DNA of 64,000 nt, from positions 186,001 to 250,000 of the IMG/VR virus record IMGVR_UViG_3300028654_000001; one strand, given 5' to 3'. The notes beneath the pieces are model-generated. The model did not search any database, was not told the DNA's origin, and saw only the letters and a program-made list of their open reading frames with translations. How positions within the stretch are numbered: the first letter of the stretch is position 1; each line of letters starts with the position of its first letter. Position numbers and translations under genes: made by a program. Below are positions 1 through 64,000 of this stretch, piece by piece.

Positions 1-6
1 GTTCAG

Positions 7-327
7 GTGGGTAGTGTGGTGATCCATCAGGATAATCGGGGGGAGCATATCGCGATCCTACTCGACCTGGATGCTCAGTACGCGATGGCACTATTCTTCA
101 GCTCAGTGGCCTATGGGCTTTGCTCCCGTGAGGCCGCTCTTGAAGAATTAGCTTTAGCCGGATTCGTTTATACCAAGCAGACCTTCTTGTGCTTGGTTCA
201 CCGCCAGGCCAATGAGTTCTACCCTCACCAGGGGCTTGAGTTCCCAGCTCATAGAGTTCAAGCTCTCCGAAAGGAATTCGGGATTGACCGAGAGGCAATC
301 AGTGGGGTTAGGCCTCTTCAGCCTTGA
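7..327 (+). CDS. hypothetical protein (possibly 5'-truncated by the window edge)
   Basis: Frame is open from base 1; its stop overlaps the stop of the convergent gene. Confidence 0.5.
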   Translation: MGSVVIHQDNRGEHIAILLDLDAQYAMALFFSSVAYGLCSREAALEELALAGFVYTKQTFLCLVHRQANEFYPHQGLEFPAHRVQALRKEFGIDREAISGVRPLQP

Positions 328-913
328 TGCGTGCTAAGTAGGCCGCGGCATTCTCAGGGGGTTCAGCTTCGTGGCTCTCGGAGATTACCTTCTTAGCCAT
401 AATGAGGGCCTCATTTTGGGTATCATATGGGATATCATCCCATAATGAGGTTCCGTCAATCTCATCAACGGTCTGAATGTAGATCTTACCTTGGTCATCG
501 TGGACAAGCCGTACTTCAACGTCAATGGCCGCTGGGTGTCCCTGATCTATCTGTTCTTGGTTGCAAGCATAAACGTAAGACCCAACTGTCGACCATTCAC
601 TCTCGATGATGACGGGTTCAGAGCCCTCTTCCTCAATAGTCTCCTCTTGGTACTCTAGGCTGGACTCTGGGACGAACAGACCCCGTTGCGGGCCGTTGTC
701 GGTCTCTATGGTTTCCTCCAGTTCAACAACATAGAACCAGAGGGGTACCAGGAACTGGATACCGAGAACGGTTCCAGGAAATAGTTGCCCTCCGTTGATA
801 ACATTCACGGGCTCATCAATTTCAAACTTTGGGTCGGCCATTAAATCCATATTACGAATGAGGAGGAAGCATCTCAACCACTTTTTGATCTTTGATCGCG
901 TTTTCGTCTCCAA
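308..913 (-). CDS. hypothetical acidic protein
   Basis: 201-aa ORF; true start probably Met at 850 or 841, after the 874 stop of the upstream gene. Confidence 0.7.
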   Translation of the reverse strand: METKTRSKIKKWLRCFLLIRNMDLMADPKFEIDEPVNVINGGQLFPGTVLGIQFLVPLWFYVVELEETIETDNGPQRGLFVPESSLEYQEETIEEEGSEPVIIESEWSTVGSYVYACNQEQIDQGHPAAIDVEVRLVHDDQGKIYIQTVDEIDGTSLWDDIPYDTQNEALIMAKKVISESHEAEPPENAAAYLARIKAEEA

Positions 914-1077
914 GGACTAATGTCAATGAAGGGCCAAAGTGGTATGGCCCCCTCTTCAATACCAACCCTCTCCGCGAATATGCAAGCATTCTCAGAGTAT
1001 ACTTCGTTCACAACCCTTGAAAACTTAGTGTTATCACTGCGTTGGAAGTTAATCTTGAAGGTTCTTATCCTCAACAT
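874..1077 (-). CDS. hypothetical protein
   Basis: Start overlaps the stop of 1071..1292. Confidence 0.5.
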   Translation of the reverse strand: MLRIRTFKINFQRSDNTKFSRVVNEVYSENACIFAERVGIEEGAIPLWPFIDISPWRRKRDQRSKSG

Positions 1078-1292
1078 TTGACAATCCTAGAGAATACAAA
1101 TCCGTCGGTTGATTCTGACAGTAGGAGCTTTTGACCAACAACCAGCTCAGGGTACTTCCGAACATCATCCTCAGTTATGGTGAAACTATATACATTATCC
1201 TCTTGGTTATCGGCTAAGCCCTGAAGGGCTCTGTCCCAAAATTCTGGGACATACCCTGGCTCACCTTCGAACTTACCTGACTCGCTACTCAT
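1071..1292 (-). CDS. hypothetical protein
   Basis: 73-aa ORF in a coupled minus-strand run. Confidence 0.65.
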   Translation of the reverse strand: MSSESGKFEGEPGYVPEFWDRALQGLADNQEDNVYSFTITEDDVRKYPELVVGQKLLLSESTDGFVFSRIVKC

Positions 1293-1372
1293 TTCTAGCT
1301 CCTACCCAAGTATTACGTGTAGAAGATACTTTTCTCAACATTTTTCTCAACTTACCGGTGTTATGAGACACC

Positions 1373-1603
1373 ATGGCTGACCTAGACGATGACGAAGATG
1401 TGGTACTCAAGGTTGGTGATCGGGTAAACCTCAACACAGAGGAGGGTCCCGATATGGTGGTCTCCAAAATAGAGATTGTTAATGGAGTATCAGCAGTATC
1501 CTGTATTTGGTTTGAAGATCATAGACCTGGCGGGAATGAGAGCCCAATCTGGGTTCTAAAAAAAGAAGTCTTCCCTCTTGAGGTATTGAGTATCCTAGAT
1601 TAG
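1373..1603 (+). CDS. DUF2158/YodC-like small beta-barrel protein
   Basis: LKVGDRVxL..GPDMVV..CIWF..EVFP.EVL pattern; GGTGTT variant motif upstream. Confidence 0.7.
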   Translation: MADLDDDEDVVLKVGDRVNLNTEEGPDMVVSKIEIVNGVSAVSCIWFEDHRPGGNESPIWVLKKEVFPLEVLSILD

Positions 1604-1945
1604 TTAGGGTTTCCATCCTTTCGGCGGTTTCCACCCGGCGGCGAGCGCTGTCTTAGCTACAGCCTTGATCCTTGTGAGAGCTGTTCGAGCCCCTGATTGA
1701 CTCTCCCACCAGAAACCGGTAGAATCATGGCCTTGAGTGTCCTGATCTCCTTCTTTGATGACCTGGAAACCGGCCTTCTCATAGGCCCAGTATTCACGGG
1801 AGTCTTGATCCTTCGGGACCTTATTAGAGGGCTCCCTCTTTGATTGACCAAGAAAACCTCCTGTATCAAATATATCATCATCCAATTGCCATTGGATTCG
1901 GAACTCTGCCTGTCGGTCCTCAACAACAACTAACTTATCAGCCAT
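1604..1945 (-). CDS. hypothetical protein
   Basis: 113-aa ORF; CGTGTA variant motif upstream. Confidence 0.7.
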   Translation of the reverse strand: MADKLVVVEDRQAEFRIQWQLDDDIFDTGGFLGQSKREPSNKVPKDQDSREYWAYEKAGFQVIKEGDQDTQGHDSTGFWWESQSGARTALTRIKAVAKTALAAGWKPPKGWKP

Positions 1946-1985
1946 AACCAGTATTACACGCTAGAAGCACGATCCCCACCAAAGT

Positions 1986-2306
1986 TTGCCAATAAAGTGT
2001 ACTACTCATATAGTCAGTATGTCAAATCGGGAAAAGCTAGGCAAGGTTTGGTACAAGAGAGGGCGGGTTCTCAAGGAGAAGGACCTCAAGGACGGTCTCG
2101 TCATTTGGGCCAACCTTCACCTCTACAATCCGTACAACCCAGGCTTCAACTGTCCCATTGCCCTCCTATGGCACCAGAGACCCGGGGGCGGTTTCTGGAT
2201 TCTTGGCAACTTAGACTACGACTACGAGCCCATAGGGGACTCAGAAGAGGACTGTCACGTCGTGTTCCCCGAGGGGGAGCTGACCCTTTTCGAAGCGGTC
2301 AGATAG
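1986..2306 (+). CDS. hypothetical protein
   Basis: Protein-like ORF; likely start at Met 2019. Confidence 0.6.
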   Translation: MPIKCTTHIVSMSNREKLGKVWYKRGRVLKEKDLKDGLVIWANLHLYNPYNPGFNCPIALLWHQRPGGGFWILGNLDYDYEPIGDSEEDCHVVFPEGELTLFEAVR

Positions 2307-2793
2307 CCTTTTTAGAACCATCCAGGTTGAGGGGCAGGTTCTTCTGCTCTGGAGTGTAGCTCCCGAGAGAGCTGCAGAACCGTTCAGCCTTTCGAAGGTT
2401 GTCGTTCAGGTCAGCCAACTCACGTTCTGTTTGCTTAACCCAAGAGAGCCTTAGATTAGACTCCTCTCTCAAGTTATTGGATACTTTACTAAATAAGTCT
2501 GCCACCACACTCGAGTAAACCTTGCCTGTTGTGGCTACTATCATCAGGTCTTCTCTAGTGGGACTCCAGAACTTCAGAGTCAGTTCCCAACAGTTTTGCT
2601 CCCTATCCCGCTTGGTGGTGAGCTGTGGGTATCTCCACTTGCGGTCATCTGGATTAGAAAGCATGTCCACCTGCCGGCTGAGAACCTCCAAAATACGATA
2701 AATAGCCTCTACCGAGGACTCTGCCCCGGGTAGGGTGTCTCGAAATAAATCCCAATACTCTTCAATGCTTTGCTCTTCTTTCGCTTCGTGCAT
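2299..2793 (-). CDS. hypothetical protein with N-terminal IEEYWD motif and C-terminal coiled coil
   Basis: Start moved to 2793: GGTGTA (TACACC 2804-2809) lies 10 nt upstream. Confidence 0.7.
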   Translation of the reverse strand: MHEAKEEQSIEEYWDLFRDTLPGAESSVEAIYRILEVLSRQVDMLSNPDDRKWRYPQLTTKRDREQNCWELTLKFWSPTREDLMIVATTGKVYSSVVADLFSKVSNNLREESNLRLSWVKQTERELADLNDNLRKAERFCSSLGSYTPEQKNLPLNLDGSKKAI

Positions 2794-2859
2794 TTGAGTA
2801 TAATACACCAAAAGCCTATTGAAATTAGGTTGGATTGGTGTCTACTATTGATTATTACG

Positions 2860-3063
2860 ATGAAAGACCCTGGTAACCCTGACTTACTGCAGATGCATGT
2901 ACGGTACCAGTCAGCTTTGAGTGCCTATAAGGCGGCAAAAAGTGTGTTCAGATTAGCTAGGAAGGAGTTAAAATATTCTAGAATCTCTGAGTTGCGAGTT
3001 AAGAGAAAAGCGGCCAAGCGGAATCTTAGAAAAAGTACTGAGAACAGAGAACCTCATACGTAG
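2860..3063 (+). CDS. small basic hypothetical protein
   Basis: Lys/Arg-rich helical ORF from Met 2860. Confidence 0.45.
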   Translation: MKDPGNPDLLQMHVRYQSALSAYKAAKSVFRLARKELKYSRISELRVKRKAAKRNLRKSTENREPHT

Positions 3064-3074
3064 TAGTTAATGAC

Positions 3075-3566
3075 ATGGAAAACTCAAGCCTAAGACAAAC
3101 TAACCCCAATGCAGAACGCAACCCCTTGAACCATCAACCTGATGAATCGGGTATTGCCCAAGTTAGTATTGATGCAAGGGAAACAGTTCCTCCAACAACA
3201 ACCTCGAGGCTTCTAGCTCATGTTGAAGCTCTTCGATTACAGCAGAAGATGGTGGGGAACTTCATTGGAAGAACTCTTATGAAGAGTGTCCGGATTAATC
3301 CAGACTCTTGGAGCTTTGACCTTGTCCTCACACACCTTGATAAACCAGAAATCATCGAAGAGGTGGCTCAACTCATCGAAGCAGATCCTGGTAAGGTATC
3401 CATTCACATCTCACTGTGCTACGGAAGGTTCTTCCACGGCATCTTCGTTGACGGACATATCCAACGCAGTAAGGCTGCCAAGAAAACTCTCCAGACCATA
3501 CCCTGGTCCTACTTAGTCCAGACGATGATCGAAGAGCCGGAGGATACTACTTCGATCCTAGAGTAG
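3075..3566 (+). CDS. hypothetical protein
   Basis: 163-aa ORF. Confidence 0.7.
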   Translation: MENSSLRQTNPNAERNPLNHQPDESGIAQVSIDARETVPPTTTSRLLAHVEALRLQQKMVGNFIGRTLMKSVRINPDSWSFDLVLTHLDKPEIIEEVAQLIEADPGKVSIHISLCYGRFFHGIFVDGHIQRSKAAKKTLQTIPWSYLVQTMIEEPEDTTSILE

Positions 3567-3606
3567 ATCTGAGAGTGTATCTAAAGGGGCCTCTACAAGG
3601 TAACCT

Positions 3607-3948
3607 GTGAAAGACCGATTCGCGGCGGTAGCCGCAGTAACCAGGGCTCTGCTAAAAGGACTAGTAGTTCAAACGGAATACTTCTCCGTTGACCCTAATA
3701 AAGTAGTCCACTGGACTGAGATTGGAGGTGAGATCCTTATTCAGGGGTATGACTCATTTGACATGGCCAGCTTTTTCATAGAAATGCTAGGGTCTGATCG
3801 TCCAGAGTTGGCCCAGATAGCTGCAAGCGAAGCCCTAGAAGGAACAGCCCCCACGTATAAGCGTCCTGAGATTATCCACAACTCAGACCCCAATGAACTG
3901 TTTGAAGAGCCCTCAATCGAAAATATTCGGGTAAGAACTTTCCGATAG
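3607..3948 (+). CDS. hypothetical protein
   Basis: 113-aa ORF, GTG start. Confidence 0.65.
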   Translation: MKDRFAAVAAVTRALLKGLVVQTEYFSVDPNKVVHWTEIGGEILIQGYDSFDMASFFIEMLGSDRPELAQIAASEALEGTAPTYKRPEIIHNSDPNELFEEPSIENIRVRTFR

Positions 3949-3987
3949 TAGCCCTCCAACACTAAGAGTTCACATCAATCACTGAGT

Positions 3988-4560
3988 ATGAGAACCTATC
4001 TCTCAATTGACCTAGACTTCTGGAATGACCTGAATGCAGCTGAGATAACCCTCTCCAGGCTCTTACTTCGGCGCGGAGATATCCCCGCTATAGCTGTGAT
4101 GAATCACCAACAACTACTCCAGAGTATCAACAGGTCTGGTGCAGACTTCCTAGTGAATGTTGACGAACATTCAGATCTGACCAATACCGATGTCAATATC
4201 TTCACATGCGGAACTTGGGTCTCTTACGTGAAGTGGAGAACCCAGGGGCAGTACCTTTGGGTTCGGAATCAACAGGGTACCAACCATGGGAACTGCAACC
4301 ATGGGCAAAAGTCCTGGAACACAGGTTCTGATTGGTACAGTACCAATACAATCTTTGCAACTCAGGAAGTGGATCTCCGTCAATACCTCAAAGACTGTGT
4401 TGGGATCGGTCTGTGTTTGAGCCCGTCATTCTGCGTATTCGGTGCAGAAGACTTGTTCAAGATGCTTGTTAAAGCATTCCACATCCCCTATAGGAAAGGG
4501 CAGGCTAACGAATACAATAACCTCCAATACAGACGCCCTCCGGATATCACAGCAGCATAG
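3988..4560 (+). CDS. UPF0489-like (arginase/deacetylase-fold) protein
   Basis: LSIDLDFW, H, NVDEHSDL and SPxF motifs. Confidence 0.6.
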   Translation: MRTYLSIDLDFWNDLNAAEITLSRLLLRRGDIPAIAVMNHQQLLQSINRSGADFLVNVDEHSDLTNTDVNIFTCGTWVSYVKWRTQGQYLWVRNQQGTNHGNCNHGQKSWNTGSDWYSTNTIFATQEVDLRQYLKDCVGIGLCLSPSFCVFGAEDLFKMLVKAFHIPYRKGQANEYNNLQYRRPPDITAA

Positions 4561-4599
4561 GGCTTGATTTGTAACCCAGGTTCGGTGTAAAGGCTAGCC

Positions 4600-5298
4600 A
4601 TGCCTCAACCCCACGAGTATATCGCCTTTGCTCTTGATGTCCCTGATGCCAGTACGGCGGAGCGTTTCATTACGATCCTCGAGCCTTATGTGGGTGCCTT
4701 TAAGGTAGGTCTGGAATTATTCATAAATACCGGACGAACCTTCATGGAGTTGACCACCAACCCAATCATCCTGGACCTCAAGCTGAATGATATCCCAGAA
4801 ACAGTGGAGCGGGCGGTCAAGACCGGCGGAGACCGTGGTGTCAAGTTCATGACGATCCACGCCCAGCAGAGGAAGGCCCTGGAGAAGGCGGTTAAGGCGG
4901 CCGAACCCTTTGGGATCACACTCTTGATGGTCACCGTTCTTACTTCGATGTCCGAAGAGGACTACAAGGAGTTGGACTTCAACCCAAAGAACAACATCCA
5001 GAGCCGTGTCGGGAGCCTCGGTGCATTTGGGTATGATTGTGGCATACGAGGATTCGTTTGCTCTCCCCATGAAGTTAGGTCTCTGAGTCAGGTGATGCCT
5101 GGAGCCTTTTACCTCGTACCTGGGGTTCGCCCAGTAGGATCCTCAGTAGGTGATCAAAAGCGTGTCGGGACGCCCTCTCAAGCTGTCCTTGACGGAGCTA
5201 AGCTGATCGTTATCGGTCGACCCATTCGAGATGCCCAAGATCCGAAAGCTGCTGCTCAAGCTATTGCCGAAGAGATTCGAATCGGAACTGCTCACTAG
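4600..5298 (+). CDS. pyrF: orotidine 5'-phosphate decarboxylase
   Basis: ALD, KVGLEL, DLKLNDIPETV, VTVLTS, VPGVRP, DQKR, VIGRPI motifs. Confidence 0.96.
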   Translation: MPQPHEYIAFALDVPDASTAERFITILEPYVGAFKVGLELFINTGRTFMELTTNPIILDLKLNDIPETVERAVKTGGDRGVKFMTIHAQQRKALEKAVKAAEPFGITLLMVTVLTSMSEEDYKELDFNPKNNIQSRVGSLGAFGYDCGIRGFVCSPHEVRSLSQVMPGAFYLVPGVRPVGSSVGDQKRVGTPSQAVLDGAKLIVIGRPIRDAQDPKAAAQAIAEEIRIGTAH

Positions 5299-5606
5299 TT
5301 GTTGGTATTGTCCATAATCCTAATCAGAATTTGATTAATCCGAACAAGAATGTCATTGCTAAGCTCATTCTTAGGGAGTTTGCACATGACCTGCATTATA
5401 AGGCGAGGTAACCCAGTCTTCCCTCTCTTGTGGAGGGATACTGCGAAATGATTAGCTTCATCATTGACTACTGATCTACAGATCTCCTCTAGTTGGAAGT
5501 CTGCTATCATGTAATGGCCTCTCGTATCTGCTTGCGCATACATTCCTCCGGGGTAATCCCATCCCTCGGAGTATCCCAGAATTCTGGGAACCCTGTATGA
5601 TTCCAC
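5295..5606 (-). CDS. hypothetical protein
   Basis: 103-aa ORF convergent with pyrF. Confidence 0.5.
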   Translation of the reverse strand: MESYRVPRILGYSEGWDYPGGMYAQADTRGHYMIADFQLEEICRSVVNDEANHFAVSLHKRGKTGLPRLIMQVMCKLPKNELSNDILVRINQILIRIMDNTNN

Positions 5607-5657
5607 AATAGATACCCAGCACTAGCATCGTCTAGGTGTTTGCCAAGCTTGGCAGCT

Positions 5658-6329
5658 TCATCCTTGACCGCTTCGAGCCATGTCATGATCCATTTCTACA
5701 CCGGGTAGCTCCCACGGTGCATACCCGTCGGTGAACTCGAGGTAGGGATCTGGAACCTTGATGCCTGGGTCATGAATGCCTTCAGACTTAATGTAGTAAT
5801 CCATGAACTTCCAGAAGTGGATACTGACTTGCTTTTTATCTAGTTGGCAGATCAACTTCCCTGGCTCATGCCCAACAACATCAAGGAGGGTTCCTGGGGG
5901 TAGACTAATGTCCTCACGATAATCAAAGCCCTGTCCTCGGCGCTCTTCATCCTGGTTGATGATGAACTCCTCCAACTTTCTGATCATCTGAACCTGTTTA
6001 CCCACTGCCTTGGAGAAAGCTATGTCGAGCTCGATGTCTCGAGCCCACTTGGGGAGAACCTTCTCAACCTCAGCATAGGCGGCGGCAATAGCTTCAACCC
6101 TACTCGGTGCAGTCACCCGAATACAACAATCCGTCTCCTCGTGCTCACCCCCTGGGTAGTCTTCCAAAGGGTGCACGTTGATCTCGATGGTCGCTCGAAA
6201 CTCATCGTCATTCCAGTTGGCACCAATCCCATAACCCAGAGTCTCCTCGAGGTGGTACGAAGTAAGACCCCTTCTGACGGGATTTAACAGATCTCGAATA
6301 CGCTTTCTGGCTTCAATAATATCTTGCAT
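5658..6329 (-). CDS. hypothetical protein
   Basis: 223-aa ORF. Confidence 0.75.
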   Translation of the reverse strand: MQDIIEARKRIRDLLNPVRRGLTSYHLEETLGYGIGANWNDDEFRATIEINVHPLEDYPGGEHEETDCCIRVTAPSRVEAIAAAYAEVEKVLPKWARDIELDIAFSKAVGKQVQMIRKLEEFIINQDEERRGQGFDYREDISLPPGTLLDVVGHEPGKLICQLDKKQVSIHFWKFMDYYIKSEGIHDPGIKVPDPYLEFTDGYAPWELPGVEMDHDMARSGQG

Positions 6330-6356
6330 CGGTCTTTTGGTGTATCACTGACCTAT

Positions 6357-6569
6357 ATGGAACGTCAAGACCGGGTTACTATTGTTGAAAAGGCCAAGTC
6401 AGTAGTTCAAATCCGTGAATTGATTCGAACGGGTTCTGACGAGGAGGGTAATCGACCATCCCCTCAAGTTCCTGAGTTTCGATATTCTTTCATTGTGTCT
6501 AGGTTAGATACCCGGTATGCTTCCAAAACTGAGTTCCAGCGGTTCGTGGGAAATAACCTCTCATGGTAA
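6357..6569 (+). CDS. hypothetical protein
   Basis: Start set at 6357: GGTGTA 6339-6344 lies 12 nt upstream. Confidence 0.55.
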   Translation: MERQDRVTIVEKAKSVVQIRELIRTGSDEEGNRPSPQVPEFRYSFIVSRLDTRYASKTEFQRFVGNNLSW

Positions 6570-7029
6570 AACCCAGGGTAACCTTACCAAGGTCTCTAGC
6601 TTGGCTGTCCCGTCTGATCTCGTAGTGACTGTTCCCAAAGCCATCTGGGCTTATTGGGTAGGTGAAGGGGATGCCGCTGAGGAGCCAGAGAGTGGAGAGG
6701 AGTGGGCCTTCTTCGTCGGTGGGGCCAAGCCATCGATTGAATCTGGGGGACGTCTCTACATCGTTGCCTGGGGCAAGCTGAGGGGTTACTCACCGGTGAC
6801 TCGAGTCATCCGTCGAGAGGGAAGGGGTTGGGGAATCTGCCGCAAGGGCGGGGCCGTAGCCTGCACCATCGAAGAGGCTATCCCAGGGTTTCGGGGTTAT
6901 CGAAAGCGGTGGTGGTCAAAGAGTTCCGAGGTTCCCTTCCCCAAGTGGCGCACCGAAGGTGTGGACAAGAAACAGATTGAGATCTTGTTCAAGGCCGAGC
7001 GGGCCACTACTCGAAACTCAAGGTTCTAA
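6517..7029 (+). CDS. hypothetical protein, possibly ASCH/PUA-like
   Basis: Trp/Gly-rich DLVVTVPK..GGRLYIV..GFRGYR; real start likely near 6601. Confidence 0.6.
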   Translation: MLPKLSSSGSWEITSHGKTQGNLTKVSSLAVPSDLVVTVPKAIWAYWVGEGDAAEEPESGEEWAFFVGGAKPSIESGGRLYIVAWGKLRGYSPVTRVIRREGRGWGICRKGGAVACTIEEAIPGFRGYRKRWWSKSSEVPFPKWRTEGVDKKQIEILFKAERATTRNSRF

Positions 7030-7178
7030 TCAGCGGGTAGTTGATGTCGATTCTCAAGTACGTTCGCGACTTTTGATCGTACTTGAATCTGATGTAGTAC
7101 ATGTCCTTGTAGGGTAACAAGGTGGCCTTCGACGACTACGAGAGTGTTAAGGGTCGGTACTTGAACGCAAGCGGGCAT
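7026..7178 (-). CDS. small hypothetical protein (50 aa, below the ORF-track cutoff)
   Basis: MPACVQVPTLNTLVVVEGH...; strong AAGGAGGAGG Shine-Dalgarno upstream of the ATG. Confidence 0.5.
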   Translation of the reverse strand: MPACVQVPTLNTLVVVEGHLVTLQGHVLHQIQVRSKVANVLENRHQLPAD

Positions 7179-7346
7179 AGAATCCTCCTCCTTAGGTACA
7201 CTTAGGAAAGGACTAGTTATTTCTTAGCTCTTAAGAGTCTCAAGTTGAGGACCGGAGAGCCTAATCTCTTGATTTTAGCCGTAATCTACACTATATGCTA
7301 CCCAGCGAAGTCTCAACACAGAAAGTTCTTTTGGTGTAATAGTGGT

Positions 7347-7889
7347 ATGTCCTACAACCGAGTCTACCTAGCAGGCCCGGACGTATTCTTCCCAGATGCG
7401 GCCGAACGAGCAGCCAGGTTGAAAGAAATGTGCAGCAAACGAGGCTTGGTTGGTGTGTTCCCCTTGGATTCTGGGGTTAAGTTGCTCCAACCCGTTGAGC
7501 GAGAAGATAATGGTTACATCATTGCTTTTGAAAACATTAAGCTTATCGAAAGCTGCTGGGCTGTTCTCGCTAACATGTCCCCATTTCGTGGTCCCTCAAT
7601 GGATGTTGGGACAGCCTTTGAAATGGGTTACGGTCGAGCTCTTCGCATGAATGTGGTTGGTTACACTGATTCGAAAACTGAGTATAAAACTCGAGTCAAA
7701 GAAGACGGCCTACTCATTGAAAACTTTGGAATGATCGACAACTTGATGGTTCACTCGGCGGTCGCTGGGGACATCTTCGAGAATGTCGAGGACGCTATTG
7801 AGTATCTGGGTCATCTATTCAATGATGGTGAACCCACACAACCCATCGACAGACATAGCTATGCTTTCCTGCTAGAGACTGATACCTAA
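7347..7889 (+). CDS. nucleoside 2-deoxyribosyltransferase family protein
   Basis: VYLAGPDVF, PFRGPSMDVGTAFEMGY, DNLM motifs; GGTGTA 8 nt before ATG 7347. Confidence 0.9.
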   Translation: MSYNRVYLAGPDVFFPDAAERAARLKEMCSKRGLVGVFPLDSGVKLLQPVEREDNGYIIAFENIKLIESCWAVLANMSPFRGPSMDVGTAFEMGYGRALRMNVVGYTDSKTEYKTRVKEDGLLIENFGMIDNLMVHSAVAGDIFENVEDAIEYLGHLFNDGEPTQPIDRHSYAFLLETDT

Positions 7890-7910
7890 CTTATAGCCAG
7901 GTAAGAGGGT

Positions 7911-8645
7911 ATGTCTTCAGATCTCGAACTAGTAGAGCGAGTCAAGCGACGCTTCTTGGCTCATCAAGATCGCGCTAGTCGACGTCTAATTCCATTCGAT
8001 ATACTCAAAGTAAGCGAGTTAGCCAGAGAGATTACAGAAGAAGCTCTTGACTACTTGGAGCATCGTATCGACCCTGGTTCAACTCTAGGTTCAAGTGTAC
8101 GACCTAATGCCATTTGTGCATCTAAAATCATCAACCTGAAGACTGTCAAAGGGGATGACGTTGACTTCCTAGTTCAGGTTAGAGTTGGAAAGACCGCTCA
8201 TGGCGATAAAGCTACTCACGGGTACTATGATCATAGAGACAACACCATCGTAATTTACCTATCACCTTGGTTGAACTCAGACGATCTAAATGAGACTCGT
8301 AAGTACGATATTGTGAATGAGAACAAGAGTGTACTCATTCATGAAGTGACCCATGCCCTCGATGTCATTGACAACTACAAAAAGGAAGAGGGCACTGCTT
8401 ATTACAACAACCCTCATGAGATACGAGCATTCACCAGACAGATTGTTGATGAAGCTAGTAGGGTGTTGAAGGGTCTTCGCCTCACCTCACGAGCACTGAA
8501 GAGGCCTATGCCTCAAGGGTCTAAACTAGTAGAAGCGCTACTTGATGGATCAAAGACGTGGCGTGAGATTAAGAATAACTTGAACGACGCTAGCAACAAG
8601 TACATTCGTCAAGTGCTCGTCAATGAACTAGACCTCGTGGTGTAA
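7911..8645 (+). CDS. zincin-like metallopeptidase with N-terminal RVxxRF motif
   Basis: LIHEVTHALD (HExxH) and downstream YYNNPHEIRA. Confidence 0.7.
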   Translation: MSSDLELVERVKRRFLAHQDRASRRLIPFDILKVSELAREITEEALDYLEHRIDPGSTLGSSVRPNAICASKIINLKTVKGDDVDFLVQVRVGKTAHGDKATHGYYDHRDNTIVIYLSPWLNSDDLNETRKYDIVNENKSVLIHEVTHALDVIDNYKKEEGTAYYNNPHEIRAFTRQIVDEASRVLKGLRLTSRALKRPMPQGSKLVEALLDGSKTWREIKNNLNDASNKYIRQVLVNELDLVV

Positions 8646-8653
8646 CCATAAGG

Positions 8654-9286
8654 ATGACGAGATACGGTGACTGGTCTCAGACCCTGACGGGTCGTCGATT
8701 CTATGTGTTTGACCCTCACCCGGATGACATCTTCATTGAGGACATTGCAGGATCAAGCTCTAAGATATGTCGTTTTAACGGTCACTCAACAGTTTTCTAC
8801 TCTGTGGCTCAGCATTGCGTTGTTGGTAGTTATATTATCGAAGAACGAACCAAGAACTTGCTGCTAGCCTTTGGGTTCTTGCTCCATGACTCAGGGGAGC
8901 CTTACGTTGGAGACATGACCCGACCTCTGAAGCTGATGCCAGAGATGGAAGCTTACCGGAATGCCGAACACAATATCAACCAAGTCCTAGCAAAGAAGTT
9001 CAAGGTTGATCTAACAGATCCTATCATCAAAGAAGTAGATGATGAGATGCTTGCCACTGAGCGAAAATACTTCATGGTTCCACTTGAAGGGTGGCACCTA
9101 AGGCGAGAACCACTGGACATCAAACTCAAACCGTGGACTTGGCAGAAATCTCAACGAGAGTACCTCAATCGATACTACGAGCTGTGTCTCCGATTGGATG
9201 GGTTCCCCAAGGTGGCCACCACCATTCTCAAGCACACTAAGTTGCTTAAGCTGTCAAACATAGCCTTCTCGTCAAGGAGTGGTTGA
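8654..9286 (+). CDS. HD-domain 5'-deoxynucleotidase (YfbR/YfdR-like)
   Basis: CRFNGH, YSVAQH, LLHDSGEPYVGD, D..MLATE motifs. Confidence 0.88.
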   Translation: MTRYGDWSQTLTGRRFYVFDPHPDDIFIEDIAGSSSKICRFNGHSTVFYSVAQHCVVGSYIIEERTKNLLLAFGFLLHDSGEPYVGDMTRPLKLMPEMEAYRNAEHNINQVLAKKFKVDLTDPIIKEVDDEMLATERKYFMVPLEGWHLRREPLDIKLKPWTWQKSQREYLNRYYELCLRLDGFPKVATTILKHTKLLKLSNIAFSSRSG

Positions 9287-9516
9287 TGTCAAAAGCTTCT
9301 CGTAACAAGAAAGTTGCGTCTGTAAAGACGGTAGGCACTAACGATGTGGGGCTGAAGAAGATTAGTCAGATTGAGTTCCCACAGGCGTGGTTGGAAGCTC
9401 GAGACCGTGATCCTAGTCTACCAGAGACACCCCCGGATGGGATACCAGAGGAGGCCAAGCGGGTCATAACCATTCTTGTTCGCCAAGTGCTCAAACTGGA
9501 ATACGAATGGTCATAG
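9283..9516 (+). CDS. hypothetical protein
   Basis: Start overlaps the stop of the HD gene. Confidence 0.55.
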   Translation: MMSKASRNKKVASVKTVGTNDVGLKKISQIEFPQAWLEARDRDPSLPETPPDGIPEEAKRVITILVRQVLKLEYEWS

Positions 9517-9858
9517 GGGGCTCTTGAGAACTCTCATAATCAAGGATTCAAGGTCTTTGATATGGAACGGCTTTTCTAGTATGAATGGAAAACCCTTTTT
9601 CCCTGCCCAACCTGTTGTCAGAATAAATAGGTTCGTCAACTCAGGGTGATTCGTCTTGATCCAATCATAGAGGGAATCTGCATTCCCATCTGGCAGGCTG
9701 TAATCAGAGATAACTAAGTCGAAAGACTCCGTACTCAGCACTGTCTTAGTTTCAAGCAAGGAGCCAGTACTTCGCACTTCAAAACCATCCGCAGATAGGA
9801 TGGTTGTGAATAACCTCCGAACAACCGGCTCATCTTCGACTAAAAGTATGCGGGTCAC
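9511..9858 (-). CDS. single-domain response regulator (REC/CheY-like)
   Basis: ILLVEDE, DLVISD (phospho-Asp), LPDG, TG and KPF motifs. Confidence 0.9.
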   Translation of the reverse strand: MTRILLVEDEPVVRRLFTTILSADGFEVRSTGSLLETKTVLSTESFDLVISDYSLPDGNADSLYDWIKTNHPELTNLFILTTGWAGKKGFPFILEKPFHIKDLESLIMRVLKSPL

Positions 9859-9944
9859 TCTCTCATATTTTAGAAGTTGTTTAAGGTGGTTAATGTTACA
9901 CTAGGCCACCAATTCATCAGTGTATTCATAACGGTAGGTTAATC

Positions 9945-10064
9945 GTGGAAGTTCCTGAGAAAGTAGTTTCAATTTGCAGAAGACTCGTACGAGCTGGCCA
10001 TCAAGGTTGGCTTGTAGGGGGTGCAGTGCGTGACTCCATCATGGGGGGGCCAAATCTACGATAG
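9945..10064 (+). pseudogene. 5' remnant of a second CCA-adding enzyme gene
   Basis: Translates VEVPEKVVSICRRLVRAGHQGWLVGGAVRDSIMGG then stops; parallels MKVPEKVHLICSTLKQAGFEAWVVGGAVRDSLLG at 11441. Confidence 0.8.
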
Positions 10065-10399
10065 ATGACCCCTCATTGCCAACTTGATGATTTCAATGAG
10101 AGCGTCAATATGAAATGGCTTGGCCAAAAAGTAAGGAAATCCCTCGACCTCGGGCCACCCTGAGATTACAATGAACCTTTCCTTCATTGCCGGGTACTTA
10201 CCCAGAATCCACTTGTACAGGTCATCAGCAGATCCAGATCCAAGCCTCAAGTCTGAGACAACTAAGTCAATCAGCTCGTTATCTAGGAGTAGCTTGGCTT
10301 CGTCGAGGGTCGAAGCCGCCTCGACGATGTAGCCCGAAGAAAGGTGCAGAACATCTTTCTCAAAATGGGCTTGTCTTCCACCAATAGAACGTGTTTCAT
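10056..10399 (-). pseudogene. second REC-domain gene, frameshifted near 10336-10343
   Basis: MKHVLLVEDKPILRKMFCTFL continues in another frame as SGYIVEAASTLDEAK..DLVVSD..KPF; paralogous to 9511..9858. Confidence 0.8.
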
Positions 10400-10428
10400 A
10401 CTCTTTACTTCAGAGAAAATAGTTATGT

Positions 10429-11403
10429 CTAGGTAGTATCGGTTTGGTAAGACCACTGAAATCCCTTATATACCCTACCACTTTTACATAGTGACCTTAG
10501 GGTCATACCTGAGATACCGCATTTAGTGGTGGCTTCTTTGGAGCTTGAATACAACTCCATAGTATCAAGCCCAACTTTCTGAATCCTACGAACTCTGAAC
10601 TTGGCCATCGGGTAGTGAGCATGAGCATGTCTATTGTTTTCACTCTGAGTCGCCCACTCCAAGTTATCAGCCCTATTGTCTATTTTGTTGAGGTTCTGGT
10701 GGTTCACCGTTAGGTCAAGAGAGGTGAATCCTTCAGGAAGTGGTAAGAATGCTAATGCCACAAGACGATGGACTGAAACCTTGGACCCTGCTAGATCTAC
10801 AGTTAGATATGGGTCACCACTACCGTAGGTTACCCTACCGCCTTTCAATCGGACTCGACCTAGGGATGATACCTCAACAGTTTTGTCATTGAATTGTGTG
10901 TTAGCCCACCTCTCACCGGGTAGCTCTTTAGTAGCGTATGCCCACTTAACTCCATACGCTCCTCGAATCCTACCTTGACACGCTAGCCAGATACGGGAGT
11001 AATCATGCGGGATTGACCTTATTGAGGGCCACTCTTTGATAACCTGACCATTCTGATCAAGCTGTAGGACAGCCCTGGAACTAGTTTTTGATCCTGTTGA
11101 GCGGGCAAGCCTTCTGTGATCTCCAGTAGTTGCCCATTCAAGATTTCCTACTCGATTGTCCTTTGTATTCTGGTTCTTGTGGTGGACGATCATATCCTTT
11201 ATCGGAGAATTCCCTAGAAAAGTAAGTGCAACGAGCCTATGTACATGAATCGTGGTTTTCTTTCCGCCTACTGATAGTACAACACTATGGTACCTACCTG
11301 ATTTAGATCCTCTTAGCACATAACTGTCCGGGTTCCGTACTTGACCAGAATCCGATATCTCATACTTTTGAAAGGGTTCTGGTGCGCTTAGCCACTTTTC
11401 CAT
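10429..11403 (-). CDS. NUMOD4/HNH homing endonuclease with two HNH modules
   Basis: YEISDSGQVR, VHRLVALTF..HHKNQNTKDNRVGNLEW and a second VHRLVALAF..NHQNLNKIDNRADNLEW. Confidence 0.9.
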   Translation of the reverse strand: MEKWLSAPEPFQKYEISDSGQVRNPDSYVLRGSKSGRYHSVVLSVGGKKTTIHVHRLVALTFLGNSPIKDMIVHHKNQNTKDNRVGNLEWATTGDHRRLARSTGSKTSSRAVLQLDQNGQVIKEWPSIRSIPHDYSRIWLACQGRIRGAYGVKWAYATKELPGERWANTQFNDKTVEVSSLGRVRLKGGRVTYGSGDPYLTVDLAGSKVSVHRLVALAFLPLPEGFTSLDLTVNHQNLNKIDNRADNLEWATQSENNRHAHAHYPMAKFRVRRIQKVGLDTMELYSSSKEATTKCGISGMTLRSLCKSGRVYKGFQWSYQTDTT

Positions 11404-11440
11404 TGAATCCCTGCATTGAGTTGGGTACACTGGCCCTGCC

Positions 11441-12793
11441 ATGAAAGTCCCAGAGAAAGTTCATTTAATCTGCAGCACCCTAAAACAAGCAGGCTTTGAA
11501 GCTTGGGTTGTTGGTGGCGCAGTGAGAGACTCGCTCCTAGGTAAGGACGCCCATGACTTCGACTTAACTACTAACGCAAGACCTGAACTGATAAGTGGTT
11601 TATTCAGCCATGTCATTGAGACTGGCATTCAACATGGGACGGTTACTGTGATGTTGGAAGGTGAGGCCTACGAAGTCACCACCTTCCGTGGTGAGGGCGT
11701 CTATTCTGATGGTCGTCGACCTGATGAGATTCAATTCCTTGATCGAATAGACCAAGACTTAGCTAGGCGGGACTTCACTATGAATTCCATCGCCTATGAC
11801 CCAATTGGGAATGTATTTTGTGATCCATTCAACGGACGGTCTGACATTAGAACCAGAACCATCCGAGCTGTTGGGGATCCCGTGGAGAGATTCTCAGAGG
11901 ATGGCCTACGAAGTCTTCGAGCCCTGAGATTTATGGTTACCCTGGGTTTTGAGGTGGATTCTCAGACCTACAAGGCTATCCCCATAACCCTCGGGACCTA
12001 CTCAAAAGTAAGTGCTGAACGAGTTCGGGATGAGTGGTTCAAGATCATGACCGCCCATCTTCCTTCAGAAGCTTTTCGAGCTATGGCTTACACAGGGATG
12101 TTGAATATTACAGTCCCTGAGATGATCCCCATGATCAATTGTACCCAAAACCGGTATCATGGGTTCGATGTCTGGGAGCACAGCCTCGCCACCCTTGATG
12201 CCTGTCCAGAAGAGGACCTAGTCCTTCGGTGGGGTGCATTGTTCCATGATATCGGGAAACCAAGATCCAAAGGGGTCCACCCAGAGCACGGGGACGCTAC
12301 CTTCTACAATCATGAGAATATCGGAGCTGATATGGCTATCGATATTCTATCTAGACTGAAGTTGTCCAATGAAGATCAGGAGAGGATCACTCATCTAATC
12401 CGCCACCACTTCATTCGATACAATTCCGAGTGGTCACCGGCTACCATCCGCCGGTGGGTTCGCCGGGTTGGTCTCGATAATGTAACTAGCTTGTGCACCC
12501 TTGCACGCGCCGACATCTTCGGAAAAGGTCATGCCAAAGTTCAGTTGGAAGAAGATCTCATCAACGAACTGGAATCCAAGATTGCCAACATGAGAGTCAC
12601 CGAGGTGCTGCCCACCTCGACCAAAGTCCTTACGGTCAATGGACACGATGTTATGATCCACTTGGGCATTGGCCCAGGGCCAACTATCGGAAAGGTTCTA
12701 ACAGCCCTTCTCGAGCTCGTGACAGACAATCCAGAGGTCAATACTCGAGAGAACCTGTTGACACTGGCCGAGACAATAGTAGCATCTACTTAG
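11441..12793 (+). CDS. cca: CCA-adding tRNA nucleotidyltransferase (class II) with HD domain
   Basis: VGGAVRD, DFDLTT, RRDFTMN, EDGLRSLRALRF, SAERV, HDIGKP motifs. Confidence 0.92.
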   Translation: MKVPEKVHLICSTLKQAGFEAWVVGGAVRDSLLGKDAHDFDLTTNARPELISGLFSHVIETGIQHGTVTVMLEGEAYEVTTFRGEGVYSDGRRPDEIQFLDRIDQDLARRDFTMNSIAYDPIGNVFCDPFNGRSDIRTRTIRAVGDPVERFSEDGLRSLRALRFMVTLGFEVDSQTYKAIPITLGTYSKVSAERVRDEWFKIMTAHLPSEAFRAMAYTGMLNITVPEMIPMINCTQNRYHGFDVWEHSLATLDACPEEDLVLRWGALFHDIGKPRSKGVHPEHGDATFYNHENIGADMAIDILSRLKLSNEDQERITHLIRHHFIRYNSEWSPATIRRWVRRVGLDNVTSLCTLARADIFGKGHAKVQLEEDLINELESKIANMRVTEVLPTSTKVLTVNGHDVMIHLGIGPGPTIGKVLTALLELVTDNPEVNTRENLLTLAETIVAST

Positions 12794-12804
12794 GGCTAAA
12801 CTGA

Positions 12805-13557
12805 ATGCTAATTCTCGGAATAATGGCGATTATACTGGTACTAACCATCTGTGTATCCACCGTTGTTTATTTTCTTGGTAAATACCACAAGGCAAAGGAT
12901 GAGGCTGAGAAACAGAGGTTGAGAGCGGTATCCGCTGAGAATTCTGCTCGAGTGGCTGCTGGACAACGACCGATACCTGGGAGTGGGGTTGATGCTAGTG
13001 AATTAGCAGCTAGGTATAGAACACCTTCCCCACCTGAACCCCCTCCAAACAGAACTGAGTCAGGAAGAGTTTCAACCCGACCAAGGACACGGCCAAGATC
13101 TCGTCAAAGTATGGAGTCCTCTTTCACTGATCTATTCAGTAGCATGAGTGAGCAGATGACCCAAGTCTTTACTGGGGTGTCTCAAGCAGTGAGCGTGGTT
13201 AGTGAGCAAGCTACCCTCTCTGTAGCCATAGCTCGGGATGCTCAATCCCTATTGAATCTTGGGTTTGTTCAAGAAAATATTCAACTTGATCAAAGTCGGA
13301 GGTCTAACTTACAACACCTGAGTCTCATTCCTGGAGTATCCTCTCGAACGGTCACTGCACTACAGAGGCTTGAAACTTCGAATCGTATAGCTGAGCACCT
13401 TAACTGGGGGCGACTAGTAATCCAATTCATGCGTATGATTGACTCTGGTGGGATAACCTTCGAGAACGAGAACAAGGCTCCTGAACCAACTACTGCTAAG
13501 GAACCAGAGCCCGAGAAGCTACCTCCAACAAGGTTTGAGCGCGAGGATGTGATATGA
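12805..13557 (+). CDS. membrane-anchored hypothetical protein with C-terminal TRFER tag
   Basis: N-terminal TM helix; ends EKLPPTRFEREDVI; shares a domain (..NR..WG..MR..SG..) with the next gene. Confidence 0.8.
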   Translation: MLILGIMAIILVLTICVSTVVYFLGKYHKAKDEAEKQRLRAVSAENSARVAAGQRPIPGSGVDASELAARYRTPSPPEPPPNRTESGRVSTRPRTRPRSRQSMESSFTDLFSSMSEQMTQVFTGVSQAVSVVSEQATLSVAIARDAQSLLNLGFVQENIQLDQSRRSNLQHLSLIPGVSSRTVTALQRLETSNRIAEHLNWGRLVIQFMRMIDSGGITFENENKAPEPTTAKEPEPEKLPPTRFEREDVI

Positions 13558-14603
13558 GACCATTGTTTGATGGATGGGCCTTGCTCGCCTTCCTGTTCTG
13601 GATGGGTTTCTGCTGGCTCCTCTGCGTACGAAGATTGTTCTGGGGTTCCTTGGTAAGGAACTTCATCACAAGTGTCTTCTTTGCAATCTCTGGTATTGCA
13701 CTCCTCTTCCTAGCAACTAGGCCTTGGATTAACACGGCCCACATCCCTCATGGAGTCAACTTTCCGCCCCCGAAGTACAATAGTGAGATCCTAAATCTTG
13801 TAGGATCAATGTGCCTGACTCTATCCCTCGCCATCAGGGTAGTAATTCAACCGATCCCTACGCCATGCCCAAGAGTCTTGGTTTCGGATGAGAACATATC
13901 TCACCTTAGAGGTACTTGGCACATCATTGATGAGGTCAGGGTTCGAGTGGGGGACATCGTAATCCTTATAAATCAGAATCGAGCTGTAGATAACGGAGCT
14001 TGGGAAGTCAGAAAGCCACCCTGGCGCAGACCTCAATCAAATCAGAAGGGCTACCATTCCTTTGGTTCTTGGTTCATTGCTAATTGTGGTAACAAGTATG
14101 CTCATACTCTATGGGTGGGATCATTATGCCGCAATGACATCATCGGTGAGGGTGAACTCGAGTGGAAGCAACTCGATCTAAACAGCAGAATACGAACTTT
14201 CGTGAGCCTCGAGATACCCTGCAGTATTGGTGAGACCGCCAAGTTCCTTCTTCGAGTAGGAGTACTTCCATACCAGATTCGATGCAATCTCCAAGAAGAA
14301 GCAGTTAGGGACCTTTTGCAAGCAGGACACATATCACCAACCTCAGTAGGTATCCTACTGCACAAGCCTGACCCTAATCGGAACTCTACTGAGTGGGGTC
14401 CTCGAGTCAAAGCGGTGATGAGGTTGCTCATTCACTCGGGTGAGTTTGAATACCCCAAGGAAGCCTACGAGAGTGCAGTAACTAATGGGTTCGAGCACCG
14501 TATGACTGAGACTGAGGTGAGGGCTGACTTCGAGGTTCGAGTTAGGAACGAAACCCCAGAACCTCGAACCCCGACTAGGTTCGAAAGAGATGAAGTGATA
14601 TGA
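13554..14603 (+). CDS. multi-TM protein with tail-fibre-like domain and TRFER tag
   Basis: Three hydrophobic segments; VGDIVILINQNRAVDNGAW; ends PTRFERDEVI. Confidence 0.75.
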   Translation: MRPLFDGWALLAFLFWMGFCWLLCVRRLFWGSLVRNFITSVFFAISGIALLFLATRPWINTAHIPHGVNFPPPKYNSEILNLVGSMCLTLSLAIRVVIQPIPTPCPRVLVSDENISHLRGTWHIIDEVRVRVGDIVILINQNRAVDNGAWEVRKPPWRRPQSNQKGYHSFGSWFIANCGNKYAHTLWVGSLCRNDIIGEGELEWKQLDLNSRIRTFVSLEIPCSIGETAKFLLRVGVLPYQIRCNLQEEAVRDLLQAGHISPTSVGILLHKPDPNRNSTEWGPRVKAVMRLLIHSGEFEYPKEAYESAVTNGFEHRMTETEVRADFEVRVRNETPEPRTPTRFERDEVI

Positions 14604-14824
14604 GAGCCTCGAAGTCTGTACTTCAGGTTATGTTATTCCTGGTCATACTGCTATTGTTGTACTTGGAATTGCAACATGTTATTTTTAGGATCAACAAAAA
14701 GTCTGTAGCTACCACCACGGTACCGACTCCATCATCTGCCAAGGTAGTACCATGCGCTCCAAGTGCTACTGCTGATGTGAGAACCCAACATGAGGATAAA
14801 ACTAGCCTATCAGAAGATACCTGA
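14600..14824 (+). CDS. small single-pass membrane protein
   Basis: Hydrophobic VMLFLVILLLLYL; ATGA coupling. Confidence 0.6.
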   Translation: MRASKSVLQVMLFLVILLLLYLELQHVIFRINKKSVATTTVPTPSSAKVVPCAPSATADVRTQHEDKTSLSEDT

Positions 14825-15425
14825 TACCCACAACTGCCCGCTCAAGAAATGCATAGCCTTTGAGAAGTACGATGGTACCAACATCCATTGGGTTGCACAG
14901 CCCGAGTGGGGTTGGGTAGACTACGGTACTCGTCGCGATCGATTCCCCTTCAATAACGGTGGAGATCAGAAGTTTGAGGAGGCTCATCCAGAACTATCTG
15001 GGGTTTCTAGGTTGTGGGACCCAGATAGTAAGCTAGAGCATTATTTGAGGGGTAACTACAGCTCTGCCCAAGAGATTGTGGTGTTCACGGAGTACTTTGG
15101 CCCTAACTCGTTTGCTGGGATGCACAAGCCTGGTGACAAAATGCAGCTGGTCATCTTTGATGTCCAGATTGATGGCAACCTTCTCCAACCGGAAGAGTTT
15201 ATCACTGCCTTCAAGGGCTTCAACATCGCTCAGGTTGTCTTCAAGGGCAAGTACTCAGGACAGTTATTTGTTGATGTCCGTAAGGGCAAGTACGGCGTGA
15301 AAGAGGGTGTAGTCGTCAAAGGTGTAGCCGACGGTAATATCTATATGGCCAAAATCAAGACGAACGAGTATCTTGAACGTCTGAAGAGTAAGTTTGGAGA
15401 TTCCTGGCAAGAATATTGGGAGTAG
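14790..15425 (+). CDS. RNA ligase-like covalent nucleotidyltransferase
   Basis: Motif I EKYDGTN, EYFG, IFDV, motif IV EGVVVK, motif V AKIK. Confidence 0.8.
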   Translation: MRIKLAYQKIPDTHNCPLKKCIAFEKYDGTNIHWVAQPEWGWVDYGTRRDRFPFNNGGDQKFEEAHPELSGVSRLWDPDSKLEHYLRGNYSSAQEIVVFTEYFGPNSFAGMHKPGDKMQLVIFDVQIDGNLLQPEEFITAFKGFNIAQVVFKGKYSGQLFVDVRKGKYGVKEGVVVKGVADGNIYMAKIKTNEYLERLKSKFGDSWQEYWE

Positions 15426-15428
15426 GTT

Positions 15429-15779
15429 ATGCCAAAGAAAAGAGCAATTCTGGTTGGAACAGCAGAGCCGTTACCAAACCCACGCCCCCGGAAGAAGGTT
15501 AATCCAACTCCCCCAAGCCCCTTTGCCCCGGTACCTACCCTAGGCCCCTATGGCACCCGGGACAACCGGGAGAAGCTGATGTTATTCCTGCGAGGGTTCA
15601 AGGATGGGGCAGCAGCCACCGCCCACCGGCACCCAACAGAGTTGCCCTACCTAAAAGGGTACGAGGAAGGCTCAAGGGCACGGGCAGGGGCCGTACGAAT
15701 CTTCTGTGACGAGATTGGACACGACCCAATGCAAGACATCCTTCGGTGTAATACCGTGGATGCTACTGAGAATAGATGA
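15429..15779 (+). CDS. hypothetical protein
   Basis: 116-aa ORF directly after the ligase. Confidence 0.6.
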   Translation: MPKKRAILVGTAEPLPNPRPRKKVNPTPPSPFAPVPTLGPYGTRDNREKLMLFLRGFKDGAAATAHRHPTELPYLKGYEEGSRARAGAVRIFCDEIGHDPMQDILRCNTVDATENR

Positions 15780-16179
15780 TAACACCCTAGATCCGTCCGA
15801 GTTCAGAGATACTTTGGCCGTTCGGTTCGCACTTCCCCAGGAATGGGAGATGGAATCACGCGAGGGTATGGCTAGGTGTGGGGTTCTGTTGCGTGACGAA
15901 GTGAGCTTCCGAAGAAACACTTGGCTTCCGTTTGACATAACGGACATGTTTGAGGCCACTGTGTTCCTTCGTCAGGCTGCCCCAGAGGGGACTGATCGTA
16001 TCCAGTCCTGGGTTTACGAGGTCTACACTTGGTACCAGTCGCGGATGATGATCCCTTGGACGGTTACCTTGATCTACCACCCTGAAGGATGGCACTTCTG
16101 CTTTGGCCCTGCAGGACTCATCCAGGGCTTGAGGGTAATTCTTCCAGACTACATTCCACTATCGGGTCCTCAGACATAA
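15760..16179 (+). CDS. hypothetical protein
   Basis: Start set at 15760: GGTGTA 15745-15750 lies 9 nt upstream. Confidence 0.65.
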   Translation: MLLRIDDNTLDPSEFRDTLAVRFALPQEWEMESREGMARCGVLLRDEVSFRRNTWLPFDITDMFEATVFLRQAAPEGTDRIQSWVYEVYTWYQSRMMIPWTVTLIYHPEGWHFCFGPAGLIQGLRVILPDYIPLSGPQT

Positions 16180-16519
16180 CTCTCTGGAACCTGGTTTGGA
16201 CCCCACGTCGGCAATAAGCTGAGATTATCATGCTAGACATCTCATCTACGTGAGTTGCTCCGTGAACTTGCTCCATATGCTGAGCAAGTGGGGACCCAAG
16301 CCGGAGTCCCCACTTGTTGCGCAGGTACCTGCCCAAGGTATGGTGAAGCTCGGTCATTGCTGTCTTCTCGTTAGCCACACTGAGAAACAACCGAGTCTCC
16401 TCATTCAGCATACCATCAATTGCTTCAATTGCTTCATCAAGAGTAGTAGGATTAGGGTGCTCAATCCGAGTTGATGCGTGTAATGGGTAATCCTTGAGAG
16501 CCTTGTACTGAGGGATCAT
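16118..16519 (-). CDS. DUF6794-like protein with TRFQR tag variant
   Basis: HHTLGRYLRNKWGL..H.DEMS..II pattern; QTRFQRVM near the C-terminus. Confidence 0.65.
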   Translation of the reverse strand: MIPQYKALKDYPLHASTRIEHPNPTTLDEAIEAIDGMLNEETRLFLSVANEKTAMTELHHTLGRYLRNKWGLRLGSPLAQHMEQVHGATHVDEMSSMIISAYCRRGVQTRFQRVMSEDPIVECSLEELPSSPG

Positions 16520-17060
16520 CTAGCACCTCAAAAGGTGGATGACTAATGGTGGTAGTTTTTAATGGTTCTTCAATAAGAGGTTCAAACGCCACTCCTGGTG
16601 GATCACAGATGCAAGCCTGAAGTCTCTCTTTACAGGTCGCACAGTAACCACTGTCGCCGATTACCCTTCGAACAGGAGGTGGCGGGGTTATCTTACTCCG
16701 AACCATCTTAGGTAGGGGTTCTCCACAGTACGGACAGAACCTCGCCGGGGGCCGATCGAGGTAGTATCTCTGAGTACCATCCATGAACCACTTGAGTAGC
16801 TCACTGGAAGCATGAACCCTCCAATCACCATCCGCCGTATTGGAGTCGTAGTCCTTTGGAACGTAGAACTTCGTGTCGAGCCCTGAGTCGACTTCGAAGG
16901 TAATGACCGGGTACTTCTGAGCCGCCTCGCAACAGGTTGGTCTGATAGTCTTGCTGATGGCTTCCCAGACTCGCTGATCCACTAAGTGTTCCAGCTCCTG
17001 CTCTTCTTCCGTACTTAGCTCTCTTCGACCACGAAGTTCTTGAATTCTTTCGAAAGACAT
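16461..17060 (-). CDS. Cys-rich hypothetical protein
   Basis: CC, FCPYCG, CATC..CIC; start 17060 supported by a GGTGTA motif 12 nt upstream. Confidence 0.7.
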   Translation of the reverse strand: MSFERIQELRGRRELSTEEEQELEHLVDQRVWEAISKTIRPTCCEAAQKYPVITFEVDSGLDTKFYVPKDYDSNTADGDWRVHASSELLKWFMDGTQRYYLDRPPARFCPYCGEPLPKMVRSKITPPPPVRRVIGDSGYCATCKERLQACICDPPGVAFEPLIEEPLKTTTISHPPFEVLDDPSVQGSQGLPITRINSD

Positions 17061-17078
17061 GGTGTAACAAGGTACACC

Positions 17079-17537
17079 ATGATCCACGAGAAGTCGCCTG
17101 TAGTTTGGGAAAAACGATGGTTTGTTGTCGAGGTTGACGGGGATCTAGTCAAGAAGCAGTTCGAGTCTCACTTTATACAGGATCAGAACGGGTACTCAGT
17201 CAAACTGGGGTGTGTGAGGGACTTCGTGCCCGCCAGCAAGTGTTACGAAACTGAGCAAGCGGCCGACTCTAAGATTGCTGAATTAAAGAGCCTGATGGGT
17301 GTCCGCGAGGAGTTGGCCGAGTATGCTCACAACTGCTGGTCTCGCTGGATGAGGCACCTGTTCGGAAAGGGTGCCAAGAACCAGGATGGGTCACTCACGC
17401 TGCCCAGAGAGGTTGTGGAGCGGTGGCTACGCCAGATGAACACTCCTTACCAAGAGCTCACCGCTGAAGACAGAGTCTCTGATCAGAACGAAGCCCACAA
17501 GATTCTGGACCTAGTGGCAAAGAATGCCTCAATCTAG
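17079..17537 (+). CDS. hypothetical protein with RyR-like domain
   Basis: LAEYAH..W..WM...TPY.EL...D..SD pattern; GGTGTA 12 nt upstream. Confidence 0.65.
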   Translation: MIHEKSPVVWEKRWFVVEVDGDLVKKQFESHFIQDQNGYSVKLGCVRDFVPASKCYETEQAADSKIAELKSLMGVREELAEYAHNCWSRWMRHLFGKGAKNQDGSLTLPREVVERWLRQMNTPYQELTAEDRVSDQNEAHKILDLVAKNASI

Positions 17538-17539
17538 GG

Positions 17540-18058
17540 TCATCTGTGTTGAGACTTCATTAGCTTGACGGTAGCATTGAAGGCTACCAACCAAAACTTG
17601 CTTTTACCAGCCCTCTTGGACTTCACAAGTTGAGATTTGTTGAGCTCTACTGGACTCAAGTCAAGAGCTTCTCGTATGCCATCCACTGTAGCATCAAATT
17701 CGGCTAAGCTTTCCGGAGTAGCTTCGTCGCTGACGGTATACTGTTGAAGGGTTGCCGTTGTCTCCAGGTCACCAATAGTTATGAATGTCTTTAGCTTACC
17801 CCCAATTCGATCTGTGGTGATATTAGCCTGACCTCGATAGTCCCCTGTTGCCTTCTTCTCGTCATCTGTACTATGGAGTTGATACTTCAGAGGCGGTACG
17901 TCGAAGTTCAGCTTTGAGAGATCGTACGCAGAGGATAGGTAATCAAAGTCCTCAGACAGCTTAAACTTCATCAACAGCCCATTCTCAATCACAATTCTTT
18001 GAAGTGAAGAGGCGGCGGTAAACCTACGAACGACGCGGGCTATGATTTCGAGATCCAT
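17540..18058 (-). CDS. hypothetical protein with N-terminal RVxxRF motif
   Basis: MDLEIIARVVRRFTAA. Confidence 0.7.
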   Translation of the reverse strand: MDLEIIARVVRRFTAASSLQRIVIENGLLMKFKLSEDFDYLSSAYDLSKLNFDVPPLKYQLHSTDDEKKATGDYRGQANITTDRIGGKLKTFITIGDLETTATLQQYTVSDEATPESLAEFDATVDGIREALDLSPVELNKSQLVKSKRAGKSKFWLVAFNATVKLMKSQHR

Positions 18059-18109
18059 GGTTTGACCTAGTGGCTCAGGTAGTCCCGAACCACTAGGATC
18101 ATCAAAGGA

Positions 18110-18505
18110 TCATCGAGGGCATGGAATGCCGCTAGCGGCTCGACTCCTCTCGAACTCAAGCTTGGCCTCAGCTTCCTCCTCAGGAGAGAGCTTCCCTCCA
18201 AAACAACCACCGTCCATGAGGTCTTTTACTGTCATGCCATCAGGAAGCATGTCCTCAAGCAAGAACAAGCCCTTGGTCTTGGTACCGTCATCATCTTCGA
18301 GTGTTGACTCAACGTAAAGGTGCGGGTACCCATTCTTGTCGAGGACTAATTGCCATCGACCATCCTCGGGCTTGATGCAGCCCTGAGCTTCAGGATCATT
18401 ATTGTAACGGCCTATTATGACGTTTTGCATCTGAATGACTCTATTCTCGGAAGGTTTGAACCAACCGGAAGTCATCCACTTCACGGTGCCGGTACCATAA
18501 TTCAT
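18110..18505 (-). CDS. hypothetical protein
   Basis: 131-aa ORF; start uncertain. Confidence 0.6.
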   Translation of the reverse strand: MNYGTGTVKWMTSGWFKPSENRVIQMQNVIIGRYNNDPEAQGCIKPEDGRWQLVLDKNGYPHLYVESTLEDDDGTKTKGLFLLEDMLPDGMTVKDLMDGGCFGGKLSPEEEAEAKLEFERSRAASGIPCPR

Positions 18506-18547
18506 TGGGCAGGCCCCGTCAAGAACTTTTTGGTGTACTTAGGACGT

Positions 18548-18925
18548 ATGAAGCCGGGTGAGGTAATCGCAGAAGGTCTACTCGGCTTCTATGCCTGTGC
18601 TGTCCTCAACGATCTCGAGAAGATGGTGGTCTTACCCTCTGTTGTACTCGAGTCCGTCAAGGACAACTCAGGGGTAACCCCCGAATGGCCCCTTGGGGTC
18701 TATGTCCTGTTCACTGAGGATGGGGTCCTTCTTGGAATACACGGTAAGAACAAAGAGGGGGAGATACTCGACAGGTATAGTTTCTTTGACCTCGACGAGG
18801 ACACAATCCCGGATCTTGGTGAAGATATCTGGAACCTGTGGAAGGTCCTTCGTGAGGCCTCTGATGAGTTGGTCGAGGCCAACTATCAGGCTTTACTGAA
18901 GCAGACTCTGGAGTCTGAAAATTGA
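18548..18925 (+). CDS. hypothetical acidic protein
   Basis: Start set at 18548: GGTGTA 18532-18537 lies 10 nt upstream. Confidence 0.7.
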   Translation: MKPGEVIAEGLLGFYACAVLNDLEKMVVLPSVVLESVKDNSGVTPEWPLGVYVLFTEDGVLLGIHGKNKEGEILDRYSFFDLDEDTIPDLGEDIWNLWKVLREASDELVEANYQALLKQTLESEN

Positions 18926-19392
18926 TGCTTACAGTAGCTGACGTCATACCGACTGCAGAGGTTGGACAGTATTGGGTACATACCTTTCCCCTGTACATGT
19001 TTCGAGTTATAGCCGTTGATGTACAACAGTGGCAGTTCACCCTTGTCACTTGGATTGTCGGAGGGGTCCCTGAAGAGGATAGTTACTATATCGGGTATGA
19101 TACTTTTAAGGGATGCCGTAGACTTCACAACTCTGTAGTAATTGATCCCCATGCACTTAGCCTCAAGGAGATCCCTCGAACTGGAGACATTTTAGTTTTC
19201 CCAAGTGGGGAGTTGGTTTTCGTGGTTACCGATGGATCCCTAGTAACCCTGTACCATGATGGGGTTGTACCCAAAGACCCAGCTGTACTTTCCAAGCTTA
19301 AGCTATTTCAACGTGGCCCAGTCGACCCGAACCTAAAACCCACAACCAGATTCGAACGAGTGTTAGGTGATCATGCCCTTGACCCAGACTGA
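18922..19392 (+). CDS. hypothetical protein with TRFER tag
   Basis: Ends KPTTRFERVLGDHALDPD; paralogous to the next gene. Confidence 0.75.
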   Translation: MMLTVADVIPTAEVGQYWVHTFPLYMFRVIAVDVQQWQFTLVTWIVGGVPEEDSYYIGYDTFKGCRRLHNSVVIDPHALSLKEIPRTGDILVFPSGELVFVVTDGSLVTLYHDGVVPKDPAVLSKLKLFQRGPVDPNLKPTTRFERVLGDHALDPD

Positions 19393-19840
19393 TATATTCC
19401 CGGTGATGCAACCCGATCAGTGGTGGGCTCAAACCAGAACCCTTGGATTAGTACATATCTTGGCCATAGATCAACAGGTTGGCCCAGAGAGATGCTTTGA
19501 AATGGAGGTTTGGGCACCTGATGAACTACCTGGGAATAAGTGGCATTGGAATCGGGGACTTGGGCCTCCAAATGAATCACTCCTCTGGTTCAGGTCCAAG
19601 GTGGATGTCAAGCATCCAATTGAAAAGTATAGGATTGGAACGGTCTACATTTCAGCGGTGAACCACCAGCTATTCTTCTTAGCTATCATCCACGGAGAGG
19701 TTTGGATACTCGCCGATTGGGAGGTTACGGACACAGATCTTCAGAAGTCCTATGTGTTTCAACCAGCCCAGAAGGATCCAACTGAGTTGCATGACACTAG
19801 GTTGGAAAGGGTTCTGAACGAGGAGCACTCACCGACTTGA
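19367..19840 (+). CDS. hypothetical protein with TRLER tag
   Basis: LTQTDIFP..DQWW..LAID resembles the previous gene; ends DTRLERVLNEEHSPT. Confidence 0.75.
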   Translation: MIMPLTQTDIFPVMQPDQWWAQTRTLGLVHILAIDQQVGPERCFEMEVWAPDELPGNKWHWNRGLGPPNESLLWFRSKVDVKHPIEKYRIGTVYISAVNHQLFFLAIIHGEVWILADWEVTDTDLQKSYVFQPAQKDPTELHDTRLERVLNEEHSPT

Positions 19841-20082
19841 CACCTGTAGTTATAAGTGGTACTGCCACCTACATGGATATACCCCAAAGAGGCGTTCACC
19901 ACCTTCTCCACACGCTGTGGACAAAAGCCGTAGGTACTGAGAATTACAACAAGAATGAGTGGAAGCAGCTGGCTGCTTACCTGTATGCTCTTATGGCCGA
20001 CCCTATGGCTTCCCAGAATATCATTGAAGTCGACAGGATACTTCAACCACCGACGCGGTTCGAGCGGGAGCCGGTGATCTAA
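19837..20082 (+). CDS. small protein with TRFER tag
   Basis: LHTLWTKAVG..Y.K.EW core; ends PPTRFEREPVI. Confidence 0.7.
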   Translation: MTPVVISGTATYMDIPQRGVHHLLHTLWTKAVGTENYNKNEWKQLAAYLYALMADPMASQNIIEVDRILQPPTRFEREPVI

Positions 20083-20621
20083 GTTAGCTCCACCTGATCA
20101 TATAGCTTGAATCTCGGGTCAGTATAGGACGTAATCGAAGCCATTTCTTCAGGGAAAGGCTTCCTCGATACTGTCAAGAAGTCTGTGTAGCAGATGAGAG
20201 TGTTGCGGCGATCTGGAAGATACTCTGCTTTTCTTTTGAGTAGGTATTGGAACATCTCCGGTGTCCCGCACGCGGTACCATCAGTGTTTTTTCCTAAGTA
20301 GATAACCACTCGCGACCGCTTCAGGATCGGAACAAGACCTGTGTCATGATTAGGGGGCCAGCTGATGAAGGCAACATCAATAGGGTCGTCCTGGACATCT
20401 CGGAAGAGAACCTGACGAAACTCTATCCCCTCTGGGATACTCATGAATCTTACTGGATCCTTGTCAATAGCTATAACCTTCGAGGCTCCAAGACGTAGAA
20501 GCTCGCAAGATACATATAGGTTAGCGGCTCCGAAATCGTGAACTACCTGTCCACGTACGAAGTGTTCAACGAGTTGTGCTTGGGCTTGATTCAGGACACC
20601 GTACGGCATGGAGCTGTCCAA
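20079..20621 (-). CDS. class I SAM-dependent methyltransferase-like protein
   Basis: VHDFGA, VIAID, DVAFISWP motifs. Confidence 0.65.
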   Translation of the reverse strand: MDSSMPYGVLNQAQAQLVEHFVRGQVVHDFGAANLYVSCELLRLGASKVIAIDKDPVRFMSIPEGIEFRQVLFRDVQDDPIDVAFISWPPNHDTGLVPILKRSRVVIYLGKNTDGTACGTPEMFQYLLKRKAEYLPDRRNTLICYTDFLTVSRKPFPEEMASITSYTDPRFKLYDQVELT

Positions 20622-20679
20622 TTAGACAGGAAGATGTCTCCCAAATCAAGATATTTTAGGTTCCAAATCTGCTCTAGGA

Positions 20680-21039
20680 CTACTTTTGTTGATGATCTGC
20701 AGTCCCCATAGGCGGAAGATCATCTAAGTCACAGTCATCGCAATCTTTCTGACCGGACTCTATACAGTGGAGGGCAAGAAACTTACGCTCTATTCTGACT
20801 ATCCTTGAACTCTGTTGACCTATTGCAGTGATTATCTGAACCTGACTATCCAATACATTAGTGACCAATGCTCGCATGTCCCCTAACGCTGAAAGGTCTG
20901 CTCGAATCCCCTTAAGTTCGGCTATTATTGTTCGAAGGAGTGTATTCCCAGCAAGTGAGCTGAGCTCTGAATCATTGAAGGTAGCAGAGTCTGGTGCCTC
21001 CAACTCAGACGGATCTGTTTTTTTGTCGTTTTCCGGCAT
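20680..21039 (-). CDS. hypothetical coiled-coil protein
   Basis: 119-aa ORF with heptad pattern and Cys cluster. Confidence 0.6.
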   Translation of the reverse strand: MPENDKKTDPSELEAPDSATFNDSELSSLAGNTLLRTIIAELKGIRADLSALGDMRALVTNVLDSQVQIITAIGQQSSRIVRIERKFLALHCIESGQKDCDDCDLDDLPPMGTADHQQK

Positions 21040-21160
21040 AATGTGTCGGCGAACCCAATCCTAGGGGATGGTTAGAAAAGCCGTCTCCTACCCTATAAAA
21101 ACCCATCGGGAATTTATCAAGTCCTACGGTAGTTTAGAGGTGGTTGGTGTAGCTGTAGGT

Positions 21161-21538
21161 ATGGCTGAATGGATCGATTTAGTGGCTATGATCATCGACA
21201 TCCAAGTTCATGTTCAAGAGACCGGAGACAAGATCCTAGCTTGGGATCACTTTGAGACCATGGAAAACCCTACCAACCCCCTAATCCCAGGGTATCCAGT
21301 CATGGGATTCATCGCCAGTAAGTCCTATCAAAAAGTGGAGACCGACTTCAATGGGGACTGGATGATATCTAACCATAACGTGAAAAGAAGTCTAGACTCA
21401 CTTGATGACGATGGAAAGGAGTTATTAGATCAGATCCGCTCCCAATGCACTGGACGATTTAACACGCGCAATATATGCAAGTTTCTGAATGGTGAGCCTT
21501 TAGCTGAAACTGTGAGTAGAATGAACGCAGAGTACTAA
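21161..21538 (+). CDS. hypothetical protein
   Basis: Start set at 21161: GGTGTA 21146-21151 lies 9 nt upstream. Confidence 0.7.
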   Translation: MAEWIDLVAMIIDIQVHVQETGDKILAWDHFETMENPTNPLIPGYPVMGFIASKSYQKVETDFNGDWMISNHNVKRSLDSLDDDGKELLDQIRSQCTGRFNTRNICKFLNGEPLAETVSRMNAEY

Positions 21539-21705
21539 GATATTAGCTGGTGCTTGTAATAACAGTATATCTAACTTAATAACTAATTGAGCTTCTTTAA
21601 GGTAGTCTAGTATCGCTCCTTGGGGTATATAGCCATTGAATCAGGTTACTGCCTACCGCTGTAGCCATGGCTTGATTCAAACTTCCGACGCTTCGGAAGT
21701 CTGCT

Positions 21706-22710
21706 GTGAAGTGCTGTGAAGGAGCTAATTACATGACTAAAGATCCCTCTGATAAGGATCCATCGTTTGGCAGTGAGGCCGCCAGGGTTGCTTCAAGCTA
21801 TCTAGTTCAAAGGGTAGCCCCTGAAATCTGTAAAGGATTTGTAGACCACCTGCTTAAACACGGTGAGTTGGATGTTACGACTCACAATAATAAGGCGGCC
21901 AGGAGTAGGGCCAGGAACAACTACATTCGCTGGGCTCATTGGATGGAGCTAGCAATGTTCTCTCAAGTGGTACCCAATGAGACCGCTTCAGATAAAAGCT
22001 CTGAGCTTGTGAAGAATTCGGTTCCGACTGACCCTATTGAAGCTGAGATCCACAGGGAGAAACATTCTAGATCCGATACTAAGCTCAAAGTAGTAAGCTC
22101 CACTCCCCCACCACCTAAAGAAACCGAGCAAAGTTACGATAATGACCCCTCTTTAGGTTTAGAGATTGATAAGTCGAACCAAGCTCTAATCAATCAGCGT
22201 AACTTCTTGACGGAACTCTGCAAAGAAGCTTCCTCTCTTTTGGATTCCCTTATCGAGGATAGTGGTAAGTTGGGGATCTCTGAACTCAGATACCCCCCAA
22301 TAATCATCACACACAGCGGTCTACGAGCTGTCTTGGTCCGATCCATCACTGTGGTAAAAAATGGAACGGTATACAAGTGTGACTACAAAACAGGGGGTAA
22401 TGCAATCACCCGTCACAACTCTGATATGATCGTACTGAGAGACAACAAGAAACTCATTAGGTCTAATCAAAAACAGCCAGGGTATATCGAAGGTAGAAAC
22501 GAACAATTTGTCAAGGGGATGGAGTACAAGAATGGGGCTGTCTACAGTGGCTACTTGATGGCTGATGGAAAGGAACAGTTCAAGTATGCTGTTCACTATC
22601 AGCTTCAAGACGGTGAAGTTGTACAGGTAGATGCCAAGCGGTGTCGAGAGGTGGAAGACCTTCTTTCCACTGGACAAGACCCAGCTCTGTCATTTAAGAA
22701 GGCCAGTTAG
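21706..22710 (+). CDS. hypothetical protein
   Basis: 334-aa ORF; AAGGAG precedes the likely start at 21733. Confidence 0.8.
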   Translation: MKCCEGANYMTKDPSDKDPSFGSEAARVASSYLVQRVAPEICKGFVDHLLKHGELDVTTHNNKAARSRARNNYIRWAHWMELAMFSQVVPNETASDKSSELVKNSVPTDPIEAEIHREKHSRSDTKLKVVSSTPPPPKETEQSYDNDPSLGLEIDKSNQALINQRNFLTELCKEASSLLDSLIEDSGKLGISELRYPPIIITHSGLRAVLVRSITVVKNGTVYKCDYKTGGNAITRHNSDMIVLRDNKKLIRSNQKQPGYIEGRNEQFVKGMEYKNGAVYSGYLMADGKEQFKYAVHYQLQDGEVVQVDAKRCREVEDLLSTGQDPALSFKKAS

Positions 22711-22735
22711 TTAGTAAAAGGTGTAGGATACCCGC

Positions 22736-23020
22736 ATGGGTATCCCTGTAAAGAAAAGCAGAAGTCTCGAGGTCGATAAGGTTCGGTTCCGTTTCATGAT
22801 CAAAGATGGACCGATCACCCCAAACCCATCCGACCGAGAGATCTTCCTTACCGTGCAGGAGGACGCAGACTCCCCAGGACGCGTCCTCCGTGTTACCCTG
22901 CCTCATGGACATGAAGTGACCCCTGAGACCGTCCGTAGGCTCGTACGTCAAGCACTAACCTCCGGTTGGAAACCCTCCGACCGTGGCGGTCCCTTCACCC
23001 TTGAGAAGTACGTTCTGTGA
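22736..23020 (+). CDS. hypothetical protein
   Basis: VTP..VR.LV..AL..GWKP C-terminal pattern; GGTGTA 10 nt upstream. Confidence 0.75.
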   Translation: MGIPVKKSRSLEVDKVRFRFMIKDGPITPNPSDREIFLTVQEDADSPGRVLRVTLPHGHEVTPETVRRLVRQALTSGWKPSDRGGPFTLEKYVL

Positions 23021-23676
23021 GTACTAAAGTATACATAGCCTACAAGGTACATAAAAGTGCCAACATGTGGGATATAGTACATGACATTCGAATACAGGGC
23101 ACCGAGAATGTAAAAGCAGCCCTCATCAAGTTTGGCAATATCCATCTACCGGAGGTTCAAGAAGACACAGATCTGTTCAAGGCAGCACTTGAGCGTTGCT
23201 CTCATTACGGCCGCTCTAAAGAGGTAACCTGGTGGATAGCCAGGACTCAGGTCGCAACTGAGATCATCAAGCGTTGCTACAGAATTAACTCGACCAGCTC
23301 TCTTAGGGGTCCCTACAACTTTGATGTCTCAGTAGGTTTTCGTCAGTATAAAGGCCGAATATACGTCATCCCTTATTGCGATTGGACTATGGGGAAGGTA
23401 CTAGACTTTCTGAAACATGACCCAAGACTTACAGATTTCCACTATCAAAATCAGACGGACAAACCAAAGTCCATATCTGAGAAGTCTTGGGATCGAAGAG
23501 CAGAAGTTTGGGATGGAATGGACAAAGAAGGAAGGTTTCAAGACGTTCTTTGCCTGGATATCTGCAGGTTCGATATGTACTGGCAGTTTGACCCCTATCA
23601 TAGTCTAGTCGAAGAAATATTGAGAAGGGACACAGCCAAAGGTGTAGATCCAGAGCCTACCGGGAGTAACCAATGA
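23017..23676 (+). CDS. hypothetical phage protein
   Basis: MSTKVY start and DFHYQNQTDKP..W..R..VWD pattern. Confidence 0.75.
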   Translation: MSTKVYIAYKVHKSANMWDIVHDIRIQGTENVKAALIKFGNIHLPEVQEDTDLFKAALERCSHYGRSKEVTWWIARTQVATEIIKRCYRINSTSSLRGPYNFDVSVGFRQYKGRIYVIPYCDWTMGKVLDFLKHDPRLTDFHYQNQTDKPKSISEKSWDRRAEVWDGMDKEGRFQDVLCLDICRFDMYWQFDPYHSLVEEILRRDTAKGVDPEPTGSNQ

Positions 23677-24206
23677 GAGTCGGACGTCTGCGTGTACTAA
23701 CTGGCCCAATGTTCTCAAATAAGACAGAGAACCTGATTGCCATGGCAAGATCCATGAACGAGGATGAGCGAGGAATCTACAAGCCCATCACCGATACTCG
23801 ACATGGGGACGGAATAATCGAGTCTCATAAAGGCACCACTATCCCAGCTCTCTGGACTGACTTGGATTTATTAGACGTCGAAACTGATGGGGTTTCACAG
23901 ATATTTGTTGATGAAGCTCAGTTCCTGAATGAGTCAGCTGTAAAGCAGATTCAGACCTTTCTAAGAGCTGGAATCAACATCACCCTCTCAGGTTTAGATC
24001 TGGATTACAGGGGGCTCCCATTTGGGATAATGCCGGTGCTTCTAGCCTATGCTGATGTTGTTCTGAAACTAACAGCTACCTGTTCAATCTGTGGTGGCGT
24101 TTCTAATAGAACCCATCGTAAAGTTCAATCAGACGAGCTAATACTGATCGGTGGAGATGAGTCCTACGATACTCGTTGCCTGATCTGCTATCCGATTGAA
24201 TCTTGA
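23673..24206 (+). CDS. tdk: thymidine kinase
   Basis: GPMFSNKT, DTR, VDEAQF, GLDLDYRGLPF, CxxC..IGGDESY..RC..C. Confidence 0.95.
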   Translation: MRVGRLRVLTGPMFSNKTENLIAMARSMNEDERGIYKPITDTRHGDGIIESHKGTTIPALWTDLDLLDVETDGVSQIFVDEAQFLNESAVKQIQTFLRAGINITLSGLDLDYRGLPFGIMPVLLAYADVVLKLTATCSICGGVSNRTHRKVQSDELILIGGDESYDTRCLICYPIES

Positions 24207-24424
24207 CTTGGAGGGAACCTAGTCACACACGGGCCAGGTAGGCTACTGTCGTTAGTGATTCGTTCGACCCTCACTTTTAACTTGCTCACCTCGCTTGATT
24301 CTGGCATCTCAGCATACACAGATTCAAGATGAGGCAGGCAGAATACTACCTCAATGCGGTGATCTCCTAGGTCATAGATCAATAAGTAATCCGCTGGCTG
24401 ACCGCAGAGAATACACGTTGGCAT
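24188..24424 (-). CDS. small Zn-finger protein
   Basis: CILCG..FCLPH. Confidence 0.55.
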   Translation of the reverse strand: MPTCILCGQPADYLLIYDLGDHRIEVVFCLPHLESVYAEMPESSEVSKLKVRVERITNDSSLPGPCVTRFPPSQDSIG

Positions 24425-24443
24425 TTGTTAACTGACAGGCTAA

Positions 24444-24767
24444 TTAGGAGTTATTGATCCGATCAAACCGAGTAGGTGGCTTATCCGTATACATAGTGGA
24501 CTGCGTGGTCCTTGCCACGTCTACGGAGGGTGGCTCTTCCTCCTCAACCTCTTCCTCCTCCACCTCAGGTTCCACTTGGTTGATGATCATAGGTTGTTGC
24601 GCAAAATTTGCGAGTAAGGCTTTCCACCCAAGAAGAATGTGGTTGGAGATAGTAGCTAGCAGATTGTAGGTAGATCCAATAACAACAATCACTATAAATG
24701 TAGCTAATCCTGGGTTGGCATGAACCCATATCCAGACCTGACTCATCACGGGGACAGTATACCCCAA
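24444..24767 (-). CDS. small membrane protein with TRFDR tag
   Basis: TM segment, acidic linker, ends KPPTRFDRINNS. Confidence 0.7.
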   Translation of the reverse strand: MGYTVPVMSQVWIWVHANPGLATFIVIVVIGSTYNLLATISNHILLGWKALLANFAQQPMIINQVEPEVEEEEVEEEEPPSVDVARTTQSTMYTDKPPTRFDRINNS

Positions 24768-24806
24768 TTTGGGTATCGGTGTAACTAGATTGCTGGACCA
24801 ACTAGC

Positions 24807-26780
24807 ATGGATAAGATTGAACTTAGAAAAGTAGGGGACTTAGTTCCGCACCCATTCAATTTGAAGTACTTCTTGGAACCATCAGCTGATCCAAGCTTCT
24901 TGGCAATTCGAGAGTCCATTGCAAGGGAAGGAATTCAAGAGCCGCTTATAATCAAGGCTGATGGGACCATCCTCTCAGGTAACCTACGGTATGCAGGGTT
25001 AGTTTGGTCTCTCGCTGAAAAGTTTAAGAATGCTCCTAATATCAAGAAGCTCGTTAATGAGTCTCTGGTTCCAATTAGGATACACGCTGAATTTGCCAGT
25101 GAAGCTGATGAGGTTCTCTATCTTATCAGGTCAAACTTGGATCGACGCCAATTCACTCAGGAGCGAAAAGCAGCCATCTGGGACTTGTGGAGAAGCGAGT
25201 ATGAATCCCTAACTAAGAGGAAGCCTGGGCGACCAAAGGCTGATGCTCCAAAGGTTGAGAGCCCAAAGGATGTAGCTGCAAAGCTAGGGATCACAGTAAA
25301 GTCTGCTGATGCTCTAGTCGTTGTCAAGAACAGTCCGCTTGTTCCTCAATCGATCCGAATGAGGGTGTTCAATGAAAAGATTTCAGCAAACATCGTAGCT
25401 AAAGCTGTTGCATTCGCCGAAGAGGAAGCCGCTAGAGAACAGAGGGATCCTGTTCAAGTTGATGTGCTTAGGTATCTAGAGAACCCGCCTCCCAAGAAAT
25501 TCTCAGATACCCTTCAAGAGACCATCTCCAAACCTACTCCTGAAAAGCCTACTGTAGTCAAACCCGTCATTGAGAAACCTACTGAAAAGCCTACTGTAGT
25601 CAAGAAAGCTATCCCTGTAGAACCCGCTCCTATCCCTGACCCTGAACCTTCCTTCGAAGACGTTCTGGTTCAAGTAGAGGAACCCCAGGTATCTACTGTA
25701 GAGGTTGTTGAAACCTCCCCTGACGAGTCAGAGATTGCTGCCTCTGTACCTCCTGCCGTCGAGACTGACGAGCCCTCAGTTAGCGAGCCTGAATTACCTG
25801 AGTACTACCCAGCAACAGATGAGATTGACGAATCCGAGCTATTGTTCGACGCTGGGTTAGACCCCACTGATCCTTCTGGAAGCGGAACCCCAGATCCGCT
25901 TCAGTTACCAGAGACCCCCGGGTTTATAGATCTCCACACTGAGTACCCCATCAGTGAGATCAAAATCGATAACAACCCGGAGAAGCTGGAATCTTGGAAA
26001 GAAGCCTTCCTCAGAGACCAGCTAGCTCCAGCGAATACCCCGGAGCCCTCCAACTACGACAAGGCTATCGAAGTTCTAACCGAGCAGGCCGTTGAGAATC
26101 GTGTGGCCAGCGCTAGGAAGATCATCGAAGCCTTGCTTGGGGAAGTCATTCTCAATGAGAACATTACTGGCAATCTTGTAGGGCTCCACAAGAGCCTGGA
26201 TACCTTCCTTAAAGATATTGGAGCCATCTCCAACGTAGCACCAGCCGAGCAGAACCCCTACCTCTCTGGCTTGCCAACGGACATCAAAGGGCAACTCCTT
26301 CTAAGCCAGTCCTTCGTCAGTGGCATCACCGAGGTGGATGATCCAGAGGAGACTCGAGACTTACTATTGAACATTATTCAAGATGCCAAAGTCTCCGTCA
26401 ACAACCTGACCAACTCCAAACGCTCCCTTGAGCCCAATGGGTTGTTCTGTGTGGATTGTCTAGCACCTCAATTCAAGACAATTCACGGAGATGTCTGTGA
26501 GAACGGTCATGGTGGAGCCCCTGGGATCACAGATGCCCAGATGCAGCAGGAGAAAGCTAAGAGACAAGCTAAGAGTGAGCCTCCTAAAGTGACCCCTGTC
26601 GAAGATATTGACTTCGACAATATTGACTTGAGCGATGACCCCGTACCCACCTCCTCAGATCTGAAAGAATCAGATCTGGACGATCTTGCAACAAGCATCC
26701 TGTCATCACACCCACCGAAGGGGGACCCTGTGGTAGATATCCTTGAAGAATTCTCGGATGTACTTGGCGGATTGGTGTAG
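24807..26780 (+). CDS. ParB/Srx-like N-terminal domain protein with long acidic/Pro-rich region
   Basis: LVPHPFN..ESI..GIQEPLII..ILSGNLRY..SNLDRRQ; late CxxC..CxxGH. Confidence 0.75.
   Translation: MDKIELRKVGDLVPHPFNLKYFLEPSADPSFLAIRESIAREGIQEPLIIKADGTILSGNLRYAGLVWSLAEKFKNAPNIKKLVNESLVPIRIHAEFASEADEVLYLIRSNLDRRQFTQERKAAIWDLWRSEYESLTKRKPGRPKADAPKVESPKDVAAKLGITVKSADALVVVKNSPLVPQSIRMRVFNEKISANIVAKAVAFAEEEAAREQRDPVQVDVLRYLENPPPKKFSDTLQETISKPTPEKPTVVKPVIEKPTEKPTVVKKAIPVEPAPIPDPEPSFEDVLVQVEEPQVSTVEVVETSPDESEIAASVPPAVETDEPSVSEPELPEYYPATDEIDESELLFDAGLDPTDPSGSGTPDPLQLPETPGFIDLHTEYPISEIKIDNNPEKLESWKEAFLRDQLAPANTPEPSNYDKAIEVLTEQAVENRVASARKIIEALLGEVILNENITGNLVGLHKSLDTFLKDIGAISNVAPAEQNPYLSGLPTDIKGQLLLSQSFVSGITEVDDPEETRDLLLNIIQDAKVSVNNLTNSKRSLEPNGLFCVDCLAPQFKTIHGDVCENGHGGAPGITDAQMQQEKAKRQAKSEPPKVTPVEDIDFDNIDLSDDPVPTSSDLKESDLDDLATSILSSHPPKGDPVVDILEEFSDVLGGLV
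25540..25603 (+). repeat. intragenic 22-bp direct repeat (EKPTVVK x2)
   Basis: ctgaaaagcctactgtagtcaa occurs twice. Confidence 0.8.
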
Positions 26781-26803
26781 TCATCTAGGCACAGAAGCCT
26801 AAA

Positions 26804-28042
26804 ATGACTACAGCTCTTGCACGACCTAAGTTTTCGTGGAGGAAAGTTCTCGCTTTCGCGACTGATATCCTCCAAAAGCTTCCGAATCGAAGTGATGGGG
26901 TTCTGGCTATCATTGTCAAGTCTCTTTCCATTGTTGACTCATTCAACGTCCAAATGAACAAGGGTAAGTCAACTGCCCTGTTCGACTTCTTCGGCGATCT
27001 AGACTTGATTGAGGTAACCAATGCCCAGTTTGTCAGCTTGTTCTACTCAACAGGACTGAGGGACAGCTTCAAGATCATCAAATTCGAGATGGGGGATTAT
27101 GTAGAGATCGTGAGAGCCGAACACACTGGGATCGGTACTCTCTACTTCGTTGAGTGGCACTGGGGAAGTAAACCAGAACCTTCTGCTGACTTCTGGCATA
27201 CCAAGGGGTTCAACTTTGAGAAAGCTCTCGAGGTACTTTGGGACAAGTTCCACGGACGCCTCCATCTAGGGATCACCCAAGACCGAAGTGGGGAGCTCAA
27301 GTCAACCTATTCGGAGATTCCCGAGCCAAAAGATCCACTCTTAGGGAAGACCGCGGCCGTCCTTGACGAGTTCAAGGAGCAACACCTACTCTACATGAAG
27401 GATAAGATCCCGAGAACCTATCTGTTCTGCGGAAAGCAGGGGATCGGTAAGACATGCTTCTGTCTTCGACTCTCTCAACTCACCGGCGGTCGAACTCTGC
27501 GCATTGATGCCTGTGGGATCACCTCGGTTGGAGTCAAGGACCTAGACTTCATCATCAATGGTCTGTGCCCTAACTTCCTAATCGTGGATGACATCGACCG
27601 AGCTCCGGAATTGGAGAAGTCCCTCCCAACCCTGTTCTCAATCCTCTCAGACTTCAAGTGCAAGCACCCCAATGTCACCGTGGCCTTGACCATCAATGAC
27701 ATCACTAAACTTGACCCAGCCCTTCTGAGGCCAGGTCGTATTGATGAGATCATCGAGTTTGAACCACCCGATGAAGAAGAGCGTAGTCAAATTCTTGAGG
27801 GGTATCTGAAAGAGTTCGAGGTAGCCACTGAGGTAGACCTGAAGAGGATCGCTGAGTCTACTGAGGGGTTAACCGCCGCCTACCTTCGAGAAGTAGCCCT
27901 TCAACTCCGGTATCGCCCCCAAGAGAGAGTATTGAAGGTCATCAACCGGATGAACGATCTTGCCAGCGCCAAAGAGGAAAAGAAGAAAGAAACTAAGTGT
28001 AGCGAACCCGTTGGAAACTCGGCCCGCGCGACTCCGGTGTAA
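26804..28042 (+). CDS. AAA+ ATPase
   Basis: Walker A GKQGIGKT, Walker B IVDDID, SRH LDPALLRPGRID. Confidence 0.9.
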   Translation: MTTALARPKFSWRKVLAFATDILQKLPNRSDGVLAIIVKSLSIVDSFNVQMNKGKSTALFDFFGDLDLIEVTNAQFVSLFYSTGLRDSFKIIKFEMGDYVEIVRAEHTGIGTLYFVEWHWGSKPEPSADFWHTKGFNFEKALEVLWDKFHGRLHLGITQDRSGELKSTYSEIPEPKDPLLGKTAAVLDEFKEQHLLYMKDKIPRTYLFCGKQGIGKTCFCLRLSQLTGGRTLRIDACGITSVGVKDLDFIINGLCPNFLIVDDIDRAPELEKSLPTLFSILSDFKCKHPNVTVALTINDITKLDPALLRPGRIDEIIEFEPPDEEERSQILEGYLKEFEVATEVDLKRIAESTEGLTAAYLREVALQLRYRPQERVLKVINRMNDLASAKEEKKKETKCSEPVGNSARATPV

Positions 28043-28050
28043 TTAGGGCC

Positions 28051-28344
28051 ATGACTCCCGATAAGATTATGACGGCTTGTCATAAGTACAAGGAACTCCT
28101 CTTTGGATACCAGCCCATTAGCTTCCCAACAGCAGAGATGATCCCAGCCCTTGAAAGGGATTGCCGAGACTACAACAGGGAAAGTAGTCTTCAACACGCC
28201 ATGTGGATGTGCACTGCCATAGAGGAGCAGGTGAAAAATGGTAAGTGCTCCAAAGCCGAACGCTGGCTATGCTTCATTCAAGGGGTTCTCTGGATGAACG
28301 GGATCTGCAGCATCGATGAGATGAGAGACGATAATCGGGATTAG
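28051..28344 (+). CDS. hypothetical phage protein
   Basis: HAMWM..KAERWLCFIQGVL pattern; GGTGTA 9 nt upstream. Confidence 0.75.
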   Translation: MTPDKIMTACHKYKELLFGYQPISFPTAEMIPALERDCRDYNRESSLQHAMWMCTAIEEQVKNGKCSKAERWLCFIQGVLWMNGICSIDEMRDDNRD

Positions 28345-29567
28345 GTAGCAGCTGCTATAGCTGATTTCCTGCTTTTACCCCTACGAATTAGGGAGATATT
28401 AGAGTGATGAGTCTTGTATATCTTTGCAAGGTGAGTTCCCGGTAAGGAACTGGCTAGTATCTCCTGAACCTCATTATCTGTAAGTTTGGTGGCATAGTGG
28501 GTTTCACCACGAGGTCGACTCTCAGGGTGCAAACGAGACCCAGAGCGATCCCCACGTGGGACTCGCTCTGGGTTGGTAATAGAACTATGTCTCCCTTTCC
28601 TAGACATATCTATCATATTGTCTAGTTGAGTCCCCTCAAATAAGTGGTCTGGGTTGGCACAGCTCCTATTATCACACTTGTGGAGCGCAAACATTCCTGG
28701 GAGCAACTTACGCCCAAGCTTGGCTTCTAGTACTATACTGGTGACCCTACGTGTCTTTCTATTCACCCCTATCAAACCATACCTGTCATTACTTGAACCA
28801 GTACAAGTCCAACAACGGCCTAATTCCTCACGTAGTGTAGGCCCATTAATGTTCAGGTGCTGGATCAAAACTTCCGCAATTCGCATTCCGTGGAAGTATG
28901 CTGATTGTTCTTTCAAAACTTGAAGCTCCGCTGACACAACTACTTGCGGATTCAGAAGGTGCTTCCAAGTTAAACCCTTACAGATCTTTTGAATACAACT
29001 CTTGTTTACTCCAAACTTAGTGGCAAGCCACTGATAGCTCTCATGACTAATACGAATTTCCTGAATCATGTCTGCAGTGAGCTTAGAGTTCGAATTACCA
29101 GACCCACCCCTACTTTGAAGCACTTGCCTACAACACCTGCCCTTGGTGACCTTATCCACCATATTGTCTCTTGTTGTGCCTTCGAACAAGTGACTCGGTT
29201 CAAAACATGAGGGGTTGTCGCACCTGTGACATGAGAGCATACCAGAAGTAAGAGGGCGTTTTAGCTTGGCTTCCAATACCAAACGACTAGCCTGGTAGTG
29301 ATTTCTACCGATCATTACCCGGTAACGCTCACCGATCCGACTACTAGACTTTTCTAAGCACGGGCCTAAATCCTGTCGTACAACTACCTCAATCAGATTG
29401 TAAGTGATCCGATCCGCCAGAGCACGACCATGATAGATCATGGTCATATTGTAAATGTTTTGGATACTCATTGGCTCTAATAGATAGACATTAAATGAAG
29501 TATATGGTTTAGGGGTACCTAAACCATATACCACACTGCCGATTTTACTACAATGCTTCGGTAACAA
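28341..29567 (-). CDS. HNH endonuclease with tandem HNH modules and HTH-like tails
   Basis: CHRCDNPSCFEPSHL..N..D and LHKCDNRSCANPDHL..N..D; true start probably downstream (~29471-29447). Confidence 0.88.
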   Translation of the reverse strand: MLPKHCSKIGSVVYGLGTPKPYTSFNVYLLEPMSIQNIYNMTMIYHGRALADRITYNLIEVVVRQDLGPCLEKSSSRIGERYRVMIGRNHYQASRLVLEAKLKRPLTSGMLSCHRCDNPSCFEPSHLFEGTTRDNMVDKVTKGRCCRQVLQSRGGSGNSNSKLTADMIQEIRISHESYQWLATKFGVNKSCIQKICKGLTWKHLLNPQVVVSAELQVLKEQSAYFHGMRIAEVLIQHLNINGPTLREELGRCWTCTGSSNDRYGLIGVNRKTRRVTSIVLEAKLGRKLLPGMFALHKCDNRSCANPDHLFEGTQLDNMIDMSRKGRHSSITNPERVPRGDRSGSRLHPESRPRGETHYATKLTDNEVQEILASSLPGTHLAKIYKTHHSNISLIRRGKSRKSAIAAAT

Positions 29568-30561
29568 TCACCCAGAAGTCTGAACACAGGTTTGTGTTCT
29601 TGATGTAGTCATAACTGGCCCAATAATAGCCATTTAGCCCCCAATCAACTCCCCATGAATTGCGTACCAAGAAGGCACCCTTGGAGTTCGCTCTAAAGGG
29701 GTTGATCATGTTATCATTATATCCGACAAGGCATTGCGCGTGTCCGCCTTGGAGTTGCTCAGACGAACTTGGGAGATCCAAGAAGCCCTTAGTAGCCATG
29801 TCCTGGGACATGAAGTAGTCATAAACCTGAAACCCATAACCCACGAGCAAACCAGAGGCAATAGAGGCCTTCATTGTCGCTAGATCACCATCCGTAATAG
29901 AGTGGTAACTAGTGATCTTCTTGGCTGAGGCTGCTGTCCAGATTGCTTGAGGGGGCTTGACCGTAAACTTGGTAATATCATACGGCCAGGATGCCTCATC
30001 TGCGCAACCGTACTGGGCACCAGCTTTGATAGTGTCACGAATTGTCGCCCCTGAGTCCTCATTGACTGTGTTTTCTATAGTCCTAGTAACGTAGTACTCA
30101 AACAACCTGCTGACCTGGATCAGCTTCGTGGGAGTCGGCGTTGGGGTTGGTGTAGGAGTCGGCGTTGGAGCTGGTGTAGGAGTCGGCGTTGGAGCTGGTG
30201 GGGGTGTAACCGTTGTTAGGTAAGAGATCACCCCAGATGCAGATACTGTAATACCAGATACTGTAACCGTTGCCCCTGCTGCCATAGCGGAGCCAACAAT
30301 GGACTTTTTAGCACCCTTGCTGATCTCATCCGCTTCAACCATTCCGGCGAACATATTGGCGGTACAAGATCCAAGTTGCCCTTGATCCTCAATCGTGCTG
30401 CAGCCTGACCTGAGGTCAACAGAAGTAGGGGCTGCTGTTAGCAACCCTTGAGGTAATTTAACTCGGAATGCTTCATCCCGAGCGTCAAAGGTTTGTTTTC
30501 TCCATCCACCAAGGTGAACTTGGCGAACAGAACCGTCATGAGTGTGGTGTGCTCTGAGCAT
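29548..30561 (-). CDS. papain-like C1 cysteine peptidase
   Basis: DQGQLGSCTAN, GGHA, VRNSWG..WG..GY; Pro/Thr insert. Confidence 0.92.
   Translation of the reverse strand: MLRAHHTHDGSVRQVHLGGWRKQTFDARDEAFRVKLPQGLLTAAPTSVDLRSGCSTIEDQGQLGSCTANMFAGMVEADEISKGAKKSIVGSAMAAGATVTVSGITVSASGVISYLTTVTPPPAPTPTPTPAPTPTPTPTPTPTPTKLIQVSRLFEYYVTRTIENTVNEDSGATIRDTIKAGAQYGCADEASWPYDITKFTVKPPQAIWTAASAKKITSYHSITDGDLATMKASIASGLLVGYGFQVYDYFMSQDMATKGFLDLPSSSEQLQGGHAQCLVGYNDNMINPFRANSKGAFLVRNSWGVDWGLNGYYWASYDYIKNTNLCSDFWVIVTEAL
30130..30200 (-). repeat. tandem repeats encoding a PTPTP linker
   Basis: ggagtcggcgttgg unit repeated three times. Confidence 0.8.
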
Positions 30562-30595
30562 ACCCCAGAGGGGTAATAAGTGGATTAGTATCTGA

Positions 30596-31156
30596 CTATT
30601 TTTTCACGTTTGAGCTAACCTCAAAGGCTGCCCACGCCTCACTCAGCCCCATGAGTTCCGGATGGAACCCGAGCTCCAACATCTCATCATAAGCATCGTC
30701 TTTTGGCATATCCCCAGAGAGAACTCGATGTCGACCAATCAAGTACCCAGTTCGGTCATGGCCATGGGTGCAATGAACTAGAACCCCATCCCTCTTCAGG
30801 ATGATGAAATCGGCTTGAGCCACCTTCTCTGGATCAGGCTTTAGAAATGTATTCGTGAAGTCATTGATGATATCCTTGTCCCCATCAGGTTGAATACTCA
30901 GGACGTAGACCCACAACCCAACAGAAGTAGCGCCAGAGTCACTACCCTCGGATTCGAAGTTCAGTTTGACAACTACGTTGATCCCTAGCCCCTTTAGATA
31001 CCTCCAATCATCGATACTCTGAGGCTGCCCTGATCTCCAAACCCCTGGCTTCACCTGAATTAGGTTCGGAATGTTGTGCGAGTAAACTGTCTTTTTCCCG
31101 ATGACAGCTAAGATCCAAATCCAGATAGTGTGAAAGAACTTCTTGATGCTTGCCAT
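30596..31156 (-). CDS. dual-specificity/tyrosine phosphatase
   Basis: VWRSGQP and CX5R loop VHCTHGHDRTG. Confidence 0.9.
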   Translation of the reverse strand: MASIKKFFHTIWIWILAVIGKKTVYSHNIPNLIQVKPGVWRSGQPQSIDDWRYLKGLGINVVVKLNFESEGSDSGATSVGLWVYVLSIQPDGDKDIINDFTNTFLKPDPEKVAQADFIILKRDGVLVHCTHGHDRTGYLIGRHRVLSGDMPKDDAYDEMLELGFHPELMGLSEAWAAFEVSSNVKK

Positions 31157-31185
31157 TCCATGGCATTTTGATAAGAATATTAGTA

Positions 31186-31434
31186 ATGAACCGGTTTACC
31201 CGAATCCTGAGTGAGAGTCACCTGCCCTATGATATGAGGCAAACAAGGATTGTCTACCTCAAGCTATACGATGATTGTAGGGTAGGGGACCCCGGAGTTA
31301 GAGATACACTCAACCCATGTGACTACTTCAAATATGGTACCGCCAGCGGTGATTGTGAATCCGATGGCCACTACATGTGCAAGGAATGTAAGTGTCTGAC
31401 ACCACTCAAGGCAGGGCGAGCACTTTCAGAGTAG
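31186..31434 (+). CDS. small Cys-rich protein with degenerate N-terminal tag (NRFTRIL)
   Basis: C..CESDGHYMCKEC; start taken at the internal Met. Confidence 0.55.
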   Translation: MNRFTRILSESHLPYDMRQTRIVYLKLYDDCRVGDPGVRDTLNPCDYFKYGTASGDCESDGHYMCKECKCLTPLKAGRALSE

Positions 31435-31951
31435 GCTCAATGTGGGTTGAGGATAAACCCCTTGCATAGTCGGTCTTGATCAGATGATCCTTCAAGTAAT
31501 CCATATCATCATCATCGTCAAGAATGACAAAATGATCGACTGGATTCCGGTCCATCCACTCTTGGATCTCGTGCCCTCGACAGGTATGGTCCCACCGATC
31601 TAGGTTGGTGGCCGTCATATCAACGATATCGCCTTGAAACCCCTTGAACTTCAGTATCCTTTCAAGGGCTTCCAAAGGATGACTGTATCTCCACGAAGAT
31701 GAGATCACTACTTTAGCCCCAGACTTAGCTAGGATCTCATTAAGAACAACGACTGCCTTTGTGTCGATGCTGAGGATACTATTTAGGATTGTCGACCGAG
31801 GACAAGGTGGATCAAAGAGATATCCAAGGTCACACGCTAATTCGAACTCAACTGGATTCGGAGTGGTGTCCGCTTTGATAGTCTTTAGGTGCTTTGATGA
31901 GTTGAGTACCCCGTCCAGATCAAGAAATAGTATACTAGTGTACTGTGCCAT
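31406..31951 (-). CDS. HAD-superfamily phosphatase (Swiss-Army-knife RNA-repair HAD type)
   Basis: FLDLDGVLN, ISSSWR, RGHEI..W, FVILDD. Confidence 0.88.
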   Translation of the reverse strand: MAQYTSILFLDLDGVLNSSKHLKTIKADTTPNPVEFELACDLGYLFDPPCPRSTILNSILSIDTKAVVVLNEILAKSGAKVVISSSWRYSHPLEALERILKFKGFQGDIVDMTATNLDRWDHTCRGHEIQEWMDRNPVDHFVILDDDDDMDYLKDHLIKTDYARGLSSTHIEPTLKVLALP

Positions 31952-32003
31952 CTAGTAATCAAGTACACCTCACATCAGAAAGTTTTTATGACAAACACTT
32001 GGC

Positions 32004-32141
32004 ATGAAGACTATAATTGTTACAGTGCTACTTTCCTGCTCTTTACTTAGTTGCTCAAAAACCAAAGCACCTGAAAGCCCAGTAACCGCTCAAACACAAA
32101 GGTCTGATGCTGATGCTGGTGCTGACGCTGACGTTGAGTAA
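32004..32141 (+). CDS. small lipoprotein (45 aa, below the ORF-track cutoff)
   Basis: MKTIIVTVLLSCSLLS-C signal peptide and lipobox. Confidence 0.6.
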   Translation: MKTIIVTVLLSCSLLSCSKTKAPESPVTAQTQRSDADAGADADVE

Positions 32142-32147
32142 TAAACA

Positions 32148-32184
32148 ATCGGGTCAGGGGAGCCACAACATCCCCCCTGACCCG
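32148..32184. terminator. GC-rich hairpin between convergent genes
   Basis: tcgggtcagggg...cccctgacccga inverted repeat. Confidence 0.6.
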
Positions 32185-32195
32185 ACCGAGAGCTT

Positions 32196-32564
32196 CTAGC
32201 GTCGACGAGAAGATCTACTACGAGCCTTCGGCTCTGCCTTTGCTCTTGGGGCCACAGGAAGTTTTACGGCTCTCTTCTGATGAGACCGTCTTGGGGAAAC
32301 TTCAGCCTCTGGTTCAGTTGTTGGAGCAAATGGAATCTTTGGAGTTCGTCGAGCTATAGAAACTGGATCAGTACCAATATTGACTCGAGATCCAGCTTTA
32401 CTACCTCTACGTTCCTCCCCTATGAGCCTAGCTATCTGAATGGTTAGAGCAACCGGATCCAAGACATTTGGAGAACTTACGGGACTAATCTTTCGCTCCC
32501 GATATACGTCCACAGCTTCGGCTAAATCTTGGGAAACTTGTTGCGCTTCTCGACTCAACGGCAT
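32196..32564 (-). CDS. hypothetical protein with basic C-terminus
   Basis: AGGAGG SD before Met 32564; ends RSRSSRRR. Confidence 0.65.
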   Translation of the reverse strand: MPLSREAQQVSQDLAEAVDVYRERKISPVSSPNVLDPVALTIQIARLIGEERRGSKAGSRVNIGTDPVSIARRTPKIPFAPTTEPEAEVSPRRSHQKRAVKLPVAPRAKAEPKARSRSSRRR

Positions 32565-32668
32565 GATTCCTCCTACTATACTCTTTAGAATCCGGTGGAA
32601 ACTACACCAGAAGCACCGAGTTTGCATCAAGTTTTTGCAAGACCACCAAAAAGGTGTAAGCTTAGCTC

Positions 32669-33076
32669 GTGGCTTCCCCTCTTTTCAACTCTCAGAATCG
32701 CCCTCGGGCGGCTTCCCACTTAGCCGAGATTGACTTCGGCCGACTGGAAAAGTCTCGTAAAGAGAGCGGGAACGTCATCATAACCTACGAGACTTGCCCG
32801 GGTATTTTCCTACTGGCCTATGAGCAGGTTCATAATAGGAGCATCACATTTGCTCCGTTCCCAGTACCGAAGTACTGGGAACGACATGTGACCAGGGTTC
32901 ACTTACTGGTACCCGCTCCAGGCTCAATCAATCTCAAGAATGGGTCCCAAGTTACAACTATACCGGAGGATAGTGTAGCCCATGTTCTAGGGGCCATCCA
33001 GTATGTGCTAGAACAAGGTGGGTTCCAGGTAGTACTAGGTGCTCCAACTCGATTTGAACGAGCCGACGTGATTTAG
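32669..33076 (+). CDS. hypothetical protein with TRFER tag
   Basis: Ends APTRFERADVI; GGTGTA 10 nt upstream. Confidence 0.75.
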   Translation: MASPLFNSQNRPRAASHLAEIDFGRLEKSRKESGNVIITYETCPGIFLLAYEQVHNRSITFAPFPVPKYWERHVTRVHLLVPAPGSINLKNGSQVTTIPEDSVAHVLGAIQYVLEQGGFQVVLGAPTRFERADVI

Positions 33077-33598
33077 ACGAATAATCTTACGGACTGCCAT
33101 GAGAATCTTCCCCAACCGATTGACTCCAGTCTTTGAGCTTCCCCATCCCCAATAGGGATCGTGGACAGTACTCTCGATAATTGGACTTTCTCCGGTGCTC
33201 AAAAGAACCAACTGGCAGCTCTCATTCTGATCGAACTTGGATAGAACTACCCCGAACATTGCCCAATCTTTGACAAGGTTAATGACCTTGCTCGGACCAC
33301 GTCCATCATCTACAAGGTTATCGAAGTCCGGGTGCTCGTTTGTCCTGATAAATGGAGAATCCCAATCTTCCCGTAAGGGAAGGGTCCTATCTCGTCCGAT
33401 GGTGGCTGCAGCCATAGGATTGGCAGCGTTATGAATCCGATCAACTAAGTCCATCCGATGTGGGAAGAACTTCATTGCCTGAAAAGAAGCTTCTGAGGTC
33501 TTCCACTTACGACCCATAAACATAAGGCCATGCCTTGAAAAGTTTGAGAAACATCCGTAGGGTATCTCCTTTGGTGAATAAAATAGTACTAGTTCCAT
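33035..33598 (-). CDS. NADAR (YbiA-like) family protein
   Basis: YGCFSNF, TSEASFQAMKF, LREDW, KF.Q, LLSTG, DPYWG..G.NRLGKILM.VR. Confidence 0.9.
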   Translation of the reverse strand: MELVLFYSPKEIPYGCFSNFSRHGLMFMGRKWKTSEASFQAMKFFPHRMDLVDRIHNAANPMAAATIGRDRTLPLREDWDSPFIRTNEHPDFDNLVDDGRGPSKVINLVKDWAMFGVVLSKFDQNESCQLVLLSTGESPIIESTVHDPYWGWGSSKTGVNRLGKILMAVRKIIRLNHVGSFKSSWST

Positions 33599-33790
33599 AT
33601 TTTTGAGTACACCGAGTAGAAAGTTGTTTACTTCAGCCTACCGTTGATGTACACCTAGACCTTAGGCGGCTCTAGAGAGGACCTTCTGCTCCGCCCCCCT
33701 CAAGACAGAGGGTCTCCTAGGGCCGTCAATTATTTTGGTATTTAGAGGGATACATTTGTCCAGAAATGAGTGTACCCTGATTTAGGTAAA

Positions 33791-34276
33791 ATGCTCTGCG
33801 TCGGATTATTCGGAACTTGTGACAAGCATAAATGGAGAGATCCATTTATGGAGAAGTACGATGAGCTGGGAATCCCCTACTTCAATCCGATGGTCGACAA
33901 TTGGCACGCGGGGCTTGTACCACTTGAAGCTCAGCACTTGGCCGAAGATGAGATCATCATGTTCCCGATCCTCGGGTGGTCCTATGCTGAGGGCAGCCTT
34001 TCAGAGATGGGTTTTGGACCATTGAAGGCTATGCGCCAGAACAGTAATCGAAGCTTTGTGTACTTCATCGAGACAGTTCTCCACGAGAGGTTAACTGATC
34101 CAGAGCGATGTGAGGCATCACTCCGAGCTAGGGAGCTCCTCATTGGTCACCTAAAAGAGTTGGGTGCACCCAACATCTACCTTGTGCAGAGTCTCGAGCA
34201 AGCTCTCGAGACCACCATTGATCTCTATGGTGTACACAAGAAGATGAGTGAGTTGCACAATGCCTCAGCTGGATAG
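33791..34276 (+). CDS. nucleoside deoxyribosyltransferase-like protein
   Basis: GLFGTC..WR..YFNP.V..W..E..SLSEMG Rossmannoid pattern. Confidence 0.55.
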   Translation: MLCVGLFGTCDKHKWRDPFMEKYDELGIPYFNPMVDNWHAGLVPLEAQHLAEDEIIMFPILGWSYAEGSLSEMGFGPLKAMRQNSNRSFVYFIETVLHERLTDPERCEASLRARELLIGHLKELGAPNIYLVQSLEQALETTIDLYGVHKKMSELHNASAG

Positions 34277-34377
34277 ACTAGGTCAAGACCTAGAAGATCA
34301 GCGCCAACTCTGTAAACGCCCGATGACTTAAGAGACAGCGCGGACGAAACGGATAAGGCCTCGGTGTACTTGGGGGA

Positions 34378-34845
34378 GTGGCAACCCCTAGCATCGACGA
34401 TCCTTACCGTATACTAGCTTCATACGCTCTCCGTAAGCCACCTGAGGTTCTACCTAGCTCTGTTATTTTCGAGGCTAGGAAGAGGGCAAAGCAAGTATGT
34501 GGTTATGACCCACCACTATTGGATAGATTTCTCAGCTTCTATACAGACGTTGAACCTCACATAAGTGTCACAGCTGAGGATGCCGTACGGGCTGAGAAAC
34601 TACTTCGGTGTATCTGGAGGGGTGATGTCGATGAGGCCTATGATCCAACCCCTGGTACCTACCAGCATTTCAAGGGAAACTTCTACACAGTACAATCGAT
34701 AGCCAAGCTCCTACAAGGGCCAAAAGAAGAGCTGGCTGTTGTGTACGGAAATGATGATGGAACGTTTGTTAGACCCCTACGAGAGTGGGTTGAGTTAGTA
34801 CTTTGGCCTGATGGTGAATACCATCCTAGATTCAAGAGACAGTAG
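34378..34845 (+). CDS. DUF1653-domain protein
   Basis: GTYQHFKGNFYTV..VVY..FVRPL..PRF. Confidence 0.8.
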   Translation: MATPSIDDPYRILASYALRKPPEVLPSSVIFEARKRAKQVCGYDPPLLDRFLSFYTDVEPHISVTAEDAVRAEKLLRCIWRGDVDEAYDPTPGTYQHFKGNFYTVQSIAKLLQGPKEELAVVYGNDDGTFVRPLREWVELVLWPDGEYHPRFKRQ

Positions 34846-34847
34846 TT

Positions 34848-35597
34848 ATGCCAGCTGGAGCCTTTTGGCGCCTTCAGTACAGAGATGGCCTAGATCACAG
34901 AATTCAAGCTCGGGCTGATAGGCAAAGGTTTGCCCAAGACAGGAACGTCCTCACAGCCATTACTCGCTACCACGAGGGCGCTTTCGTTCTGGAGGTTCAG
35001 CTTGTCGATGATGCGGAGTCTACCTTCGATGGGAGTCTTCACGAGCTCTACAATCGACAGCAGTCCATTCGAAACCCACCGCCAGTGACTAGGACCATCT
35101 CCTCCTTAGCTAGATGGGGAAACACACCTGATTCAAATGGGATGGTCATAGATCCCCAAGTCAGGGAGAACATCATCAGTCAGTACATCCAAAGCTCAGG
35201 GGGTCGTCAACGATTGGCCCAGGCGATGGTAGCCCCTCTCCGAACACGACTAGACTACTCGGGGATGGCAAGACGGGTATTCATGGTTGAACCTCTCCAA
35301 GGAGGGGCCTTGCCCACCTACGACAAGGACATGGTCAGTGACTTCAACCCGCCCGACTGGGTCGACGCTGGCACGTGGGTCAAGAGTGACGATAAATACG
35401 CGATTATTGTGGCCACCGAGCCGAAGAATACCGAAAGCCTACCCTTCAACTCGGCTATAGTTGAATACCAGGTCTGGAGGGATTACGGGCCTCCAAAGAG
35501 GCTTGACGCGGAAACCTTCTGTAAGTACTGGTTACCATCCGAGACTCCAGCAGAGCCTAGAACCCGATTCGAACGAATTCTGATGGACGATGATTGA
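34848..35597 (+). CDS. mosaic protein: capsid-like segment + PxW domain + TRFER tag
   Basis: IISQYI..GRQRLAQAMVAPLR.RLDY...RRVFMVEPL..GALPTYDKD; ends PRTRFERILMDDD. Confidence 0.75.
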   Translation: MPAGAFWRLQYRDGLDHRIQARADRQRFAQDRNVLTAITRYHEGAFVLEVQLVDDAESTFDGSLHELYNRQQSIRNPPPVTRTISSLARWGNTPDSNGMVIDPQVRENIISQYIQSSGGRQRLAQAMVAPLRTRLDYSGMARRVFMVEPLQGGALPTYDKDMVSDFNPPDWVDAGTWVKSDDKYAIIVATEPKNTESLPFNSAIVEYQVWRDYGPPKRLDAETFCKYWLPSETPAEPRTRFERILMDDD

Positions 35598-35931
35598 AAC
35601 CCCACTTATCGATCTACCTACCGTGAGTAAGGGAAGACGGTTGGTTCAGGTCATCCTGGCCATACTAAAAACCCATCCCGAGGGGATCACAGAGGTTGGT
35701 CTCCACAAGGATGACTTCTGGATCTTGCTGGACATGCTCGGGTATTCATGTTCAACTGCAGTCGTGACCCTGCACAAGGTCAAGGTGTTTACTGATAATA
35801 CCAAGCAGGATATGCTTAGTATCCGAGCAAGTGGTGGTAGTTCCAAGGTCTTTATCGAGGATATCTGGGTGATCCTACATCCAGAAGAGGAAACCCGACT
35901 TCACCGCGTACTGAGGGAGGGAGTAATTTGA
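35590..35931 (+). CDS. hypothetical protein with TRLHR tag variant
   Basis: Ends ETRLHRVLREGVI. Confidence 0.7.
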   Translation: MIETPLIDLPTVSKGRRLVQVILAILKTHPEGITEVGLHKDDFWILLDMLGYSCSTAVVTLHKVKVFTDNTKQDMLSIRASGGSSKVFIEDIWVILHPEEETRLHRVLREGVI

Positions 35932-36297
35932 ATGATGAGGGTTCTGATCATTGATTCATACGCCAAGGAAGAAGCAGACAAGGTAGTCAAGTTTGCGTTC
36001 CGCCCAGAGAATCTTTACCGTCCAGGGACTACCGCCAGGATCCCAGGAAATGTGAGGAAGCATATCCTTGTACTCGGGGACTACAAGATAGTCTTCTCGT
36101 TGACACGAGATCCTCAAACTGGTGAGGTTTTCAGACACCTCTCAATGTCGGTTCCAACTCTAGGGGCCTTCCCACACCCTGCAGCGATAACCGAGGTCAT
36201 CGACCTATTTGGATTCAAGGGGGGTTTGTGTAACTGTCAACTCGATGCAAATAGAGTTGATAATTGCATCACAGTAGCTCAGAACCTCGAATCTTAG
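35932..36297 (+). CDS. hypothetical protein
   Basis: VFS..RHLSMSVP..PHP pattern. Confidence 0.75.
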   Translation: MMRVLIIDSYAKEEADKVVKFAFRPENLYRPGTTARIPGNVRKHILVLGDYKIVFSLTRDPQTGEVFRHLSMSVPTLGAFPHPAAITEVIDLFGFKGGLCNCQLDANRVDNCITVAQNLES

Positions 36298-36680
36298 ATC
36301 ACATCCTCCCTCTCAAATCGAGTTGGAGGGAGTTTTTCTTCTACCACCTTCTCTCTTTTGCGACTTAGGACCTGTGGCTTTGGGGCTGGACGCCACTTAT
36401 CTAGGACATCTTTTAACCAACGAGAGATGGCTGACTTCGGGTTACCTTCACGTTCGAAGTGGATGTAGTTGTTCCCACCTGAAACTACCCGTATACCTGT
36501 TATTACGAACACAGGCATATCATAGGGTGTAGGGTTTTCGGGCAGGTTACGACAAACCCAATCAGGTCCTTCAGGGAATAGTGAGGTAATCTTGGATGGT
36601 GGAAGTGGGATTATCTTACTCCCCACTGCAACCCAACTATCATCCTTTGGAGCTTTCCAGGGGTCTTTGATCCGAGGCAT
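36294..36680 (-). CDS. PxW-domain protein with TRFER tag
   Basis: Ends EKLPPTRFEREDVI. Confidence 0.75.
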   Translation of the reverse strand: MPRIKDPWKAPKDDSWVAVGSKIIPLPPSKITSLFPEGPDWVCRNLPENPTPYDMPVFVITGIRVVSGGNNYIHFEREGNPKSAISRWLKDVLDKWRPAPKPQVLSRKREKVVEEKLPPTRFEREDVI

Positions 36681-36718
36681 TAGTTACCACTACACCGGTG
36701 TAAGTGGTAACTAATGCC
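36676..36718. promoter_or_regulatory. palindromic divergent promoter region (two back-to-back GGTGTA motifs)
   Basis: ggcattagttaccactacacc|ggtgtaagtggtaactaatgcc; perfect inverted repeat except one extra A. Confidence 0.7.
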
Positions 36719-37754
36719 AACGTGGAGGATTGAGTACCCTAGCCTACTTGCAAACGATAGAACACAGCTATACGCCGAGTGGGCTCTCATCCGAAACGAT
36801 CCTATGCTGACAAACTGTGAGACTACAGAAAGTCAGGACAACCCAATAACGATACTTACAGCCTCTTTCCTTGGGTTTGGCCCTGAGAACCCCGCGGTCT
36901 CAGAGATTATCCGAAGGCGAGGGATCCTACAACTTCCTGTCAACATCCAGATGCCGCTTATAGTATCCCGTCTGGCATCCAACAGTGAAGGTAGGTATGA
37001 GGTCGTTAGGGATGACCAACCCAGGTTCGGTGATGGCAGGCATTCGAGACCAGACAGGTTGCGAGGACACACCATTAACGCGATCATGTTTGATGTTGAG
37101 GCTTCGTTCAATAGTGGGATCCCACTACATCCTGGGGATCTTGTCGGAGTGGATCCCGCTACTGGATTAGTTATCCGTGAGGGTTTGTCCTTACTCTCGA
37201 CTCCTCCCGTTGGGATTGTAGCTGGGGTTGATATCGCAGTTGGTAGTGATCGATCTGAGATTACCCTGGCTCGGAGAAGGTTCCCAGAAGATGCTGATAG
37301 AGCTTTCAGGCAAGAGTTCATGGGGGAATTCCCAGAAGAAGGCTCCCCGGTTAGAACTGAGCTGACAGTCCTCGCTGCGGATCCCCCAAGAGCCCCCATT
37401 GGGTTCACGGTGCATGAGCGGATTGGAATGGCAGTCATCAACCCACGTACAATCGAACGGATTCAGGCAACTAGGGTTAACGTACCCCTATTCGAACTTG
37501 AGAATAACCCACAAATCAACCTGAGTGACATACGAGAACGAAGACTTGACCTGATCGAGCGTTCGGTGCACTCGATCCAAGAACAAGAGGATCGGGAGAT
37601 CTTGGCCGCACTCGAGGGTACCTTCACGAACCAGCCGAGGCCTCCAGTGACCCCGACCCCAGTGGTGGCACCTGAACCTGTGGAGGAGAACTTCATCCGT
37701 AGAACCCGCTTCGAGCGTATCCTTGATGATACAGATGAACTGTACCCACTCTAA
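36714..37754 (+). CDS. mosaic protein with terminase-like and capsid-like fragments + TRFER tag
   Basis: LRGHTINAIMFD, GVDIAVGSDRS, FRQEFMGEF, RTELTVL, PLFELENNPQI..I.ERR.DLIER; ends RTRFERILDDTDELYPL. Confidence 0.75.
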   Translation: MPTWRIEYPSLLANDRTQLYAEWALIRNDPMLTNCETTESQDNPITILTASFLGFGPENPAVSEIIRRRGILQLPVNIQMPLIVSRLASNSEGRYEVVRDDQPRFGDGRHSRPDRLRGHTINAIMFDVEASFNSGIPLHPGDLVGVDPATGLVIREGLSLLSTPPVGIVAGVDIAVGSDRSEITLARRRFPEDADRAFRQEFMGEFPEEGSPVRTELTVLAADPPRAPIGFTVHERIGMAVINPRTIERIQATRVNVPLFELENNPQINLSDIRERRLDLIERSVHSIQEQEDREILAALEGTFTNQPRPPVTPTPVVAPEPVEENFIRRTRFERILDDTDELYPL

Positions 37755-38290
37755 GTAGGATTTAGGATCGATCCTTCTGCAACAGCTTCAGTAGCCTCCA
37801 GAGCTTCCTTGGCTACCCCTCTAGATTTGATGGTAATTAAACCGGTGGCTGTACGGGTACCCGTTCTATGAACTCGATGCATCACCCCCTTGTGCACGTA
37901 AGTTCGTTCGGGTAGCATTCGAGTCCAAACCGCGATAAGTCTCTCTCCGAGCCCCCTGACGGTCAGGGTTGACCCTTTGAGGAGTTCTTGGTCAAGAGGT
38001 TCAATCCCAGGGCACTCGCCTTCTATGTCCTCCAGAGGTTCACCATTGAGTGCTTCCCCCAATGAGATTAACCCAACCTCAATGGTTGGATACTTACCAG
38101 ACGGTCCAGTTGGAGTTAGAACTAGAGCGATTCTTTTTCCTTCTGCTCGTACTTCCAGTGTAGATCCTTGTAGAATGGCCCTGTCAACGAGATCAACCTC
38201 TCGGTCAAGACGATCGAACCTAGAAGTTACCTGGCCTGTAGCAGGCTCGGTAACCTCAATGTCGTGGTCAAAACGGGTCATTTCAGGCAT
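37751..38290 (-). CDS. hypothetical protein with two N-terminal tag copies and an internal duplication
   Basis: TRFDH..SRFDR; LQGSTLEVR..RIAL / LKGSTLTVR..RLIA repeat. Confidence 0.7.
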   Translation of the reverse strand: MPEMTRFDHDIEVTEPATGQVTSRFDRLDREVDLVDRAILQGSTLEVRAEGKRIALVLTPTGPSGKYPTIEVGLISLGEALNGEPLEDIEGECPGIEPLDQELLKGSTLTVRGLGERLIAVWTRMLPERTYVHKGVMHRVHRTGTRTATGLITIKSRGVAKEALEATEAVAEGSILNPT

Positions 38291-38302
38291 TTTGGCTCAC
38301 TA

Positions 38303-38734
38303 ATGGCAACACCCTACTGCCCACAGCCGACGGATCAACCGGTGGACCCTAGCACACTACCGTGGATTCTGAACTTGAATGACATGAGATTCTCGCATGT
38401 TGAGGAGTTAGTATTTGTATGCTGGGCTAATACTATAGAAGAATTGAAGGAATTCGTCAATCGGGAAACCGTTGAGTACTACAAGGATGATAAGTGGGGG
38501 AAAACATTCAGAAAATACGGACCCATTGAGTGGTTTAATCGACCCTGGGACTATGATGAGAGCAAGCACTTTCTGCAAGTACCACCAACCTTAATTGCAT
38601 ACGGAGTCATGGAGTACCGAAACCCGATAGTTGTGAACCTCCCGAGTATCCAAGACCTGGTTTCTAGAGCTCAGTATGAAAACCCACAACCGGCTACGCG
38701 GCTCGAACGAATAGCCTTCAATATGGTGGAATAA
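38303..38734 (+). CDS. hypothetical protein with TRLER tag
   Basis: LNLNDMR..W.KTFRK.GP.EWFN.P; ends PATRLERIAFNMVE. Confidence 0.75.
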   Translation: MATPYCPQPTDQPVDPSTLPWILNLNDMRFSHVEELVFVCWANTIEELKEFVNRETVEYYKDDKWGKTFRKYGPIEWFNRPWDYDESKHFLQVPPTLIAYGVMEYRNPIVVNLPSIQDLVSRAQYENPQPATRLERIAFNMVE

Positions 38735-38735
38735 T

Positions 38736-39611
38736 ATGCCACTTCCAGATTGGGCTATCCTTGGATCCGTTATCTACCCACGGCCGCGTGATTCATATAT
38801 TAGAATCATAAGGGAATCTGGGGCTATCATAGTATATGCACTTCGAGAAGAGGTGCAGTTGAATCAGAACCATGTGGTATTCAGCGTAGACTCTGAAACT
38901 CTAGAGCATAACTGGATGCCACTTTCAGAAGCTGCACCCTTGTTTTCTGACTCAACTTATGGGCCAATGCCCTCCTGGTTTACAATTGGCTCGCGAATTA
39001 TTCAAAACCACAACAATCTGACTTACATAATCCTCTCTTTTGACCCTATCCGCTGGTCAATGACTGCAACATTAGAAGACGAAGTGAGTCCAACCAACTT
39101 CACGGTGACAAACTTCATTAGACATTGGAGACCCGCTAGCTCAATCACAGAGCAGAAACCCACTACGAATGTCACTAATATCGTTCAAGGTAGGGTTCAA
39201 GTTGCCCCAGATTGGTTGTATCCGGGGAAGTTCCTTAGAAGGAAAGTGAATCCAAATCACGTGTTTGTGGTCTCAAGCCTAGACCCAAGACGTTTCGTTG
39301 CAGTACTGACTAGACTGGATAGCCTAAGGCCGATGGTTCTTGGATCGATCTTTGAAGAAGCTGATTATTGCCGTATCGATGAACAGTTCACTCAAGTCGA
39401 CAGTACAGGGAGCCCAGCAGCTGAGTATACGTGCAAGAAGTGCGGTGAAACCGGCGAGAGAGACTACGACGCTGAGGAGAGACGAGCCAGCATCGACACT
39501 GTTAGGGCTTATACCTGCAAGAGGGGTCACACCTGGTACTTCGTGGCGGGTACCGATCAAGATGGTAAGCCAGCCAATCCAAGTAGATTTGAGCGTGATA
39601 TCGGCATTTAG
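38736..39611 (+). CDS. triple PxW-domain protein with Zn ribbon and SRFER tag
   Basis: LPDW/MPSW/APDW repeats, CKKC..CKRGH, ends PSRFERDIGI. Confidence 0.8.
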   Translation: MPLPDWAILGSVIYPRPRDSYIRIIRESGAIIVYALREEVQLNQNHVVFSVDSETLEHNWMPLSEAAPLFSDSTYGPMPSWFTIGSRIIQNHNNLTYIILSFDPIRWSMTATLEDEVSPTNFTVTNFIRHWRPASSITEQKPTTNVTNIVQGRVQVAPDWLYPGKFLRRKVNPNHVFVVSSLDPRRFVAVLTRLDSLRPMVLGSIFEEADYCRIDEQFTQVDSTGSPAAEYTCKKCGETGERDYDAEERRASIDTVRAYTCKRGHTWYFVAGTDQDGKPANPSRFERDIGI

Positions 39612-39653
39612 TAGTATTCTTTTTATAGTTTTGGTGTAGTGTTCACTGCCATT

Positions 39654-40838
39654 ATGCAAAAGAAGCCGATTGTGAAGTCCACACCGAACAAGAAACCTAG
39701 CTGGTGGAACGCCCTTAACCTAGAATCACTAGATAGGTACAGTGATATGGCCCGGATGGTCATAGATCACGCTGTAACATCCGGAAAAACGGTATTCTCT
39801 GGGAATTGTAAGGGCAACCTGGAAGATGCTGATCAGGAAGACGCTTTCGAAGCTTTCGTTCAGGCATTGGTAGACGGCATTCAGGGTTACGTCAGCTTCA
39901 CCCATGCTCCTCCATTCGGCCGTGGGGCACTTGAAACTTGGGTGCTATGGGAAGGTGGATCGATTACCATCAAAATGGGTCTTGACAAAAAGGTCATGGT
40001 CAGTGTTGTAGCCCTTGGTTCCGAGGATTATGCAAATATTGCAGGGATTCTTGGTGGGTACCTGATTCCAGATAATGTCCGTCAACCGGTATACTCCCTG
40101 GCTAACGGAAATAATGGGATCGAAATCATGGAAGTCGGTCTAGCAGGAGAGTATCTAGAACGAGAGAACTACGTGCAGGAAGTTCTCGACGGTTTCGAGT
40201 ACATCATTGAGGAGATCAGAAGAGAGAGTCCAATCGGTCGTCTATCCATTATCTATGGGGATCCTGGTAGCGGGAAAACATACTTGATTCGTGGAATTAT
40301 CAACGAAATTCCAGATGCTATCTTCGTCCTAGTACCCTGCCACCTCGTTGAAGACTTGGCTGGCCCTCAACTGGTACCTATGTTGATTAGGGCGAGAAGC
40401 TTAGCAGGTACCAATAACCCCATTGTCCTGATTATCGAAGACGCGGACAGGGCCCTAGTACCTAGAGAAGAAGGTTCCCTGGCGGCTATCTCCTCTTTGT
40501 TGAATGTATCGGATGGTATCCTTGGCCGTACCCTAAATCTCAGGGTAATCTGTACAACCAATGCAAAGTTGGAGGATATCGATCCAGCCTTAAAACGGGC
40601 AGGTCGTCTATCTGTACAACTCAACATCGGACTTCTACCACTTGAAAAGTGTCAGGAGATCTACAGTAGACTCATGGACGGAGCTGAAGCATTATTCAGC
40701 GAACCCTTACCACTAGCTGAGATCTACCGATTTGTGAGTACCGAAAAGTTCGCCGACTCCGACGAGGACACTGACGAGAGTGAGGACGATGATGACGAGG
40801 ACGATGATGACGAGGACGATGATGATGACGAGGAATAA
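39654..40838 (+). CDS. AAA+ ATPase with poly-Asp/Glu tail
   Basis: GDPGSGKT, IIEDAD, LLN.SDG, TTN, DPALKRAGR; GGTGTA upstream. Confidence 0.9.
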   Translation: MQKKPIVKSTPNKKPSWWNALNLESLDRYSDMARMVIDHAVTSGKTVFSGNCKGNLEDADQEDAFEAFVQALVDGIQGYVSFTHAPPFGRGALETWVLWEGGSITIKMGLDKKVMVSVVALGSEDYANIAGILGGYLIPDNVRQPVYSLANGNNGIEIMEVGLAGEYLERENYVQEVLDGFEYIIEEIRRESPIGRLSIIYGDPGSGKTYLIRGIINEIPDAIFVLVPCHLVEDLAGPQLVPMLIRARSLAGTNNPIVLIIEDADRALVPREEGSLAAISSLLNVSDGILGRTLNLRVICTTNAKLEDIDPALKRAGRLSVQLNIGLLPLEKCQEIYSRLMDGAEALFSEPLPLAEIYRFVSTEKFADSDEDTDESEDDDDEDDDDEDDDDDEE

Positions 40839-41138
40839 GTGGCCCCAAGGAAGATCACTGACCTAACCCTTCTGAACTCACTCCTTGATGCCGGAAAGTC
40901 TAGGCTAACCCAAGGCGAACTCAAGGCCTTCTCATCCATGTTGGAAGGCCTTGAAGGAGGCCAGTTCGTTAACCTATCCAAGGGCCAGCGCGAGTGGGTT
41001 GAGAAAAAGTATTACGAACTCGGAATGGATCGGGCGTACCTCAGCCAGGCCCCACCTATCCGTAAACCAGTCATTAGGTTCAAGACCACCACACCTATTT
41101 GGGAACAACCTAAACAATTGAGACCGCCTGGTAGGTAA
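40839..41138 (+). CDS. hypothetical protein
   Basis: LT..E..AF..M...LS..QR.W pattern. Confidence 0.7.
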   Translation: MAPRKITDLTLLNSLLDAGKSRLTQGELKAFSSMLEGLEGGQFVNLSKGQREWVEKKYYELGMDRAYLSQAPPIRKPVIRFKTTTPIWEQPKQLRPPGR

Positions 41139-41142
41139 GCCC

Positions 41143-41718
41143 GTGGGTTGTTCACTCCTCTTTAGAAGAGCAATACTAGTTGAGGTAGCCCCTTGGTTAC
41201 ACAGTAGTTGCCAGCTTGTGGTTGCTTATGGCGGTGGTCAAATCACTGTCCATAGGTATGACCCCTACAGCATGATTGAAGAGGATTCCAGGATAGTAGG
41301 GAGATCTATCAACCTCCCTATTCGTCACTACTACTACGTTGACACTACAGAACAGGGGTACTACTTCTATGTTGACATTCAGGGTAACATACTCGAGTTC
41401 GATAACTCAACGTTTTTTGACTTAGCTCGAATGAGCAATGACCCAAGTCTAGGGTATGGTCACGAACCGATAATAGGAGTCCTTAGATCAAACCCTGTTA
41501 GGCCAACGAGGTTCGAGCGAATCCTTAGAGAGAATGAAATCTGGGAAGATTACCGCCCCACCCCAAAGCCAATCCAAGAAACCAGGAAAACTGAAGTCAC
41601 TGAAGCTGATCTAGCAGCTATCTTCAACAAGCCCCAAAAGTTGATTGCAGATGCTCCTAAACCCATGGACATTGATATCCTCAAGTGCATGGAAGAGGTA
41701 TTAGGTAAGACCTCTTAG
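41143..41718 (+). CDS. hypothetical protein with internal TRFER tag
   Basis: PVRPTRFERILRE. Confidence 0.7.
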   Translation: MGCSLLFRRAILVEVAPWLHSSCQLVVAYGGGQITVHRYDPYSMIEEDSRIVGRSINLPIRHYYYVDTTEQGYYFYVDIQGNILEFDNSTFFDLARMSNDPSLGYGHEPIIGVLRSNPVRPTRFERILRENEIWEDYRPTPKPIQETRKTEVTEADLAAIFNKPQKLIADAPKPMDIDILKCMEEVLGKTS

Positions 41719-41734
41719 GTGTAATGAGGGTGCT

Positions 41735-42670
41735 ATGTTGTTCAGATTAGATAACCCACGCTTCATTATGAATGCGCAGGAATTTCCTGCGAATGTGGTT
41801 TTCTATTGCCTGGCTTACCAGGATTGCACAGGAGATCTGATTGTAAACTACACTGAACCGTCTACCTCCAGACGAGTAACTGACTCTATTACTCCAACTA
41901 GGAGTCTTCCTATATTCCCTGGGATGACCGTTCACGAGTATGTAGCCCCCTTCACTGACTTACATGACAATCTAGGAAGGCGCGGATCCACTATCGGATT
42001 CAACTTCGTGGCTCGGAGTTCATTCAGGGCCGCGGGGGCTAATTACGGTGTCAGAACCCTGGACATCATAATGATCTTCCCTGTCATTGGCGGGGGGATC
42101 ATCAGAATTCAAGCTGGTGGACAGGATTGGGATGTAGCCAACCCAACGTTTGACCCTCATGCTCCAGTACCGGGTCTTAGCACCCGATATGACGGCTCTG
42201 GAAGAATGGACGAATATGTCAGTGGGCCAGCTGGTATCGACAATCGAAGAGTCCCAGACGATGTCATGATTAATGCATACCAGAGGTCCCACCGCGGGTA
42301 TGTAGGGAACACAGATGAGATTGAACGTCGAAGGACTGCACGGTTGGCCAACTTTGACCTACAAGAGGTCACCGAAGAGCAACGGATACAAGAGGCTCAG
42401 ACTCCTCCACAAGAAGCTGGACCGCGGATAGCCTTGTCAGCTACCGAGATTCGAAGACAGGAACGGCTAGCTCAGATTCAGGCCGCTGAAGCTCGACAAT
42501 TAGGTCAGTTAGCAAACCCACTGACACCGGCGGTATCCGGACTGATACTCGGGAATGAACCACGCCCACAACGTGAAGTTAATCTAGTCATGCCGGTAGA
42601 ACGAGCTCCTAAGGCTCCCCCAAAGACTAGGCTCGAGAGAGCTGCAGCCGATGATGAAGATGAAGATTGA
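41735..42670 (+). CDS. hypothetical protein with TRLER tag
   Basis: Ends PPKTRLERAAADDEDED; GGTGTA 11 nt upstream. Confidence 0.8.
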   Translation: MLFRLDNPRFIMNAQEFPANVVFYCLAYQDCTGDLIVNYTEPSTSRRVTDSITPTRSLPIFPGMTVHEYVAPFTDLHDNLGRRGSTIGFNFVARSSFRAAGANYGVRTLDIIMIFPVIGGGIIRIQAGGQDWDVANPTFDPHAPVPGLSTRYDGSGRMDEYVSGPAGIDNRRVPDDVMINAYQRSHRGYVGNTDEIERRRTARLANFDLQEVTEEQRIQEAQTPPQEAGPRIALSATEIRRQERLAQIQAAEARQLGQLANPLTPAVSGLILGNEPRPQREVNLVMPVERAPKAPPKTRLERAAADDEDED

Positions 42671-42721
42671 TTGAATTCCATATTCGTGTTATCTGATTCA
42701 GTCTTTCCGGTGGAGTGAAAA

Positions 42722-43240
42722 ATGAGACTTCCAAGAGGGTTGTACCCACTACTAGCTGAAATCAGGATCACCATCCGACACATCATCGGGGTCAGCTTAC
42801 GTAAGATCTCAGACCTTCTCTTGTACGACTTAGAAACACCTTCTAAAGTCAATACCCAGCCTGAGGTTACCGTAGACACCGCTCCTGCTGAGGCTGGACC
42901 ACCCCCGACAAGGGTCAGGGATAGGAGCGGGTATGATCCCATGAATCATGGGGCAGTACCCTCAGCTCTCTACGGTGCACTGACCATCCTACGCCGACAT
43001 GGTCATGAAACATGCCTAACCGTCAATCAAATCCTTGAGGAAATAGAGGCTACTGATTCAACTCTTCGCAAGGGTTTGAAGGTAATGGAGGAAAAAGGCG
43101 TTATGGGGCATCGAGGTGCCCCAGCAGAGTTCTATATTCTAGATGAAGAGAAGGCTACTGCCTACCTCCAAGAGTTCGAAGAGCGTGGTGTACCTCTTTT
43201 CTTAAAGGATCCCAGGGAAGAGAACCTGGGCCTGCACTAA
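42722..43240 (+). CDS. putative winged-HTH protein
   Basis: LTVNQILEEI..TDSTLRKGLK.MEEKG.M..G. Confidence 0.6.
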   Translation: MRLPRGLYPLLAEIRITIRHIIGVSLRKISDLLLYDLETPSKVNTQPEVTVDTAPAEAGPPPTRVRDRSGYDPMNHGAVPSALYGALTILRRHGHETCLTVNQILEEIEATDSTLRKGLKVMEEKGVMGHRGAPAEFYILDEEKATAYLQEFEERGVPLFLKDPREENLGLH

Positions 43241-43245
43241 CTCTC

Positions 43246-43773
43246 TCAAGTCTGGTGAGGGTTTTCATCTTGGGTAACCCTCTCAAATATTGTAAAATGA
43301 ATCCTAGGGGCCTGTGGTCCCCTTAGGGTCAAAAGTTGATTAAGGCTTTCAGTTAGGTGGTTAATTCCATCTACTAGCCCTCTGCGCTCCTCATTATTAA
43401 CTATCAAACCCCTACGGATAACATCTTCAGCTTCTCTGAAAATGTTGACCGCCCTTAGGTTACTCTGCACTTCGATCACATTTCCGAGTAGGGCACTGTA
43501 GCTAGACCCAACATAAGCAGGAAGACACTCGATGTCACCTACACATTCTTTACACTCTTCATCACCCCTATTCTCAAAGTAATCAATGATTACTTGAGGG
43601 GTTGGAGCTTTCAAAGTCGAGTGGAAGTAGAGCTTCAAAAACTCGAATATTCTATAATCAGCCGGCCGATCCCACTCAATGTTTGAACTCAAAAGTTCCA
43701 GGATGTTCGCTATCAGGTCCTCTTGAGAGGGGCTCCCAAAGTCGATAACTGAACGGAGCGCTCTTCTTGGCAT
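43246..43773 (-). CDS. hypothetical helical protein with degenerate tag (TIFERV)
   Basis: GGTGTA 10 nt upstream; tentative resemblance to a phage helicase N-terminal region. Confidence 0.7.
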   Translation of the reverse strand: MPRRALRSVIDFGSPSQEDLIANILELLSSNIEWDRPADYRIFEFLKLYFHSTLKAPTPQVIIDYFENRGDEECKECVGDIECLPAYVGSSYSALLGNVIEVQSNLRAVNIFREAEDVIRRGLIVNNEERRGLVDGINHLTESLNQLLTLRGPQAPRIHFTIFERVTQDENPHQT

Positions 43774-43782
43774 AGAAAAGTA

Positions 43783-44343
43783 CTACACCAAAAATGGAAA
43801 GCGTACTCTAGCTTGCACTAACTTACGATATAGAGCTTCTTTACCAGGCATTGAGAACGGTAGCGTGGTGAATATCTTGTCGTCACCAGAGTCACCACCC
43901 CACAGTACCATCTCGTATGCGGCCCATTCAAATGGTCCAACAGCCACTGACTCTATGGGCTCTTCTGCGTAAGCTAGACACACATGAGGCTTGTAAGTTG
44001 GGTACTTCTTAGAGTACCCAACTTTTGCTTTATCCAAAGAACTGCATAGATCCTCTTGAAAACTCATTAACTCTGAGCTAACAACAGATCCAATGATTGG
44101 AACACCCTCATCGCCTTTCGGAAAGCAGATAACCTCTTCAATGAGTAGTTGAATAGGTTTGGTGCGAGCTGCCACTTCATAGGCCACTACAATAGCTTTT
44201 GAGATGTGATCAATAGGAACTTTACTGCCCAAGTGTACGCAGGTTATGTGTTTTTCGTCCCGAGGTACGGGCTCTCCAGGAACCTGAATCTGGCTCAGGA
44301 GACGCGATACTTCGTGAGGAACTTTAATCCCGATGAAGGCCAT
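43783..44343 (-). CDS. 2H phosphoesterase (LigT/Acb1-like)
   Basis: KHITC and YKPHVCLAY histidine motifs. Confidence 0.85.
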   Translation of the reverse strand: MAFIGIKVPHEVSRLLSQIQVPGEPVPRDEKHITCVHLGSKVPIDHISKAIVVAYEVAARTKPIQLLIEEVICFPKGDEGVPIIGSVVSSELMSFQEDLCSSLDKAKVGYSKKYPTYKPHVCLAYAEEPIESVAVGPFEWAAYEMVLWGGDSGDDKIFTTLPFSMPGKEALYRKLVQARVRFPFLV

Positions 44344-44402
44344 TCACTACCTCAACTTGATAAGAGGAATTTCTCACTCTAACTTCAGGTGTAATAAACG
44401 AC

Positions 44403-44951
44403 ATGTCAGAATCACAAGTAACTAAGATCCTTCAAAAACATTCAGTCTTACGAACAACCCCTGACAAGCCCTTCATACTAAAGTCTGGGAAGCAATCTCT
44501 TGTCTACGTCGACGTTAGAATCACTGCCCTCAGTCATGAAGGGATCTGGGTACTAGCCCCCTTCATCTATGAGTACGTAGTCCGGTTCCCAAACGTTGGT
44601 TTGGTAGCTGGTGTTGCCATTGGCGGATGCCCCTTGGCCACCGGAGTCTCAATGTACTCCTCCACTCGAGGACAGAACTTGAACGCGCTCTACGTGAGGC
44701 CTGAGGCCAAGGACCATGGAACCGGCAAGCTTGTCGAGGGATCCTTCAAACCCGGCGACGAGGTTATCCTTGTCGAGGATGTGGTCACCTCTGGAGGGTC
44801 CTCCGTGAAAGCTATCAAAGCACTTCAGGAAGCCGGACTTCAGGTCAAAGCGGTGGTGGCCGTTCTTGACAGAGAAGAGGGGGGCAGAGCTCTCATCGAA
44901 CCACTCTGTGAGTTTCACTCTCTTACAACTCTAATTCAATTAACGTCCTAA
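44403..44951 (+). CDS. pyrE: orotate phosphoribosyltransferase
   Basis: FILKSGKQS.VYVD, R..KDHG, VILVEDVVTSGGS, VLDR. Confidence 0.95.
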   Translation: MSESQVTKILQKHSVLRTTPDKPFILKSGKQSLVYVDVRITALSHEGIWVLAPFIYEYVVRFPNVGLVAGVAIGGCPLATGVSMYSSTRGQNLNALYVRPEAKDHGTGKLVEGSFKPGDEVILVEDVVTSGGSSVKAIKALQEAGLQVKAVVAVLDREEGGRALIEPLCEFHSLTTLIQLTS

Positions 44952-45002
44952 TGGATAACCTACCCTAGTGCACCAAGTAGCTAAACCTAGGGGGTCGCAC
45001 AC

Positions 45003-45050
45003 ATTTTTTTAGGGCCGATACATGGAAAGTTAGGTACCGGCCCTAAAAAT
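45003..45050. terminator. hairpin flanked by T and A tracts
   Basis: tttttagggccg...cggccctaaaaa. Confidence 0.6.
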
Positions 45051-45084
45051 AGCTGAGAATCAGGGTCCTCAAACGTAGTACTTT

Positions 45085-45306
45085 TTGAGGCACATGAGCT
45101 CAGAAAGTATCATAAGTTTCCGCGCAGTTAGACGAATAGCTAAGCTTTGGGGAGTCCCCCCTTACCGCGTGGATGTCAGAGTTGACCTGGCCAACTGTAG
45201 ATTGATGGCCACTCTCGATGGAAACCCTCCAGATCAAGAAAAGATATCTATATTAGAAAATGACGTCCTTGAATCCACTAGACAAATGAGAAAGTCGATG
45301 AACTAA
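45085..45306 (+). CDS. hypothetical protein
   Basis: Coupled to the next gene (TAATG). Confidence 0.6.
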   Translation: MRHMSSESIISFRAVRRIAKLWGVPPYRVDVRVDLANCRLMATLDGNPPDQEKISILENDVLESTRQMRKSMN

Positions 45307-45566
45307 TGCCCACGAAACCCTCTAAGGCTTTTCGAGTAGAAACCCGAGTTGACACGTTCGATGCCTCTTACCAGACATTTCGAGTCAAGTTAGGTATCCG
45401 TAATGCAGCAATAGAAGCCCTCCGAGAAGCCGTAGGCCCTACTACGATAACACCAGTGCTCGGTGGGTTCGAGATAGTTTGCAGAGGGGTATTAGAGATG
45501 TCGGACGATAATGAAAACTCTTTCCTGGAAGCTGCGCGTAGAGTAGCCTCCAAGTTTAGAAGGTGA
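45306..45566 (+). CDS. hypothetical protein
   Basis: Coupled to coaD; ends RRVASKFRR. Confidence 0.6.
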   Translation: MPTKPSKAFRVETRVDTFDASYQTFRVKLGIRNAAIEALREAVGPTTITPVLGGFEIVCRGVLEMSDDNENSFLEAARRVASKFRR

Positions 45567-46087
45567 GCACTATGCCAGAAAAGTCTGCTGAACTGTTGGA
45601 ATTTGATCCACATATCGCGGTTTACGCTGGCAGTTTTGATCCACCTACCAATGGGCACCAAGATCTCATCCTTAGGGCTAGTCGTCAATTCAGTACAGTT
45701 TACGTAGGTATTGGCATAAATTCGGCGAAGAAACCCTTCTTCATACCAGGAGACCGCAAACGGCTCCTCGAGATACTTTGCTCAGGACTAAGCAATGTGA
45801 AGGTAGACCTCTTCAATGGACTCCTAGTCAAGTACTGCGAGCAAGTTCGAGCTGGCGTTATTATCCGCGGGTTCAGGTCAGTCTCAGACTTTGAGGCTGA
45901 GTTAGCCATTGCACATGTAAATGCCCAACAACAACCTAGAATCGAAACCTTCTTCTTAGCTGCTAAGCCTGAGCATACCTTCATCTCTTCCTCCGTAGTC
46001 CGTGAGCTGGATAGACATGACGGGAATCTCGAGTACTATGTTCACCCTGAAGTGGCTCAAGCCATGAGGAAGAAGGCTAGTGGGTAA
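45563..46087 (+). CDS. coaD: phosphopantetheine adenylyltransferase
   Basis: AVYAGSFDPPTNGH, NSAKKP, IIRGFR..DF..E, ET.FL, FISSS.VRE. Confidence 0.93.
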   Translation: MSTMPEKSAELLEFDPHIAVYAGSFDPPTNGHQDLILRASRQFSTVYVGIGINSAKKPFFIPGDRKRLLEILCSGLSNVKVDLFNGLLVKYCEQVRAGVIIRGFRSVSDFEAELAIAHVNAQQQPRIETFFLAAKPEHTFISSSVVRELDRHDGNLEYYVHPEVAQAMRKKASG

Positions 46088-46382
46088 TAAGCCTCTGACT
46101 GAACGTGACTATGAGGTCCTTGGTGAACTCGTGCATCAGTCCAAGGACGGTGAGTGGTTGCGCCCAATGGATGTAGGTGGTTTTGACGGATCTCACCACT
46201 CAGCTACCCTGAACAATCTTGTCAGCCACGGTATGGCTGAACTAACGTGGTTCGGAAAACCTTGGCAGCCTCGCTTACACAAAAGGTACAGGGTAACCAA
46301 AAATGGAGAAGCTCTGTACCAAGAGTACAAGTTGAAGAAGCAAGCGGCTAGATCAGATCCTCTTCATCTAGTAAAGCGTTGA
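46080..46382 (+). CDS. putative winged-helix protein
   Basis: RPMDVGG...SHHS.TL..LV..G..YRVT..G. Confidence 0.65.
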   Translation: MGNKPLTERDYEVLGELVHQSKDGEWLRPMDVGGFDGSHHSATLNNLVSHGMAELTWFGKPWQPRLHKRYRVTKNGEALYQEYKLKKQAARSDPLHLVKR

Positions 46383-46842
46383 TTCTATCAAAGCGAGTGG
46401 GTTGAACACTTGGGTTAACCCCATTAAATAGTGGGGTTTGGGTTCCTAGATTAGAGAAAACCCATCGAACTGGAGTACTCGGGTTTACCAGGATAGAGGT
46501 GCCAAATACGATGAAAGTAACCTCAAAGTTTACCCTCAGGATCTCTAGAACGAGATTGTCCCAACCTTTACCCTCTTTAATTATGGTAAAGTCAAAGGCA
46601 AAGGCGGTCCCTCTTTTTGAGTCTAGATATGAACGAGCCTCATACTCACCTGGTGCATAGATTCTAATCGGTTTTGATTCCTTGATACCACTTACGCGCC
46701 ACTTGCGGGTGGGGTTGCGATCAACCCTGACGATAGATGGAGTCCAGGTCGGTTCAGGCCCTCTCCCTAATATGATCTGTGGAGTGTTCCACTTGATCTT
46801 ATCAACCCAGACATCTGGACGGGATAGGTCAATTTGAATCAA
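46348..46842 (-). CDS. hypothetical protein with TRFDR tag
   Basis: Ends QPTRFDRINALLDEEDLI. Confidence 0.75.
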   Translation of the reverse strand: MIQIDLSRPDVWVDKIKWNTPQIILGRGPEPTWTPSIVRVDRNPTRKWRVSGIKESKPIRIYAPGEYEARSYLDSKRGTAFAFDFTIIKEGKGWDNLVLEILRVNFEVTFIVFGTSILVNPSTPVRWVFSNLGTQTPLFNGVNPSVQPTRFDRINALLDEEDLI

Positions 46843-47756
46843 GTGTGTCCCTTACCGGAGGGTTTGCTCCAGGCTGCACCCTTCTTGAATCGAACTAGCA
46901 ATCTTGGATGAACCTCCTTTAGCTGAGCTTTATCCTCATCCGAGCCACGCCAACCAAGGAGTAGATTCAGAGGGCATCCAATAGAAACCCAACGATCCAA
47001 AGCTAGGATTATTTCGTTGATCCCTTCTGCCTTATCTAGAGTCAGTTTTCCGATCTCACCGAGGAATAGGATGAATTCTTCTATGAGTTGGTTGTCCTTG
47101 GCTAGACTGAGAATGAACAACAGTAGATCCATCCGCTCGTTACTCTGGACGTCCCCCTTCACACCTGTCTTCAACTTAAAGCTAGTCGGGTCACTCAAAG
47201 TACCCTCAACCCATCGACCGAGTGCCTCAATATTCTCTTCTATTGAGGGTATTGACTGTCGCTCCTGAGCCTCAAATCTAATCTCCACGAGGGCCGTGTA
47301 AAATTCAGTCAGACGCGAGGATTTCCTTCCAACAAGGTCTTTGAGGTATGAGGTCAGTACTAGCTCTCTATGAGCCACTAGGCACCAAAGGAGGTCCCAT
47401 CCAAATGGGTTCATACTAGGATGCGGAGGTCGGAAAGACAAGGTGTTTCTCACACGAAACTTTGATGGAACTCGCATCTGACGGATACTGTTCAGCAGAT
47501 GTCCGACCGGATCTCCAGAACCCTGTAATCCAGGATCCCTTAGTAAGGTCTCACTCGGCAAACCTAGTTCTAAAGCCTCTACAGTTAGACTCGCGTTAGC
47601 ACCAGGGATCACCCTAAAGGTTTCCCTTGAGGTAGACTGAAGGTTGGTACCCCATTCAATCAAGCGATCTATTGTGTAAGATGGGTTTTTCAAGTACTTA
47701 GCCCGTTCCGGCTTTATCCGGATATCATCCCAGTACTCTTCGACTGAATGGGTCAT
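46839..47756 (-). CDS. hypothetical protein with N-terminal VEEYWD motif
   Basis: 305-aa ORF in a coupled operon. Confidence 0.75.
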   Translation of the reverse strand: MTHSVEEYWDDIRIKPERAKYLKNPSYTIDRLIEWGTNLQSTSRETFRVIPGANASLTVEALELGLPSETLLRDPGLQGSGDPVGHLLNSIRQMRVPSKFRVRNTLSFRPPHPSMNPFGWDLLWCLVAHRELVLTSYLKDLVGRKSSRLTEFYTALVEIRFEAQERQSIPSIEENIEALGRWVEGTLSDPTSFKLKTGVKGDVQSNERMDLLLFILSLAKDNQLIEEFILFLGEIGKLTLDKAEGINEIILALDRWVSIGCPLNLLLGWRGSDEDKAQLKEVHPRLLVRFKKGAAWSKPSGKGHT

Positions 47757-48361
47757 ATCGTGAATAACTCTCTCAATCGAAAACTAATGGGGCCGTCGTT
47801 CCTGTGTCTATCAAGCTGGAATGAGATGATTAACTTTCCATCTGAGTCTCTCTCTAAAACATAATCATGGTCTAGGTCGCTGTCTCGATACAGAGCCTCA
47901 AGAGTCAACAACGCTTGCAGACCTGTCCCTCTACTTCCGTTACTTTCGATCAGCCGTGCAAGGATCCTATCAATAATTGACCTAGGTAGAGCTCGAAGGA
48001 ACTCCTTCACCTCAACAGCTGGCATCGAAGGAACCTCAAGAAATAGCTGAATCAGTACACTCGAGTCCTTCTTCCGTTGTTCCACCATCAAAGTCTTCAG
48101 TAACTCGCGGGAGAACTCGGTCAGGATCTGCGTGAGATAGTAGACGAAGTTACCCCTTGAGTTGGGGTCTGGGGCTAGGTGATCAAGTGCCTGGTTGCAC
48201 TTGGTGTACATAGTACTCGGAAACTTAACCACCATCTCTGCGATGGCATCACTGATCACTGACTCTGGTCCGCTATCCTCCTCTATGGGTTTGACTTGGA
48301 TTCGTTCAAGTCGAATAGCATCCCAAAACTCTTCTATCTCCTCTATGTTTTGAACCGGCAT
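47753..48361 (-). CDS. hypothetical protein with N-terminal IEEFWD motif
   Basis: 202-aa ORF in a coupled operon. Confidence 0.75.
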   Translation of the reverse strand: MPVQNIEEIEEFWDAIRLERIQVKPIEEDSGPESVISDAIAEMVVKFPSTMYTKCNQALDHLAPDPNSRGNFVYYLTQILTEFSRELLKTLMVEQRKKDSSVLIQLFLEVPSMPAVEVKEFLRALPRSIIDRILARLIESNGSRGTGLQALLTLEALYRDSDLDHDYVLERDSDGKLIISFQLDRHRNDGPISFRLRELFTI

Positions 48362-48362
48362 C

Positions 48363-48818
48363 TCAAGTTAGCCCCTTACTCAACCATTCAGGGAGTGGGT
48401 CTTGAGATGAGTAACCGATCGCCACCCACCTATTCGGTTCTGGTATGGAAAATATATGGTTCACTCGAGTTTCTGGCAAGTGAAGTGACTCAAGTAACTT
48501 TCTGGCAATGATACTGGACTTCTTTCGGCTATCCAGATTAGGTAGCTTCTTCACACATCCTGTGAAGTTCTTAGCCATCAGATGAACTCTCTCAATTACT
48601 GCTTTACGTAGATCTTTAGGTACGATCACATGTACTCGATTACAAGAACCGTTATCAGCTACACGTGAGATAGCTAGGATGAGGGTTGCATCAATACTCT
48701 CTGGATCATTCTCCTTCGAGGATACACCATGGGTTTTTGGATTCTGATACAGAGACGTCTGTAACTCTGTTACAACAGGGCCTACAAACAGCTGGTGCAA
48801 CTTCAGTGGTGTCATCAT
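48363..48818 (-). CDS. hypothetical protein
   Basis: First gene of the operon; GGTGTA 14 nt upstream. Confidence 0.7.
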   Translation of the reverse strand: MMTPLKLHQLFVGPVVTELQTSLYQNPKTHGVSSKENDPESIDATLILAISRVADNGSCNRVHVIVPKDLRKAVIERVHLMAKNFTGCVKKLPNLDSRKKSSIIARKLLESLHLPETRVNHIFSIPEPNRWVAIGYSSQDPLPEWLSKGLT

Positions 48819-48865
48819 GCTCCCAAAGGGGATACACCAGAGACCGTCTAAGGCATCGACTTGTG

Positions 48866-49114
48866 CTAATTTTTTGGCAAACTTCTAACTGGGAAGACCG
48901 TTAGTGCCGGCAAGTCTTTTGATTCAACCCATTCTTCAAAGGCTCGATATAATGCAGTAAACGCGATTGGAGAGGCTCGTTCTAGGGTCAACCGAATCCT
49001 GAGAACTTGAAGATCTTCAGTTGGTATCCAATTGCGACGAACTACTTGCTCAGCAAAGTCCCCAATTAGGTCAGTTCGATATCGTTGAACCGATAGCCAA
49101 GAGAGGAAGTTCAA
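48866..49114 (-). CDS. YozE SAM-like protein
   Basis: FLSWL..RTDLIGDFA..P...AF.EW. Confidence 0.65.
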   Translation of the reverse strand: MNFLSWLSVQRYRTDLIGDFAEQVVRRNWIPTEDLQVLRIRLTLERASPIAFTALYRAFEEWVESKDLPALTVFPVRSLPKN

Positions 49115-49821
49115 GCCTCGCCCCTTTTCGGCTCGGTTAGAGAAAAGATTCGTTCTCTATGAAGTTGGAAGATAGGCTTCACAGGGTCCTTCTTCGCCCC
49201 TTCATGATCTATCCAACGTAACCACTTTGCCTCATCTGATCTGAAACTAGTAGCACACCACTTAGCTAGAAGCTCAGCTGACCCGAAAGTTGTGGAAACT
49301 GGACGACCCTCAGGGGGTTCGAACTCCCAAAGCTGCCAAGCATCTCCAGACGGAGGTTCAATTGGTTGCCATTCTTCGTATAGGTTGATCCCTCTGTAGA
49401 GGCGCTGAACAGCTGGGTTCTGATTGGGGATTGTTTGAGTTCCTGCGCAGAGATCACACAAACCCCATACACCTCTTCGTCGAGCTCGGATCTCAATGAG
49501 GTAGGACCTAATCAATGGGGAGTCAGCTGACCAATTTCTATTCTGAAGTTTGGTAACTTCAGTCAAGTCCATTCCACTTTGCTTAGCTGCTACGAGTTCT
49601 AGTTTTGTAAGTCGACTAGCCCATTTCTTGAATGTGAAGTACAGTTTAGTACACTCTTCGTTCAGCCCAGTACCGTGACAGAGGGGACATGGAATTGGAC
49701 CAGGCCACGGGTTGATGTACCCGTTCCAAACCTGACCTATAGGCCAATCGAATTCAAATGGAACTCGTTTTATGAACCATCGCTGACTCACAACTGGCTT
49801 CAAATATAAGGGCTTTTTCAA
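49111..49821 (-). CDS. hypothetical protein with DnaJ-type CxxCxG zinc motifs
   Basis: CPLCHGTG, CDLCAGT; EPPSG..WQLWE..EG.P.S. Confidence 0.75.
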   Translation of the reverse strand: MKKPLYLKPVVSQRWFIKRVPFEFDWPIGQVWNGYINPWPGPIPCPLCHGTGLNEECTKLYFTFKKWASRLTKLELVAAKQSGMDLTEVTKLQNRNWSADSPLIRSYLIEIRARRRGVWGLCDLCAGTQTIPNQNPAVQRLYRGINLYEEWQPIEPPSGDAWQLWEFEPPEGRPVSTTFGSAELLAKWCATSFRSDEAKWLRWIDHEGAKKDPVKPIFQLHRERIFSLTEPKRGEA

Positions 49822-49852
49822 TGAATACTGATCTCGGTGTAGTTAGCAGTAC

Positions 49853-50032
49853 GTGAGAACCTTCTCAAATTATACCAACCCTATAATTGTAGCCAAGTGT
49901 AACCTTAGGTACTACCTAATCTGTCGCTTAGGGTTCCGGCCTGTGTCTATGAGAATACAGGGTGTAAGTTTTGTTAGCAGCCTAATTGAGCAAGAGGCTG
50001 AATCGGTGATCTTTAATAAGTTCTATCAGTAG
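49853..50032 (+). CDS. small hypothetical protein (59 aa, below cutoff)
   Basis: GTG 11 nt after GGTGTA 49836-49841; frame is open to TAG 50030-50032. Confidence 0.4.
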   Translation: MRTFSNYTNPIIVAKCNLRYYLICRLGFRPVSMRIQGVSFVSSLIEQEAESVIFNKFYQ

Positions 50033-50302
50033 CAATTACTAACTGAATATGATGACTTCCCACTGGTGGCTTGTTAGATCTATCTATAATTAGGCTTGGT
50101 GCTCTAGTGAGTTAGGTTGACCAAAGGTCAGGGGGCCTAATTACTTTTTGATTGACTGCAGCTATTATGTGACTATCGTGCAGGACTATTTCAAGGAGGG
50201 CTGAACATATCCAGATAACTGCTCCGAATCCCTTTATTCTATGGAACTAACCAGTGTGGCTCTCACCGAGATGGGGGGCTACCTGAAAAAGGAGTCAATG
50301 CC

Positions 50303-51100
50303 TTGGAACAGGTAATTGCTTGGATCGTATCACTCATCACCTCTGTGGCCCCAGTGGGTCGAAAACAATTCATCCCTGAAGCTACAGAAAGCACCGAAGA
50401 AACCGAAGCCCGCTACTATTCGATTGCCTCCGATGCAATGAGTGTGGCTTATGATCCACAAGAAAAACCGCTGTTTTCAGGCAGTCACGGTAGGGCCCGT
50501 ACAATTACGGTTCTGCTAGCGACAGACCTGTATGAGAGCTCATTCAGGAAAGATGTAGACTTCGGTCTCGGAAAGCTTTCCAAGGGCGACGGTGGTAAGT
50601 CATGGTGCTTGAATCAAATTAACCTTGGCAAAGCTGATGCAGAAGGGAACACTCCGTACAGAATCATCGTCACTGTTGGGGGTGGGTACAAGTTCACAAC
50701 AAAACCTGACGAAGGTTGGAGTGGAACTGACTTAGTACAAGATCGTAAAAAGTGTTTCTACGCAGCTCTAGCTATCATCAGGTCCTCGTTTGCTGCTACC
50801 TCCAGTTTACCACTTGAGGATAGATTGAAGGTTTACGCAAGTGGCAGTCTTGACAAGGGTGAGGAAGCTAGCCGTCGTAGAATGGGTTTAGCTATGAGGT
50901 GGATGACGGTAAAAGCACCAAACTTCCGTGATGCTGATGTGCTTCAGTGGGTTGAGTCACAGCAAGATCAAGATAACCAGCCAAGTGGTATCGACATGAA
51001 CTTGCCAGTAGCGGAGATCACAAGGCACCCTATGCTCGTAGCCACTGGCGTGTACATGGCAGTCCCTCGGTTACCATCATTTGGCGGTACGGCTCTGTAG
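50303..51100 (+). CDS. lysozyme/lytic transglycosylase-like protein
   Basis: YESSFR.DV..GDGGKSWCL.QI (catalytic Glu, GxxQ-like); AAGGAG SD. Confidence 0.55.
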   Translation: MEQVIAWIVSLITSVAPVGRKQFIPEATESTEETEARYYSIASDAMSVAYDPQEKPLFSGSHGRARTITVLLATDLYESSFRKDVDFGLGKLSKGDGGKSWCLNQINLGKADAEGNTPYRIIVTVGGGYKFTTKPDEGWSGTDLVQDRKKCFYAALAIIRSSFAATSSLPLEDRLKVYASGSLDKGEEASRRRMGLAMRWMTVKAPNFRDADVLQWVESQQDQDNQPSGIDMNLPVAEITRHPMLVATGVYMAVPRLPSFGGTAL

Positions 51101-51102
51101 TA

Positions 51103-51654
51103 GTGATTCCTTTTATCTGCAAGTCCGATAGGAGAACTTCAATGGCTATGCCGAGTCAGGAACTGTCAGAACTAAAGTCTAGAGTACTCGTTGCAGTACG
51201 AACTGGAACCAACATTGCTCGAGTATCGGACTACCTCATCAGTCTCATTCGAGAAGCTGGATCCTCCTTACCAGAGCGGCCAAAGAGCGATACTGACACT
51301 GAGTACTTGTACTCAGTAATCATTGCAATCGAGTCGAAGAGGAAGAATCAAGAGTTATCACAGGTTCAGGTGACAGAAGATCCTGAGCCAACCATTGTAG
51401 AAGATGTAGCTCCTGTCATCCCAGAACCTATCAAGGCGACAGAATCTGAAGATGTTACTGTCACTCCAGAACCTATCGAACTGGAAGAGACTCCTGTTGC
51501 CTCAGAGATCACAACAGTAGAAGAACTGGACTCAGCAGAAGTTAATCCAACTGACAACAAAGAAGCGGTGGAGTTAGCTCCAGAACACTCCGAAAGTACC
51601 CACAAGACCAAGGGTGGGAAACAACCTAAGAAGAATAAGAAGCAACTCTCTTAG
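51103..51654 (+). CDS. hypothetical protein with acidic low-complexity region and basic tail
   Basis: AGGAG precedes the likely start near 51142. Confidence 0.7.
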   Translation: MIPFICKSDRRTSMAMPSQELSELKSRVLVAVRTGTNIARVSDYLISLIREAGSSLPERPKSDTDTEYLYSVIIAIESKRKNQELSQVQVTEDPEPTIVEDVAPVIPEPIKATESEDVTVTPEPIELEETPVASEITTVEELDSAEVNPTDNKEAVELAPEHSESTHKTKGGKQPKKNKKQLS

Positions 51655-52373
51655 GCTACTGTCTCAGCCCCATTCGAATCATCTTCAATGTTGAATGGGG
51701 CTTGGATCACATCATCAAGACTCTGATCCATTGTGAGTGCTACCAAGTTTGAGATCCGAGTCTTCTGATCATCGGTTAGTTCTGGAGGAGTCGTATAGTC
51801 CACATTCAATTGCGAAATGGTGTGGAACACCGATGTTAGGGTCTTAGTATAGGCCAACTCATCGGCCGTATAGTATCCTTGGGAACGCAGTAGGTGAGAG
51901 AACTGAGCTGGATCACCAGTAAGCACCGCTGGCCATGACCTAGCAAACCGCTTGTTGAGTAACCCTATGTAGTCGACAGCCCCATCAACTAGAGTGTTGA
52001 AGGCCCTAAATCGACATCCTGGGTGCTTTGGGTAGAACCAGATGATGGACGTCCCATCACCACGATCCTGAGTCACCCTGGCAGTAGCAGGGGCCGCAGT
52101 GGCCATTGCATGAGCTGTGGCTGTCTTCAGAATCTCGTTGCAGGCAAAGTAGCAATAGTCGTGGCCATCCCCCTCGACCGACTTCACATTTCCGAAATTA
52201 AAATTCCACATTGCCTTACACCAGCCAGTTTCCAAAGCAACCTGGCTAGCTAACACCCAAACGGACTCTTTTTTTGGGACTTCTCCAAACAAGTGAATCC
52301 AAGCCTCGTACAGAGCTCGAATAAACAGTTCTTTGCTGACAGGAGTCTTCTCGGCAATGAGTTCGGAGGGCAT
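51651..52373 (-). CDS. glucosaminidase/FlgJ-like (GH73) peptidoglycan hydrolase
   Basis: QVALETGW, N.NFG.VK, FRAF, GYYTA..Y. Confidence 0.75.
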   Translation of the reverse strand: MPSELIAEKTPVSKELFIRALYEAWIHLFGEVPKKESVWVLASQVALETGWCKAMWNFNFGNVKSVEGDGHDYCYFACNEILKTATAHAMATAAPATARVTQDRGDGTSIIWFYPKHPGCRFRAFNTLVDGAVDYIGLLNKRFARSWPAVLTGDPAQFSHLLRSQGYYTADELAYTKTLTSVFHTISQLNVDYTTPPELTDDQKTRISNLVALTMDQSLDDVIQAPFNIEDDSNGAETVA

Positions 52374-52430
52374 ACCCAAGAGCGGGTATAGATAGACTAC
52401 CTATCGGTTTGACATAAGAGAGGCCCTCTT

Positions 52431-52934
52431 ATGTCAAATTCAAGTGACACCTTCGTTACACTAGTCAAAAAGTACGTTGGCTGCTCGCTTCACGTACGGA
52501 AGGACGACCTTGCAACTTTAGTATGTCGAGGGGTGGATGACCCGGATTAATCGGTTCTCATCAAGACGAACTGTGGTATGTTCGCCTTAGGAGTCATGCA
52601 TGAAGCTGGGGTTGTTCATGACTTACTAGGCCAAAAGTACAAGTCAGGAATGGCCATCTCCTGGGTACGAACCATCGGCAAAGACTTGAAGGCTCTCAAC
52701 AAGTATGTCAGTGGTACAGCCCTCAAGGCTGGGTGTCTGATGCACTACTACACACCCGGGAAAAATGACAACCACGTTGAGTGGCTCCTCTCGGACATGG
52801 ATGACCAGGGTTGTGCTGAGCATGGAGGTGGTGGTAGGACCGACAACGCTATCACCACCGGAGAAGGTGACGTACTCGTCAACTACGGGAGGGCTCTTCA
52901 GGAGTGGTTAGATCCGGACATGCTACTCCCGTAG
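52431..52934 (+). pseudogene. NlpC/P60/CHAP-like amidase gene with an in-frame TAA at 52548-52550
   Basis: ATG 52431 is in frame with 52578..52934; ..KYVG..D*SVLIKTNCGMF..NHVEW..GGG. Confidence 0.55.
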
Positions 52935-53121
52935 CCTCAACTCTAGCTCGGGCCTCCCTCATCCTTGGTAGCAGGTAGTCTTCAACATAAGTTGCTACGA
53001 AGTTCACAAGCAACAGCCCGGAGACCCAAAGCTCTTGCCCTTTACTGTTGACGATCTGGACCTCTCCAGACAAGTCAGAGTTGTAGTTGATGTGACCATC
53101 TGGATGCTCGAAGTGATGCAC
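52879..53121 (-). CDS. hypothetical protein
   Basis: INYNSDLSGEVQI pattern; last gene of the minus-strand NAD operon. Confidence 0.65.
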   Translation of the reverse strand: MHHFEHPDGHINYNSDLSGEVQIVNSKGQELWVSGLLLVNFVATYVEDYLLPRMREARARVEATGVACPDLTTPEEPSRS

Positions 53122-53138
53122 TTTTAGAACCCCTCAAG

Positions 53139-54278
53139 TTAGGAAGCGGTCTTGTACCGCTTCCCCTCTCGGATATCGGTTGAGCTGATATCAAAGTCAC
53201 ATTGAAGTCTATGACACCTGAGGTTTGGTGGACAGGGAAAGTCCATCAAGGTCTTCATAACCCCGTCCAATCGACGGTCAGCTATAGTCAGACCTGTACA
53301 AGTTTCTGTGAAGATCTTGGCCTGCTCCTCGATAGTGATCCCCCATCGTTTAGCATCAAAAAGAGTTTCTAAGCTATCGGCACCCAAGAGGATCTCTATT
53401 CCAGGGAGATGTTTTGCCTTGTCCACATAGTAAGGGGCGCCCCAAGTTATGTAGACATTCCTACCCTGCAGCATCTTGGCTCGCTTGAGGATGTCCCAAG
53501 GCTTGAGAGGATTCTTGTGCGGGGGCTCGGCTTCCAGGGTGAAGGCAACAGGGCCTCCTACCTGGTCAATGTACCCGTCAGCCAGACCAAAGTGCCCAAA
53601 GTGTGGTGGGTTGAAAGATCCCGGAAGCAAGGCCCCGCGCCTCCGATACTCATCCTTGGGAAACTCCAGGAGTCTCTTGCCTGTACTCGAGAAGTAAGGT
53701 CGGCGACGAAGTCGTTCTTCAGACAGGACTTCAGCCCTACCATTGCGGAACTCTTCGATGCACCCCTCAGGTAGGTCTAGGCCAGTGATGAAAGTATTGG
53801 TGGCATCCTTGATGGAACTGATCAGGAGAGCGTTACAGATCTGACCGTCCAGGTGCCTTCTTTCGGCTCCAACTCCCTTAACCAGCTTGACATAGGTCAA
53901 GGTAGCTTTGTACTCTTGGAAGGTTGCCACGAAGATTCGGTGGTCTCCCTTATGGGCTGTAGTGCTCGCTGTGACCGCACAGACTCCGATCCCAATAGCT
54001 GGGGCCCCTTCATATTGGTACGCTCTGTAGAAGGCATCCATAGCGAAGTCCATGGCCGTCCCTTCGTTGGCATAACCGTCTGGAGAGAACCCAAGAAAGT
54101 TGTCAATGTCCTCCTTGGCATACGGCATATGACAACCAACTAGTACATCTGAGACCCCCGGTACATCCCAAATGTGACCAAAAGTCCCGGCACCCGCCAT
54201 ACCGGCAATGCAGAGCCGTACTTTCTTGGTTGGAAGGAAGTCTACTGAATCAAGTGATTGTAGTTGGGGTAGTGGCAT
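53139..54278 (-). CDS. CinA-like N-domain fused to a nucleotidyl (NMN adenylyl)transferase
   Basis: PGSFNPPHFGH (HxGH), LGAD, DISSTDIR; N-terminal GAG..VPG.S..PY. Confidence 0.75.
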   Translation of the reverse strand: MPLPQLQSLDSVDFLPTKKVRLCIAGMAGAGTFGHIWDVPGVSDVLVGCHMPYAKEDIDNFLGFSPDGYANEGTAMDFAMDAFYRAYQYEGAPAIGIGVCAVTASTTAHKGDHRIFVATFQEYKATLTYVKLVKGVGAERRHLDGQICNALLISSIKDATNTFITGLDLPEGCIEEFRNGRAEVLSEERLRRRPYFSSTGKRLLEFPKDEYRRRGALLPGSFNPPHFGHFGLADGYIDQVGGPVAFTLEAEPPHKNPLKPWDILKRAKMLQGRNVYITWGAPYYVDKAKHLPGIEILLGADSLETLFDAKRWGITIEEQAKIFTETCTGLTIADRRLDGVMKTLMDFPCPPNLRCHRLQCDFDISSTDIREGKRYKTAS

Positions 54279-54282
54279 ACTT

Positions 54283-55326
54283 TCAGCTTCCTGCTGCTAC
54301 GAGTTTAGGTTCAGCATTCTTCCTCAAAAGACTGCAAAAAGAACCTGGTACCTCAAATGGCCTGAAGGTAGGCTTCCCGACGAGGCTCTTGAGCAGGTTG
54401 TCAAAAGCCTCGTGAACATCATCTGCCTTGGAGGGCCTCATTCTTCTCTCTGGGTTCAGACAGATCTTGAGTAGGTTTTGGATCTCTCGGGGTACCGCAT
54501 CAGGCATCTCGTTGGTTTTAACGTCTCCGCCGAGAATAGCAACCATACACTTGACGGCCATATAGATGTCGGTCGCTTCCGAAGCTTCCTTTTTTTCTGG
54601 TACCTCAGGCGGGTAGTAGTCAGCATACCTAGTGATGAGTACGCGAATTCTGGTCATACCAGAGTAGATTGAATCAGCGGGATCAGGCTCGCCAACGGGT
54701 CTACTCCCATGAGGAGTGTCCTCTAGTGCCCGCTCTCTAGTAGAGGCCGAGTAGCACCAATCGATGAGCTTGGCGCCGTGGTTCTGACCAAACAACAGGA
54801 TGTGAGGGGGGAGAACTGCCCCATGCAGGAAACCATTCTTGTGCGCCCACCATAGGCCAACCAGGGTTCTCTTGAACATCCAAGCCATGTCCCGATAGTC
54901 AATCCCTTTTGGGTAGGCTCTAAGAACATCATCAATGGTGAAGTAGTCGGGTATCAATGAAAGGATGTTCCCCCTCTGTCCCCGAGAGTCAAACCCTCCG
55001 TAGCTAGTTGGATAGTAGAGGTTGAACTTGGACCAATCCGGATCCGTTGATGTTAGTCCATTCAGGACTTGGCTCTCCCTGATCAATAAATCGTTGTTAC
55101 TTGGATCCGAGCAGATCCTAACGATGACCGGAACCTCAACCACATCATCATCGTCATCCTCTAGAATGTGATCAAAGCGAGTCCGAGGCCCTGCGTGCTT
55201 GACAGGAGTTTTTGGAGCTGGGTTCTCATCCTTGTAAGTCCCCTGGTAAAGGTTGCAGAGATCACCCTCCATCAACCGAGCCCCAAACGTCACGCTCTTC
55301 TTGTCACCAAGAGCTAGCGTCGGCAT
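54283..55326 (-). CDS. atypical Ser/Thr kinase-like protein with an inserted TRFDH tag
   Basis: N.DL..RE, AWMFKR.L..L..AH..G.LHGAVLPPHIL, LIDWCYS, YPPE, DIYM. Confidence 0.8.
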   Translation of the reverse strand: MPTLALGDKKSVTFGARLMEGDLCNLYQGTYKDENPAPKTPVKHAGPRTRFDHILEDDDDDVVEVPVIVRICSDPSNNDLLIRESQVLNGLTSTDPDWSKFNLYYPTSYGGFDSRGQRGNILSLIPDYFTIDDVLRAYPKGIDYRDMAWMFKRTLVGLWWAHKNGFLHGAVLPPHILLFGQNHGAKLIDWCYSASTRERALEDTPHGSRPVGEPDPADSIYSGMTRIRVLITRYADYYPPEVPEKKEASEATDIYMAVKCMVAILGGDVKTNEMPDAVPREIQNLLKICLNPERRMRPSKADDVHEAFDNLLKSLVGKPTFRPFEVPGSFCSLLRKNAEPKLVAAGS

Positions 55327-56693
55327 GTTAGTTCTTTGTCATCAGCGGTTGACCCATACGAGAAAATAGTGACAGGAGCTCTCATAGTTTTAGTTATTCC
55401 AGATATTAGACGATCTGTATTCTTAAGGGTAGTGAAAACTGGCTCAGCATAGATATCTAAGAAGTGAGAGTAGGGGATCCCATCCTTATCGAAGTACTTT
55501 TTGAGGTATTGGTAGGCTTCCCAAGTATTTGCGTCGAGGAGTATCTTGTAGAAAGGCTTGGTCGAACAGTCGTACCGTAAGCAGACTTTTTGTGGGCCGT
55601 GGATGTGGTCGAGGTGATTGAGGGCTATCTCATCCAACCCACCAAGAACTTCGCGGGCGTATCTGGCCATAACGAAGTCGTAGTAACCTACCCGGAAGGC
55701 ACCTTGCCACTCTCCTTGAGTGTTATGCTCTACTAATCTGGCATCTGGGTCCTCCGATGGGAAGGGTCCAGTCCCGTGCCGCGTAAGATAGGTTCGAGTA
55801 ACCCACATCCTGGTCACCTTTCCAGAGAACCCCTTGAGTAGTTCTAGGGCGTTGTGGAAAGTGCAGTTGCTCCAAGTAGAGTGAGGGTGGAACCCGTACT
55901 CCTCGTCCAGAAGTACTCCTTGAGCCCCCTCGAATAGGGTGACCCCTGATTCGAGAGCCTTGGTTAGGTAGTCTTGGTTGACTACCCTGACCCCTGCCTT
56001 GTCGATTAGGTGGTAGTAGTTCTCCATGAAGTACTCGACCAAAGTTCTGTCCCTGAGCATGTCATATTCGAACATGAGCCTTCGAGTCATATCCACGGAT
56101 AACTCAACGGGTAGGTCGTCCAAAAGGGGGGTCGTCTCCTCCAACTTTCTCTGACGAATAACTTCAAGTTTGTCCTTGATGACTGATGGCTTTCGGAAGT
56201 CCCTCATCCGAATAGCACCCTCCGGATCTTGTATTGAGTCTGAGACAGTTTCCCCAATACCCATGCCACATGACCCGTGGCGCCCAAACCCAACACTCTT
56301 ACAGGTAAAGAGAGCCTCTCGGTGCAGCTCTCGAAGGCGGTTAGTCGCCATGTGGAAAGGAGTGGTGACTAGGGCCATCTCATCAATGGCCAACCTTTGG
56401 TAGGCGTCGGTCACCCCAAGAGTTTCAAGGTGCTCCTCTTCGTATTGGAGAAGAAGCGGGTTCACCACCATGTAACGGCTAAGGTAAGTCTCCGCGCCGG
56501 CAAGAGTACCCGAACTAAACTGGGAAAAACAATGAGTTTTACCGTCTCTTAGGACTACATGATGGGCAGCTTGAGCACCACCATTAAAACGAACTACAGT
56601 GTGAGACCCCTCCCTACGAGTAAGGTAGTCTACTACACTACCCTTCCCTTCGTCCCCAAACCCCAATCCAACAACGATCCATACCTTAGCCAT
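55314..56693 (-). CDS. purA: adenylosuccinate synthetase-like protein
   Basis: GLGFGDEGKG, RFNGGAQAAH, HGSCGMGIG, FEGAQG.LLD, TRHGTGPFP, FRVG. Confidence 0.85.
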   Translation of the reverse strand: MAKVWIVVGLGFGDEGKGSVVDYLTRREGSHTVVRFNGGAQAAHHVVLRDGKTHCFSQFSSGTLAGAETYLSRYMVVNPLLLQYEEEHLETLGVTDAYQRLAIDEMALVTTPFHMATNRLRELHREALFTCKSVGFGRHGSCGMGIGETVSDSIQDPEGAIRMRDFRKPSVIKDKLEVIRQRKLEETTPLLDDLPVELSVDMTRRLMFEYDMLRDRTLVEYFMENYYHLIDKAGVRVVNQDYLTKALESGVTLFEGAQGVLLDEEYGFHPHSTWSNCTFHNALELLKGFSGKVTRMWVTRTYLTRHGTGPFPSEDPDARLVEHNTQGEWQGAFRVGYYDFVMARYAREVLGGLDEIALNHLDHIHGPQKVCLRYDCSTKPFYKILLDANTWEAYQYLKKYFDKDGIPYSHFLDIYAEPVFTTLKNTDRLISGITKTMRAPVTIFSYGSTADDKELTCRR

Positions 56694-56726
56694 GGAATTT
56701 CACCGAAGTGCTTCAAATAAATGAGC

Positions 56727-56761
56727 AGTAGTTCGATATAAAGAGAAATACCGAACTACTG
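56727..56761. terminator. intergenic hairpin between the vWA and purA-like genes
   Basis: cagtagttcg...cgaactactg inverted repeat. Confidence 0.5.
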
Positions 56762-56775
56762 TTATGTTATGCAAA

Positions 56776-57744
56776 TTACAGTCTTTGGATCTTCGGGGGT
56801 TTTCCTGGGTCCACTCCCTTGGCCTTGGCCAAGTCCACCAATGAGGATGCTATCTTGTTCGAGACCAATTGAGAGGTTCCGGTAGCCTCGAGAGCTGCCT
56901 TGGCCCCATCAACGGTTACGACCTTCTCACAGACACCCATCGTGGTTGCAATGAGCTCACAGATGTCCTCCTCATCTTGAAGGAGCAGGACATTCTCTGG
57001 CCCAAGTAACTTCTTCCAAGCATCCTGGATCTTGGTATCACGACCATGGTTGGTGTGCTGGGGTATGATGTAGAAGACGTTGTACCGTTGCTGACACTCC
57101 TTGATGATGTCAGCAGTTGGTATCTCAGCTACTTCCATTGTCTCTCCGAAGAGAGTTTTGACCGACTCACGTCTTACCGCCGGATGCGCGTACTCATCAC
57201 CAATGATGAATAAGTAGCCCTTTTTCTGTCGTTTCTCCCAACAGTCGATCTTGGTATGTCGAGCGAAGAAGTAGATGGCATTCTGGTAGGACTCACCGTT
57301 GTTACCCCCACCGTTACCCTCGAGCCAGAAGGACTCGAGGTCTTCATCCATCCGGTTGTCACTCTCGAATTGACCAAACTGAGCTGAGCCTCGGTCTGAG
57401 AACTCATCCCCGACAGCCCCAAACAAGATCTGAGTATCTGGAATACCAACTTTGCCAATTAGGCCGTGTAGCTTAGGGAGTTTCCCGTGAGCTACACGAG
57501 GTACCGACTCCATTGACCCAGTGACATCCAGGATAATCCCAACTGCAATTGAGTTTGGGTGCTCCAATGAGTCACAAGACTCGCGTATTGCCACCCCAAG
57601 TGGATTCAGACGTGGGTGAACATTCTGCTGGTCCCGTGGTTTTGACGCCTGTGCAGCGTGGTGTGCAAAGGTTGGCTGACCAGTCTGTTGACGAGTCGTG
57701 CTCCTTTGTTGATAGAAATCATGACTCCAACTTCCGCCTCCCAT
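56776..57744 (-). CDS. vWA-domain protein
   Basis: MIDAS ILDVTGSM, AVGD, QFESD, EGNGGG..ESY, LFIIGDE. Confidence 0.85.
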   Translation of the reverse strand: MGGGSWSHDFYQQRSTTRQQTGQPTFAHHAAQASKPRDQQNVHPRLNPLGVAIRESCDSLEHPNSIAVGIILDVTGSMESVPRVAHGKLPKLHGLIGKVGIPDTQILFGAVGDEFSDRGSAQFGQFESDNRMDEDLESFWLEGNGGGNNGESYQNAIYFFARHTKIDCWEKRQKKGYLFIIGDEYAHPAVRRESVKTLFGETMEVAEIPTADIIKECQQRYNVFYIIPQHTNHGRDTKIQDAWKKLLGPENVLLLQDEEDICELIATTMGVCEKVVTVDGAKAALEATGTSQLVSNKIASSLVDLAKAKGVDPGKPPKIQRL

Positions 57745-57800
57745 GAGAGACCTCTACTTTCCTTCATGTTTACTGTTAGAACAACTCGTTGTGGTCTGAT

Positions 57801-58046
57801 CTAATCTTCATCGTCTCTAAGAATCCGATCGAACCGAGTACTCCCAAGAAGCGTTGTACTCGGTTTACTAGACACCGATGGCACTTCATCGGTGTCTAGA
57901 ATTCGATCGAATCGAGTTGGTCGAGAAGTACTTTGGGTATCTGGTACTTGACTCCGAATAGGCTCTACACCCGCTTGACTTTTAGGCTCTTGTTTTCTAC
58001 GAGACATAAGAGTGTAGAAGTCATCTGTCCAAAAACCGCCGCCCAT
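57801..58046 (-). CDS. mini-protein: copy of the vWA N-terminus + two TRFDR tags
   Basis: MGGGFWTDDFY vs MGGGSWSHDFY; PTRFDRIL and STRFDRIL. Confidence 0.8.
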   Translation of the reverse strand: MGGGFWTDDFYTLMSRRKQEPKSQAGVEPIRSQVPDTQSTSRPTRFDRILDTDEVPSVSSKPSTTLLGSTRFDRILRDDED

Positions 58047-58053
58047 AAGCCTC

Positions 58054-59442
58054 TTAGACCCGTGAAAGATTCTTCTCTGAATTCTTTCGAACTTCTGAGA
58101 ACTTCATGTCACGTATGAGCTTGCCGTTTTCGAAGACAACCTGAAGCACGTCTGACTTGGTTGACCCAGCTGGAACCGACTTGAACTCCCCACCTTCCAT
58201 AATGAGGCTCAGTCGCCCCGACTTTGAAACCTTGCCTGGATCAGTAACAGGATCTTTGAACACGGGCACGGTTGCCCCTGTATCAGTTGTGATCTCCGAG
58301 CACTTCAGAGCCCACTTCTGGGTATCGCGATCCAACTGCTGAAGTAAGCCGCCGCCCATACCGAAGGCAATGTTCGAGGTTGAGTACTTGTGAGCCGTTA
58401 TTGTGGCAAGGATCTCACGAAGTGAGTCAATGTTGATGCCGTCACCTTGAATGAGCTTGAAGTAGGGGGGAAGAACCTTGAACCCACGCATGTTCCTGGT
58501 CATCCCAAGCTTGTTCTCAAGTGTCTGTAGGCACCGAAGAACCATTGCGGGTGGATCCCCTGAATCAGGTCGGATCACCAAGCAACCACCAGAATTCTTT
58601 ACCTGATCAAGGAGCTCTCCGCACCACATGTTCTCGATAACATTGAAGATATCGTAACTATCCGACACACAGGCAACGACCTTGTCCTTTTTCAGGAACT
58701 GAGTGATCATGTTGCGGTAGGCGAGGAGCTCTCGTTCACGGCCCCACGAAGTAATGCTCGAATGCTCAGCCGCTGGGATTGAGAATCCGGCCATGGGCTC
58801 ACCATAGAAAGCCCTAGCAAACATGATCCCTTCGAGGGTATCGGTACCCCTGAAGTTCACGAGATGGCTCATACCTCCGATGCCAGCCGATTCATGTGAG
58901 CTGACCCCTCGGGCTCCGAAGTCGTGCAGCTTGAAGTAGATCTCGGCCCAAGGATCGTTGGCTGTCTCCAATAGGTGCTCGAGAATGACTCGCTTGCAGT
59001 AGTAGGACTGGGTGGCCACCGTACTCGGGTACCATGTGCGAACAATCTGAGCTTCTAACCAACTGGCTGCCCAGAAGGTATCAGCGCCGCCGGTGCTCTC
59101 CAATGATAGGACAATGTTCCGGGTTGGAACCTCCAGACCCTCAGGCACCGCCTTGATCCTCACAGGCCAGTACCCACCGTTGGCCACTATTTTCCCAAAA
59201 CCTTCTGCATTGAATGGCTCCCCATGAGCCTCCAGAACCTCCTTGGCTTCGACAACATCCGCGTCCGTGATGGGTGTCGTAAGGTATTCCTTGATCAGGT
59301 ACTGCAGTCCAAAGAAAATTGTAGATCCGAACTTACCACCCCGTGACTCCATGTAATCGTACATCCCAGTGGTGCTCGGTGGGTAAGTCAGCCAATGGGC
59401 TGACTTATAACTGTCTGTATTTAATATTGGATTGAATCTCAT
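58054..59442 (-). CDS. nadV: nicotinamide phosphoribosyltransferase (NAMPT)
   Basis: TDSYK, FFGLQY, WYP.TVAT, LHDFGARG, PAAEHS, VSDSYD, IRPDSGDP, QGDG, FGMGG.LLQ, KDP.TD.GK.SK.GR. Confidence 0.95.
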   Translation of the reverse strand: MRFNPILNTDSYKSAHWLTYPPSTTGMYDYMESRGGKFGSTIFFGLQYLIKEYLTTPITDADVVEAKEVLEAHGEPFNAEGFGKIVANGGYWPVRIKAVPEGLEVPTRNIVLSLESTGGADTFWAASWLEAQIVRTWYPSTVATQSYYCKRVILEHLLETANDPWAEIYFKLHDFGARGVSSHESAGIGGMSHLVNFRGTDTLEGIMFARAFYGEPMAGFSIPAAEHSSITSWGRERELLAYRNMITQFLKKDKVVACVSDSYDIFNVIENMWCGELLDQVKNSGGCLVIRPDSGDPPAMVLRCLQTLENKLGMTRNMRGFKVLPPYFKLIQGDGINIDSLREILATITAHKYSTSNIAFGMGGGLLQQLDRDTQKWALKCSEITTDTGATVPVFKDPVTDPGKVSKSGRLSLIMEGGEFKSVPAGSTKSDVLQVVFENGKLIRDMKFSEVRKNSEKNLSRV

Positions 59443-59451
59443 CTTGTCCTC

Positions 59452-60183
59452 TCATAACTCGAAGTTAAAACCGCTTTGAACTGCTTTATCGTACTTCTTC
59501 TGGTCAAATCTGTAAAGTTGGGCAGGCCTGCCTAGTTTAGGATGGATTGCACCACCGACCCCAACTAGGATGCCCATGAGGATAATTCGGCGTCTGAAGT
59601 TACCCTTATCAAGCTTCTTCTGAAGGATCGCTTCGTATAACTGTTGCAACTGCCCGAGAGTGAACGTCGTCGGTAGCAGGTTGAAACCTATTGGAGCGTA
59701 TCTGATCTTCCCTTGAAGTCGGTTAAGGGCTAACTCTAGGATCTTCTTGTGATCAAAAGCCAACTTCATTCGACTCAGCTTATTAACTGAAGTCCAGACA
59801 GCCAGGTCTGCATCGTCCCCGCCGACGATATCTTCGTAGTCGGTTTTTCTAACCAAGGCGAAGTAAGCAACTGAGATGACTCTCCCGCGTGGATCACGAA
59901 ATGGATCTCCAAAGGTATAGAGTTGTTCCAGATACTCGAAACGGGCTCCGGTCTCCTCTTCTACCTCGCGTACAACAGCTGCTTCTAAGCTCTCATTACC
60001 CCCAATGTTGACGTAACCCCCTGGAAGTGCCCAGTGATGTTTGAAAGGGTCCCTAGCCCGTCGAATTAGAAGAACCTTGAGTGGGTTGTCCTCGTCACTT
60101 GGATCAAAGCCGAATACAATTCCATCTACGGTAAGGGCTGACATCGGCCAATCGTAAACGAACCTCTTCTTTTCTTTGGTCAC
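59452..60183 (-). CDS. nrtR: NrtR-type Nudix-wHTH transcriptional regulator
   Basis: WALPGG..RE..EETG Nudix box, LEQLYTF..RDPRGR, LAFDH, FTL..LQ..YE.IL..NFRR..GRPA.LY. Confidence 0.9.
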   Translation of the reverse strand: MTKEKKRFVYDWPMSALTVDGIVFGFDPSDEDNPLKVLLIRRARDPFKHHWALPGGYVNIGGNESLEAAVVREVEEETGARFEYLEQLYTFGDPFRDPRGRVISVAYFALVRKTDYEDIVGGDDADLAVWTSVNKLSRMKLAFDHKKILELALNRLQGKIRYAPIGFNLLPTTFTLGQLQQLYEAILQKKLDKGNFRRRIILMGILVGVGGAIHPKLGRPAQLYRFDQKKYDKAVQSGFNFEL

Positions 60184-60524
60184 TTGTCAATCCCCAGAAA
60201 CTTCTTAGTAATTGATGCAGCCTCAACCATTGGAATCTTTCTGTGTGAAACGGTTCTGTTGAGCTTTGGCCTGAAGTACACGATGCAGGCCATCTCTAGC
60301 AGGTCTAAGTCAGCCTCTGGGTCAACTCTTCGTATGAAGATCTGATCGAATTCCTTTGACTTATGCCTGACTATAGCTGAATGAACGCTAATTGATTGAC
60401 CTATATACATCAACTCCCCTAATAGGAATAGAAAATAAATCACAGAGGTTCTATACACCTCGACTTCTTCAAGGAGTTTTGCCTCAACCTCCTCGGTTAC
60501 TACCTTCCGTATGATCTTGGCCAT
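60180..60524 (-). CDS. GIY-YIG-like small protein
   Basis: VIYFL..MYIGQS..H..E..I..P.LN. Confidence 0.6.
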   Translation of the reverse strand: MAKIIRKVVTEEVEAKLLEEVEVYRTSVIYFLFLLGELMYIGQSISVHSAIVRHKSKEFDQIFIRRVDPEADLDLLEMACIVYFRPKLNRTVSHRKIPMVEAASITKKFLGIDK

Positions 60525-60538
60525 CCGTGGTCGGATAC

Positions 60539-60559
60539 TTATAGTAGAAGTGACAATAA
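60539..60559. promoter_or_regulatory. candidate NrtR operator
   Basis: TTATAGT-N7-ACAATAA imperfect palindrome (GT-N7-AC core) just upstream of the nrtR-nadV operon. Confidence 0.65.
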
Positions 60560-60656
60560 GTCAAGGTAGAAAAGAATATTTCTGTAACCAGTTGTAATCA
60601 TTACGGTTAACCAAATGACTCTCACATTTTTGACATACTTGGTGTAAAGGTGCCAA

Positions 60657-61118
60657 ATGCCAGTGCAAAGGCGAGGGCGTGCGGTTGACTTTGTAAAGGA
60701 AATCCTGAACCACGAGCACAGAGACTGGGTTCGATCCGATGACCCAAGCACTTCCAGTTGGGGCTTCGAGTGTCGGATTTGCAAATCCCGCTACCTAATA
60801 GCCATCGAAGCCTTCCGATACCAAGGGGGCGACCGCTACTCGAATGCTCTCCGAGATTGTGCAATGGATCCGAGAAAGGATCCATTGGAGACAGTTCTTG
60901 GGTTCGATTGTATCGCCTGTCATACGACTGAGGGCGTCAAACTGGAACCTTCAAGAACTCAATATGGTACAACGTATCCTCGAACGAGGTTCGAACGAAT
61001 ACTTGACCCTGAGCCAGAAGATCCTAACATCGACATCCCTCTCTGCCGAAGTTGCGCAGAGGATCATCATTCGTACTGGGATGAAATGTGGCAGATGGTT
61101 CGATATGATCAGATGTGA
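60657..61118 (+). CDS. Zn-finger protein with internal TRFER tag
   Basis: CRIC, CIAC, CRSC..H; YPRTRFERIL; GGTGTA 10 nt upstream. Confidence 0.75.
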   Translation: MPVQRRGRAVDFVKEILNHEHRDWVRSDDPSTSSWGFECRICKSRYLIAIEAFRYQGGDRYSNALRDCAMDPRKDPLETVLGFDCIACHTTEGVKLEPSRTQYGTTYPRTRFERILDPEPEDPNIDIPLCRSCAEDHHSYWDEMWQMVRYDQM

Positions 61119-61468
61119 GGAAGCAAATGAAAGAAGTTAGGTATTTCACCTGCGAAACTGTCAGTGAGGCTAAGTGGTCCCTAATCGCAGAGGATCACCG
61201 ACCTCGCCTTGATGTCCGCTTCTTCGGACTGAGACGGGACATCGAGGGTCGCCCCGAGGAAGAGGTCTACCAGGTCAAAGACCCAAACTATGCAAAACTT
61301 TACCAGGAGATCAACAACCAAACTCCTGGCAGCTACGTCTTCAGGAAGTTCAAACTTACCCAAGCCGAGTGGTGCTGGATTCGCGGCGTCATCCACAGCC
61401 TGATGTGTGACAACGCTACCTCGGTACCAATCGAGGCTATCTTAGTGGGGGACTCAAAGGCTCTTTAG
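61115..61468 (+). CDS. hypothetical protein
   Basis: Coupled to the previous gene. Confidence 0.65.
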   Translation: MRKQMKEVRYFTCETVSEAKWSLIAEDHRPRLDVRFFGLRRDIEGRPEEEVYQVKDPNYAKLYQEINNQTPGSYVFRKFKLTQAEWCWIRGVIHSLMCDNATSVPIEAILVGDSKAL

Positions 61469-62236
61469 TCCTTCAACCATCTTGTCGACCCGAGCCCAAA
61501 GATCGGTGAGGGTCGAGTTGTTGTCCAATACCCAATCGAAGTCATCGTCATGTAGGGAAAGTAAATCATTCTCACTCTTGTGATCTGGGGATACTTTGAT
61601 CTCTTTGACCTTCCGCTTCACACGGACAAGCTTTCCACCAGCTTTGCGAACGGCCTCAGCTTCATTCTGATATCGTAGGTCGGTGAGTACCACGTCTGTA
61701 CGAGGTACTCCAATGAGGACCGGGCCTCCCTTGATCCCAGAGCAATGAAAGTTTGGGTTACTTGAGTGACGGGCTTCAGCAAGTTGGTAGAGTCCCAGCT
61801 TCTGGTCGTACCCAAACTTGCCGGTAGCCAGCCTGTTGGTCATACGGATAGCGTACTCCGCCCAGATAGGCTCGTAGCACTCATTGCGCCCCCACCCGTC
61901 ACCCAAGGTTTGGAGAGCGTGCCTGACCGTCAAGCAAACTTGAGTATGGTCCTCAGCGGAATGAACTAAGGGACTTCCTCCGAAGATAGTTCTGGGGTAC
62001 CTCGGATCTTCCTTGTTCCGATTCTCACTCGGACCCCACAACTGGTCATCAGTGAAATCAAACACATCTTTCAGGATACGCTTAAGGGGATCAGCAAAAG
62101 CAATCGGAACATAGTTGTGGGCTTGAACTAGCTGTCTAGCAGCTTCGTCCTTACCCGCACCGGCGCTACCTCTCTTACGGGAGAGCCCATTGAACCAACC
62201 AGCCTCAGTGGTGAGACCCGAGATAGCTATCAACAT
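61454..62236 (-). CDS. deoxynucleoside monophosphate kinase
   Basis: GAGKD, FADPLK, R..LQ.LG..WGR, DLRY.NE, H.SE. Confidence 0.88.
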   Translation of the reverse strand: MLIAISGLTTEAGWFNGLSRKRGSAGAGKDEAARQLVQAHNYVPIAFADPLKRILKDVFDFTDDQLWGPSENRNKEDPRYPRTIFGGSPLVHSAEDHTQVCLTVRHALQTLGDGWGRNECYEPIWAEYAIRMTNRLATGKFGYDQKLGLYQLAEARHSSNPNFHCSGIKGGPVLIGVPRTDVVLTDLRYQNEAEAVRKAGGKLVRVKRKVKEIKVSPDHKSENDLLSLHDDDFDWVLDNNSTLTDLWARVDKMVEGLKSL

Positions 62237-62245
62237 GTACTCGGA

Positions 62246-63493
62246 CTACACCGAGTAAGGGACGAGGCCTTCGTCTGAGTTCAATATAGACCAAAGGATC
62301 ATTCCTAGTGTAGACCAATCTACACTAGTCTTATCTATAGACGAGGAATCATTGACCAAGTCCCTAAGCTTGATTACCTCAACGTAGGTTTTCTCTGTGT
62401 CAACCTCTATACCGAAAGTCTCTCCGGATTGAGCTATTCCCATAAGGTGGTCTCGCTCAGCCTTAGTGATCCTCCCGTAGAACAACGTGCTTGTGTGAGC
62501 TGATAGAGTACCTGCCAGCTGCAAGGTACCCAGCTCCTTGAGTCGAGCTGGGTCTATGGTGAAAGAGGTTTCCTCGTGGAGCTCTTCGAGGGCCACTTTC
62601 TTGGTCTCCCCTTTATCTTCCTTGGCGCTCCCACCTGGTAGCTCAATAATATACCCTGTATTAGTCCTAGCCGGGCTTCTAAACTCTTTTACCAAGAGAA
62701 CCTCAGTATCCCACAGATGCTTGAGACCCTCTTCCTCAGGACGGTAGAGAAGCGCTACAGATGAGACGTCTGAACGTCCGAACACGAACTCATTTTTCTT
62801 GGCCCTTTGTTCGGCTGCAATCCAAACATTGACATGAAGGCACCAGCAAAAGACTTTGTCCATCTGCTGTCCCACCCGGAATGTCCAAAGGACTCGAGCA
62901 CTGTCCAGGCGGTTGCCAGCGGCCGTCTGGGACTTATACCACCTCTGGAAGGTGGTGTCCTTCCAGACGAGCAAGGGTACCTGAGCTTCGCCGCCGACTC
63001 GTAGGGAACCCTCTCCCAGGCTCTTGACGGCATCCTCGAGGGTGGTGTCCAGTGTCGAGTAGTTGGCCACCTTCAACTTGGTAGCCATGTGCTGAATGTA
63101 TTGAACCTTCTGAGCATCAGGTGGGGTACCAAGAATCACCTTCCCTGTGTCTGCCCAGACTCCGAATTCGACATTGGTTGTAAGACCTGGGAGAGTATTC
63201 AGATCTCGAGGAATCCAGAAAACAATCACATCAGCCATATTCAGTGCGGAGGTTTCCCACTCAACCTGGTCGACGTAATCTCCGAACACTTTTCCATCAC
63301 GAGGTTCCGGAACAAATACGTGACCATCGAACCCAAGCTTCTCAAGTAGTTCGAGGGCTTCGGGTCTCCAACTCTTGGTTTCCTTATCCCTAGGTGTAGG
63401 CCCCGCCAAAAACAGACTCTTCACAACCTCTGTGGGAAGATCCTCTTTAGCATAGACCACCTTCATGCCCGACTTCCATGTCTCTGGATTCAT
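62246..63493 (-). CDS. nucleoside deoxyribosyltransferase-like domain fused to a Nudix hydrolase
   Basis: LFLAGPTPR..SWR..WE..ADVIVFW..TTNVEFG; EFRSP..ELPGGS..ALEELHEET. Confidence 0.8.
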   Translation of the reverse strand: MNPETWKSGMKVVYAKEDLPTEVVKSLFLAGPTPRDKETKSWRPEALELLEKLGFDGHVFVPEPRDGKVFGDYVDQVEWETSALNMADVIVFWIPRDLNTLPGLTTNVEFGVWADTGKVILGTPPDAQKVQYIQHMATKLKVANYSTLDTTLEDAVKSLGEGSLRVGGEAQVPLLVWKDTTFQRWYKSQTAAGNRLDSARVLWTFRVGQQMDKVFCWCLHVNVWIAAEQRAKKNEFVFGRSDVSSVALLYRPEEEGLKHLWDTEVLLVKEFRSPARTNTGYIIELPGGSAKEDKGETKKVALEELHEETSFTIDPARLKELGTLQLAGTLSAHTSTLFYGRITKAERDHLMGIAQSGETFGIEVDTEKTYVEVIKLRDLVNDSSSIDKTSVDWSTLGMILWSILNSDEGLVPYSV

Positions 63494-63557
63494 GGTCCAG
63501 AATTACACCGGAAGTTGGGTACCTAGTTTACTAAACCCCTTATCGGAGTGTTCAAGC

Positions 63558-64000
63558 ATGGCATCGGACCTCCACCTAATCCAACGGGTAGCATCAAAGT
63601 GGTCGAGTAAGGATTTTGAGTCAAGGTATGCCCGCCTTCTGCTTTCGATGTCAAGGGATCAAGCCAAAAAGGTCCTTGGTTTCCCTCCAAATGCTAACCC
63701 ATCAGAAAGTGAAATTACCAAGAACTATAGGGAGTTGGCTCTTAGGAACCACCCTGATCGTGGTGGTGATCTTGACACAATGGTGGAGATCAATGTTGCC
63801 AAGGATGTGCTGACCGGAAAGGCTCAGGAACGTTGGCAACCAGAGCCGAGCCCAGAGCGTACTAAATACAAGCCACCCCCACGTCCAGAGGCAGCCTACA
63901 CAGTGAAAGGGGTTCCATTTGCCGCCGCTTGGTCTGGAGCAGGGGTCCCAAGTGGCACTGATTGGAAGTTCGTCAGTGAGCAAGTTAGCTTGTACAGTAA
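63558..64000 (+). CDS. J-domain protein (3'-truncated by the window edge; absent from the ORF track)
   Basis: MASDLHLIQRVASKW..AKKVLGF..EITKNYRELALRNHPDRGGD..M.EIN.A.D.L; frame open to the end. Confidence 0.85.
   Translation, partial: MASDLHLIQRVASKWSSKDFESRYARLLLSMSRDQAKKVLGFPPNANPSESEITKNYRELALRNHPDRGGDLDTMVEINVAKDVLTGKAQERWQPEPSPERTKYKPPPRPEAAYTVKGVPFAAAWSGAGVPSGTDWKFVSEQVSLYS

What the first reader, a model, noticed from the sequence alone, without database searches (positions are those of the whole stretch)
34848..35597. Second tagged mosaic carrying a capsid N-terminal-like segment
Residues at ~35160-35330 (VRENIISQYIQSSGGRQRLAQAMVAPLRTRLDYSGMARRVFMVEPLQGGALPTYDKD) resemble, from recall, the N-terminal part of the same capsid family whose middle and C-terminal parts appear in 36714..37754. 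The segment sits between an N-domain loosely shared with 36714 (W-R-[LI]-x-Y...R.Q..A[DE]...D..LT) and a PxW domain plus tag. The two genes may be paralogous scaffolds displaying complementary capsid pieces.
Basis: partly seen in the sequence, partly recalled or inferred. Interest (0 to 1): 0.75.

Follow-up and report, generated by a model that had tools for sequence, protein, structure and literature searches.

The report
Tagged protein carrying capsid N-arm copy
A conserved gene of a 512-kb soil megaphage encodes a four-module protein whose central module is a diverged copy of the first 62 residues of the phage's own major capsid protein; it is one of at least six genes in this genome that reuse sub-domains of the capsid protein, which is unusual, and its function is still unknown.

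Summary
Gene A (window 34848-35597, 249 aa) has residues 100-161 homologous to residues 1-62 of the phage's own HK97-fold major capsid protein (MCP; 48% identity, E 2e-16). Two curated capsid profiles agree. The neighbour, gene B (36714-37754), carries the MCP C-terminal part fused in permuted order to the post-E-loop strand and spine helix. A and B therefore hold non-overlapping pieces of the N-arm and P-domain.

The window lies in a 512,571-bp virus record whose MCP resembles phage G gp27. Four more ORFs elsewhere in the genome also carry MCP pieces.

A has full-length orthologues (42-76% identity) with an unchanged architecture. Its capsid-like module is under purifying selection (dN/dS about 0.1-0.2). 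It keeps the 12 positions that are conserved in true MCPs. So it is a stable exapted module, not a variable display insert.

A and B share a ferredoxin-like N-domain topology and an RTRFERIL C-terminal tag. About 62 ORFs carry this tag, and only this phage clade has it.

My best guess (about 40%): the module docks in trans onto an MCP-type P-domain, B's or the capsid's, as the capsid N-arm does. The complex prediction gave no answer. Function remains untested.

The parts
34848..35597 (+). Gene A, 249 aa plus stop: a four-module tagged protein
   Evidence: ORF list. Eleven full-length orthologues at 42-76% identity. Conserved synteny.
34848..35072 (+). A N-domain (residues 1-75), predicted beta-alpha-beta-beta-alpha, ferredoxin-like
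   Evidence: AF2 pLDDT about 76. VIA matches to ABM, ACT and S6-type folds at Z 5-6. Mean ortholog identity 67%, dN/dS 0.04-0.07.
35073..35144 (+). Variable, disordered linker (residues 76-99)
   Evidence: pLDDT below 50. Mean ortholog identity 18%, pN 0.40-0.47.
35145..35330 (+). Capsid N-terminal module (residues 100-161), homologous to MCP residues 1-62: N-terminal helix, first strand and the start of the E-loop
   Evidence: BLASTP to own MCP, 48% identity, E 2e-16. phrog_2522 E 2e-9. NF042927 E 9e-8. MCP HMM E 1e-23. It shares 12 positions that are at least 90% conserved with 59 true MCPs. dN/dS 0.11-0.22. In AF2 it is a helix at 103-132 followed by coil.
35331..35552 (+). 'PxW' small beta-barrel (residues 162-235)
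   Evidence: AF2 pLDDT about 90. The best structural matches are DUF1653 3be3 (Z 6.5) and Tudor, CarD or KOW-like barrels; the Z values are middling. No Pfam match.
35553..35594 (+). C-terminal tag, class I: P-R-T-R-F-E-R-I-L-M-D-D-D
   Evidence: 92% mean identity among orthologues, dN/dS about 0. There are 62 C-terminal copies genome-wide, with variable synonymous sites.
36714..37754 (+). Gene B, 346 aa plus stop: the companion tagged mosaic
   Evidence: ORF list. Twelve orthologues. It always lies 1-2 kb downstream of A where flanks are available.
36714..36947 (+). B N-domain (residues 1-78), with the same beta-alpha-beta-beta-alpha(-beta) order as A
   Evidence: AF2. VIA Z 6-7.5 to ferredoxin-like or ABM folds. 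Eight PDB chains are shared with A's hit list. Sequence similarity to A is not significant.
37347..37478 (+). B residues 212-255, homologous to MCP residues 245-289 (C-terminal strands)
   Evidence: BLASTP 56% identity, E 4e-9. MCP HMM positions 269-311.
37473..37619 (+). B residues 254-302, homologous to MCP residues 85-137 (post-E-loop strand plus spine helix). It is joined directly to the MCP C-terminus, so B is circularly permuted
   Evidence: BLASTP 47% identity, E 8e-8. Alignment A7 shows the junction ...T-R-V / R-V...P-L-F-E. The permuted order is conserved in three related contigs.
37698..37751 (+). B C-terminal tag, class I: R-R-T-R-F-E-R-I-L-D-D-T-D-E-L-Y-P-L
34378..34845 (+). Upstream DUF1653 gene. 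It ends 2 nt before A's start and is syntenic in all relatives
   Evidence: Pfam PF07866 E 3e-9. Synteny.
35590..36297 (+). Two small conserved genes (113 and 121 aa) between A and B. The first overlaps A's stop by 8 nt
   Evidence: No family match.
36294..36680 (-). Class II-tagged gene (128 aa, ends P-T-R-F-E-R-E-D-V-I) lying between A and B

Best explanation
What is shown. Gene A is a stable, vertically inherited accessory protein of a phage-G-like soil megaphage. It has five parts in order:
- a ferredoxin-like N-domain;
- a disordered linker;
- a 62-residue copy of the N-terminus of the phage's own HK97-fold major capsid protein (N-helix, first P-domain strand, start of the E-loop);
- a small Tudor/DUF1653-like beta-barrel;
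- a clade-specific C-terminal T-R-F-E-R tag.

What is inferred.
- The capsid module cannot fold alone, yet it keeps the residues that are conserved in real capsid proteins. It therefore most likely does what a capsid N-arm does: it packs its helix and adds its strand onto an MCP-type P-domain supplied in trans.
- The nearest candidate partner is gene B, 1.1 kb downstream. B encodes the rest of the P-domain (C-terminal strands fused to the post-E-loop strand and spine helix) but lacks the first strand, the E-loop and the A-domain.
- B also has the same N-domain fold and the same tag variant. The alternative partner is the capsid protein itself.
- Either way the product would be a capsid-like surface that cannot polymerise. 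It would tie A's other domains, and perhaps other tagged proteins, to the capsid or to capsid-binding partners.
- The tag is taken to be a shared targeting motif whose receptor is unknown.
For: Homology to the capsid N-terminus.

The full-length gene at genome 403.6 kb is the real MCP:
- PDB 6wkk phage G gp27, E 9e-62;
- Pfam Phage_capsid above its cut-off;
- homologues annotated as major head protein.

The same 12 positions are at least 90% conserved across 11 A orthologues and 59 MCPs.

Purifying selection acts on the module: dN/dS 0.11-0.22, against a near-neutral linker.

AF2 gives only a helix followed by coil for the module in A, and pLDDT below 50 for the capsid parts of B. This is consistent with a need for a partner.

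The pieces in A and B do not overlap, and together they cover the N-helix and P-domain.

A and B co-occur in conserved synteny in every contig with enough flank.

A and B have the same N-domain topology, overlapping structural hit lists, and the same R-T-R-F-E-R-I-L tag.

A, B, C and the tag are all absent from LR745208.1, although its MCP is 84% identical.

An N-helix-like motif recurs in another tagged paralog family (hhalign probability 50%, E 1.6e-4) and in ORF D (E 7e-5).
Against: - No direct evidence of any binding. The one complex prediction (A module plus B module) gave score 0.00, a 'no answer' verdict, which is neither for nor against.
- The pieces are not a clean three-way split. 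B and the third fragment gene C both contain the spine helix, and no fragment carries the E-loop.
- N-domain relatedness is not significant by sequence, and the structural Z values are middling.
- A and B lie among accessory or counter-defence-type genes (NADAR, DUF1653, AAA ATPases), 180 kb from the structural module. This fits an early, non-virion role at least as well as a virion role.
- Some B orthologues lack part of the capsid-like region.
- Domain assignments rest on alignment to the HK97 family. No structure of this MCP was modelled here.
Confidence: 0.4

Rival explanations
1. Scaffold-binding hitch-hiker (cargo). The N-helix module binds what the capsid N-arm binds in the procapsid, namely the scaffolding or core protein. 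A, and other proteins carrying the N-helix motif or the tag, are thereby carried into the head and delivered with the DNA.
For: - In P22 and 80alpha/SaPI1 the scaffold C-terminus binds the coat N-arm. In encapsulins, cargo peptides bind next to the N-helix. Both points are from my knowledge of the literature and were not tested here.
- phrog_2522 also rings in the Thermotoga maritima control genome, which suggests an encapsulin-like N-terminus.
- The N-helix motif recurs in tagged proteins.
- Tagged proteins include a Tad2-like and other small accessory proteins that would profit from co-injection.
Against: - The Q-rich scaffold-like protein next to the MCP has no T-R-F-E-R motif.
- No proteomics is available.
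- A relative with an 84%-identical MCP has neither the tag nor the fragments, so the capsid does not need them.
- The tag differs from known encapsulin and T4 targeting peptides.
Confidence: 0.15
2. Assembly modulator or poison. Capsid sub-domain fragments (A, B, C, D, E, F) cap or block MCP interfaces. They either hold back premature self-assembly of about 3000 MCP copies, or they sabotage the capsids of co-infecting relatives (superinfection exclusion).
For: - Six ORFs carry single MCP sub-domains that lack the E-loop needed for lattice contacts.
- They are conserved under selection.
- Such fragments are accessory: they are absent from LR745208.1.
- Similar fragment fusions occur in other metagenomic phages.
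Against: - This does not explain the extra folded domains or the shared tag.
- The fragments are only 41-56% identical to the resident MCP.
- Nothing here bears on timing or stoichiometry.
Confidence: 0.15
3. Immune decoy. Early-made capsid fragments occupy host sensors that recognise capsid protein, so the sensors are not triggered later in infection.
For: - The genomic neighbourhood is rich in counter-defence-type genes: NADAR, and Acb1/2H-phosphoesterase-like genes in the orthologous contigs.
- The fragments together cover most of the MCP surface.
Against: - Known capsid sensors are activated by binding, so a decoy would be risky (my knowledge).
- No PADLOC or anti-defence family match.
- The host and its defences are unknown.
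Confidence: 0.1
4. Neutral domain shuffling. The capsid piece is an old recombination remnant that now serves only as a helix or spacer, with no capsid-related role.
For: - The junction in B sits at a short shared R-V motif, as expected from a deletion between tandem MCP copies.
- A LAGLIDADG-like endonuclease gene sits beside the MCP.
- The accessory half of the genome is highly mosaic.
Against: - The module keeps exactly the positions that are conserved in functional MCPs.
- It evolves far more slowly than the adjacent linker.
- It is retained in orthologues down to 42% identity.
Confidence: 0.1
5. Variable display scaffold. A and B are carriers into which different capsid pieces are swapped.
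For: B orthologues differ by indels that remove parts of the middle and capsid-like regions.
Against: - A's content is invariant in 11 orthologues and in four independent runs.
- The A segments are monophyletic.
- The permuted order in B is conserved.
Confidence: 0.03

Closest known systems
HK97-fold major capsid proteins of the phage G gp27 type (PDB 6wkk; phrog_2522; NCBIfam NF042927)
   Same: Residues 100-161 of A are homologous to the first 62 residues or so of this family and keep its conserved positions. B carries the C-terminal strands and the spine helix.
   Different: A holds about a fifth of the fold. It lacks the E-loop, spine helix and A-domain, so it cannot be a shell subunit. The piece is embedded between unrelated folded domains. 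B's pieces are circularly permuted.
Encapsulin cargo-loading peptides
   Same: A short conserved C-terminal peptide sits on many unrelated proteins in a genome that has an encapsulin-like HK97 shell protein. The pieces in A and B correspond to the N-helix and P-domain region where encapsulin cargo peptides bind (this last point is from my knowledge).
   Different: The tag sequence (T-R-F-E-R...) is unlike known cargo peptides. Tagged genes are not next to the shell gene. A close MCP relative has no tag. Binding was not tested.
T4 capsid-targeting sequence and internal proteins; phiKZ-type inner-body or ejected proteins
   Same: Large phages load sets of accessory proteins into the head through a shared short signal.
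   Different: Those signals are N-terminal and are removed by the prohead protease. Here the motif is C-terminal (sometimes internal or doubled), and no cleavage or packaging evidence exists.
Capsid-assembly redirectors of satellites (SaPI CpmB, PICI Ccm) and vertex paralogues (T4 gp24)
   Same: These are extra proteins related to, or binding to, the MCP N-arm that change or complete capsid assembly.
   Different: Ccm and gp24 are full-length MCP paralogues. CpmB is a scaffold mimic with no MCP homology. A is a sub-domain fragment fused to other domains, and it is encoded by the phage itself.
DUF1653 / Tudor-like SH3 barrels
   Same: A's C-terminal barrel superposes best on a DUF1653 structure (3be3, Z 6.5). 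A DUF1653 gene sits immediately upstream.
   Different: There is no Pfam or BLAST similarity. The Z value is in the range of common arrangements.

Membership tests
HK97-fold major capsid protein (phrog_2522 / NF042927 / PF05065) | Significant sequence homology to the family profile | tested here: met
   phrog_2522 E 2e-9. NF042927 E 9e-8. Own-MCP BLASTP E 2e-16. Custom MCP HMM E 1e-23.
HK97-fold major capsid protein (phrog_2522 / NF042927 / PF05065) | Coverage of the whole fold (N-arm, E-loop, P-domain with spine helix, A-domain) and a score above the curated cut-off | tested here: not met
   Only profile positions 41-98 of 318 or 4-58 of 280 are matched. The NF042927 score is 31 bits against a cut-off of 80. 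There is no Pfam Phage_capsid hit. A is therefore not a capsid protein; it contains a capsid fragment.
Encapsulin-type cargo (C-terminal cargo-loading peptide) | A C-terminal peptide matching the known cargo-peptide consensus, and a gene adjacent to the shell gene | tested here: not met
   The tag is P/R-T-R-F-E-R-(I-L-x-D-D | E-D-V-I), which is unlike the Gly/Ser/Leu-rich encapsulin peptides (my knowledge). The MCP gene is 180 kb away.
Encapsulin-type cargo (C-terminal cargo-loading peptide) | Physical binding of the peptide to the shell interior | not testable with these tools
Tag-to-MCP binding was not examined.
T4-type capsid-targeting sequence / internal proteins | An N-terminal targeting peptide ending at a prohead-protease site | tested here: not met
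   The shared motif is C-terminal in 62 ORFs. A's N-terminus is a folded domain.
DUF1653 (PF07866), for the PxW barrel | A match to the Pfam model | tested here: not met
   No Pfam hit for A. No BLAST alignment to the adjacent DUF1653 protein. There is only a structural match at Z 6.5.
Ferredoxin-like / dimeric alpha+beta barrel (ABM-type), for the N-domains of A and B | Beta-alpha-beta-beta-alpha-beta topology with significant structural similarity | tested here: inconclusive
   Both models have this element order. Z is 5-6 for A and 6-7.5 for B against the same PDB chains, below the level the tool calls telling. Sequence comparison of A against B is not significant.
   Eleven orthologues have the same architecture. 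No indels or joints appear in four runs. The module is monophyletic.
Split capsid protein (pieces that together rebuild one HK97 fold) | Non-overlapping pieces that cover the fold, and physical association of those pieces | tested here: inconclusive
   The pieces in A and B do not overlap, but C overlaps B at the spine helix and the E-loop is absent from all of them. Association is untested, since complex prediction gave no answer.

The most novel reading that the evidence does not exclude
A and B pair through their ferredoxin-like N-domains and by strand complementation. Together they rebuild, as a soluble unit that cannot polymerise, the inner N-helix/P-domain face of the capsid protein. That face would be the receptor for the T-R-F-E-R tag. 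If so, this megaphage clade runs an encapsulin-like cargo-addressing system for about 60 accessory proteins, with A/B acting as adaptor or holding station. More broadly, dissected capsid sub-domains would be a reusable interaction toolkit in phage-G-like megaphages.
Probability: 0.1. Interest if true: 0.9.

Novelty: new variant of a known kind. Interest (0 to 1): 0.68.

Why it matters
HK97-fold capsid proteins are normally seen as indivisible shell subunits or as whole-gene paralogues. Here a giant phage keeps at least six genes under selection that each hold only one sub-domain of its capsid protein. One of them is circularly permuted. Two of them (A and B) lie side by side with complementary pieces and the same clade-specific peptide tag, a tag that marks about 8% of the genome's ORFs.

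If the pieces dock on capsid or scaffold, this would show how very large heads recruit or organise accessory proteins. It would also provide a ready-made pair of tag and receptor for loading proteins into HK97 shells. If instead they act as assembly brakes or decoys, that would be a new class of phage self-regulation or counter-defence.

Both readings can be tested directly with recombinant proteins, even though the phage is uncultured.

Tried and rejected
- Complex prediction of the A module (alignment A6) with the B module (A7): score 0.00, verdict 'no answer'. It is not evidence either way.
- My idea that B's middle region holds pieces of the decoration protein or terminase: no similarity (BLASTP E above 1, no PHROG hit). 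Rejected.
- N-domain homology between A and B by sequence: BLASTP E 0.045 and hhalign probability 2.5%. Not shown.
- PxW barrel against other PxW-type ORFs and against the DUF1653 neighbour: no significant alignment.
- Foldseek PDB search with model A: nothing at E of 0.001 or better. ESM Atlas by features and by shape: nothing usable.
- The tag as a DNA- or RNA-level repeat: rejected, because synonymous positions vary freely.
- Silent-cassette or gene-conversion donor idea: rejected, because the pieces are only 41-56% identical at protein level and are embedded in frame in conserved ORFs.
- Assembly or gene-calling artefact: rejected, because the same architecture appears in JGI, ENA, NCBI and Logan assemblies and near-identically in four runs.
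- Sigma-70 promoter and terminator scan of 33-39 kb: no more sites than in shuffles.
- RNA runs: none was listed, so there are no expression data.
- Literature search for the tag motif: nothing relevant. The phage G multi-omics paper mentions no capsid fragments or tags.
- NCBIfam and PADLOC on neighbours: no informative hits.
- The 228-kb tag-rich relative contig has no MCP or fragment; it is a partial genome and uninformative.

Full report
SETTING. The window is bases 186001-250000 of a 512,571-bp IMG/VR virus record with direct terminal repeats. The same DNA occurs near-identically in several rhizosphere metagenome runs. The genome uses the standard code, with all three stop codons in use.

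The phage's real major capsid protein (MCP) is a 289-aa ORF at genome 403571-404440 on the minus strand:
- It matches phrog_2522 over profile positions 30-314 (E 7e-54).
- It matches Pfam Phage_capsid above the cut-off.
- It matches the solved phage G capsid protein gp27 (PDB 6wkk, E 9e-62).
- It lies beside a Q-rich scaffold-like ORF and a 210-aa ORF.
- It has an 84%-identical orthologue in the 485-kb uncultured phage LR745208.1 and a 48%-identical one in Tunturiibacter phage Tunturi_5, where it is annotated as major head protein.

THE OBSERVATION.
- Two independent curated capsid profiles hit it: phrog_2522 positions 41-98 (E 2e-9) and NCBIfam NF042927 positions 4-58 (E 9e-8).
- BLASTP against the genome's own ORFs aligns A 100-161 with MCP 1-62 at 48% identity, E 2e-16.
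- An HMM built from 93 family members gives E 1e-23.

Gene B (36714-37754, 346 aa) aligns over residues 212-255 with MCP 245-289 and over residues 254-302 with MCP 85-137. In alignment A7 the true MCPs end at ...V-T-R, and their middle piece begins R-V-x-x-P-L-F-E. B reads straight through...A-T-R-V-N-V-P-L-F-E. B therefore contains a circular permutation joined at a short shared R-V. The simplest origin is a deletion between tandem MCP copies; this is an inference. The permuted order is kept in three related IMG/VR contigs, including one whose gene A is only 53% identical.

ANATOMY OF A. AlphaFold2 with 11 orthologues gives five parts:
- an N-domain at residues 6-70 (beta-alpha-beta-beta-alpha, pLDDT about 76);
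- a disordered stretch;
- a helix at 103-132 followed by coil to about 160 (pLDDT 43-63), which is the capsid-like module;
- a confident beta-barrel at 165-235 (pLDDT about 90);
- a short helix in the tag.

The barrel resembles DUF1653, Tudor and CarD-type barrels only at middling Z (6.5), and it has no sequence match. The N-domain resembles ferredoxin-like ABM, ACT and S6 folds (Z 5-6).

B's model is confident only for its N-domain, which has the same element order as A's. It hits eight of the same PDB chains at Z 6-7.5. Its capsid-like parts have pLDDT below 50 apart from the spine helix. By sequence the two N-domains are not demonstrably related.

CONSERVATION.
- A has 10 full-length orthologues at 42-76% identity in JGI, ENA, NCBI and Logan assemblies. 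All have the same architecture.
- Mean pairwise identity by region is: N-domain 67%, linker 18%, capsid module 59%, barrel 57%, tag 92%.
- Against the nearest orthologues dN/dS is 0.04-0.07 for the N-domain, 0.11-0.22 for the capsid module, about 0.11 for the barrel and about 0 for the tag. The linker has pN 0.40-0.47 with synonymous sites near saturation.
- In a joint alignment of 11 A modules and 59 MCP N-termini, the same 12 positions are at least 90% conserved: in A, G119 R120 L123 A124 M127 P130 R132 R142 V147 L150 G153 Y158.
- A tree of these segments puts all A modules in one clade, sister to the MCPs of the same phage lineage. This means one old acquisition, although resolution is low with only 68 residues.
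- Synteny is conserved in every contig with flanks: DUF1653, A, two small genes, a minus-strand class II-tagged gene, B, then an AAA ATPase further on.
- In one MAG contig B is split into two ORFs. B orthologues show indels, some of which remove part of the capsid-like region.
- Four runs show no indel or joint in A or B.

NOT ONLY A AND B. The MCP HMM finds four more ORFs with significant capsid pieces:
- C (genome 462.6 kb, E 3e-16) has orthologues at 61-88% identity. It aligns from the spine helix through the A-domain to the next strand, about MCP 97-255.
- E (16 kb, E 1e-6) and F (477 kb, E 9e-6) carry A-domain pieces.
- D (133.5 kb, E 7e-5) carries the N-helix.

A tagged paralog family at 101-113 kb carries an N-helix-like motif (hhalign probability 50%, E 1.6e-4). 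No fragment contains the E-loop. Comparable fragment fusions exist in other metagenomic phages. One example is P0151: a Tat-like signal, then MCP 1-60, then the spine helix. It is a complete gene in its contig.

THE TAG. Sixty-two ORFs end in P/R-T-R-F-E-R followed by one of two endings: I-L-x-acidic (class I, which includes A and B) or E-D/P-V-I-stop (class II).
- Synonymous sites vary freely, so selection acts on the peptide.
- The tripeptides TRF, RFE and FER are 8- to 11-fold enriched in ORF tails.
- LR745208.1 and Tunturi_5 have no copy of the tag. LR745208.1, the one scanned for tail tripeptides, has no alternative enriched tail either.
- LR745208.1 shares only 117 of 827 ORFs with this genome. 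Nearly all of those are in the 240-440 kb core, and A, B and C find only its MCP.
- The class II DNA pattern occurs in just seven IMG/VR contigs from four related samples.
- Twenty tagged proteins gave almost no Pfam hits. The exceptions are a sub-threshold Tad2-like domain and a sub-threshold RecA/KaiC-like ATPase.

INTERPRETATION. The following is shown: A is a stable mosaic whose central module is a selected, diverged copy of the MCP N-terminus. B holds complementary, permuted P-domain parts. Both carry the clade's tag. The genome holds a wider set of capsid sub-domain genes.

The following is inferred. The module is unstructured alone yet keeps the family's conserved residues. It therefore most likely makes the contacts a capsid N-arm makes, in trans. 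B is the nearest partner because it lacks exactly the first strand and N-helix that A carries. The MCP itself is the alternative partner.

The mechanism remains unproven, because the only complex job gave no answer. Rival readings cannot be excluded: scaffold-binding cargo, assembly brake or poison, immune decoy, and neutral remnant. The variable-display reading is contradicted for A.

COMPARISON AND NOVELTY. A is not a member of the capsid family. It covers about a fifth of the fold and scores 31 bits against a cut-off of 80. It is also not a member of the encapsulin-cargo or T4 capsid-targeting classes by their defining features. It may nevertheless work like one of them.

I found no description of the tag or of sub-domain capsid fragments in the searchable literature. 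I rate it a new variant of a known kind, namely exaptation of HK97 capsid protein parts and peptide-addressed phage accessory proteins. Interest is fairly high, because it is unexpected and directly testable.

Noticed in passing
genome-wide; in the window e.g. 12805-13557, 13554-14603, 32669-33076, 36294-36680(-), 38736-39611, 46348-46842(-): About 62 ORFs end in a clade-specific peptide tag, P/R-T-R-F-E-R, followed by either I-L-x-D/E-D/E or E-D/P-V-I-stop. Selection is at the peptide level. The tag is absent from the nearest sequenced relatives, and its function is unknown.
   Followed up: partly
genome 462583-463104(-), 16084-16677(-), 477304-477882(-), 133477-133845(-) (outside the window): Four further ORFs carry single sub-domains of the capsid protein: spine helix plus A-domain, two A-domain pieces, and the N-helix. 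C has conserved orthologues.
   Followed up: partly
genome 101154-112950(-) (outside the window): A paralog family of small tagged proteins has an N-helix-like motif (T-x-x-G-R-x-x-I-A-x-S) that resembles the capsid N-terminus (hhalign probability 50%).
   Followed up: partly
L001:426-1394(-) = genome about 402.5-403.5 kb: A LAGLIDADG-type homing-endonuclease-like ORF lies directly downstream of the major capsid gene.
   Followed up: no
window 39639-40838(+) and 26804-28042(+): There are two classic-clade AAA ATPases. The first has a long poly-Asp/Glu tail and is conserved in synteny downstream of A and B. They are possible handlers of tagged proteins, but this is pure speculation.
   Followed up: no
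window 33035-33598(-), 33770-34276(+), 34378-34845(+): A NADAR-domain protein, a weak nucleoside 2-deoxyribosyltransferase-like ORF and a DUF1653 protein lie just upstream of A. Orthologous contigs also carry Acb1/2H-phosphoesterase-like and HAD_SAK_2 genes. The neighbourhood looks like an accessory or counter-defence region.
   Followed up: partly
window 57801-58046(-): An 81-aa ORF carries two tandem copies of the tag. A few other ORFs have the motif internally or near the N-terminus, e.g. 37751-38290(-).
   Followed up: no
window 38736-39611(+): A 291-aa class II-tagged protein has three P-x-W...G repeats followed by a Cys-rich zinc-ribbon-like stretch.
   Followed up: no
L006:11845-12833: In one MAG contig the B orthologue is split into a 160-aa N-part and a 131-aa ORF that holds the capsid-like part and the tag. 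This could be a frameshift, a deletion or a genuine split.
   Followed up: no
L088:3097-3807 (protein P0151): An unrelated metagenomic contig encodes a complete 236-aa protein made of a twin-arginine-like signal, MCP residues 1-60 and the spine helix, with the E-loop deleted. Capsid-fragment fusions are therefore not confined to this clade.
   Followed up: partly
genome 10102-10578(-) and 288766-289425(-): Tagged proteins include a Tad2-like (anti-Thoeris-like) domain and a RecA/KaiC-like ATPase. Both score below the Pfam cut-offs.
   Followed up: no
window 28341-29567(-): An HNH or His-Me finger homing-endonuclease-like ORF (Pfam HNH_3, zf-His_Me_endon).
   Followed up: no

Follow-up and report, generated by a model that had tools for sequence, protein, structure and literature searches.

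Analysis of a 64,000-nt stretch of the IMG/VR virus record IMGVR_UViG_3300028654_000001 (hereafter, the window) showed that a 346-aa protein (ORF2; 36714..37754, + strand), conserved in a small, rare clade of uncultivated huge phages, is a chimera of a catalytically dead remnant of the large-terminase (TerL) ATPase domain and two pieces of a phage-G-type HK97-fold major capsid protein (MCP), and that it ends in a peptide tag shared by roughly 18% of the ORFs in the window. The protein can neither package DNA nor build a capsid, so it may imitate those proteins, for a purpose that is not yet known. The original prediction had described the ORF as a tagged mosaic of terminase and capsid fragments in non-native order and had proposed that it acts as an immune decoy. 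The ORF and each of the peptides named in that prediction were found exactly where they had been placed, and the mosaic itself was confirmed. The interpretation was partly supported: the composition, the permuted capsid order, the lack of enzymatic or capsid capability, and the shared tag were borne out, whereas action as an immune decoy, binding to Avs, CapRel, or Lit-type sensors, and routing by the tag to an effector were not shown. The decoy reading stays plausible but unproven.

Capsid- and terminase-derived segments of ORF2

A failure of the segments to match capsid or terminase profiles had been named in advance as grounds for rejecting the mosaic, and a comparison with PHROGs had been proposed; the capsid segments gave strongly significant matches. 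A hidden Markov model (HMM) of canonical phage-G-type MCPs hit residues 211–254 (MCP 248–292, i-E 1e-10) and residues 250–305 (MCP 84–143, i-E 2.5e-12); PHROG 2522 ("major head protein"; the Pfam family is PF25209) matched at E 3.8e-8; the solved structure of phage G gp27 (PDB 6WKK) matched at E 2.8e-17 in two stretches, in the same permuted order; and hhalign gave a probability of 98%. Residues 211–254 (37344..37475, +) correspond to the C-terminal P-domain β-hairpin (MCP residues ~245–292; 6WKK residues 232–279; tblastn E 2e-9), and residues 255–305 (37476..37628, +) correspond to the P-domain strand and spine helix (MCP residues ~87–143; 6WKK residues 83–143; tblastn E 6e-9). The second piece is fused directly after the capsid C-terminus, and this order was found in every family member. 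No piece for MCP 144–247 and no A-domain piece was found in the window. When the N-terminal domain was compared with the capsid A domain, hhalign gave E 0.06–0.25 and the HMM gave an i-E of 0.12 in one distant member, values that lend no support to an A domain but do not firmly exclude one.

The terminase segment was much harder to detect. No terminase family appeared at E ≤10 for the ORF or its pieces in Pfam or PHROGs, and BLASTP against the phage G TerL and a profile of residues 1–210 searched against 1.84 billion proteins also returned nothing terminase-like. However, the only non-capsid PDB hit of the family profile was the TerL ATPase domain of Thermus phage P74-26 (4ZNI), at the Walker-B strand (RPDNLRGATLDFVILDEAAM), and BLASTP against the TerL of phage P23-45 aligned residues 112–220 with TerL 134–266 (E 6e-4). 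Furthermore, hhalign of the region against 67 diverse TerLs gave a probability of 91%, E 1e-6, and a score of 47, whereas column-shuffled controls gave a mean of 13.6 and a maximum of 23.3, and 39 neighboring gene families all scored below 5% probability. Residues 92–206 (36987..37331, +) therefore represent an inactivated TerL ATPase remnant (Terminase_6N, PF03237) that runs from the Walker-B strand RPDRLRGHTINAIMFDV through a motif-III-like LLSTPP to AFRQEFMGEF, and is collinear with the Thermus phage proteins but about 40 residues shorter. It has no Walker A motif (no G-x4-GK[ST]), and the Walker-B Asp-Glu is changed to DV (FDVE) here and to DD (IDDM/IDDA) in relatives. The Walker-B and FRQEF pieces are in native TerL order, contrary to the original prediction, and the RNase H-like match that it had assigned to IVAGVDIAVGSDRSEI was only a weak alternative alignment (GVDIAVGSDRSEI; E 0.0065, probability 6%), with no further sequence of the nuclease domain (PF17289). 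The protein cannot hydrolyze ATP or cut DNA.

Two other readings of this region were considered and set aside. A second, degenerate spine-helix copy at residues 165–206, left by a tandem duplication, was suggestive by eye in the family member P0145, but was not significant, and the terminase alignment explains the region better. A match of residues 123–163 to a Calx-beta giant protein looked like a short IxDD motif resemblance and was not informative.

Residues 1–90 (36714..36983, +) form an N-terminal α/β domain of unknown origin. This was the only confidently modeled part of the AF2 prediction (pLDDT 70–89, β-α-β-β-α-β), which was otherwise too poor for fold assignment (mean pLDDT 40.5). Foldseek returned only generic ferredoxin-like matches, none below E 1e-3, and a long hhalign alignment to the TerL N-terminus is possible but weak. 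Residues 306–327 (37629..37694, +) are a proline-rich, poorly conserved linker with the highest dN of the protein, and residues 328–346 (37695..37751, +) are the tag, RRTRFERILDDTDELYPL.

ORF2 has 12 full-length homologs at 41–78% identity. Its dN/dS was about 0.15 overall, 0.1–0.2 in every segment (0.07–0.27 for the remnant segments), and about 0.007 in the tag, which was nearly invariant in the family. Core capsid motifs (RTELTVL, PLFEL..NP, and ERRxDLIER) are retained. Meanwhile, three independent assemblies of one lineage (family members P0009, P0011, and P0012), including a 473-kb contig, carry in-frame deletions of the spine-helix piece, and two of the three also lack part of the terminase piece; the deletions were checked at the DNA level in the related locus L177. 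Because pieces are dispensable in some lineages, no A domain is detectable, and the N-arm and E-loop lie in a separate ORF, ORF2 cannot be a capsid subunit.

The C-terminal tag and the neighboring tagged proteins

The motif [TS]-R-[FL]-[ED]-R occurred 19 times in the 105 ORFs of the window against 0.22 expected, with 15 occurrences within the last 16 residues. The codons vary synonymously and the flanking DNA is unrelated, so the tag is not a DNA repeat, an intron or intein boundary, or a mobile-element end. The exact form PTRFER[DE]DVI-stop occurred on only 8 of 2.9 million IMG/VR contigs, and the tag was absent around about 160 canonical capsid genes of other huge phages. Related loci contained 43 more tagged ORFs, and in one locus, 10 consecutive small genes were tagged. 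Literature searches for the tag or for capsid-derived decoys found nothing.

Several neighbors of ORF2 are tagged, and some carry other capsid pieces. The 249-aa ORF1 (34848..35597, +), whose synteny with ORF2 is conserved, contains the capsid N-arm and E-loop (MCP 2–97) at residues ~100–193 (nt 35145–35426) and ends in RTRFERILMDDD (PHROG 2522, E 2e-9; tblastn, E 2.5e-16; HMM, i-E 4e-22; hhalign, 99.6%). The 291-aa tagged zinc-ribbon protein g67 (38736..39611, +) has relatives of 383–386 aa that carry a capsid piece (MCP 162–285; hhalign probability 91%, E 1e-6; HMM hits in the related loci L004, L006, L175, L177, and L099), but an alignment showed a 93-aa deletion that has removed most of this piece in the window. 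A g47-like protein was a borderline case, and further small ORFs with capsid fragments were found elsewhere in the genomes of the clade, so that such fragments occur in at least six different tagged protein families. The 128-aa g63 (36294..36680, −) ends in PPTRFEREDVI and the 156-aa g66 (38264..38734, +) ends in PATRLERIAFNMVE, whereas the 179-aa g65 (37751..38290, −) has tag-like motifs at its N-terminus (MPEMTRFDHD... and SRFDRLD). Embedded in this tag-rich cluster, and conserved next to it in all related loci, is g68 (39639..40838, +), a Cdc48/p97-like AAA+ ATPase with a poly-acidic tail (Pfam AAA, E 8e-14; best PDB matches, Cdc48/p97). The surrounding genes are metabolic and accessory, including a NADAR gene and a 2H/Acb1-like gene, rather than a head module. 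No tRNAs were found, and promoter- and terminator-like sites were no more frequent than in shuffled sequence.

The pieces in ORF1, ORF2, and the g67-like proteins (MCP 2–97, 84–143 plus 245–292, and 162–285) jointly cover almost the whole capsid protein, and no intact capsid gene was found in the roughly 90 kb of the contig that was examined. This raises the possibility that the three proteins together rebuild a complete HK97 fold as the real capsid protein of the clade. We consider this very unlikely and reject it, because the g67 of the window has lost most of its piece, one lineage has lost the spine-helix piece in frame, the pieces overlap and are fused to unrelated domains, the context is non-structural, and about 420 kb of the contig is unexamined.

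Possible roles of the chimera

The anatomy described above, namely an orphan N-terminal domain, a dead terminase ATPase remnant, two permuted capsid P-domain pieces, a flexible linker, and a clade-specific tag, in a selected protein that is one of several tagged proteins each carrying a different piece of the same capsid protein, is what the analysis demonstrates (confidence of about 0.9), whereas any mechanism is our inference, because no binding or phenotype data exist. Our preferred, but tentative, mechanism (probability of about 0.3) is that ORF2 is a non-assembling mimic of the two virion proteins that bacterial immune sensors most often recognize. Its capsid-like and terminase-like surfaces would bind a factor that normally recognizes those proteins, most likely a host sensor, and the tag on its flexible tether would dock the complex to whatever reads the tag, for which the neighboring Cdc48-like ATPase is the obvious candidate; together, these steps would sequester or dismantle the bound factor. 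This is the architecture of an adaptor, with a binding module, a linker, and a docking peptide, as in SspB (XB motif) for ClpX or the p97/Cdc48 cofactor motifs, although there is no sequence relation to these, the link between the tag and the ATPase rests on adjacency alone (binding to its N-domain was not assayed), and here the peptide is shared by many ORFs.

Circumstantial points in favor of this mechanism are the accessory gene context, the AAA+ ATPase in the cluster, and the repeated recruitment of capsid fragments into tagged proteins. Capsid proteins are also frequent triggers of CapRel, Thoeris, and CBASS-type systems (PMC13728456). In contrast, no known defense or anti-defense family was matched in PADLOC, Pfam, or PHROGs (no PADLOC hit for ORF1, ORF2, g65, g66, or g67, and only generic AAA hits for the ATPases). 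The capsid pieces are only 39–57% identical to canonical capsid proteins, which are themselves about 90% conserved, so a sensor epitope may not be preserved. The terminase remnant lacks the P-loop and the Walker-B catalytic Glu, and that active-site region is reportedly part of what the Avs sensors contact. The resident capsid and terminase genes of this genome were not located, so we do not know which proteins the fragments imitate. The tag also occurs on an apparently intact RecA/Sak4-like ATPase and on many orphan proteins, and is therefore a general address label rather than decoy-specific.

It is also possible, though less likely, that ORF2 is a capsid-directed accessory protein, in which the tag is a capsid-targeting or scaffold-like peptide and the capsid-derived pieces dock the protein onto or into the phage's own capsid lattice by strand or domain complementation, making it a minor virion, cargo, or assembly-control protein. 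The retained pieces (N-arm, E-loop, P-domain strands, and spine helix) are those that make inter-subunit contacts in HK97-fold shells, ORF1 and ORF2 hold exactly complementary pieces that break at MCP 86/87, and one tagged protein (13554–14603) matches virion or decoration-protein PHROGs. The tag, as a short conserved terminal peptide that follows a flexible linker and is shared by unrelated proteins, resembles encapsulin cargo-loading peptides and the C-terminal coat-binding helix of the P22 scaffolding protein, which address diverse proteins to an HK97-fold shell. However, neither an encapsulin shell gene nor a motif match was tested, binding to the inner face of a shell was not measured, and the carriers here include capsid fragments themselves and a recombination-type ATPase, which would be an odd capsid cargo. 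The gene also lies among metabolic and accessory genes rather than in a head module, the lineage-specific deletions of individual pieces argue against a fixed structural role, and no terminase-fragment docking role is known. Ccm, a capsid-protein homolog that phage-inducible chromosomal islands use to redirect helper capsid size, is likewise a capsid-protein derivative that acts on capsid assembly, but it keeps a complete HK97 fold and co-assembles, whereas ORF2 keeps only fragments.

A comparably doubtful alternative is that a duplicated head-module copy decayed and its remnants were fused into new proteins, whose present function resides in the orphan N-terminal domain and the tag, so that the similarity is historical and implies no mimicry. 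The loss of catalytic and assembly determinants, the dispensability of individual pieces, and the absence of a confident AF2 fold for the remnant regions are consistent with this, but purifying selection acts on the remnant segments themselves, core capsid motifs are retained, and the occurrence of capsid fragments in at least six tagged families suggests repeated selection for capsid-like surfaces. Another proposal, raised as an alternative in the original prediction, is that the fragments are dominant-negative poisons of capsid assembly or packaging in co-infecting huge phages. The canonical capsid family, about 90% identical across hundreds of huge-phage contigs, would be a broad target, and the fragments correspond to interface elements. 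We regard this as unlikely, because the fragments are highly diverged, there is no precedent and no data, and they would also poison the phage's own assembly if its capsid protein, whose type is not known, belonged to the same family.

A more far-reaching reading, also unlikely but not excluded, is a clade-wide protein-addressing system in which about one-fifth of the proteome carries a C-terminal P-T-R-F-E-R tag read by a phage Cdc48-like AAA+ machine. A subset of the tagged proteins would be decoy adaptors built from fragments of the phage's own most-sensed proteins, which would capture host immune sensors, or the assembly intermediates of rival phages, and deliver them for unfolding, a viral targeted-unfolding counter-defense with no described precedent in phages.

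Capsid and terminase proteins are the main molecular patterns by which bacteria detect phages. A phage that keeps several selected, non-functional copies of fragments of exactly these proteins is a natural candidate for a protein-level decoy or for a regulator of capsid assembly, neither of which has been described in this form. The permuted HK97 remnant, with no detectable A domain, is also an unusual natural experiment on the capsid fold. Separately, a single short C-terminal peptide shared by so many of the genes here implies an unrecognized sorting, docking, or turnover pathway in huge phages.

Capsid- and terminase-derived segments of ORF2

The 346-aa ORF at 36714-37754 (+), here called ORF2, is present in the window, which is part of the 512,571-bp viral contig IMGVR_UViG_3300028654_000001, and all of the peptides named in the original prediction of a terminase–capsid mosaic lie where that prediction placed them. 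No obvious Shine-Dalgarno sequence occurs upstream of ORF2 (36700-36713). We compared its segments with capsid and terminase profiles. In a PHROG search, PHROG 2522 ("major head protein") matched residues 248-304 of ORF2 (E 3.8e-8), and the same family matched a different stretch of the upstream ORF at 34848-35597, here called ORF1 (E 2e-9). A tblastn search against GenBank phages found only capsid genes, namely those of an uncultured 485-kb phage, Tunturi_5, and phage G (gp27). When the 291-aa capsid protein of the uncultured phage was used as a reference, capsid residues 4-86 mapped to ORF1 (E 2.5e-16), capsid residues 248-291 mapped to nt 37347-37475 of ORF2 (E 2e-9), and the segment directly following the latter in ORF2 matched capsid residues 87-143 (E 6e-9). 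An HMM of canonical capsid proteins confirmed these three pieces (i-E 4e-22, 1e-10, and 2.5e-12, respectively), but detected no counterpart of capsid residues 144-247, the A domain, anywhere in the window. The solved phage G capsid protein (6WKK) was hit in the same two stretches of ORF2 (E 2.8e-17), and hhalign gave a probability of 98%. Therefore, ORF2 carries the P-domain hairpin followed by the P-domain strand and spine helix, in a permuted order, whereas ORF1 carries the N-arm and E-loop, with the break at capsid residue 86/87. A genuinely split capsid gene was considered as a reading of these proteins, but we regard it as very unlikely.

In contrast to the capsid pieces, the terminase-derived piece was not seen by standard searches. 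Pfam and PHROGs gave no terminase match for the ORF or its pieces at E <= 10, BLASTP against phage G TerL gave nothing, and a profile of residues 1-210 searched against 1.84 billion representative proteins returned 11 hits, none of which was a terminase. However, when the family profile was searched against the PDB, a single hit besides 6WKK was returned, the P74-26 TerL ATPase domain at its Walker-B strand. A sub-profile of residues 84-213 repeated this hit and also aligned AFRQEFMGEF with EFRQEYGAEF of TerL. BLASTP against P23-45 TerL aligned ORF2 residues 112-220 with TerL residues 134-266 (E 6e-4 for the pair), and hhalign against 67 diverse TerLs gave a probability of 91%, E 1e-6, and a score of 47, covering TerL 100-259. 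As controls, 30 column-shuffled versions scored a mean of 13.6 and a maximum of 23.3, the reversed sequence scored 10.8, and 39 neighboring gene families all stayed below 5% probability against both the TerL and capsid profiles. Therefore, the terminase remnant is real, and the predicted combination of terminase and capsid segments in one ORF was confirmed. The remnant is collinear with TerL, not scrambled as had been proposed; it lacks a P-loop and has DV (DD in relatives) in place of the Walker-B Asp-Glu. The additional "RNase H-like" terminase motif of the original prediction was supported only by a weak alternative alignment (E 0.0065).

Conservation and further capsid fragments

ORF2 has 12 homologues with 41-78% identity that keep the whole architecture and the C-terminal tag, and more distant members keep the same order of capsid pieces. 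Synteny from ORF1 to ORF2 to the AAA+ ATPase gene is conserved in eight related loci. The dN/dS ratio was 0.07-0.27 in every segment of ORF1 and ORF2 and about 0.01 in the tag, although these are approximate Nei-Gojobori values with dS near saturation. Exapted debris without mimicry, another possible reading of the remnants, is ranked only slightly below our preferred one. One lineage, seen in three independent assemblies including a 473-kb contig, has in-frame deletions; all three assemblies lack the spine-helix piece, and two of them also lack part of the terminase piece, with no displaced copy in another frame. An AF2 model built from the 11-sequence alignment had a mean pLDDT of 40.5, in which only residues 1-73 (b-a-b-b-a-b) were confident, and Foldseek gave only generic ferredoxin-like matches.

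Capsid fragments were also found in other proteins. The 383-386-aa relatives of g67, a tagged protein at 38736-39611 (+), contain capsid residues 162-285 ("PEFVGIMPVRTDLTVL"; hhalign probability 91%, E 1e-6). Compared with its relative at 12008-13159 of the related locus L004, g67 of this window has lost 93 residues of this piece, which in relatives is a capsid A-domain/P-hairpin fragment; g67 also has a C-terminal zinc-ribbon-like CxxC...C motif. The g47-like 689-aa protein gave a borderline match to capsid residues 3-159 (probability 51%). Elsewhere in the genomes of the clade, small ORFs carry capsid residues 55-100 (two tagged paralogues on this same contig), 70-119, 161-242, and 186-237. 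In the fragment with residues 161-242 (i-E 3e-8), encoded by a 132-aa open frame on the minus strand of a 228-kb contig (IMGVR_UViG_3300037067_009442; locus coordinates not worked out), the tag motif RPTRFERIL is embedded where the canonical protein has ...ESQATLLKTG. By eye, the tag also resembles the start of the capsid spine helix, ERRFDLIER; a capsid origin of the tag itself is possible, but was not tested.

A shared peptide tag and its genomic context

The motif [TS]-R-[FL]-[ED]-R occurs 19 times in the 105 ORFs of the window, against 0.22 expected from shuffled proteins, and 15 of the occurrences start 9-16 residues before the stop, usually after a proline-rich stretch. The sites include 13528(+), 14574(+), 19345(+), 19796(+), 20053(+), 24473(-), 33047(+), 35562(+), 36323(-), 38696(+), 39582(+), 42626(+), 46398(-), and 57839(-). 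The C-terminal tag, P-T-R-F-[ED]-R, comes in two flavors, ...EDVI-stop and ...IL-acidic tail, and is present on about 18% of the ORFs. The codons for every position vary synonymously and the flanking DNA is unrelated, indicating that selection acts on the peptide. An 81-aa ORF at 57801-58046 (-) carries two tags in tandem (PTRFDRILDTDE... and STRFDRILRDDED). Tag-like motifs also occur at a few N-termini (MPEMTRFDHD..SRFDRLD; MNRFDRILSE), at 37751-38290 (-) of the window and in the related loci L004 (5347-5586) and L006 (5170-5400), so the motif is not strictly C-terminal.

The tag is confined to one small clade of huge phages, and its reader is unknown. The exact form PTRFER[DE]DVI-stop occurs in 22 stretches on only 8 IMG/VR contigs, and about 160 loci around canonical capsid genes of other huge phages have essentially none. 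The densest array seen, a 6.2-kb locus of the 228-kb contig, has ten consecutive small ORFs that all end in the tag. Of 43 further tagged ORFs, one encodes an apparently intact RecA/Sak4-like ATPase and the rest are orphans; this 219-aa ATPase, encoded on the same 512-kb contig outside the window (3138-3794 (-) of locus L188), has intact Walker A and B motifs and ends in PTRFEREDVI. Therefore, the tag is a general address label.

The region is not a head module. It encodes a CCA-adding enzyme (11441-12793 (+)), an HNH endonuclease and a papain-like protease (28341-30561 (-)), and an NAD and purine metabolism block at 53139-59442 (-) with an NMNAT-like cytidylyltransferase, a kinase-like protein, adenylosuccinate synthetase, and NAMPT; the whole window contains no tRNA genes. 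A NADAR-domain protein (33035-33598 (-); E 1e-25) and a 2H phosphoesterase that matches Acb1 just below its cut-off (43783-44343 (-)) are candidate counter-defense genes near the cluster. There are two classical-clade AAA+ ATPases (26804-28042 (+) and 39639-40838 (+)), the second of which, g68, is Cdc48/p97-like with an Asp/Glu tail of approximately 40 residues and sits inside the tag-rich cluster.

Possible roles of the chimera

The building blocks of ORF2 belong to known families, whereas the permuted, fragment-bearing, tagged architecture and the clade-wide tag have not been described; no paper in the literature searched mentions the tag or capsid-derived decoys. The original interpretation of ORF2 was only partly supported; that it is an immune decoy was not shown. 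A capsid-directed accessory or cargo role is also possible but doubtful, and an anti-competitor poison is unlikely. The main gap is that the resident capsid and terminase genes of this genome were not located. What the analysis demonstrates is a selected chimera of a dead terminase remnant, permuted capsid P-domain pieces, a linker, and a shared tag, which is one of several tagged carriers of capsid fragments and is neither an enzyme nor the capsid subunit. Beyond this, we infer that the protein acts as a mimic of capsid and terminase surfaces, tethered through the tag. A host-sensor decoy or adaptor is ranked first, tentatively (probability of about 0.3), because of the accessory and counter-defense context, the adaptor-like architecture, and the repeated recruitment of fragments of the proteins that defense systems commonly sense (PMC13728456).

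What the first reader, a model, noticed from the sequence alone, without database searches (positions are those of the whole stretch)
53139..60559. NAD reconstitution genes with their own NrtR regulator and operator
NAMPT plus an NMNAT-like protein correspond to the two-step nicotinamide salvage route (NARP2-type) that phages use against NAD-depleting defences such as Thoeris and SIR2 systems. Here the operon also encodes NrtR, an ADP-ribose-responsive repressor family, with a GT-N7-AC palindrome (60539-60559) overlapping a TTGACT box upstream. Inference: the phage senses ADP-ribose released by host NADases and induces counter-defence on demand.
Basis: partly seen in the sequence, partly recalled or inferred. 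Interest (0 to 1): 0.65.

Follow-up and report, generated by a model that had tools for sequence, protein, structure and literature searches.

The report
Huge phage's self-regulated NAD salvage operon
A 512-kb soil phage carries genes that rebuild the cofactor NAD together with its own NrtR-type repressor and a matching DNA operator, so this known anti-defence pathway is probably switched by ADP-ribose, the breakdown product of NAD, rather than running all the time.

Summary
On the minus strand, 60524 to 53139, lies a gene row. It encodes a full-length NrtR (Nudix plus NrtR winged helix), a NadV-type NAMPT, and a two-domain protein whose C-terminal half is a NadD-type adenylyltransferase.

The 21-bp site TTATAGT-N7-ACAATAA (60539-60559) is real and unique in the 512,571-bp genome. 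It sits between a TTGACT box and a TATAAG box, 15 nt before the first ATG. A matrix built only from operators of the closest bacterial NrtRs ranks it 4th in the genome. About 0.0025 such sites are expected in that 130-bp spacer.

Related huge-phage contigs keep a site at the same place. One (L096) has a compact NrtR-NAMPT-CinA/NadD operon behind three tandem operators. An unrelated 636-kb phage has two sites before nadM-nadV.

ADP-ribose sensing is inferred: two of the known contact arginines are kept and AraR's replacements are absent. The counter-defence role is inferred from NARP2 work.

I found no paper describing a phage-encoded NrtR. Verdict: a new regulated variant of NARP2, with an unusual adenylyltransferase.

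The parts
60539..60559 (.). Candidate NrtR operator, TTATAGT-N7-ACAATAA (sense strand: TTATTGT-CACTTCT-ACTATAA)
   Evidence: unique in the genome with up to 1 mismatch; 4th best hit in the genome for a matrix built from bacterial NrtR operators; a site at the same place in L002, L008, L095 and L096.
60559..60564 (-). -35-like hexamer TTGACT, sharing one base with the operator
   Evidence: Read. Conserved in L002 and L008. Not called by the consensus scan.
60538..60543 (-). -10-like hexamer TATAAG, 15 nt after TTGACT and inside the operator's right arm
   Evidence: Read. Conserved in L002 and L008. Weak: the spacer is short and the host's promoter type is unknown.
60180..60524 (-). orf114, first gene after the operator; GIY-YIG-like motifs seen by eye, no family hit
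   Evidence: Homologues precede NrtR in L002 and L008. It is fused in frame to NrtR in L095.
59452..60183 (-). NrtR-family regulator (Nudix domain plus NrtR winged helix); its start overlaps the stop of orf114
58054..59442 (-). Nicotinamide phosphoribosyltransferase (NadV/NAMPT)
   Evidence: The only PF04095 gene in the genome. 45-54% identical to the NAMPTs that sit beside NadM-Nudix genes in viral contigs.
57801..58046 (-). orf81, no family
   Evidence: Kept in L008.
56776..57744 (-). orf322, phrog_2971, vWA-like (a lead only)
56726..56761 (-). 14-bp stem-loop with a T-rich tail between orf322 and the synthetase gene; possible internal terminator or attenuator
   Evidence: -23.5 kcal/mol, z -3.7. 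L002 and L008 have a different, G+C-rich hairpin at the same place.
55314..56693 (-). PurA-like adenylosuccinate synthetase (keeps GDEGKG; not PurZ)
54283..55326 (-). Protein-kinase-fold protein with HGA in place of HRD (possible pseudokinase)
   Evidence: Paired with the CinA/NadD gene in L007 too.
53139..54278 (-). Two-domain protein: CinA/PncC-like N-terminal half (residues 1-200) and NadD-type adenylyltransferase C-terminal half (217-379; motifs PPHFGH and ISSTDIR)
52879..53121 (-). orf80, last small gene of the row, no family
   Evidence: Kept in L008. A terminator-like site follows at 52786-52770.

Best explanation
This is an autoregulated NAD salvage operon of a 512-kb phage.

Enzymes. 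NAMPT makes NMN from nicotinamide and PRPP. The NadD-type domain of the CinA/NadD protein then adenylates NMN to NAD. Together these give a NARP2-type route.

Control. The phage's own NrtR dimer binds the 21-bp palindrome that lies over the promoter of the operon, and so represses it.

Expected time course. NrtR is made from the operon it represses. The operon should therefore be expressed when the genome enters the cell, and then be shut off as NrtR accumulates. When an ADP-ribose-like ligand fills the Nudix pocket, NrtR leaves the DNA and expression continues. NAD cleavage by TIR or SIR2 defence effectors would raise ADP-ribose and keep the pathway on. Without NAD cleavage, the PRPP-consuming pathway is throttled.

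Shown by sequence: the family membership of NrtR and NAMPT, the fold of the third enzyme, the site, its position, and its recurrence in other phages.

Inferred: binding of NrtR to the site, the identity of the ligand, NMN use by the transferase, and the counter-defence role.
For: Gene identities.

The site:
- It fits the family rule of a 21-bp palindrome with a GT-N7-AC core (PMC2330246).
- It is unique in the genome.
- The closest bacterial NrtRs (50-57% identical) carry [AT]TAGTGT-N7-ACACTA[AT] palindromes 20-70 bp before nrtR.
- A matrix made from those sites ranks the window site 4th in 512 kb. The three better hits lie inside ORFs.

Orthologous loci:
- L002 and L008 keep TT[AC]T[TG]GT-CACTNCT-ACTATAA. 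One of the three varying positions is the dyad centre.
- L095 has the perfect palindrome TTTTGGT-N7-ACCAAAA 22 nt before the ATG.
- L096 has a compact NrtR-NAMPT-CinA/NadD operon. The three best matrix hits of its 16.7-kb locus (8.5, 19.2 and 18.4 bits) all lie in the 70-bp spacer before NrtR.

Other huge phages:
- LR756504 (636 kb) has NrtR, and two of the four best hits of the locus lie just before nadM-Nudix and NAMPT.
- Bacillus phage G starts its PncA-PncB-NadD-NadE cluster with an NrtR-like gp273.

Ligand: the S. oneidensis NrtR ADP-ribose contacts Arg41 and Arg98 are kept as R42 and R99, invariant in 12 sequences. AraR has Gly at the second.

Rationale: NARP2 over-produces NAD and consumes PRPP even without a defence system, and was toxic in E. 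coli (bioRxiv 10.1101/2024.02.11.579819).

No Adps/Prs, no NadE and no second NAMPT in the genome. No riboswitch.
Against: - No experiment exists, and no RNA data: all runs that hold the stretch are on record as DNA.
- The window site scores 9.65 bits, far below the bacterial training sites (18-30), and only 6 of 10 positions pair.
- The promoter boxes are weak (15-nt spacer), the scan did not call them, and the host's promoter type is unknown.
- The protein fails the NCBIfam NrtR equivalog cut-off (178 against 400 bits).
- Its best solved relative is the arabinose sensor AraR.
- Two of the four alignable ADP-ribose contacts differ (Asn43 to R44, Lys76 to E77).
- The REVEEETGA box is intact, so the protein may hydrolyse its ligand.
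- A hairpin at 56726-56761 may uncouple the adenylyltransferase gene from the NrtR-controlled promoter.
- The adenylyltransferase is NadD-type, a class that usually prefers NaMN, and the genome has no NadE.
- In L005 and phage G no convincing palindrome was found.
Confidence: 0.62

Rival explanations
1. Housekeeping NAD homeostasis, not counter-defence. The operon supplies NAD for the phage's own NAD-using enzymes. NrtR works as it does in bacteria, matching salvage to NAD turnover, and the ADP-ribose comes from the phage's own enzymes.
For: The genome encodes an NAD-dependent ligase domain (148 bits) and a Macro domain that frees ADP-ribose (146 bits). Jumbo phages are reported to pair NAD synthesis with NAD-dependent enzymes (PMC11662467). 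The operon sits among nucleotide and cofactor genes: dNMP kinase, a PurA-like synthetase and CoaD. A CinA-like domain points to recycling of the NMN that the ligase releases.
Against: The same enzyme pair, NAMPT plus an NMN adenylyltransferase, was shown to overcome Thoeris, DSR and SIR2-HerA. The two roles do not exclude each other. Nothing in the sequence separates them.
Confidence: 0.25
2. The NrtR-like protein is mainly an enzyme. It would be an ADP-ribose pyrophosphatase, playing the role of the Nudix half of NadM/NatV in classical NARP2. The winged helix would be a leftover and the palindrome a coincidence.
For: The REVEEETGA part of the Nudix box is intact here and in most phage and bacterial relatives. 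An intact box goes with activity in NuhA (PMC2330246). The CinA/NadD protein lacks a Nudix half, so the activity would otherwise be missing. phrog_1198 annotates such proteins as hydrolases.
Against: The winged helix scores 81 bits and is conserved across all 12 aligned proteins. Operators recur in five independent phage loci, three of them tandem in L096. The G-x5-E spacing of the box is broken by an insertion, as in the inactive S. oneidensis NrtR. Enzyme and repressor roles can coexist.
Confidence: 0.08
3. The operator is bound chiefly by the host's NrtR. The phage operon would plug into the host NAD regulon, and the phage NrtR would act on host operators.
For: The phage half-sites (TTATTGT / ACAATAA) fall within the variation of bacterial sites such as TTAGTGT-N7-ACAATAA in L084. 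L096's sites score inside the bacterial range.
Against: The host is unknown. The window clade's recognition helix (DKGNFRRRII) differs from the bacterial DKRNFRKKIL, and its operator differs in step, which suggests a private protein-site pair. That reading is an inference.
Confidence: 0.05

Closest known systems
NARP2 of Vibrio phage KVP40 (NadV plus NatV; bioRxiv 10.1101/2024.02.11.579819)
   Same: A NadV-type NAMPT plus an adenylyltransferase encoded together in a large phage. No Adps, so it is not NARP1.
   Different: The second enzyme here is a CinA-like/NadD-type fusion, not a NadM-Nudix fusion. A dedicated NrtR repressor and operator are present. Extra conserved genes (vWA-like, PurA-like, kinase-like) lie between the two enzymes. 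No function has been tested.
Bacterial NrtR regulons (S. oneidensis prs-nadV, Synechocystis nadM-nadV; PMC2330246)
   Same: A Nudix plus winged-helix repressor beside nadV. A 21-bp palindrome with a GT-N7-AC core lies over the promoter. Tandem sites occur in some loci (L096, LR756504). The repressor regulates its own gene.
   Different: It is encoded by a lytic-type huge phage, so the repressor is absent when the genome arrives. The half-sites (TTATNGT) diverge from those of the closest bacterial clade (TTAGTGT). The Nudix box is largely intact. In one relative it is fused to a GIY-YIG-like domain.
Bacillus phage G gp273 with the gp275-gp283 NAD cluster
   Same: An isolated jumbo phage with an NrtR-like gene (annotated MutT/NUDIX hydrolase) at the head of an NAD salvage cluster.
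   Different: The route is Preiss-Handler (PncA, PncB, NadD, NadE). Identity is 37-40%. I found no palindrome there.
NARP3 (PnuC plus NadR-like; PMC13464706)
   Same: A phage NAD-restoring module whose bacterial counterpart has a DNA-binding regulator domain.
   Different: The NARP3 enzyme has lost the HTH domain and is unregulated. Here a separate regulator is kept.

Membership tests
[quoted passage not shown] | N-terminal Nudix-like domain | tested here: met
   PF00293 68.5 bits. Aligned to 3gz5 and 5bs6.
[quoted passage not shown] | C-terminal NrtR-type winged helix | tested here: met
   PF21906 81 bits against a cut-off of 27. The alignment runs to residue 226-233 of the solved NrtR and AraR.
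[quoted passage not shown] | Palindromic operator of about 21 bp (GT-N7-AC core in most groups) upstream of the target genes | tested here: met
   Site at 60539-60559. Matrix rank 4 in the genome. Recurs in L002, L008, L095, L096 and LR756504.
[quoted passage not shown] | ADP-ribose-binding residues of S. oneidensis NrtR (Arg41, Asn43, Lys76, Arg98) | tested here: inconclusive
   R42 and R99 are kept. Asn43 is R44 and Lys76 is E77. AraR's replacements (Phe36, Leu67, Gly89) are absent.
[quoted passage not shown] | NCBIfam equivalog NF050029 score cut-off | tested here: not met
   178 bits against 400. It is a family member but not the curated equivalog.
[quoted passage not shown] | DNA binding that ADP-ribose relieves | not testable with these tools
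   Needs a gel shift or a reporter assay.
NARP2 (NAMPT plus NMNAT) | NadV-type NAMPT | tested here: met
   NF006629 564 bits against 405; phrog_448 472 bits.
NARP2 (NAMPT plus NMNAT) | NMN adenylyltransferase encoded by the same phage | tested here: inconclusive
   NadD fold (1kaq, E 4.7e-7), with HxGH and ISSTxxR motifs. All NadD models score below their cut-offs. The substrate is unknown. It is the only candidate, because the other PF01467 gene is CoaD.
NARP2 (NAMPT plus NMNAT) | Absence of Adps, which separates it from NARP1 | tested here: met
   No PF13793 match in the complete genome.
NARP2 (NAMPT plus NMNAT) | Rescue of the phage from NAD-depleting defence | not testable with these tools
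   Needs plaque assays.
PncC/CinA NMN deamidase | Ser/Lys catalytic dyad (S31 and K63 of AtCinA; PMC5384747) | tested here: not met
   The fold matches CinA. By motif alignment the Lys position is I58 and varies in the family, and the Ser position is Gly or Met. The equivalents of S48, Y58 and R145 (S43, Y53, R141) are kept. The alignment was made by hand, so confidence is moderate.
PurZ (2-aminoadenine pathway) | NCBIfam NF038379 cut-off | tested here: not met
   38.8 bits against 300, over the N-terminus only. The nearest phage genes are PurA-like genes of mycobacteriophages.

The most novel reading that the evidence does not exclude
The phage NrtR is both sensor and enzyme in a counter-defence circuit. 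It would read ADP-ribose, or a TIR-made ADP-ribose isomer, as the alarm that an NADase defence has fired, and release the operon. With its largely intact Nudix box it would then cleave the ligand to AMP and ribose-5-phosphate. That would reset the switch and feed PRPP and ATP back into NAMPT and the adenylyltransferase. It would be the first phage counter-defence induced by the product of the defence it counters.
Probability: 0.12. Interest if true: 0.85.

Novelty: new variant of a known kind. Interest (0 to 1): 0.62.

Why it matters
NARP2 is known to work, but it is costly. It drains PRPP and over-produces NAD even when no defence is present.

A phage-borne repressor that reads the breakdown product of NAD would make the pathway conditional. 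NARP1 achieves that through its substrate.

If confirmed, this would be a case of a phage sensing the chemical output of host immunity and tuning an anti-defence pathway to it.

The finding also supplies:
- a compact three-gene version (L096) that is easy to test;
- a new type of phage adenylyltransferase, a CinA-like/NadD fusion;
- a reason to re-annotate 'MutT/NUDIX hydrolase' genes such as phage G gp273.

Tried and rejected
- Near-identical DNA in GenBank phages: none.
- NARP1: rejected, no Adps/Prs in the genome.
- A second NMNAT: the other PF01467 gene is CoaD.
- NadE to complete a deamidated route: absent.
- PurZ / Z-genome reading of the synthetase: rejected.
- NAD riboswitch or any other Rfam RNA in 52000-61500: none.
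- More operator copies in the genome: only 7 sites with up to 2 mismatches, the rest inside ORFs or unconvincing. A site at genome position 412441 shares the 11-mer GTAGAAGTGAC but lies inside a 607-aa ORF.
- A recurrent phage promoter motif around TTGACT or AAATATTC: not found.
- Palindromes before phage G gp273 and before the NrtR of LR756504: none convincing. In LR756504 the sites lie before nadM instead.
- In L005 only a half-conserved site and a GTGT-N7-ACAC candidate were seen.
- RNA evidence: all runs that hold the stretch are on record as DNA. Laying contigs from four rhizosphere runs showed the same sequence with no variation in the operator, so it gave no information.
- The Huang 2009 NrtR structure paper and the supplementary site tables of Rodionov 2008 are not held.


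Full report
**Setting.** The window is bases 186001-250000 of a 512,571-bp virus record with direct terminal repeats, rated complete. The G+C content is about 48%. The window also holds HNH endonucleases, a CCA-adding enzyme, a dNMP kinase and structural-protein-like genes. The same sequence occurs in at least four rhizosphere metagenomes. No RNA run holds it.

**Anatomy of the gene row.** The finding lies on the minus strand. Reading 5' to 3' from a 132-bp divergent spacer (60525-60656), the genes are as follows.

| Gene | Coordinates | Identification |
|---|---|---|
| orf114 | 60180-60524 | no family |
| NrtR | 59452-60183 | PF21906 81 bits, PF00293 68.5 bits |
| NAMPT | 58054-59442 | NF006629 564 bits (cut-off 405) |
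| orf81 | 57801-58046 | no family |
| orf322 | 56776-57744 | phrog_2971; vWA-like as an Atlas lead |
| PurA-like synthetase | 55314-56693 | adenylosuccinate synthetase family |
| kinase-fold protein | 54283-55326 | sub-threshold Pkinase |
| two-domain protein | 53139-54278 | CinA-like plus NadD-type |
| orf80 | 52879-53121 | no family |

Most gene junctions are tight or overlapping. The exception is an 82-nt gap after orf322. It holds a 14-bp stem-loop with a T-rich tail (-23.5 kcal/mol, z -3.7). L002 and L008 carry a different, G+C-rich hairpin at the same junction. A structure there is therefore conserved, and it may lower or end transcription before the last three genes.

**NrtR.** The protein aligns over both domains to solved family members: BtAraR 5bs6 at 2e-37 and S. 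oneidensis NrtR 3gz5 at 6e-33. It fails the strict NCBIfam equivalog cut-off, 178 bits against 400.

The AraR paper (PMC4666351) lists the ADP-ribose contacts of S. oneidensis NrtR. I mapped them through the alignment, using a 3-residue offset between chain index and residue number.

- Arg41 and Arg98 are kept as R42 and R99. Both are invariant in 12 aligned phage and bacterial sequences.
- AraR has Gly at the second of these positions.
- Asn43 is R44.
- Lys76 is E77, the catalytic-type glutamate.

The REVEEETGA part of the Nudix box is intact. The G-x5-E spacing is broken by an insertion, as it is in S. oneidensis NrtR. An ADP-ribose-like ligand is therefore likely but not shown, and residual hydrolase activity is possible.

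**The third enzyme.** The 379-aa protein belongs to a small family of 21 members, all from metagenomes. GenBank phages hold one relative, in a 485-kb uncultured phage.

An AlphaFold model from the family alignment has pLDDT 88.5 and pTM 0.88. Its C-terminal half matches NadD structures (1kaq, E 4.7e-7). Its N-terminal half matches CinA/PncC structures (6mr3, 5kol, 2a9s, 4uux). The family profile hits NadD at 3.5e-9. The motifs PPHFGH and ISSTDIR are the NadD/NMNAT signatures (the motif identities rest on established knowledge).

I aligned the CinA motifs by hand against the conserved residues listed in PMC5384747.

- The substrate-binding equivalents are kept: S43, Y53 and R141.
- The Ser31/Lys63 dyad is not kept.

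The N-terminal domain is therefore probably not a deamidase. It may bind a mononucleotide; that is an inference.

The genome has no NadE, no Prs/Adps and no second NAMPT. The only other PF01467 gene is CoaD. The simplest route is nicotinamide to NMN to NAD. NMN use by a NadD-type domain remains untested.

**The operator.** TTATAGTAGAAGTGACAATAA at 60539-60559 is the only match with up to 1 mismatch in the genome. On the sense strand the region reads TTGAC[T TATTGTCACTTCTAC TATAA]G, followed by 14 nt and then the ATG. The site therefore fills the space between a -35-like and a -10-like box. The boxes are weak. The spacer is 15 nt, the scan did not call them, and the host's promoter type is unknown.

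The family rule from Rodionov 2008 is a 21-bp palindrome with a GT-N7-AC core, and the site meets it.

For an independent test I fetched the 80 closest bacterial NrtR loci, at 42-57% identity, from Bacteroidota, Planctomycetota, Verrucomicrobiota and others. I listed every GT-N7-AC 21-mer with at least 4 of 5 outer pairs complementary. There were 82, against 38 expected. They cluster 20-70 bp before nrtR and form two motif groups: [AT]TAGTGT-N7-ACACTA[AT] and TTTG[TC]GT-N7-AC[AG]CAAA.

I built a matrix from the 24 distinct sites of the first group and scanned the phage genome with it.

- The window site ranks 4th of 512,551 positions, at 9.65 bits.
- Shuffled genomes give about 10 such sites, so about 0.0025 are expected in the spacer.
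- The three better hits lie inside ORFs.
- The phage half-site ACAATAA also occurs in bacterial sites in L082 and L084.

**Comparative evidence from other phages.**

- L002 (NrtR 91% identical) and L008 (95%) keep the whole operon. They keep the site as TTCTGGT-CACTCCT-ACTATAA and TTCTTGT-CACTACT-ACTATAA. The three loci differ at three positions of the site, one of which is the dyad centre. The flanking promoter block is equally conserved.
- L095 (208-kb contig, NrtR 48%) has the same gene order. A perfect palindrome, TTTTGGT-TGCCTGT-ACCAAAA, lies 22 nt before the ATG. There the orf114-like domain is fused in frame to NrtR in a 388-aa ORF.
- L096 (168-kb contig) has a compact NrtR (7992-8696), NAMPT (8710-10083) and CinA/NadD (10080-11183) operon. 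The three best matrix hits of its 16.7-kb locus (8.5, 19.2 and 18.4 bits, the last two inside the bacterial training range) fill the 70-bp spacer before NrtR.
- L005 (NrtR 58%) keeps the operon, but only a half-conserved site and a GTGT-N7-ACAC candidate.
- LR756504 (636 kb), a separate huge phage, has an NrtR (45%). Three small genes downstream lie a NadM-Nudix-like gene and NAMPT. The best and the 4th-best matrix hits of the locus lie in the spacer just before nadM, and one of them encloses a TATAAT.
- Bacillus phage G opens its PncA-PncB-NadD-NadE cluster with an NrtR-like gp273, annotated as a hydrolase. I found no palindrome there.

Most viral NAMPT loci retrieved have the classical NadM-Nudix partner and no NrtR. 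The regulated form is therefore a minority, seen here mainly on contigs of 85-636 kb; L002's contig is only 10.8 kb, likely a fragment.

**Helix and operator.** The recognition-helix segment is DKRNFRKKIL in the bacterial proteins and in L096 and L005. It is DKGNFRRRII in the window clade. The operator changes in parallel, from AGTGT to T[TGA]GT arms. This suggests co-variation, but it was not tested statistically.

**Mechanism.** The best reading is given under Best explanation. The repressor is encoded in the operon it controls and is absent when the genome enters the cell. The circuit is therefore a negative feedback loop whose set point is raised by the ligand. It is not a switch that is off until the alarm sounds.

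The functional rationale comes from the NARP2 study. NARP2 over-produces NAD and consumes PRPP even without a defence system, and could not be cloned in E. coli.

The main rival is plain NAD housekeeping for the phage's own NAD-dependent ligase and Macro-domain chemistry. Sequence alone cannot separate the two.

**Literature.** Full-text searches for NrtR together with phage terms returned no description of a phage-encoded NrtR or of a regulated NARP pathway. The NARP3 paper and the Aravind survey mention NrtR only as a bacterial regulator. The library does not hold most subscription journals.

**Verdict.** This is a new regulated variant of NARP2, with a new adenylyltransferase architecture, and it recurs in several huge phages. 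It is readily testable.

Noticed in passing
window 45563-46087 (+): A phage-encoded phosphopantetheine adenylyltransferase (CoaD): TIGR01510 164 bits against a cut-off of 103, and PDB 1o6b at 1.7e-34. This is a coenzyme A step in a phage. Relatives L005 and the P0008 contig carry a similar gene nearby.
   Followed up: partly
window 60180-60524 (-); L095 7662-8828: orf114 shows GIY-YIG-like motifs by eye (VIY..YIG..R..E..N) but has no family hit. It precedes NrtR in L002 and L008, and is fused in frame to NrtR in L095. Its role in the regulator is unknown.
   Followed up: partly
window 55314-56693 (-): A PurA-like adenylosuccinate synthetase conserved inside the NAD operon (L002, L005, L008, L095). 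It is 38% identical to the PurA-like genes of cluster C mycobacteriophages and is not PurZ. Why it travels with NAD salvage is unexplained. One possibility is restoring adenine nucleotides.
   Followed up: partly
window 54283-55326 (-); L007 9000-11131: A protein-kinase-fold protein with HGA in place of the catalytic HRD. It overlaps the start of the CinA/NadD gene and is paired with it in L007, where NrtR and NAMPT are absent. This may be a separate two-gene unit.
   Followed up: partly
window 56726-56761 (-): A strong stem-loop between orf322 and the synthetase gene. L002 and L008 have a hairpin of different sequence at the same junction, so the structure is conserved but not the sequence.
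   Followed up: partly
window 60594-60604: A perfect 11-bp palindrome, GTAATGATTAC, in the divergent spacer nearer the plus-strand gene 60657-61118 (153 aa, faint zinc-ribbon hit). It is only partly kept in L002 and L008. It may be a second regulatory site.
   Followed up: no
genome 444584-445285 (-) and 175896-176249 (-), outside the window: An NAD-dependent DNA ligase adenylation domain (148 bits) and a Macro domain (146 bits). The phage both uses NAD and can release ADP-ribose itself.
   Followed up: partly
window 61454-62236 (-) and 62246-63493 (-): A dNMP kinase (phrog_139) lies next to a 415-aa gene whose homologues in L005, L007 and L008 carry a nucleoside 2-deoxyribosyltransferase-like domain (PF15891). 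This is a nucleotide-metabolism pair on the far side of the divergent spacer, conserved in the same relatives.
   Followed up: no
L003 (Bacillus phage G) 5854-6609: gp273, annotated MutT/NUDIX hydrolase, covers the NrtR winged helix as well and heads the phage's PncA-PncB-NadD-NadE cluster. It probably deserves re-annotation as an NrtR-like regulator.
   Followed up: partly
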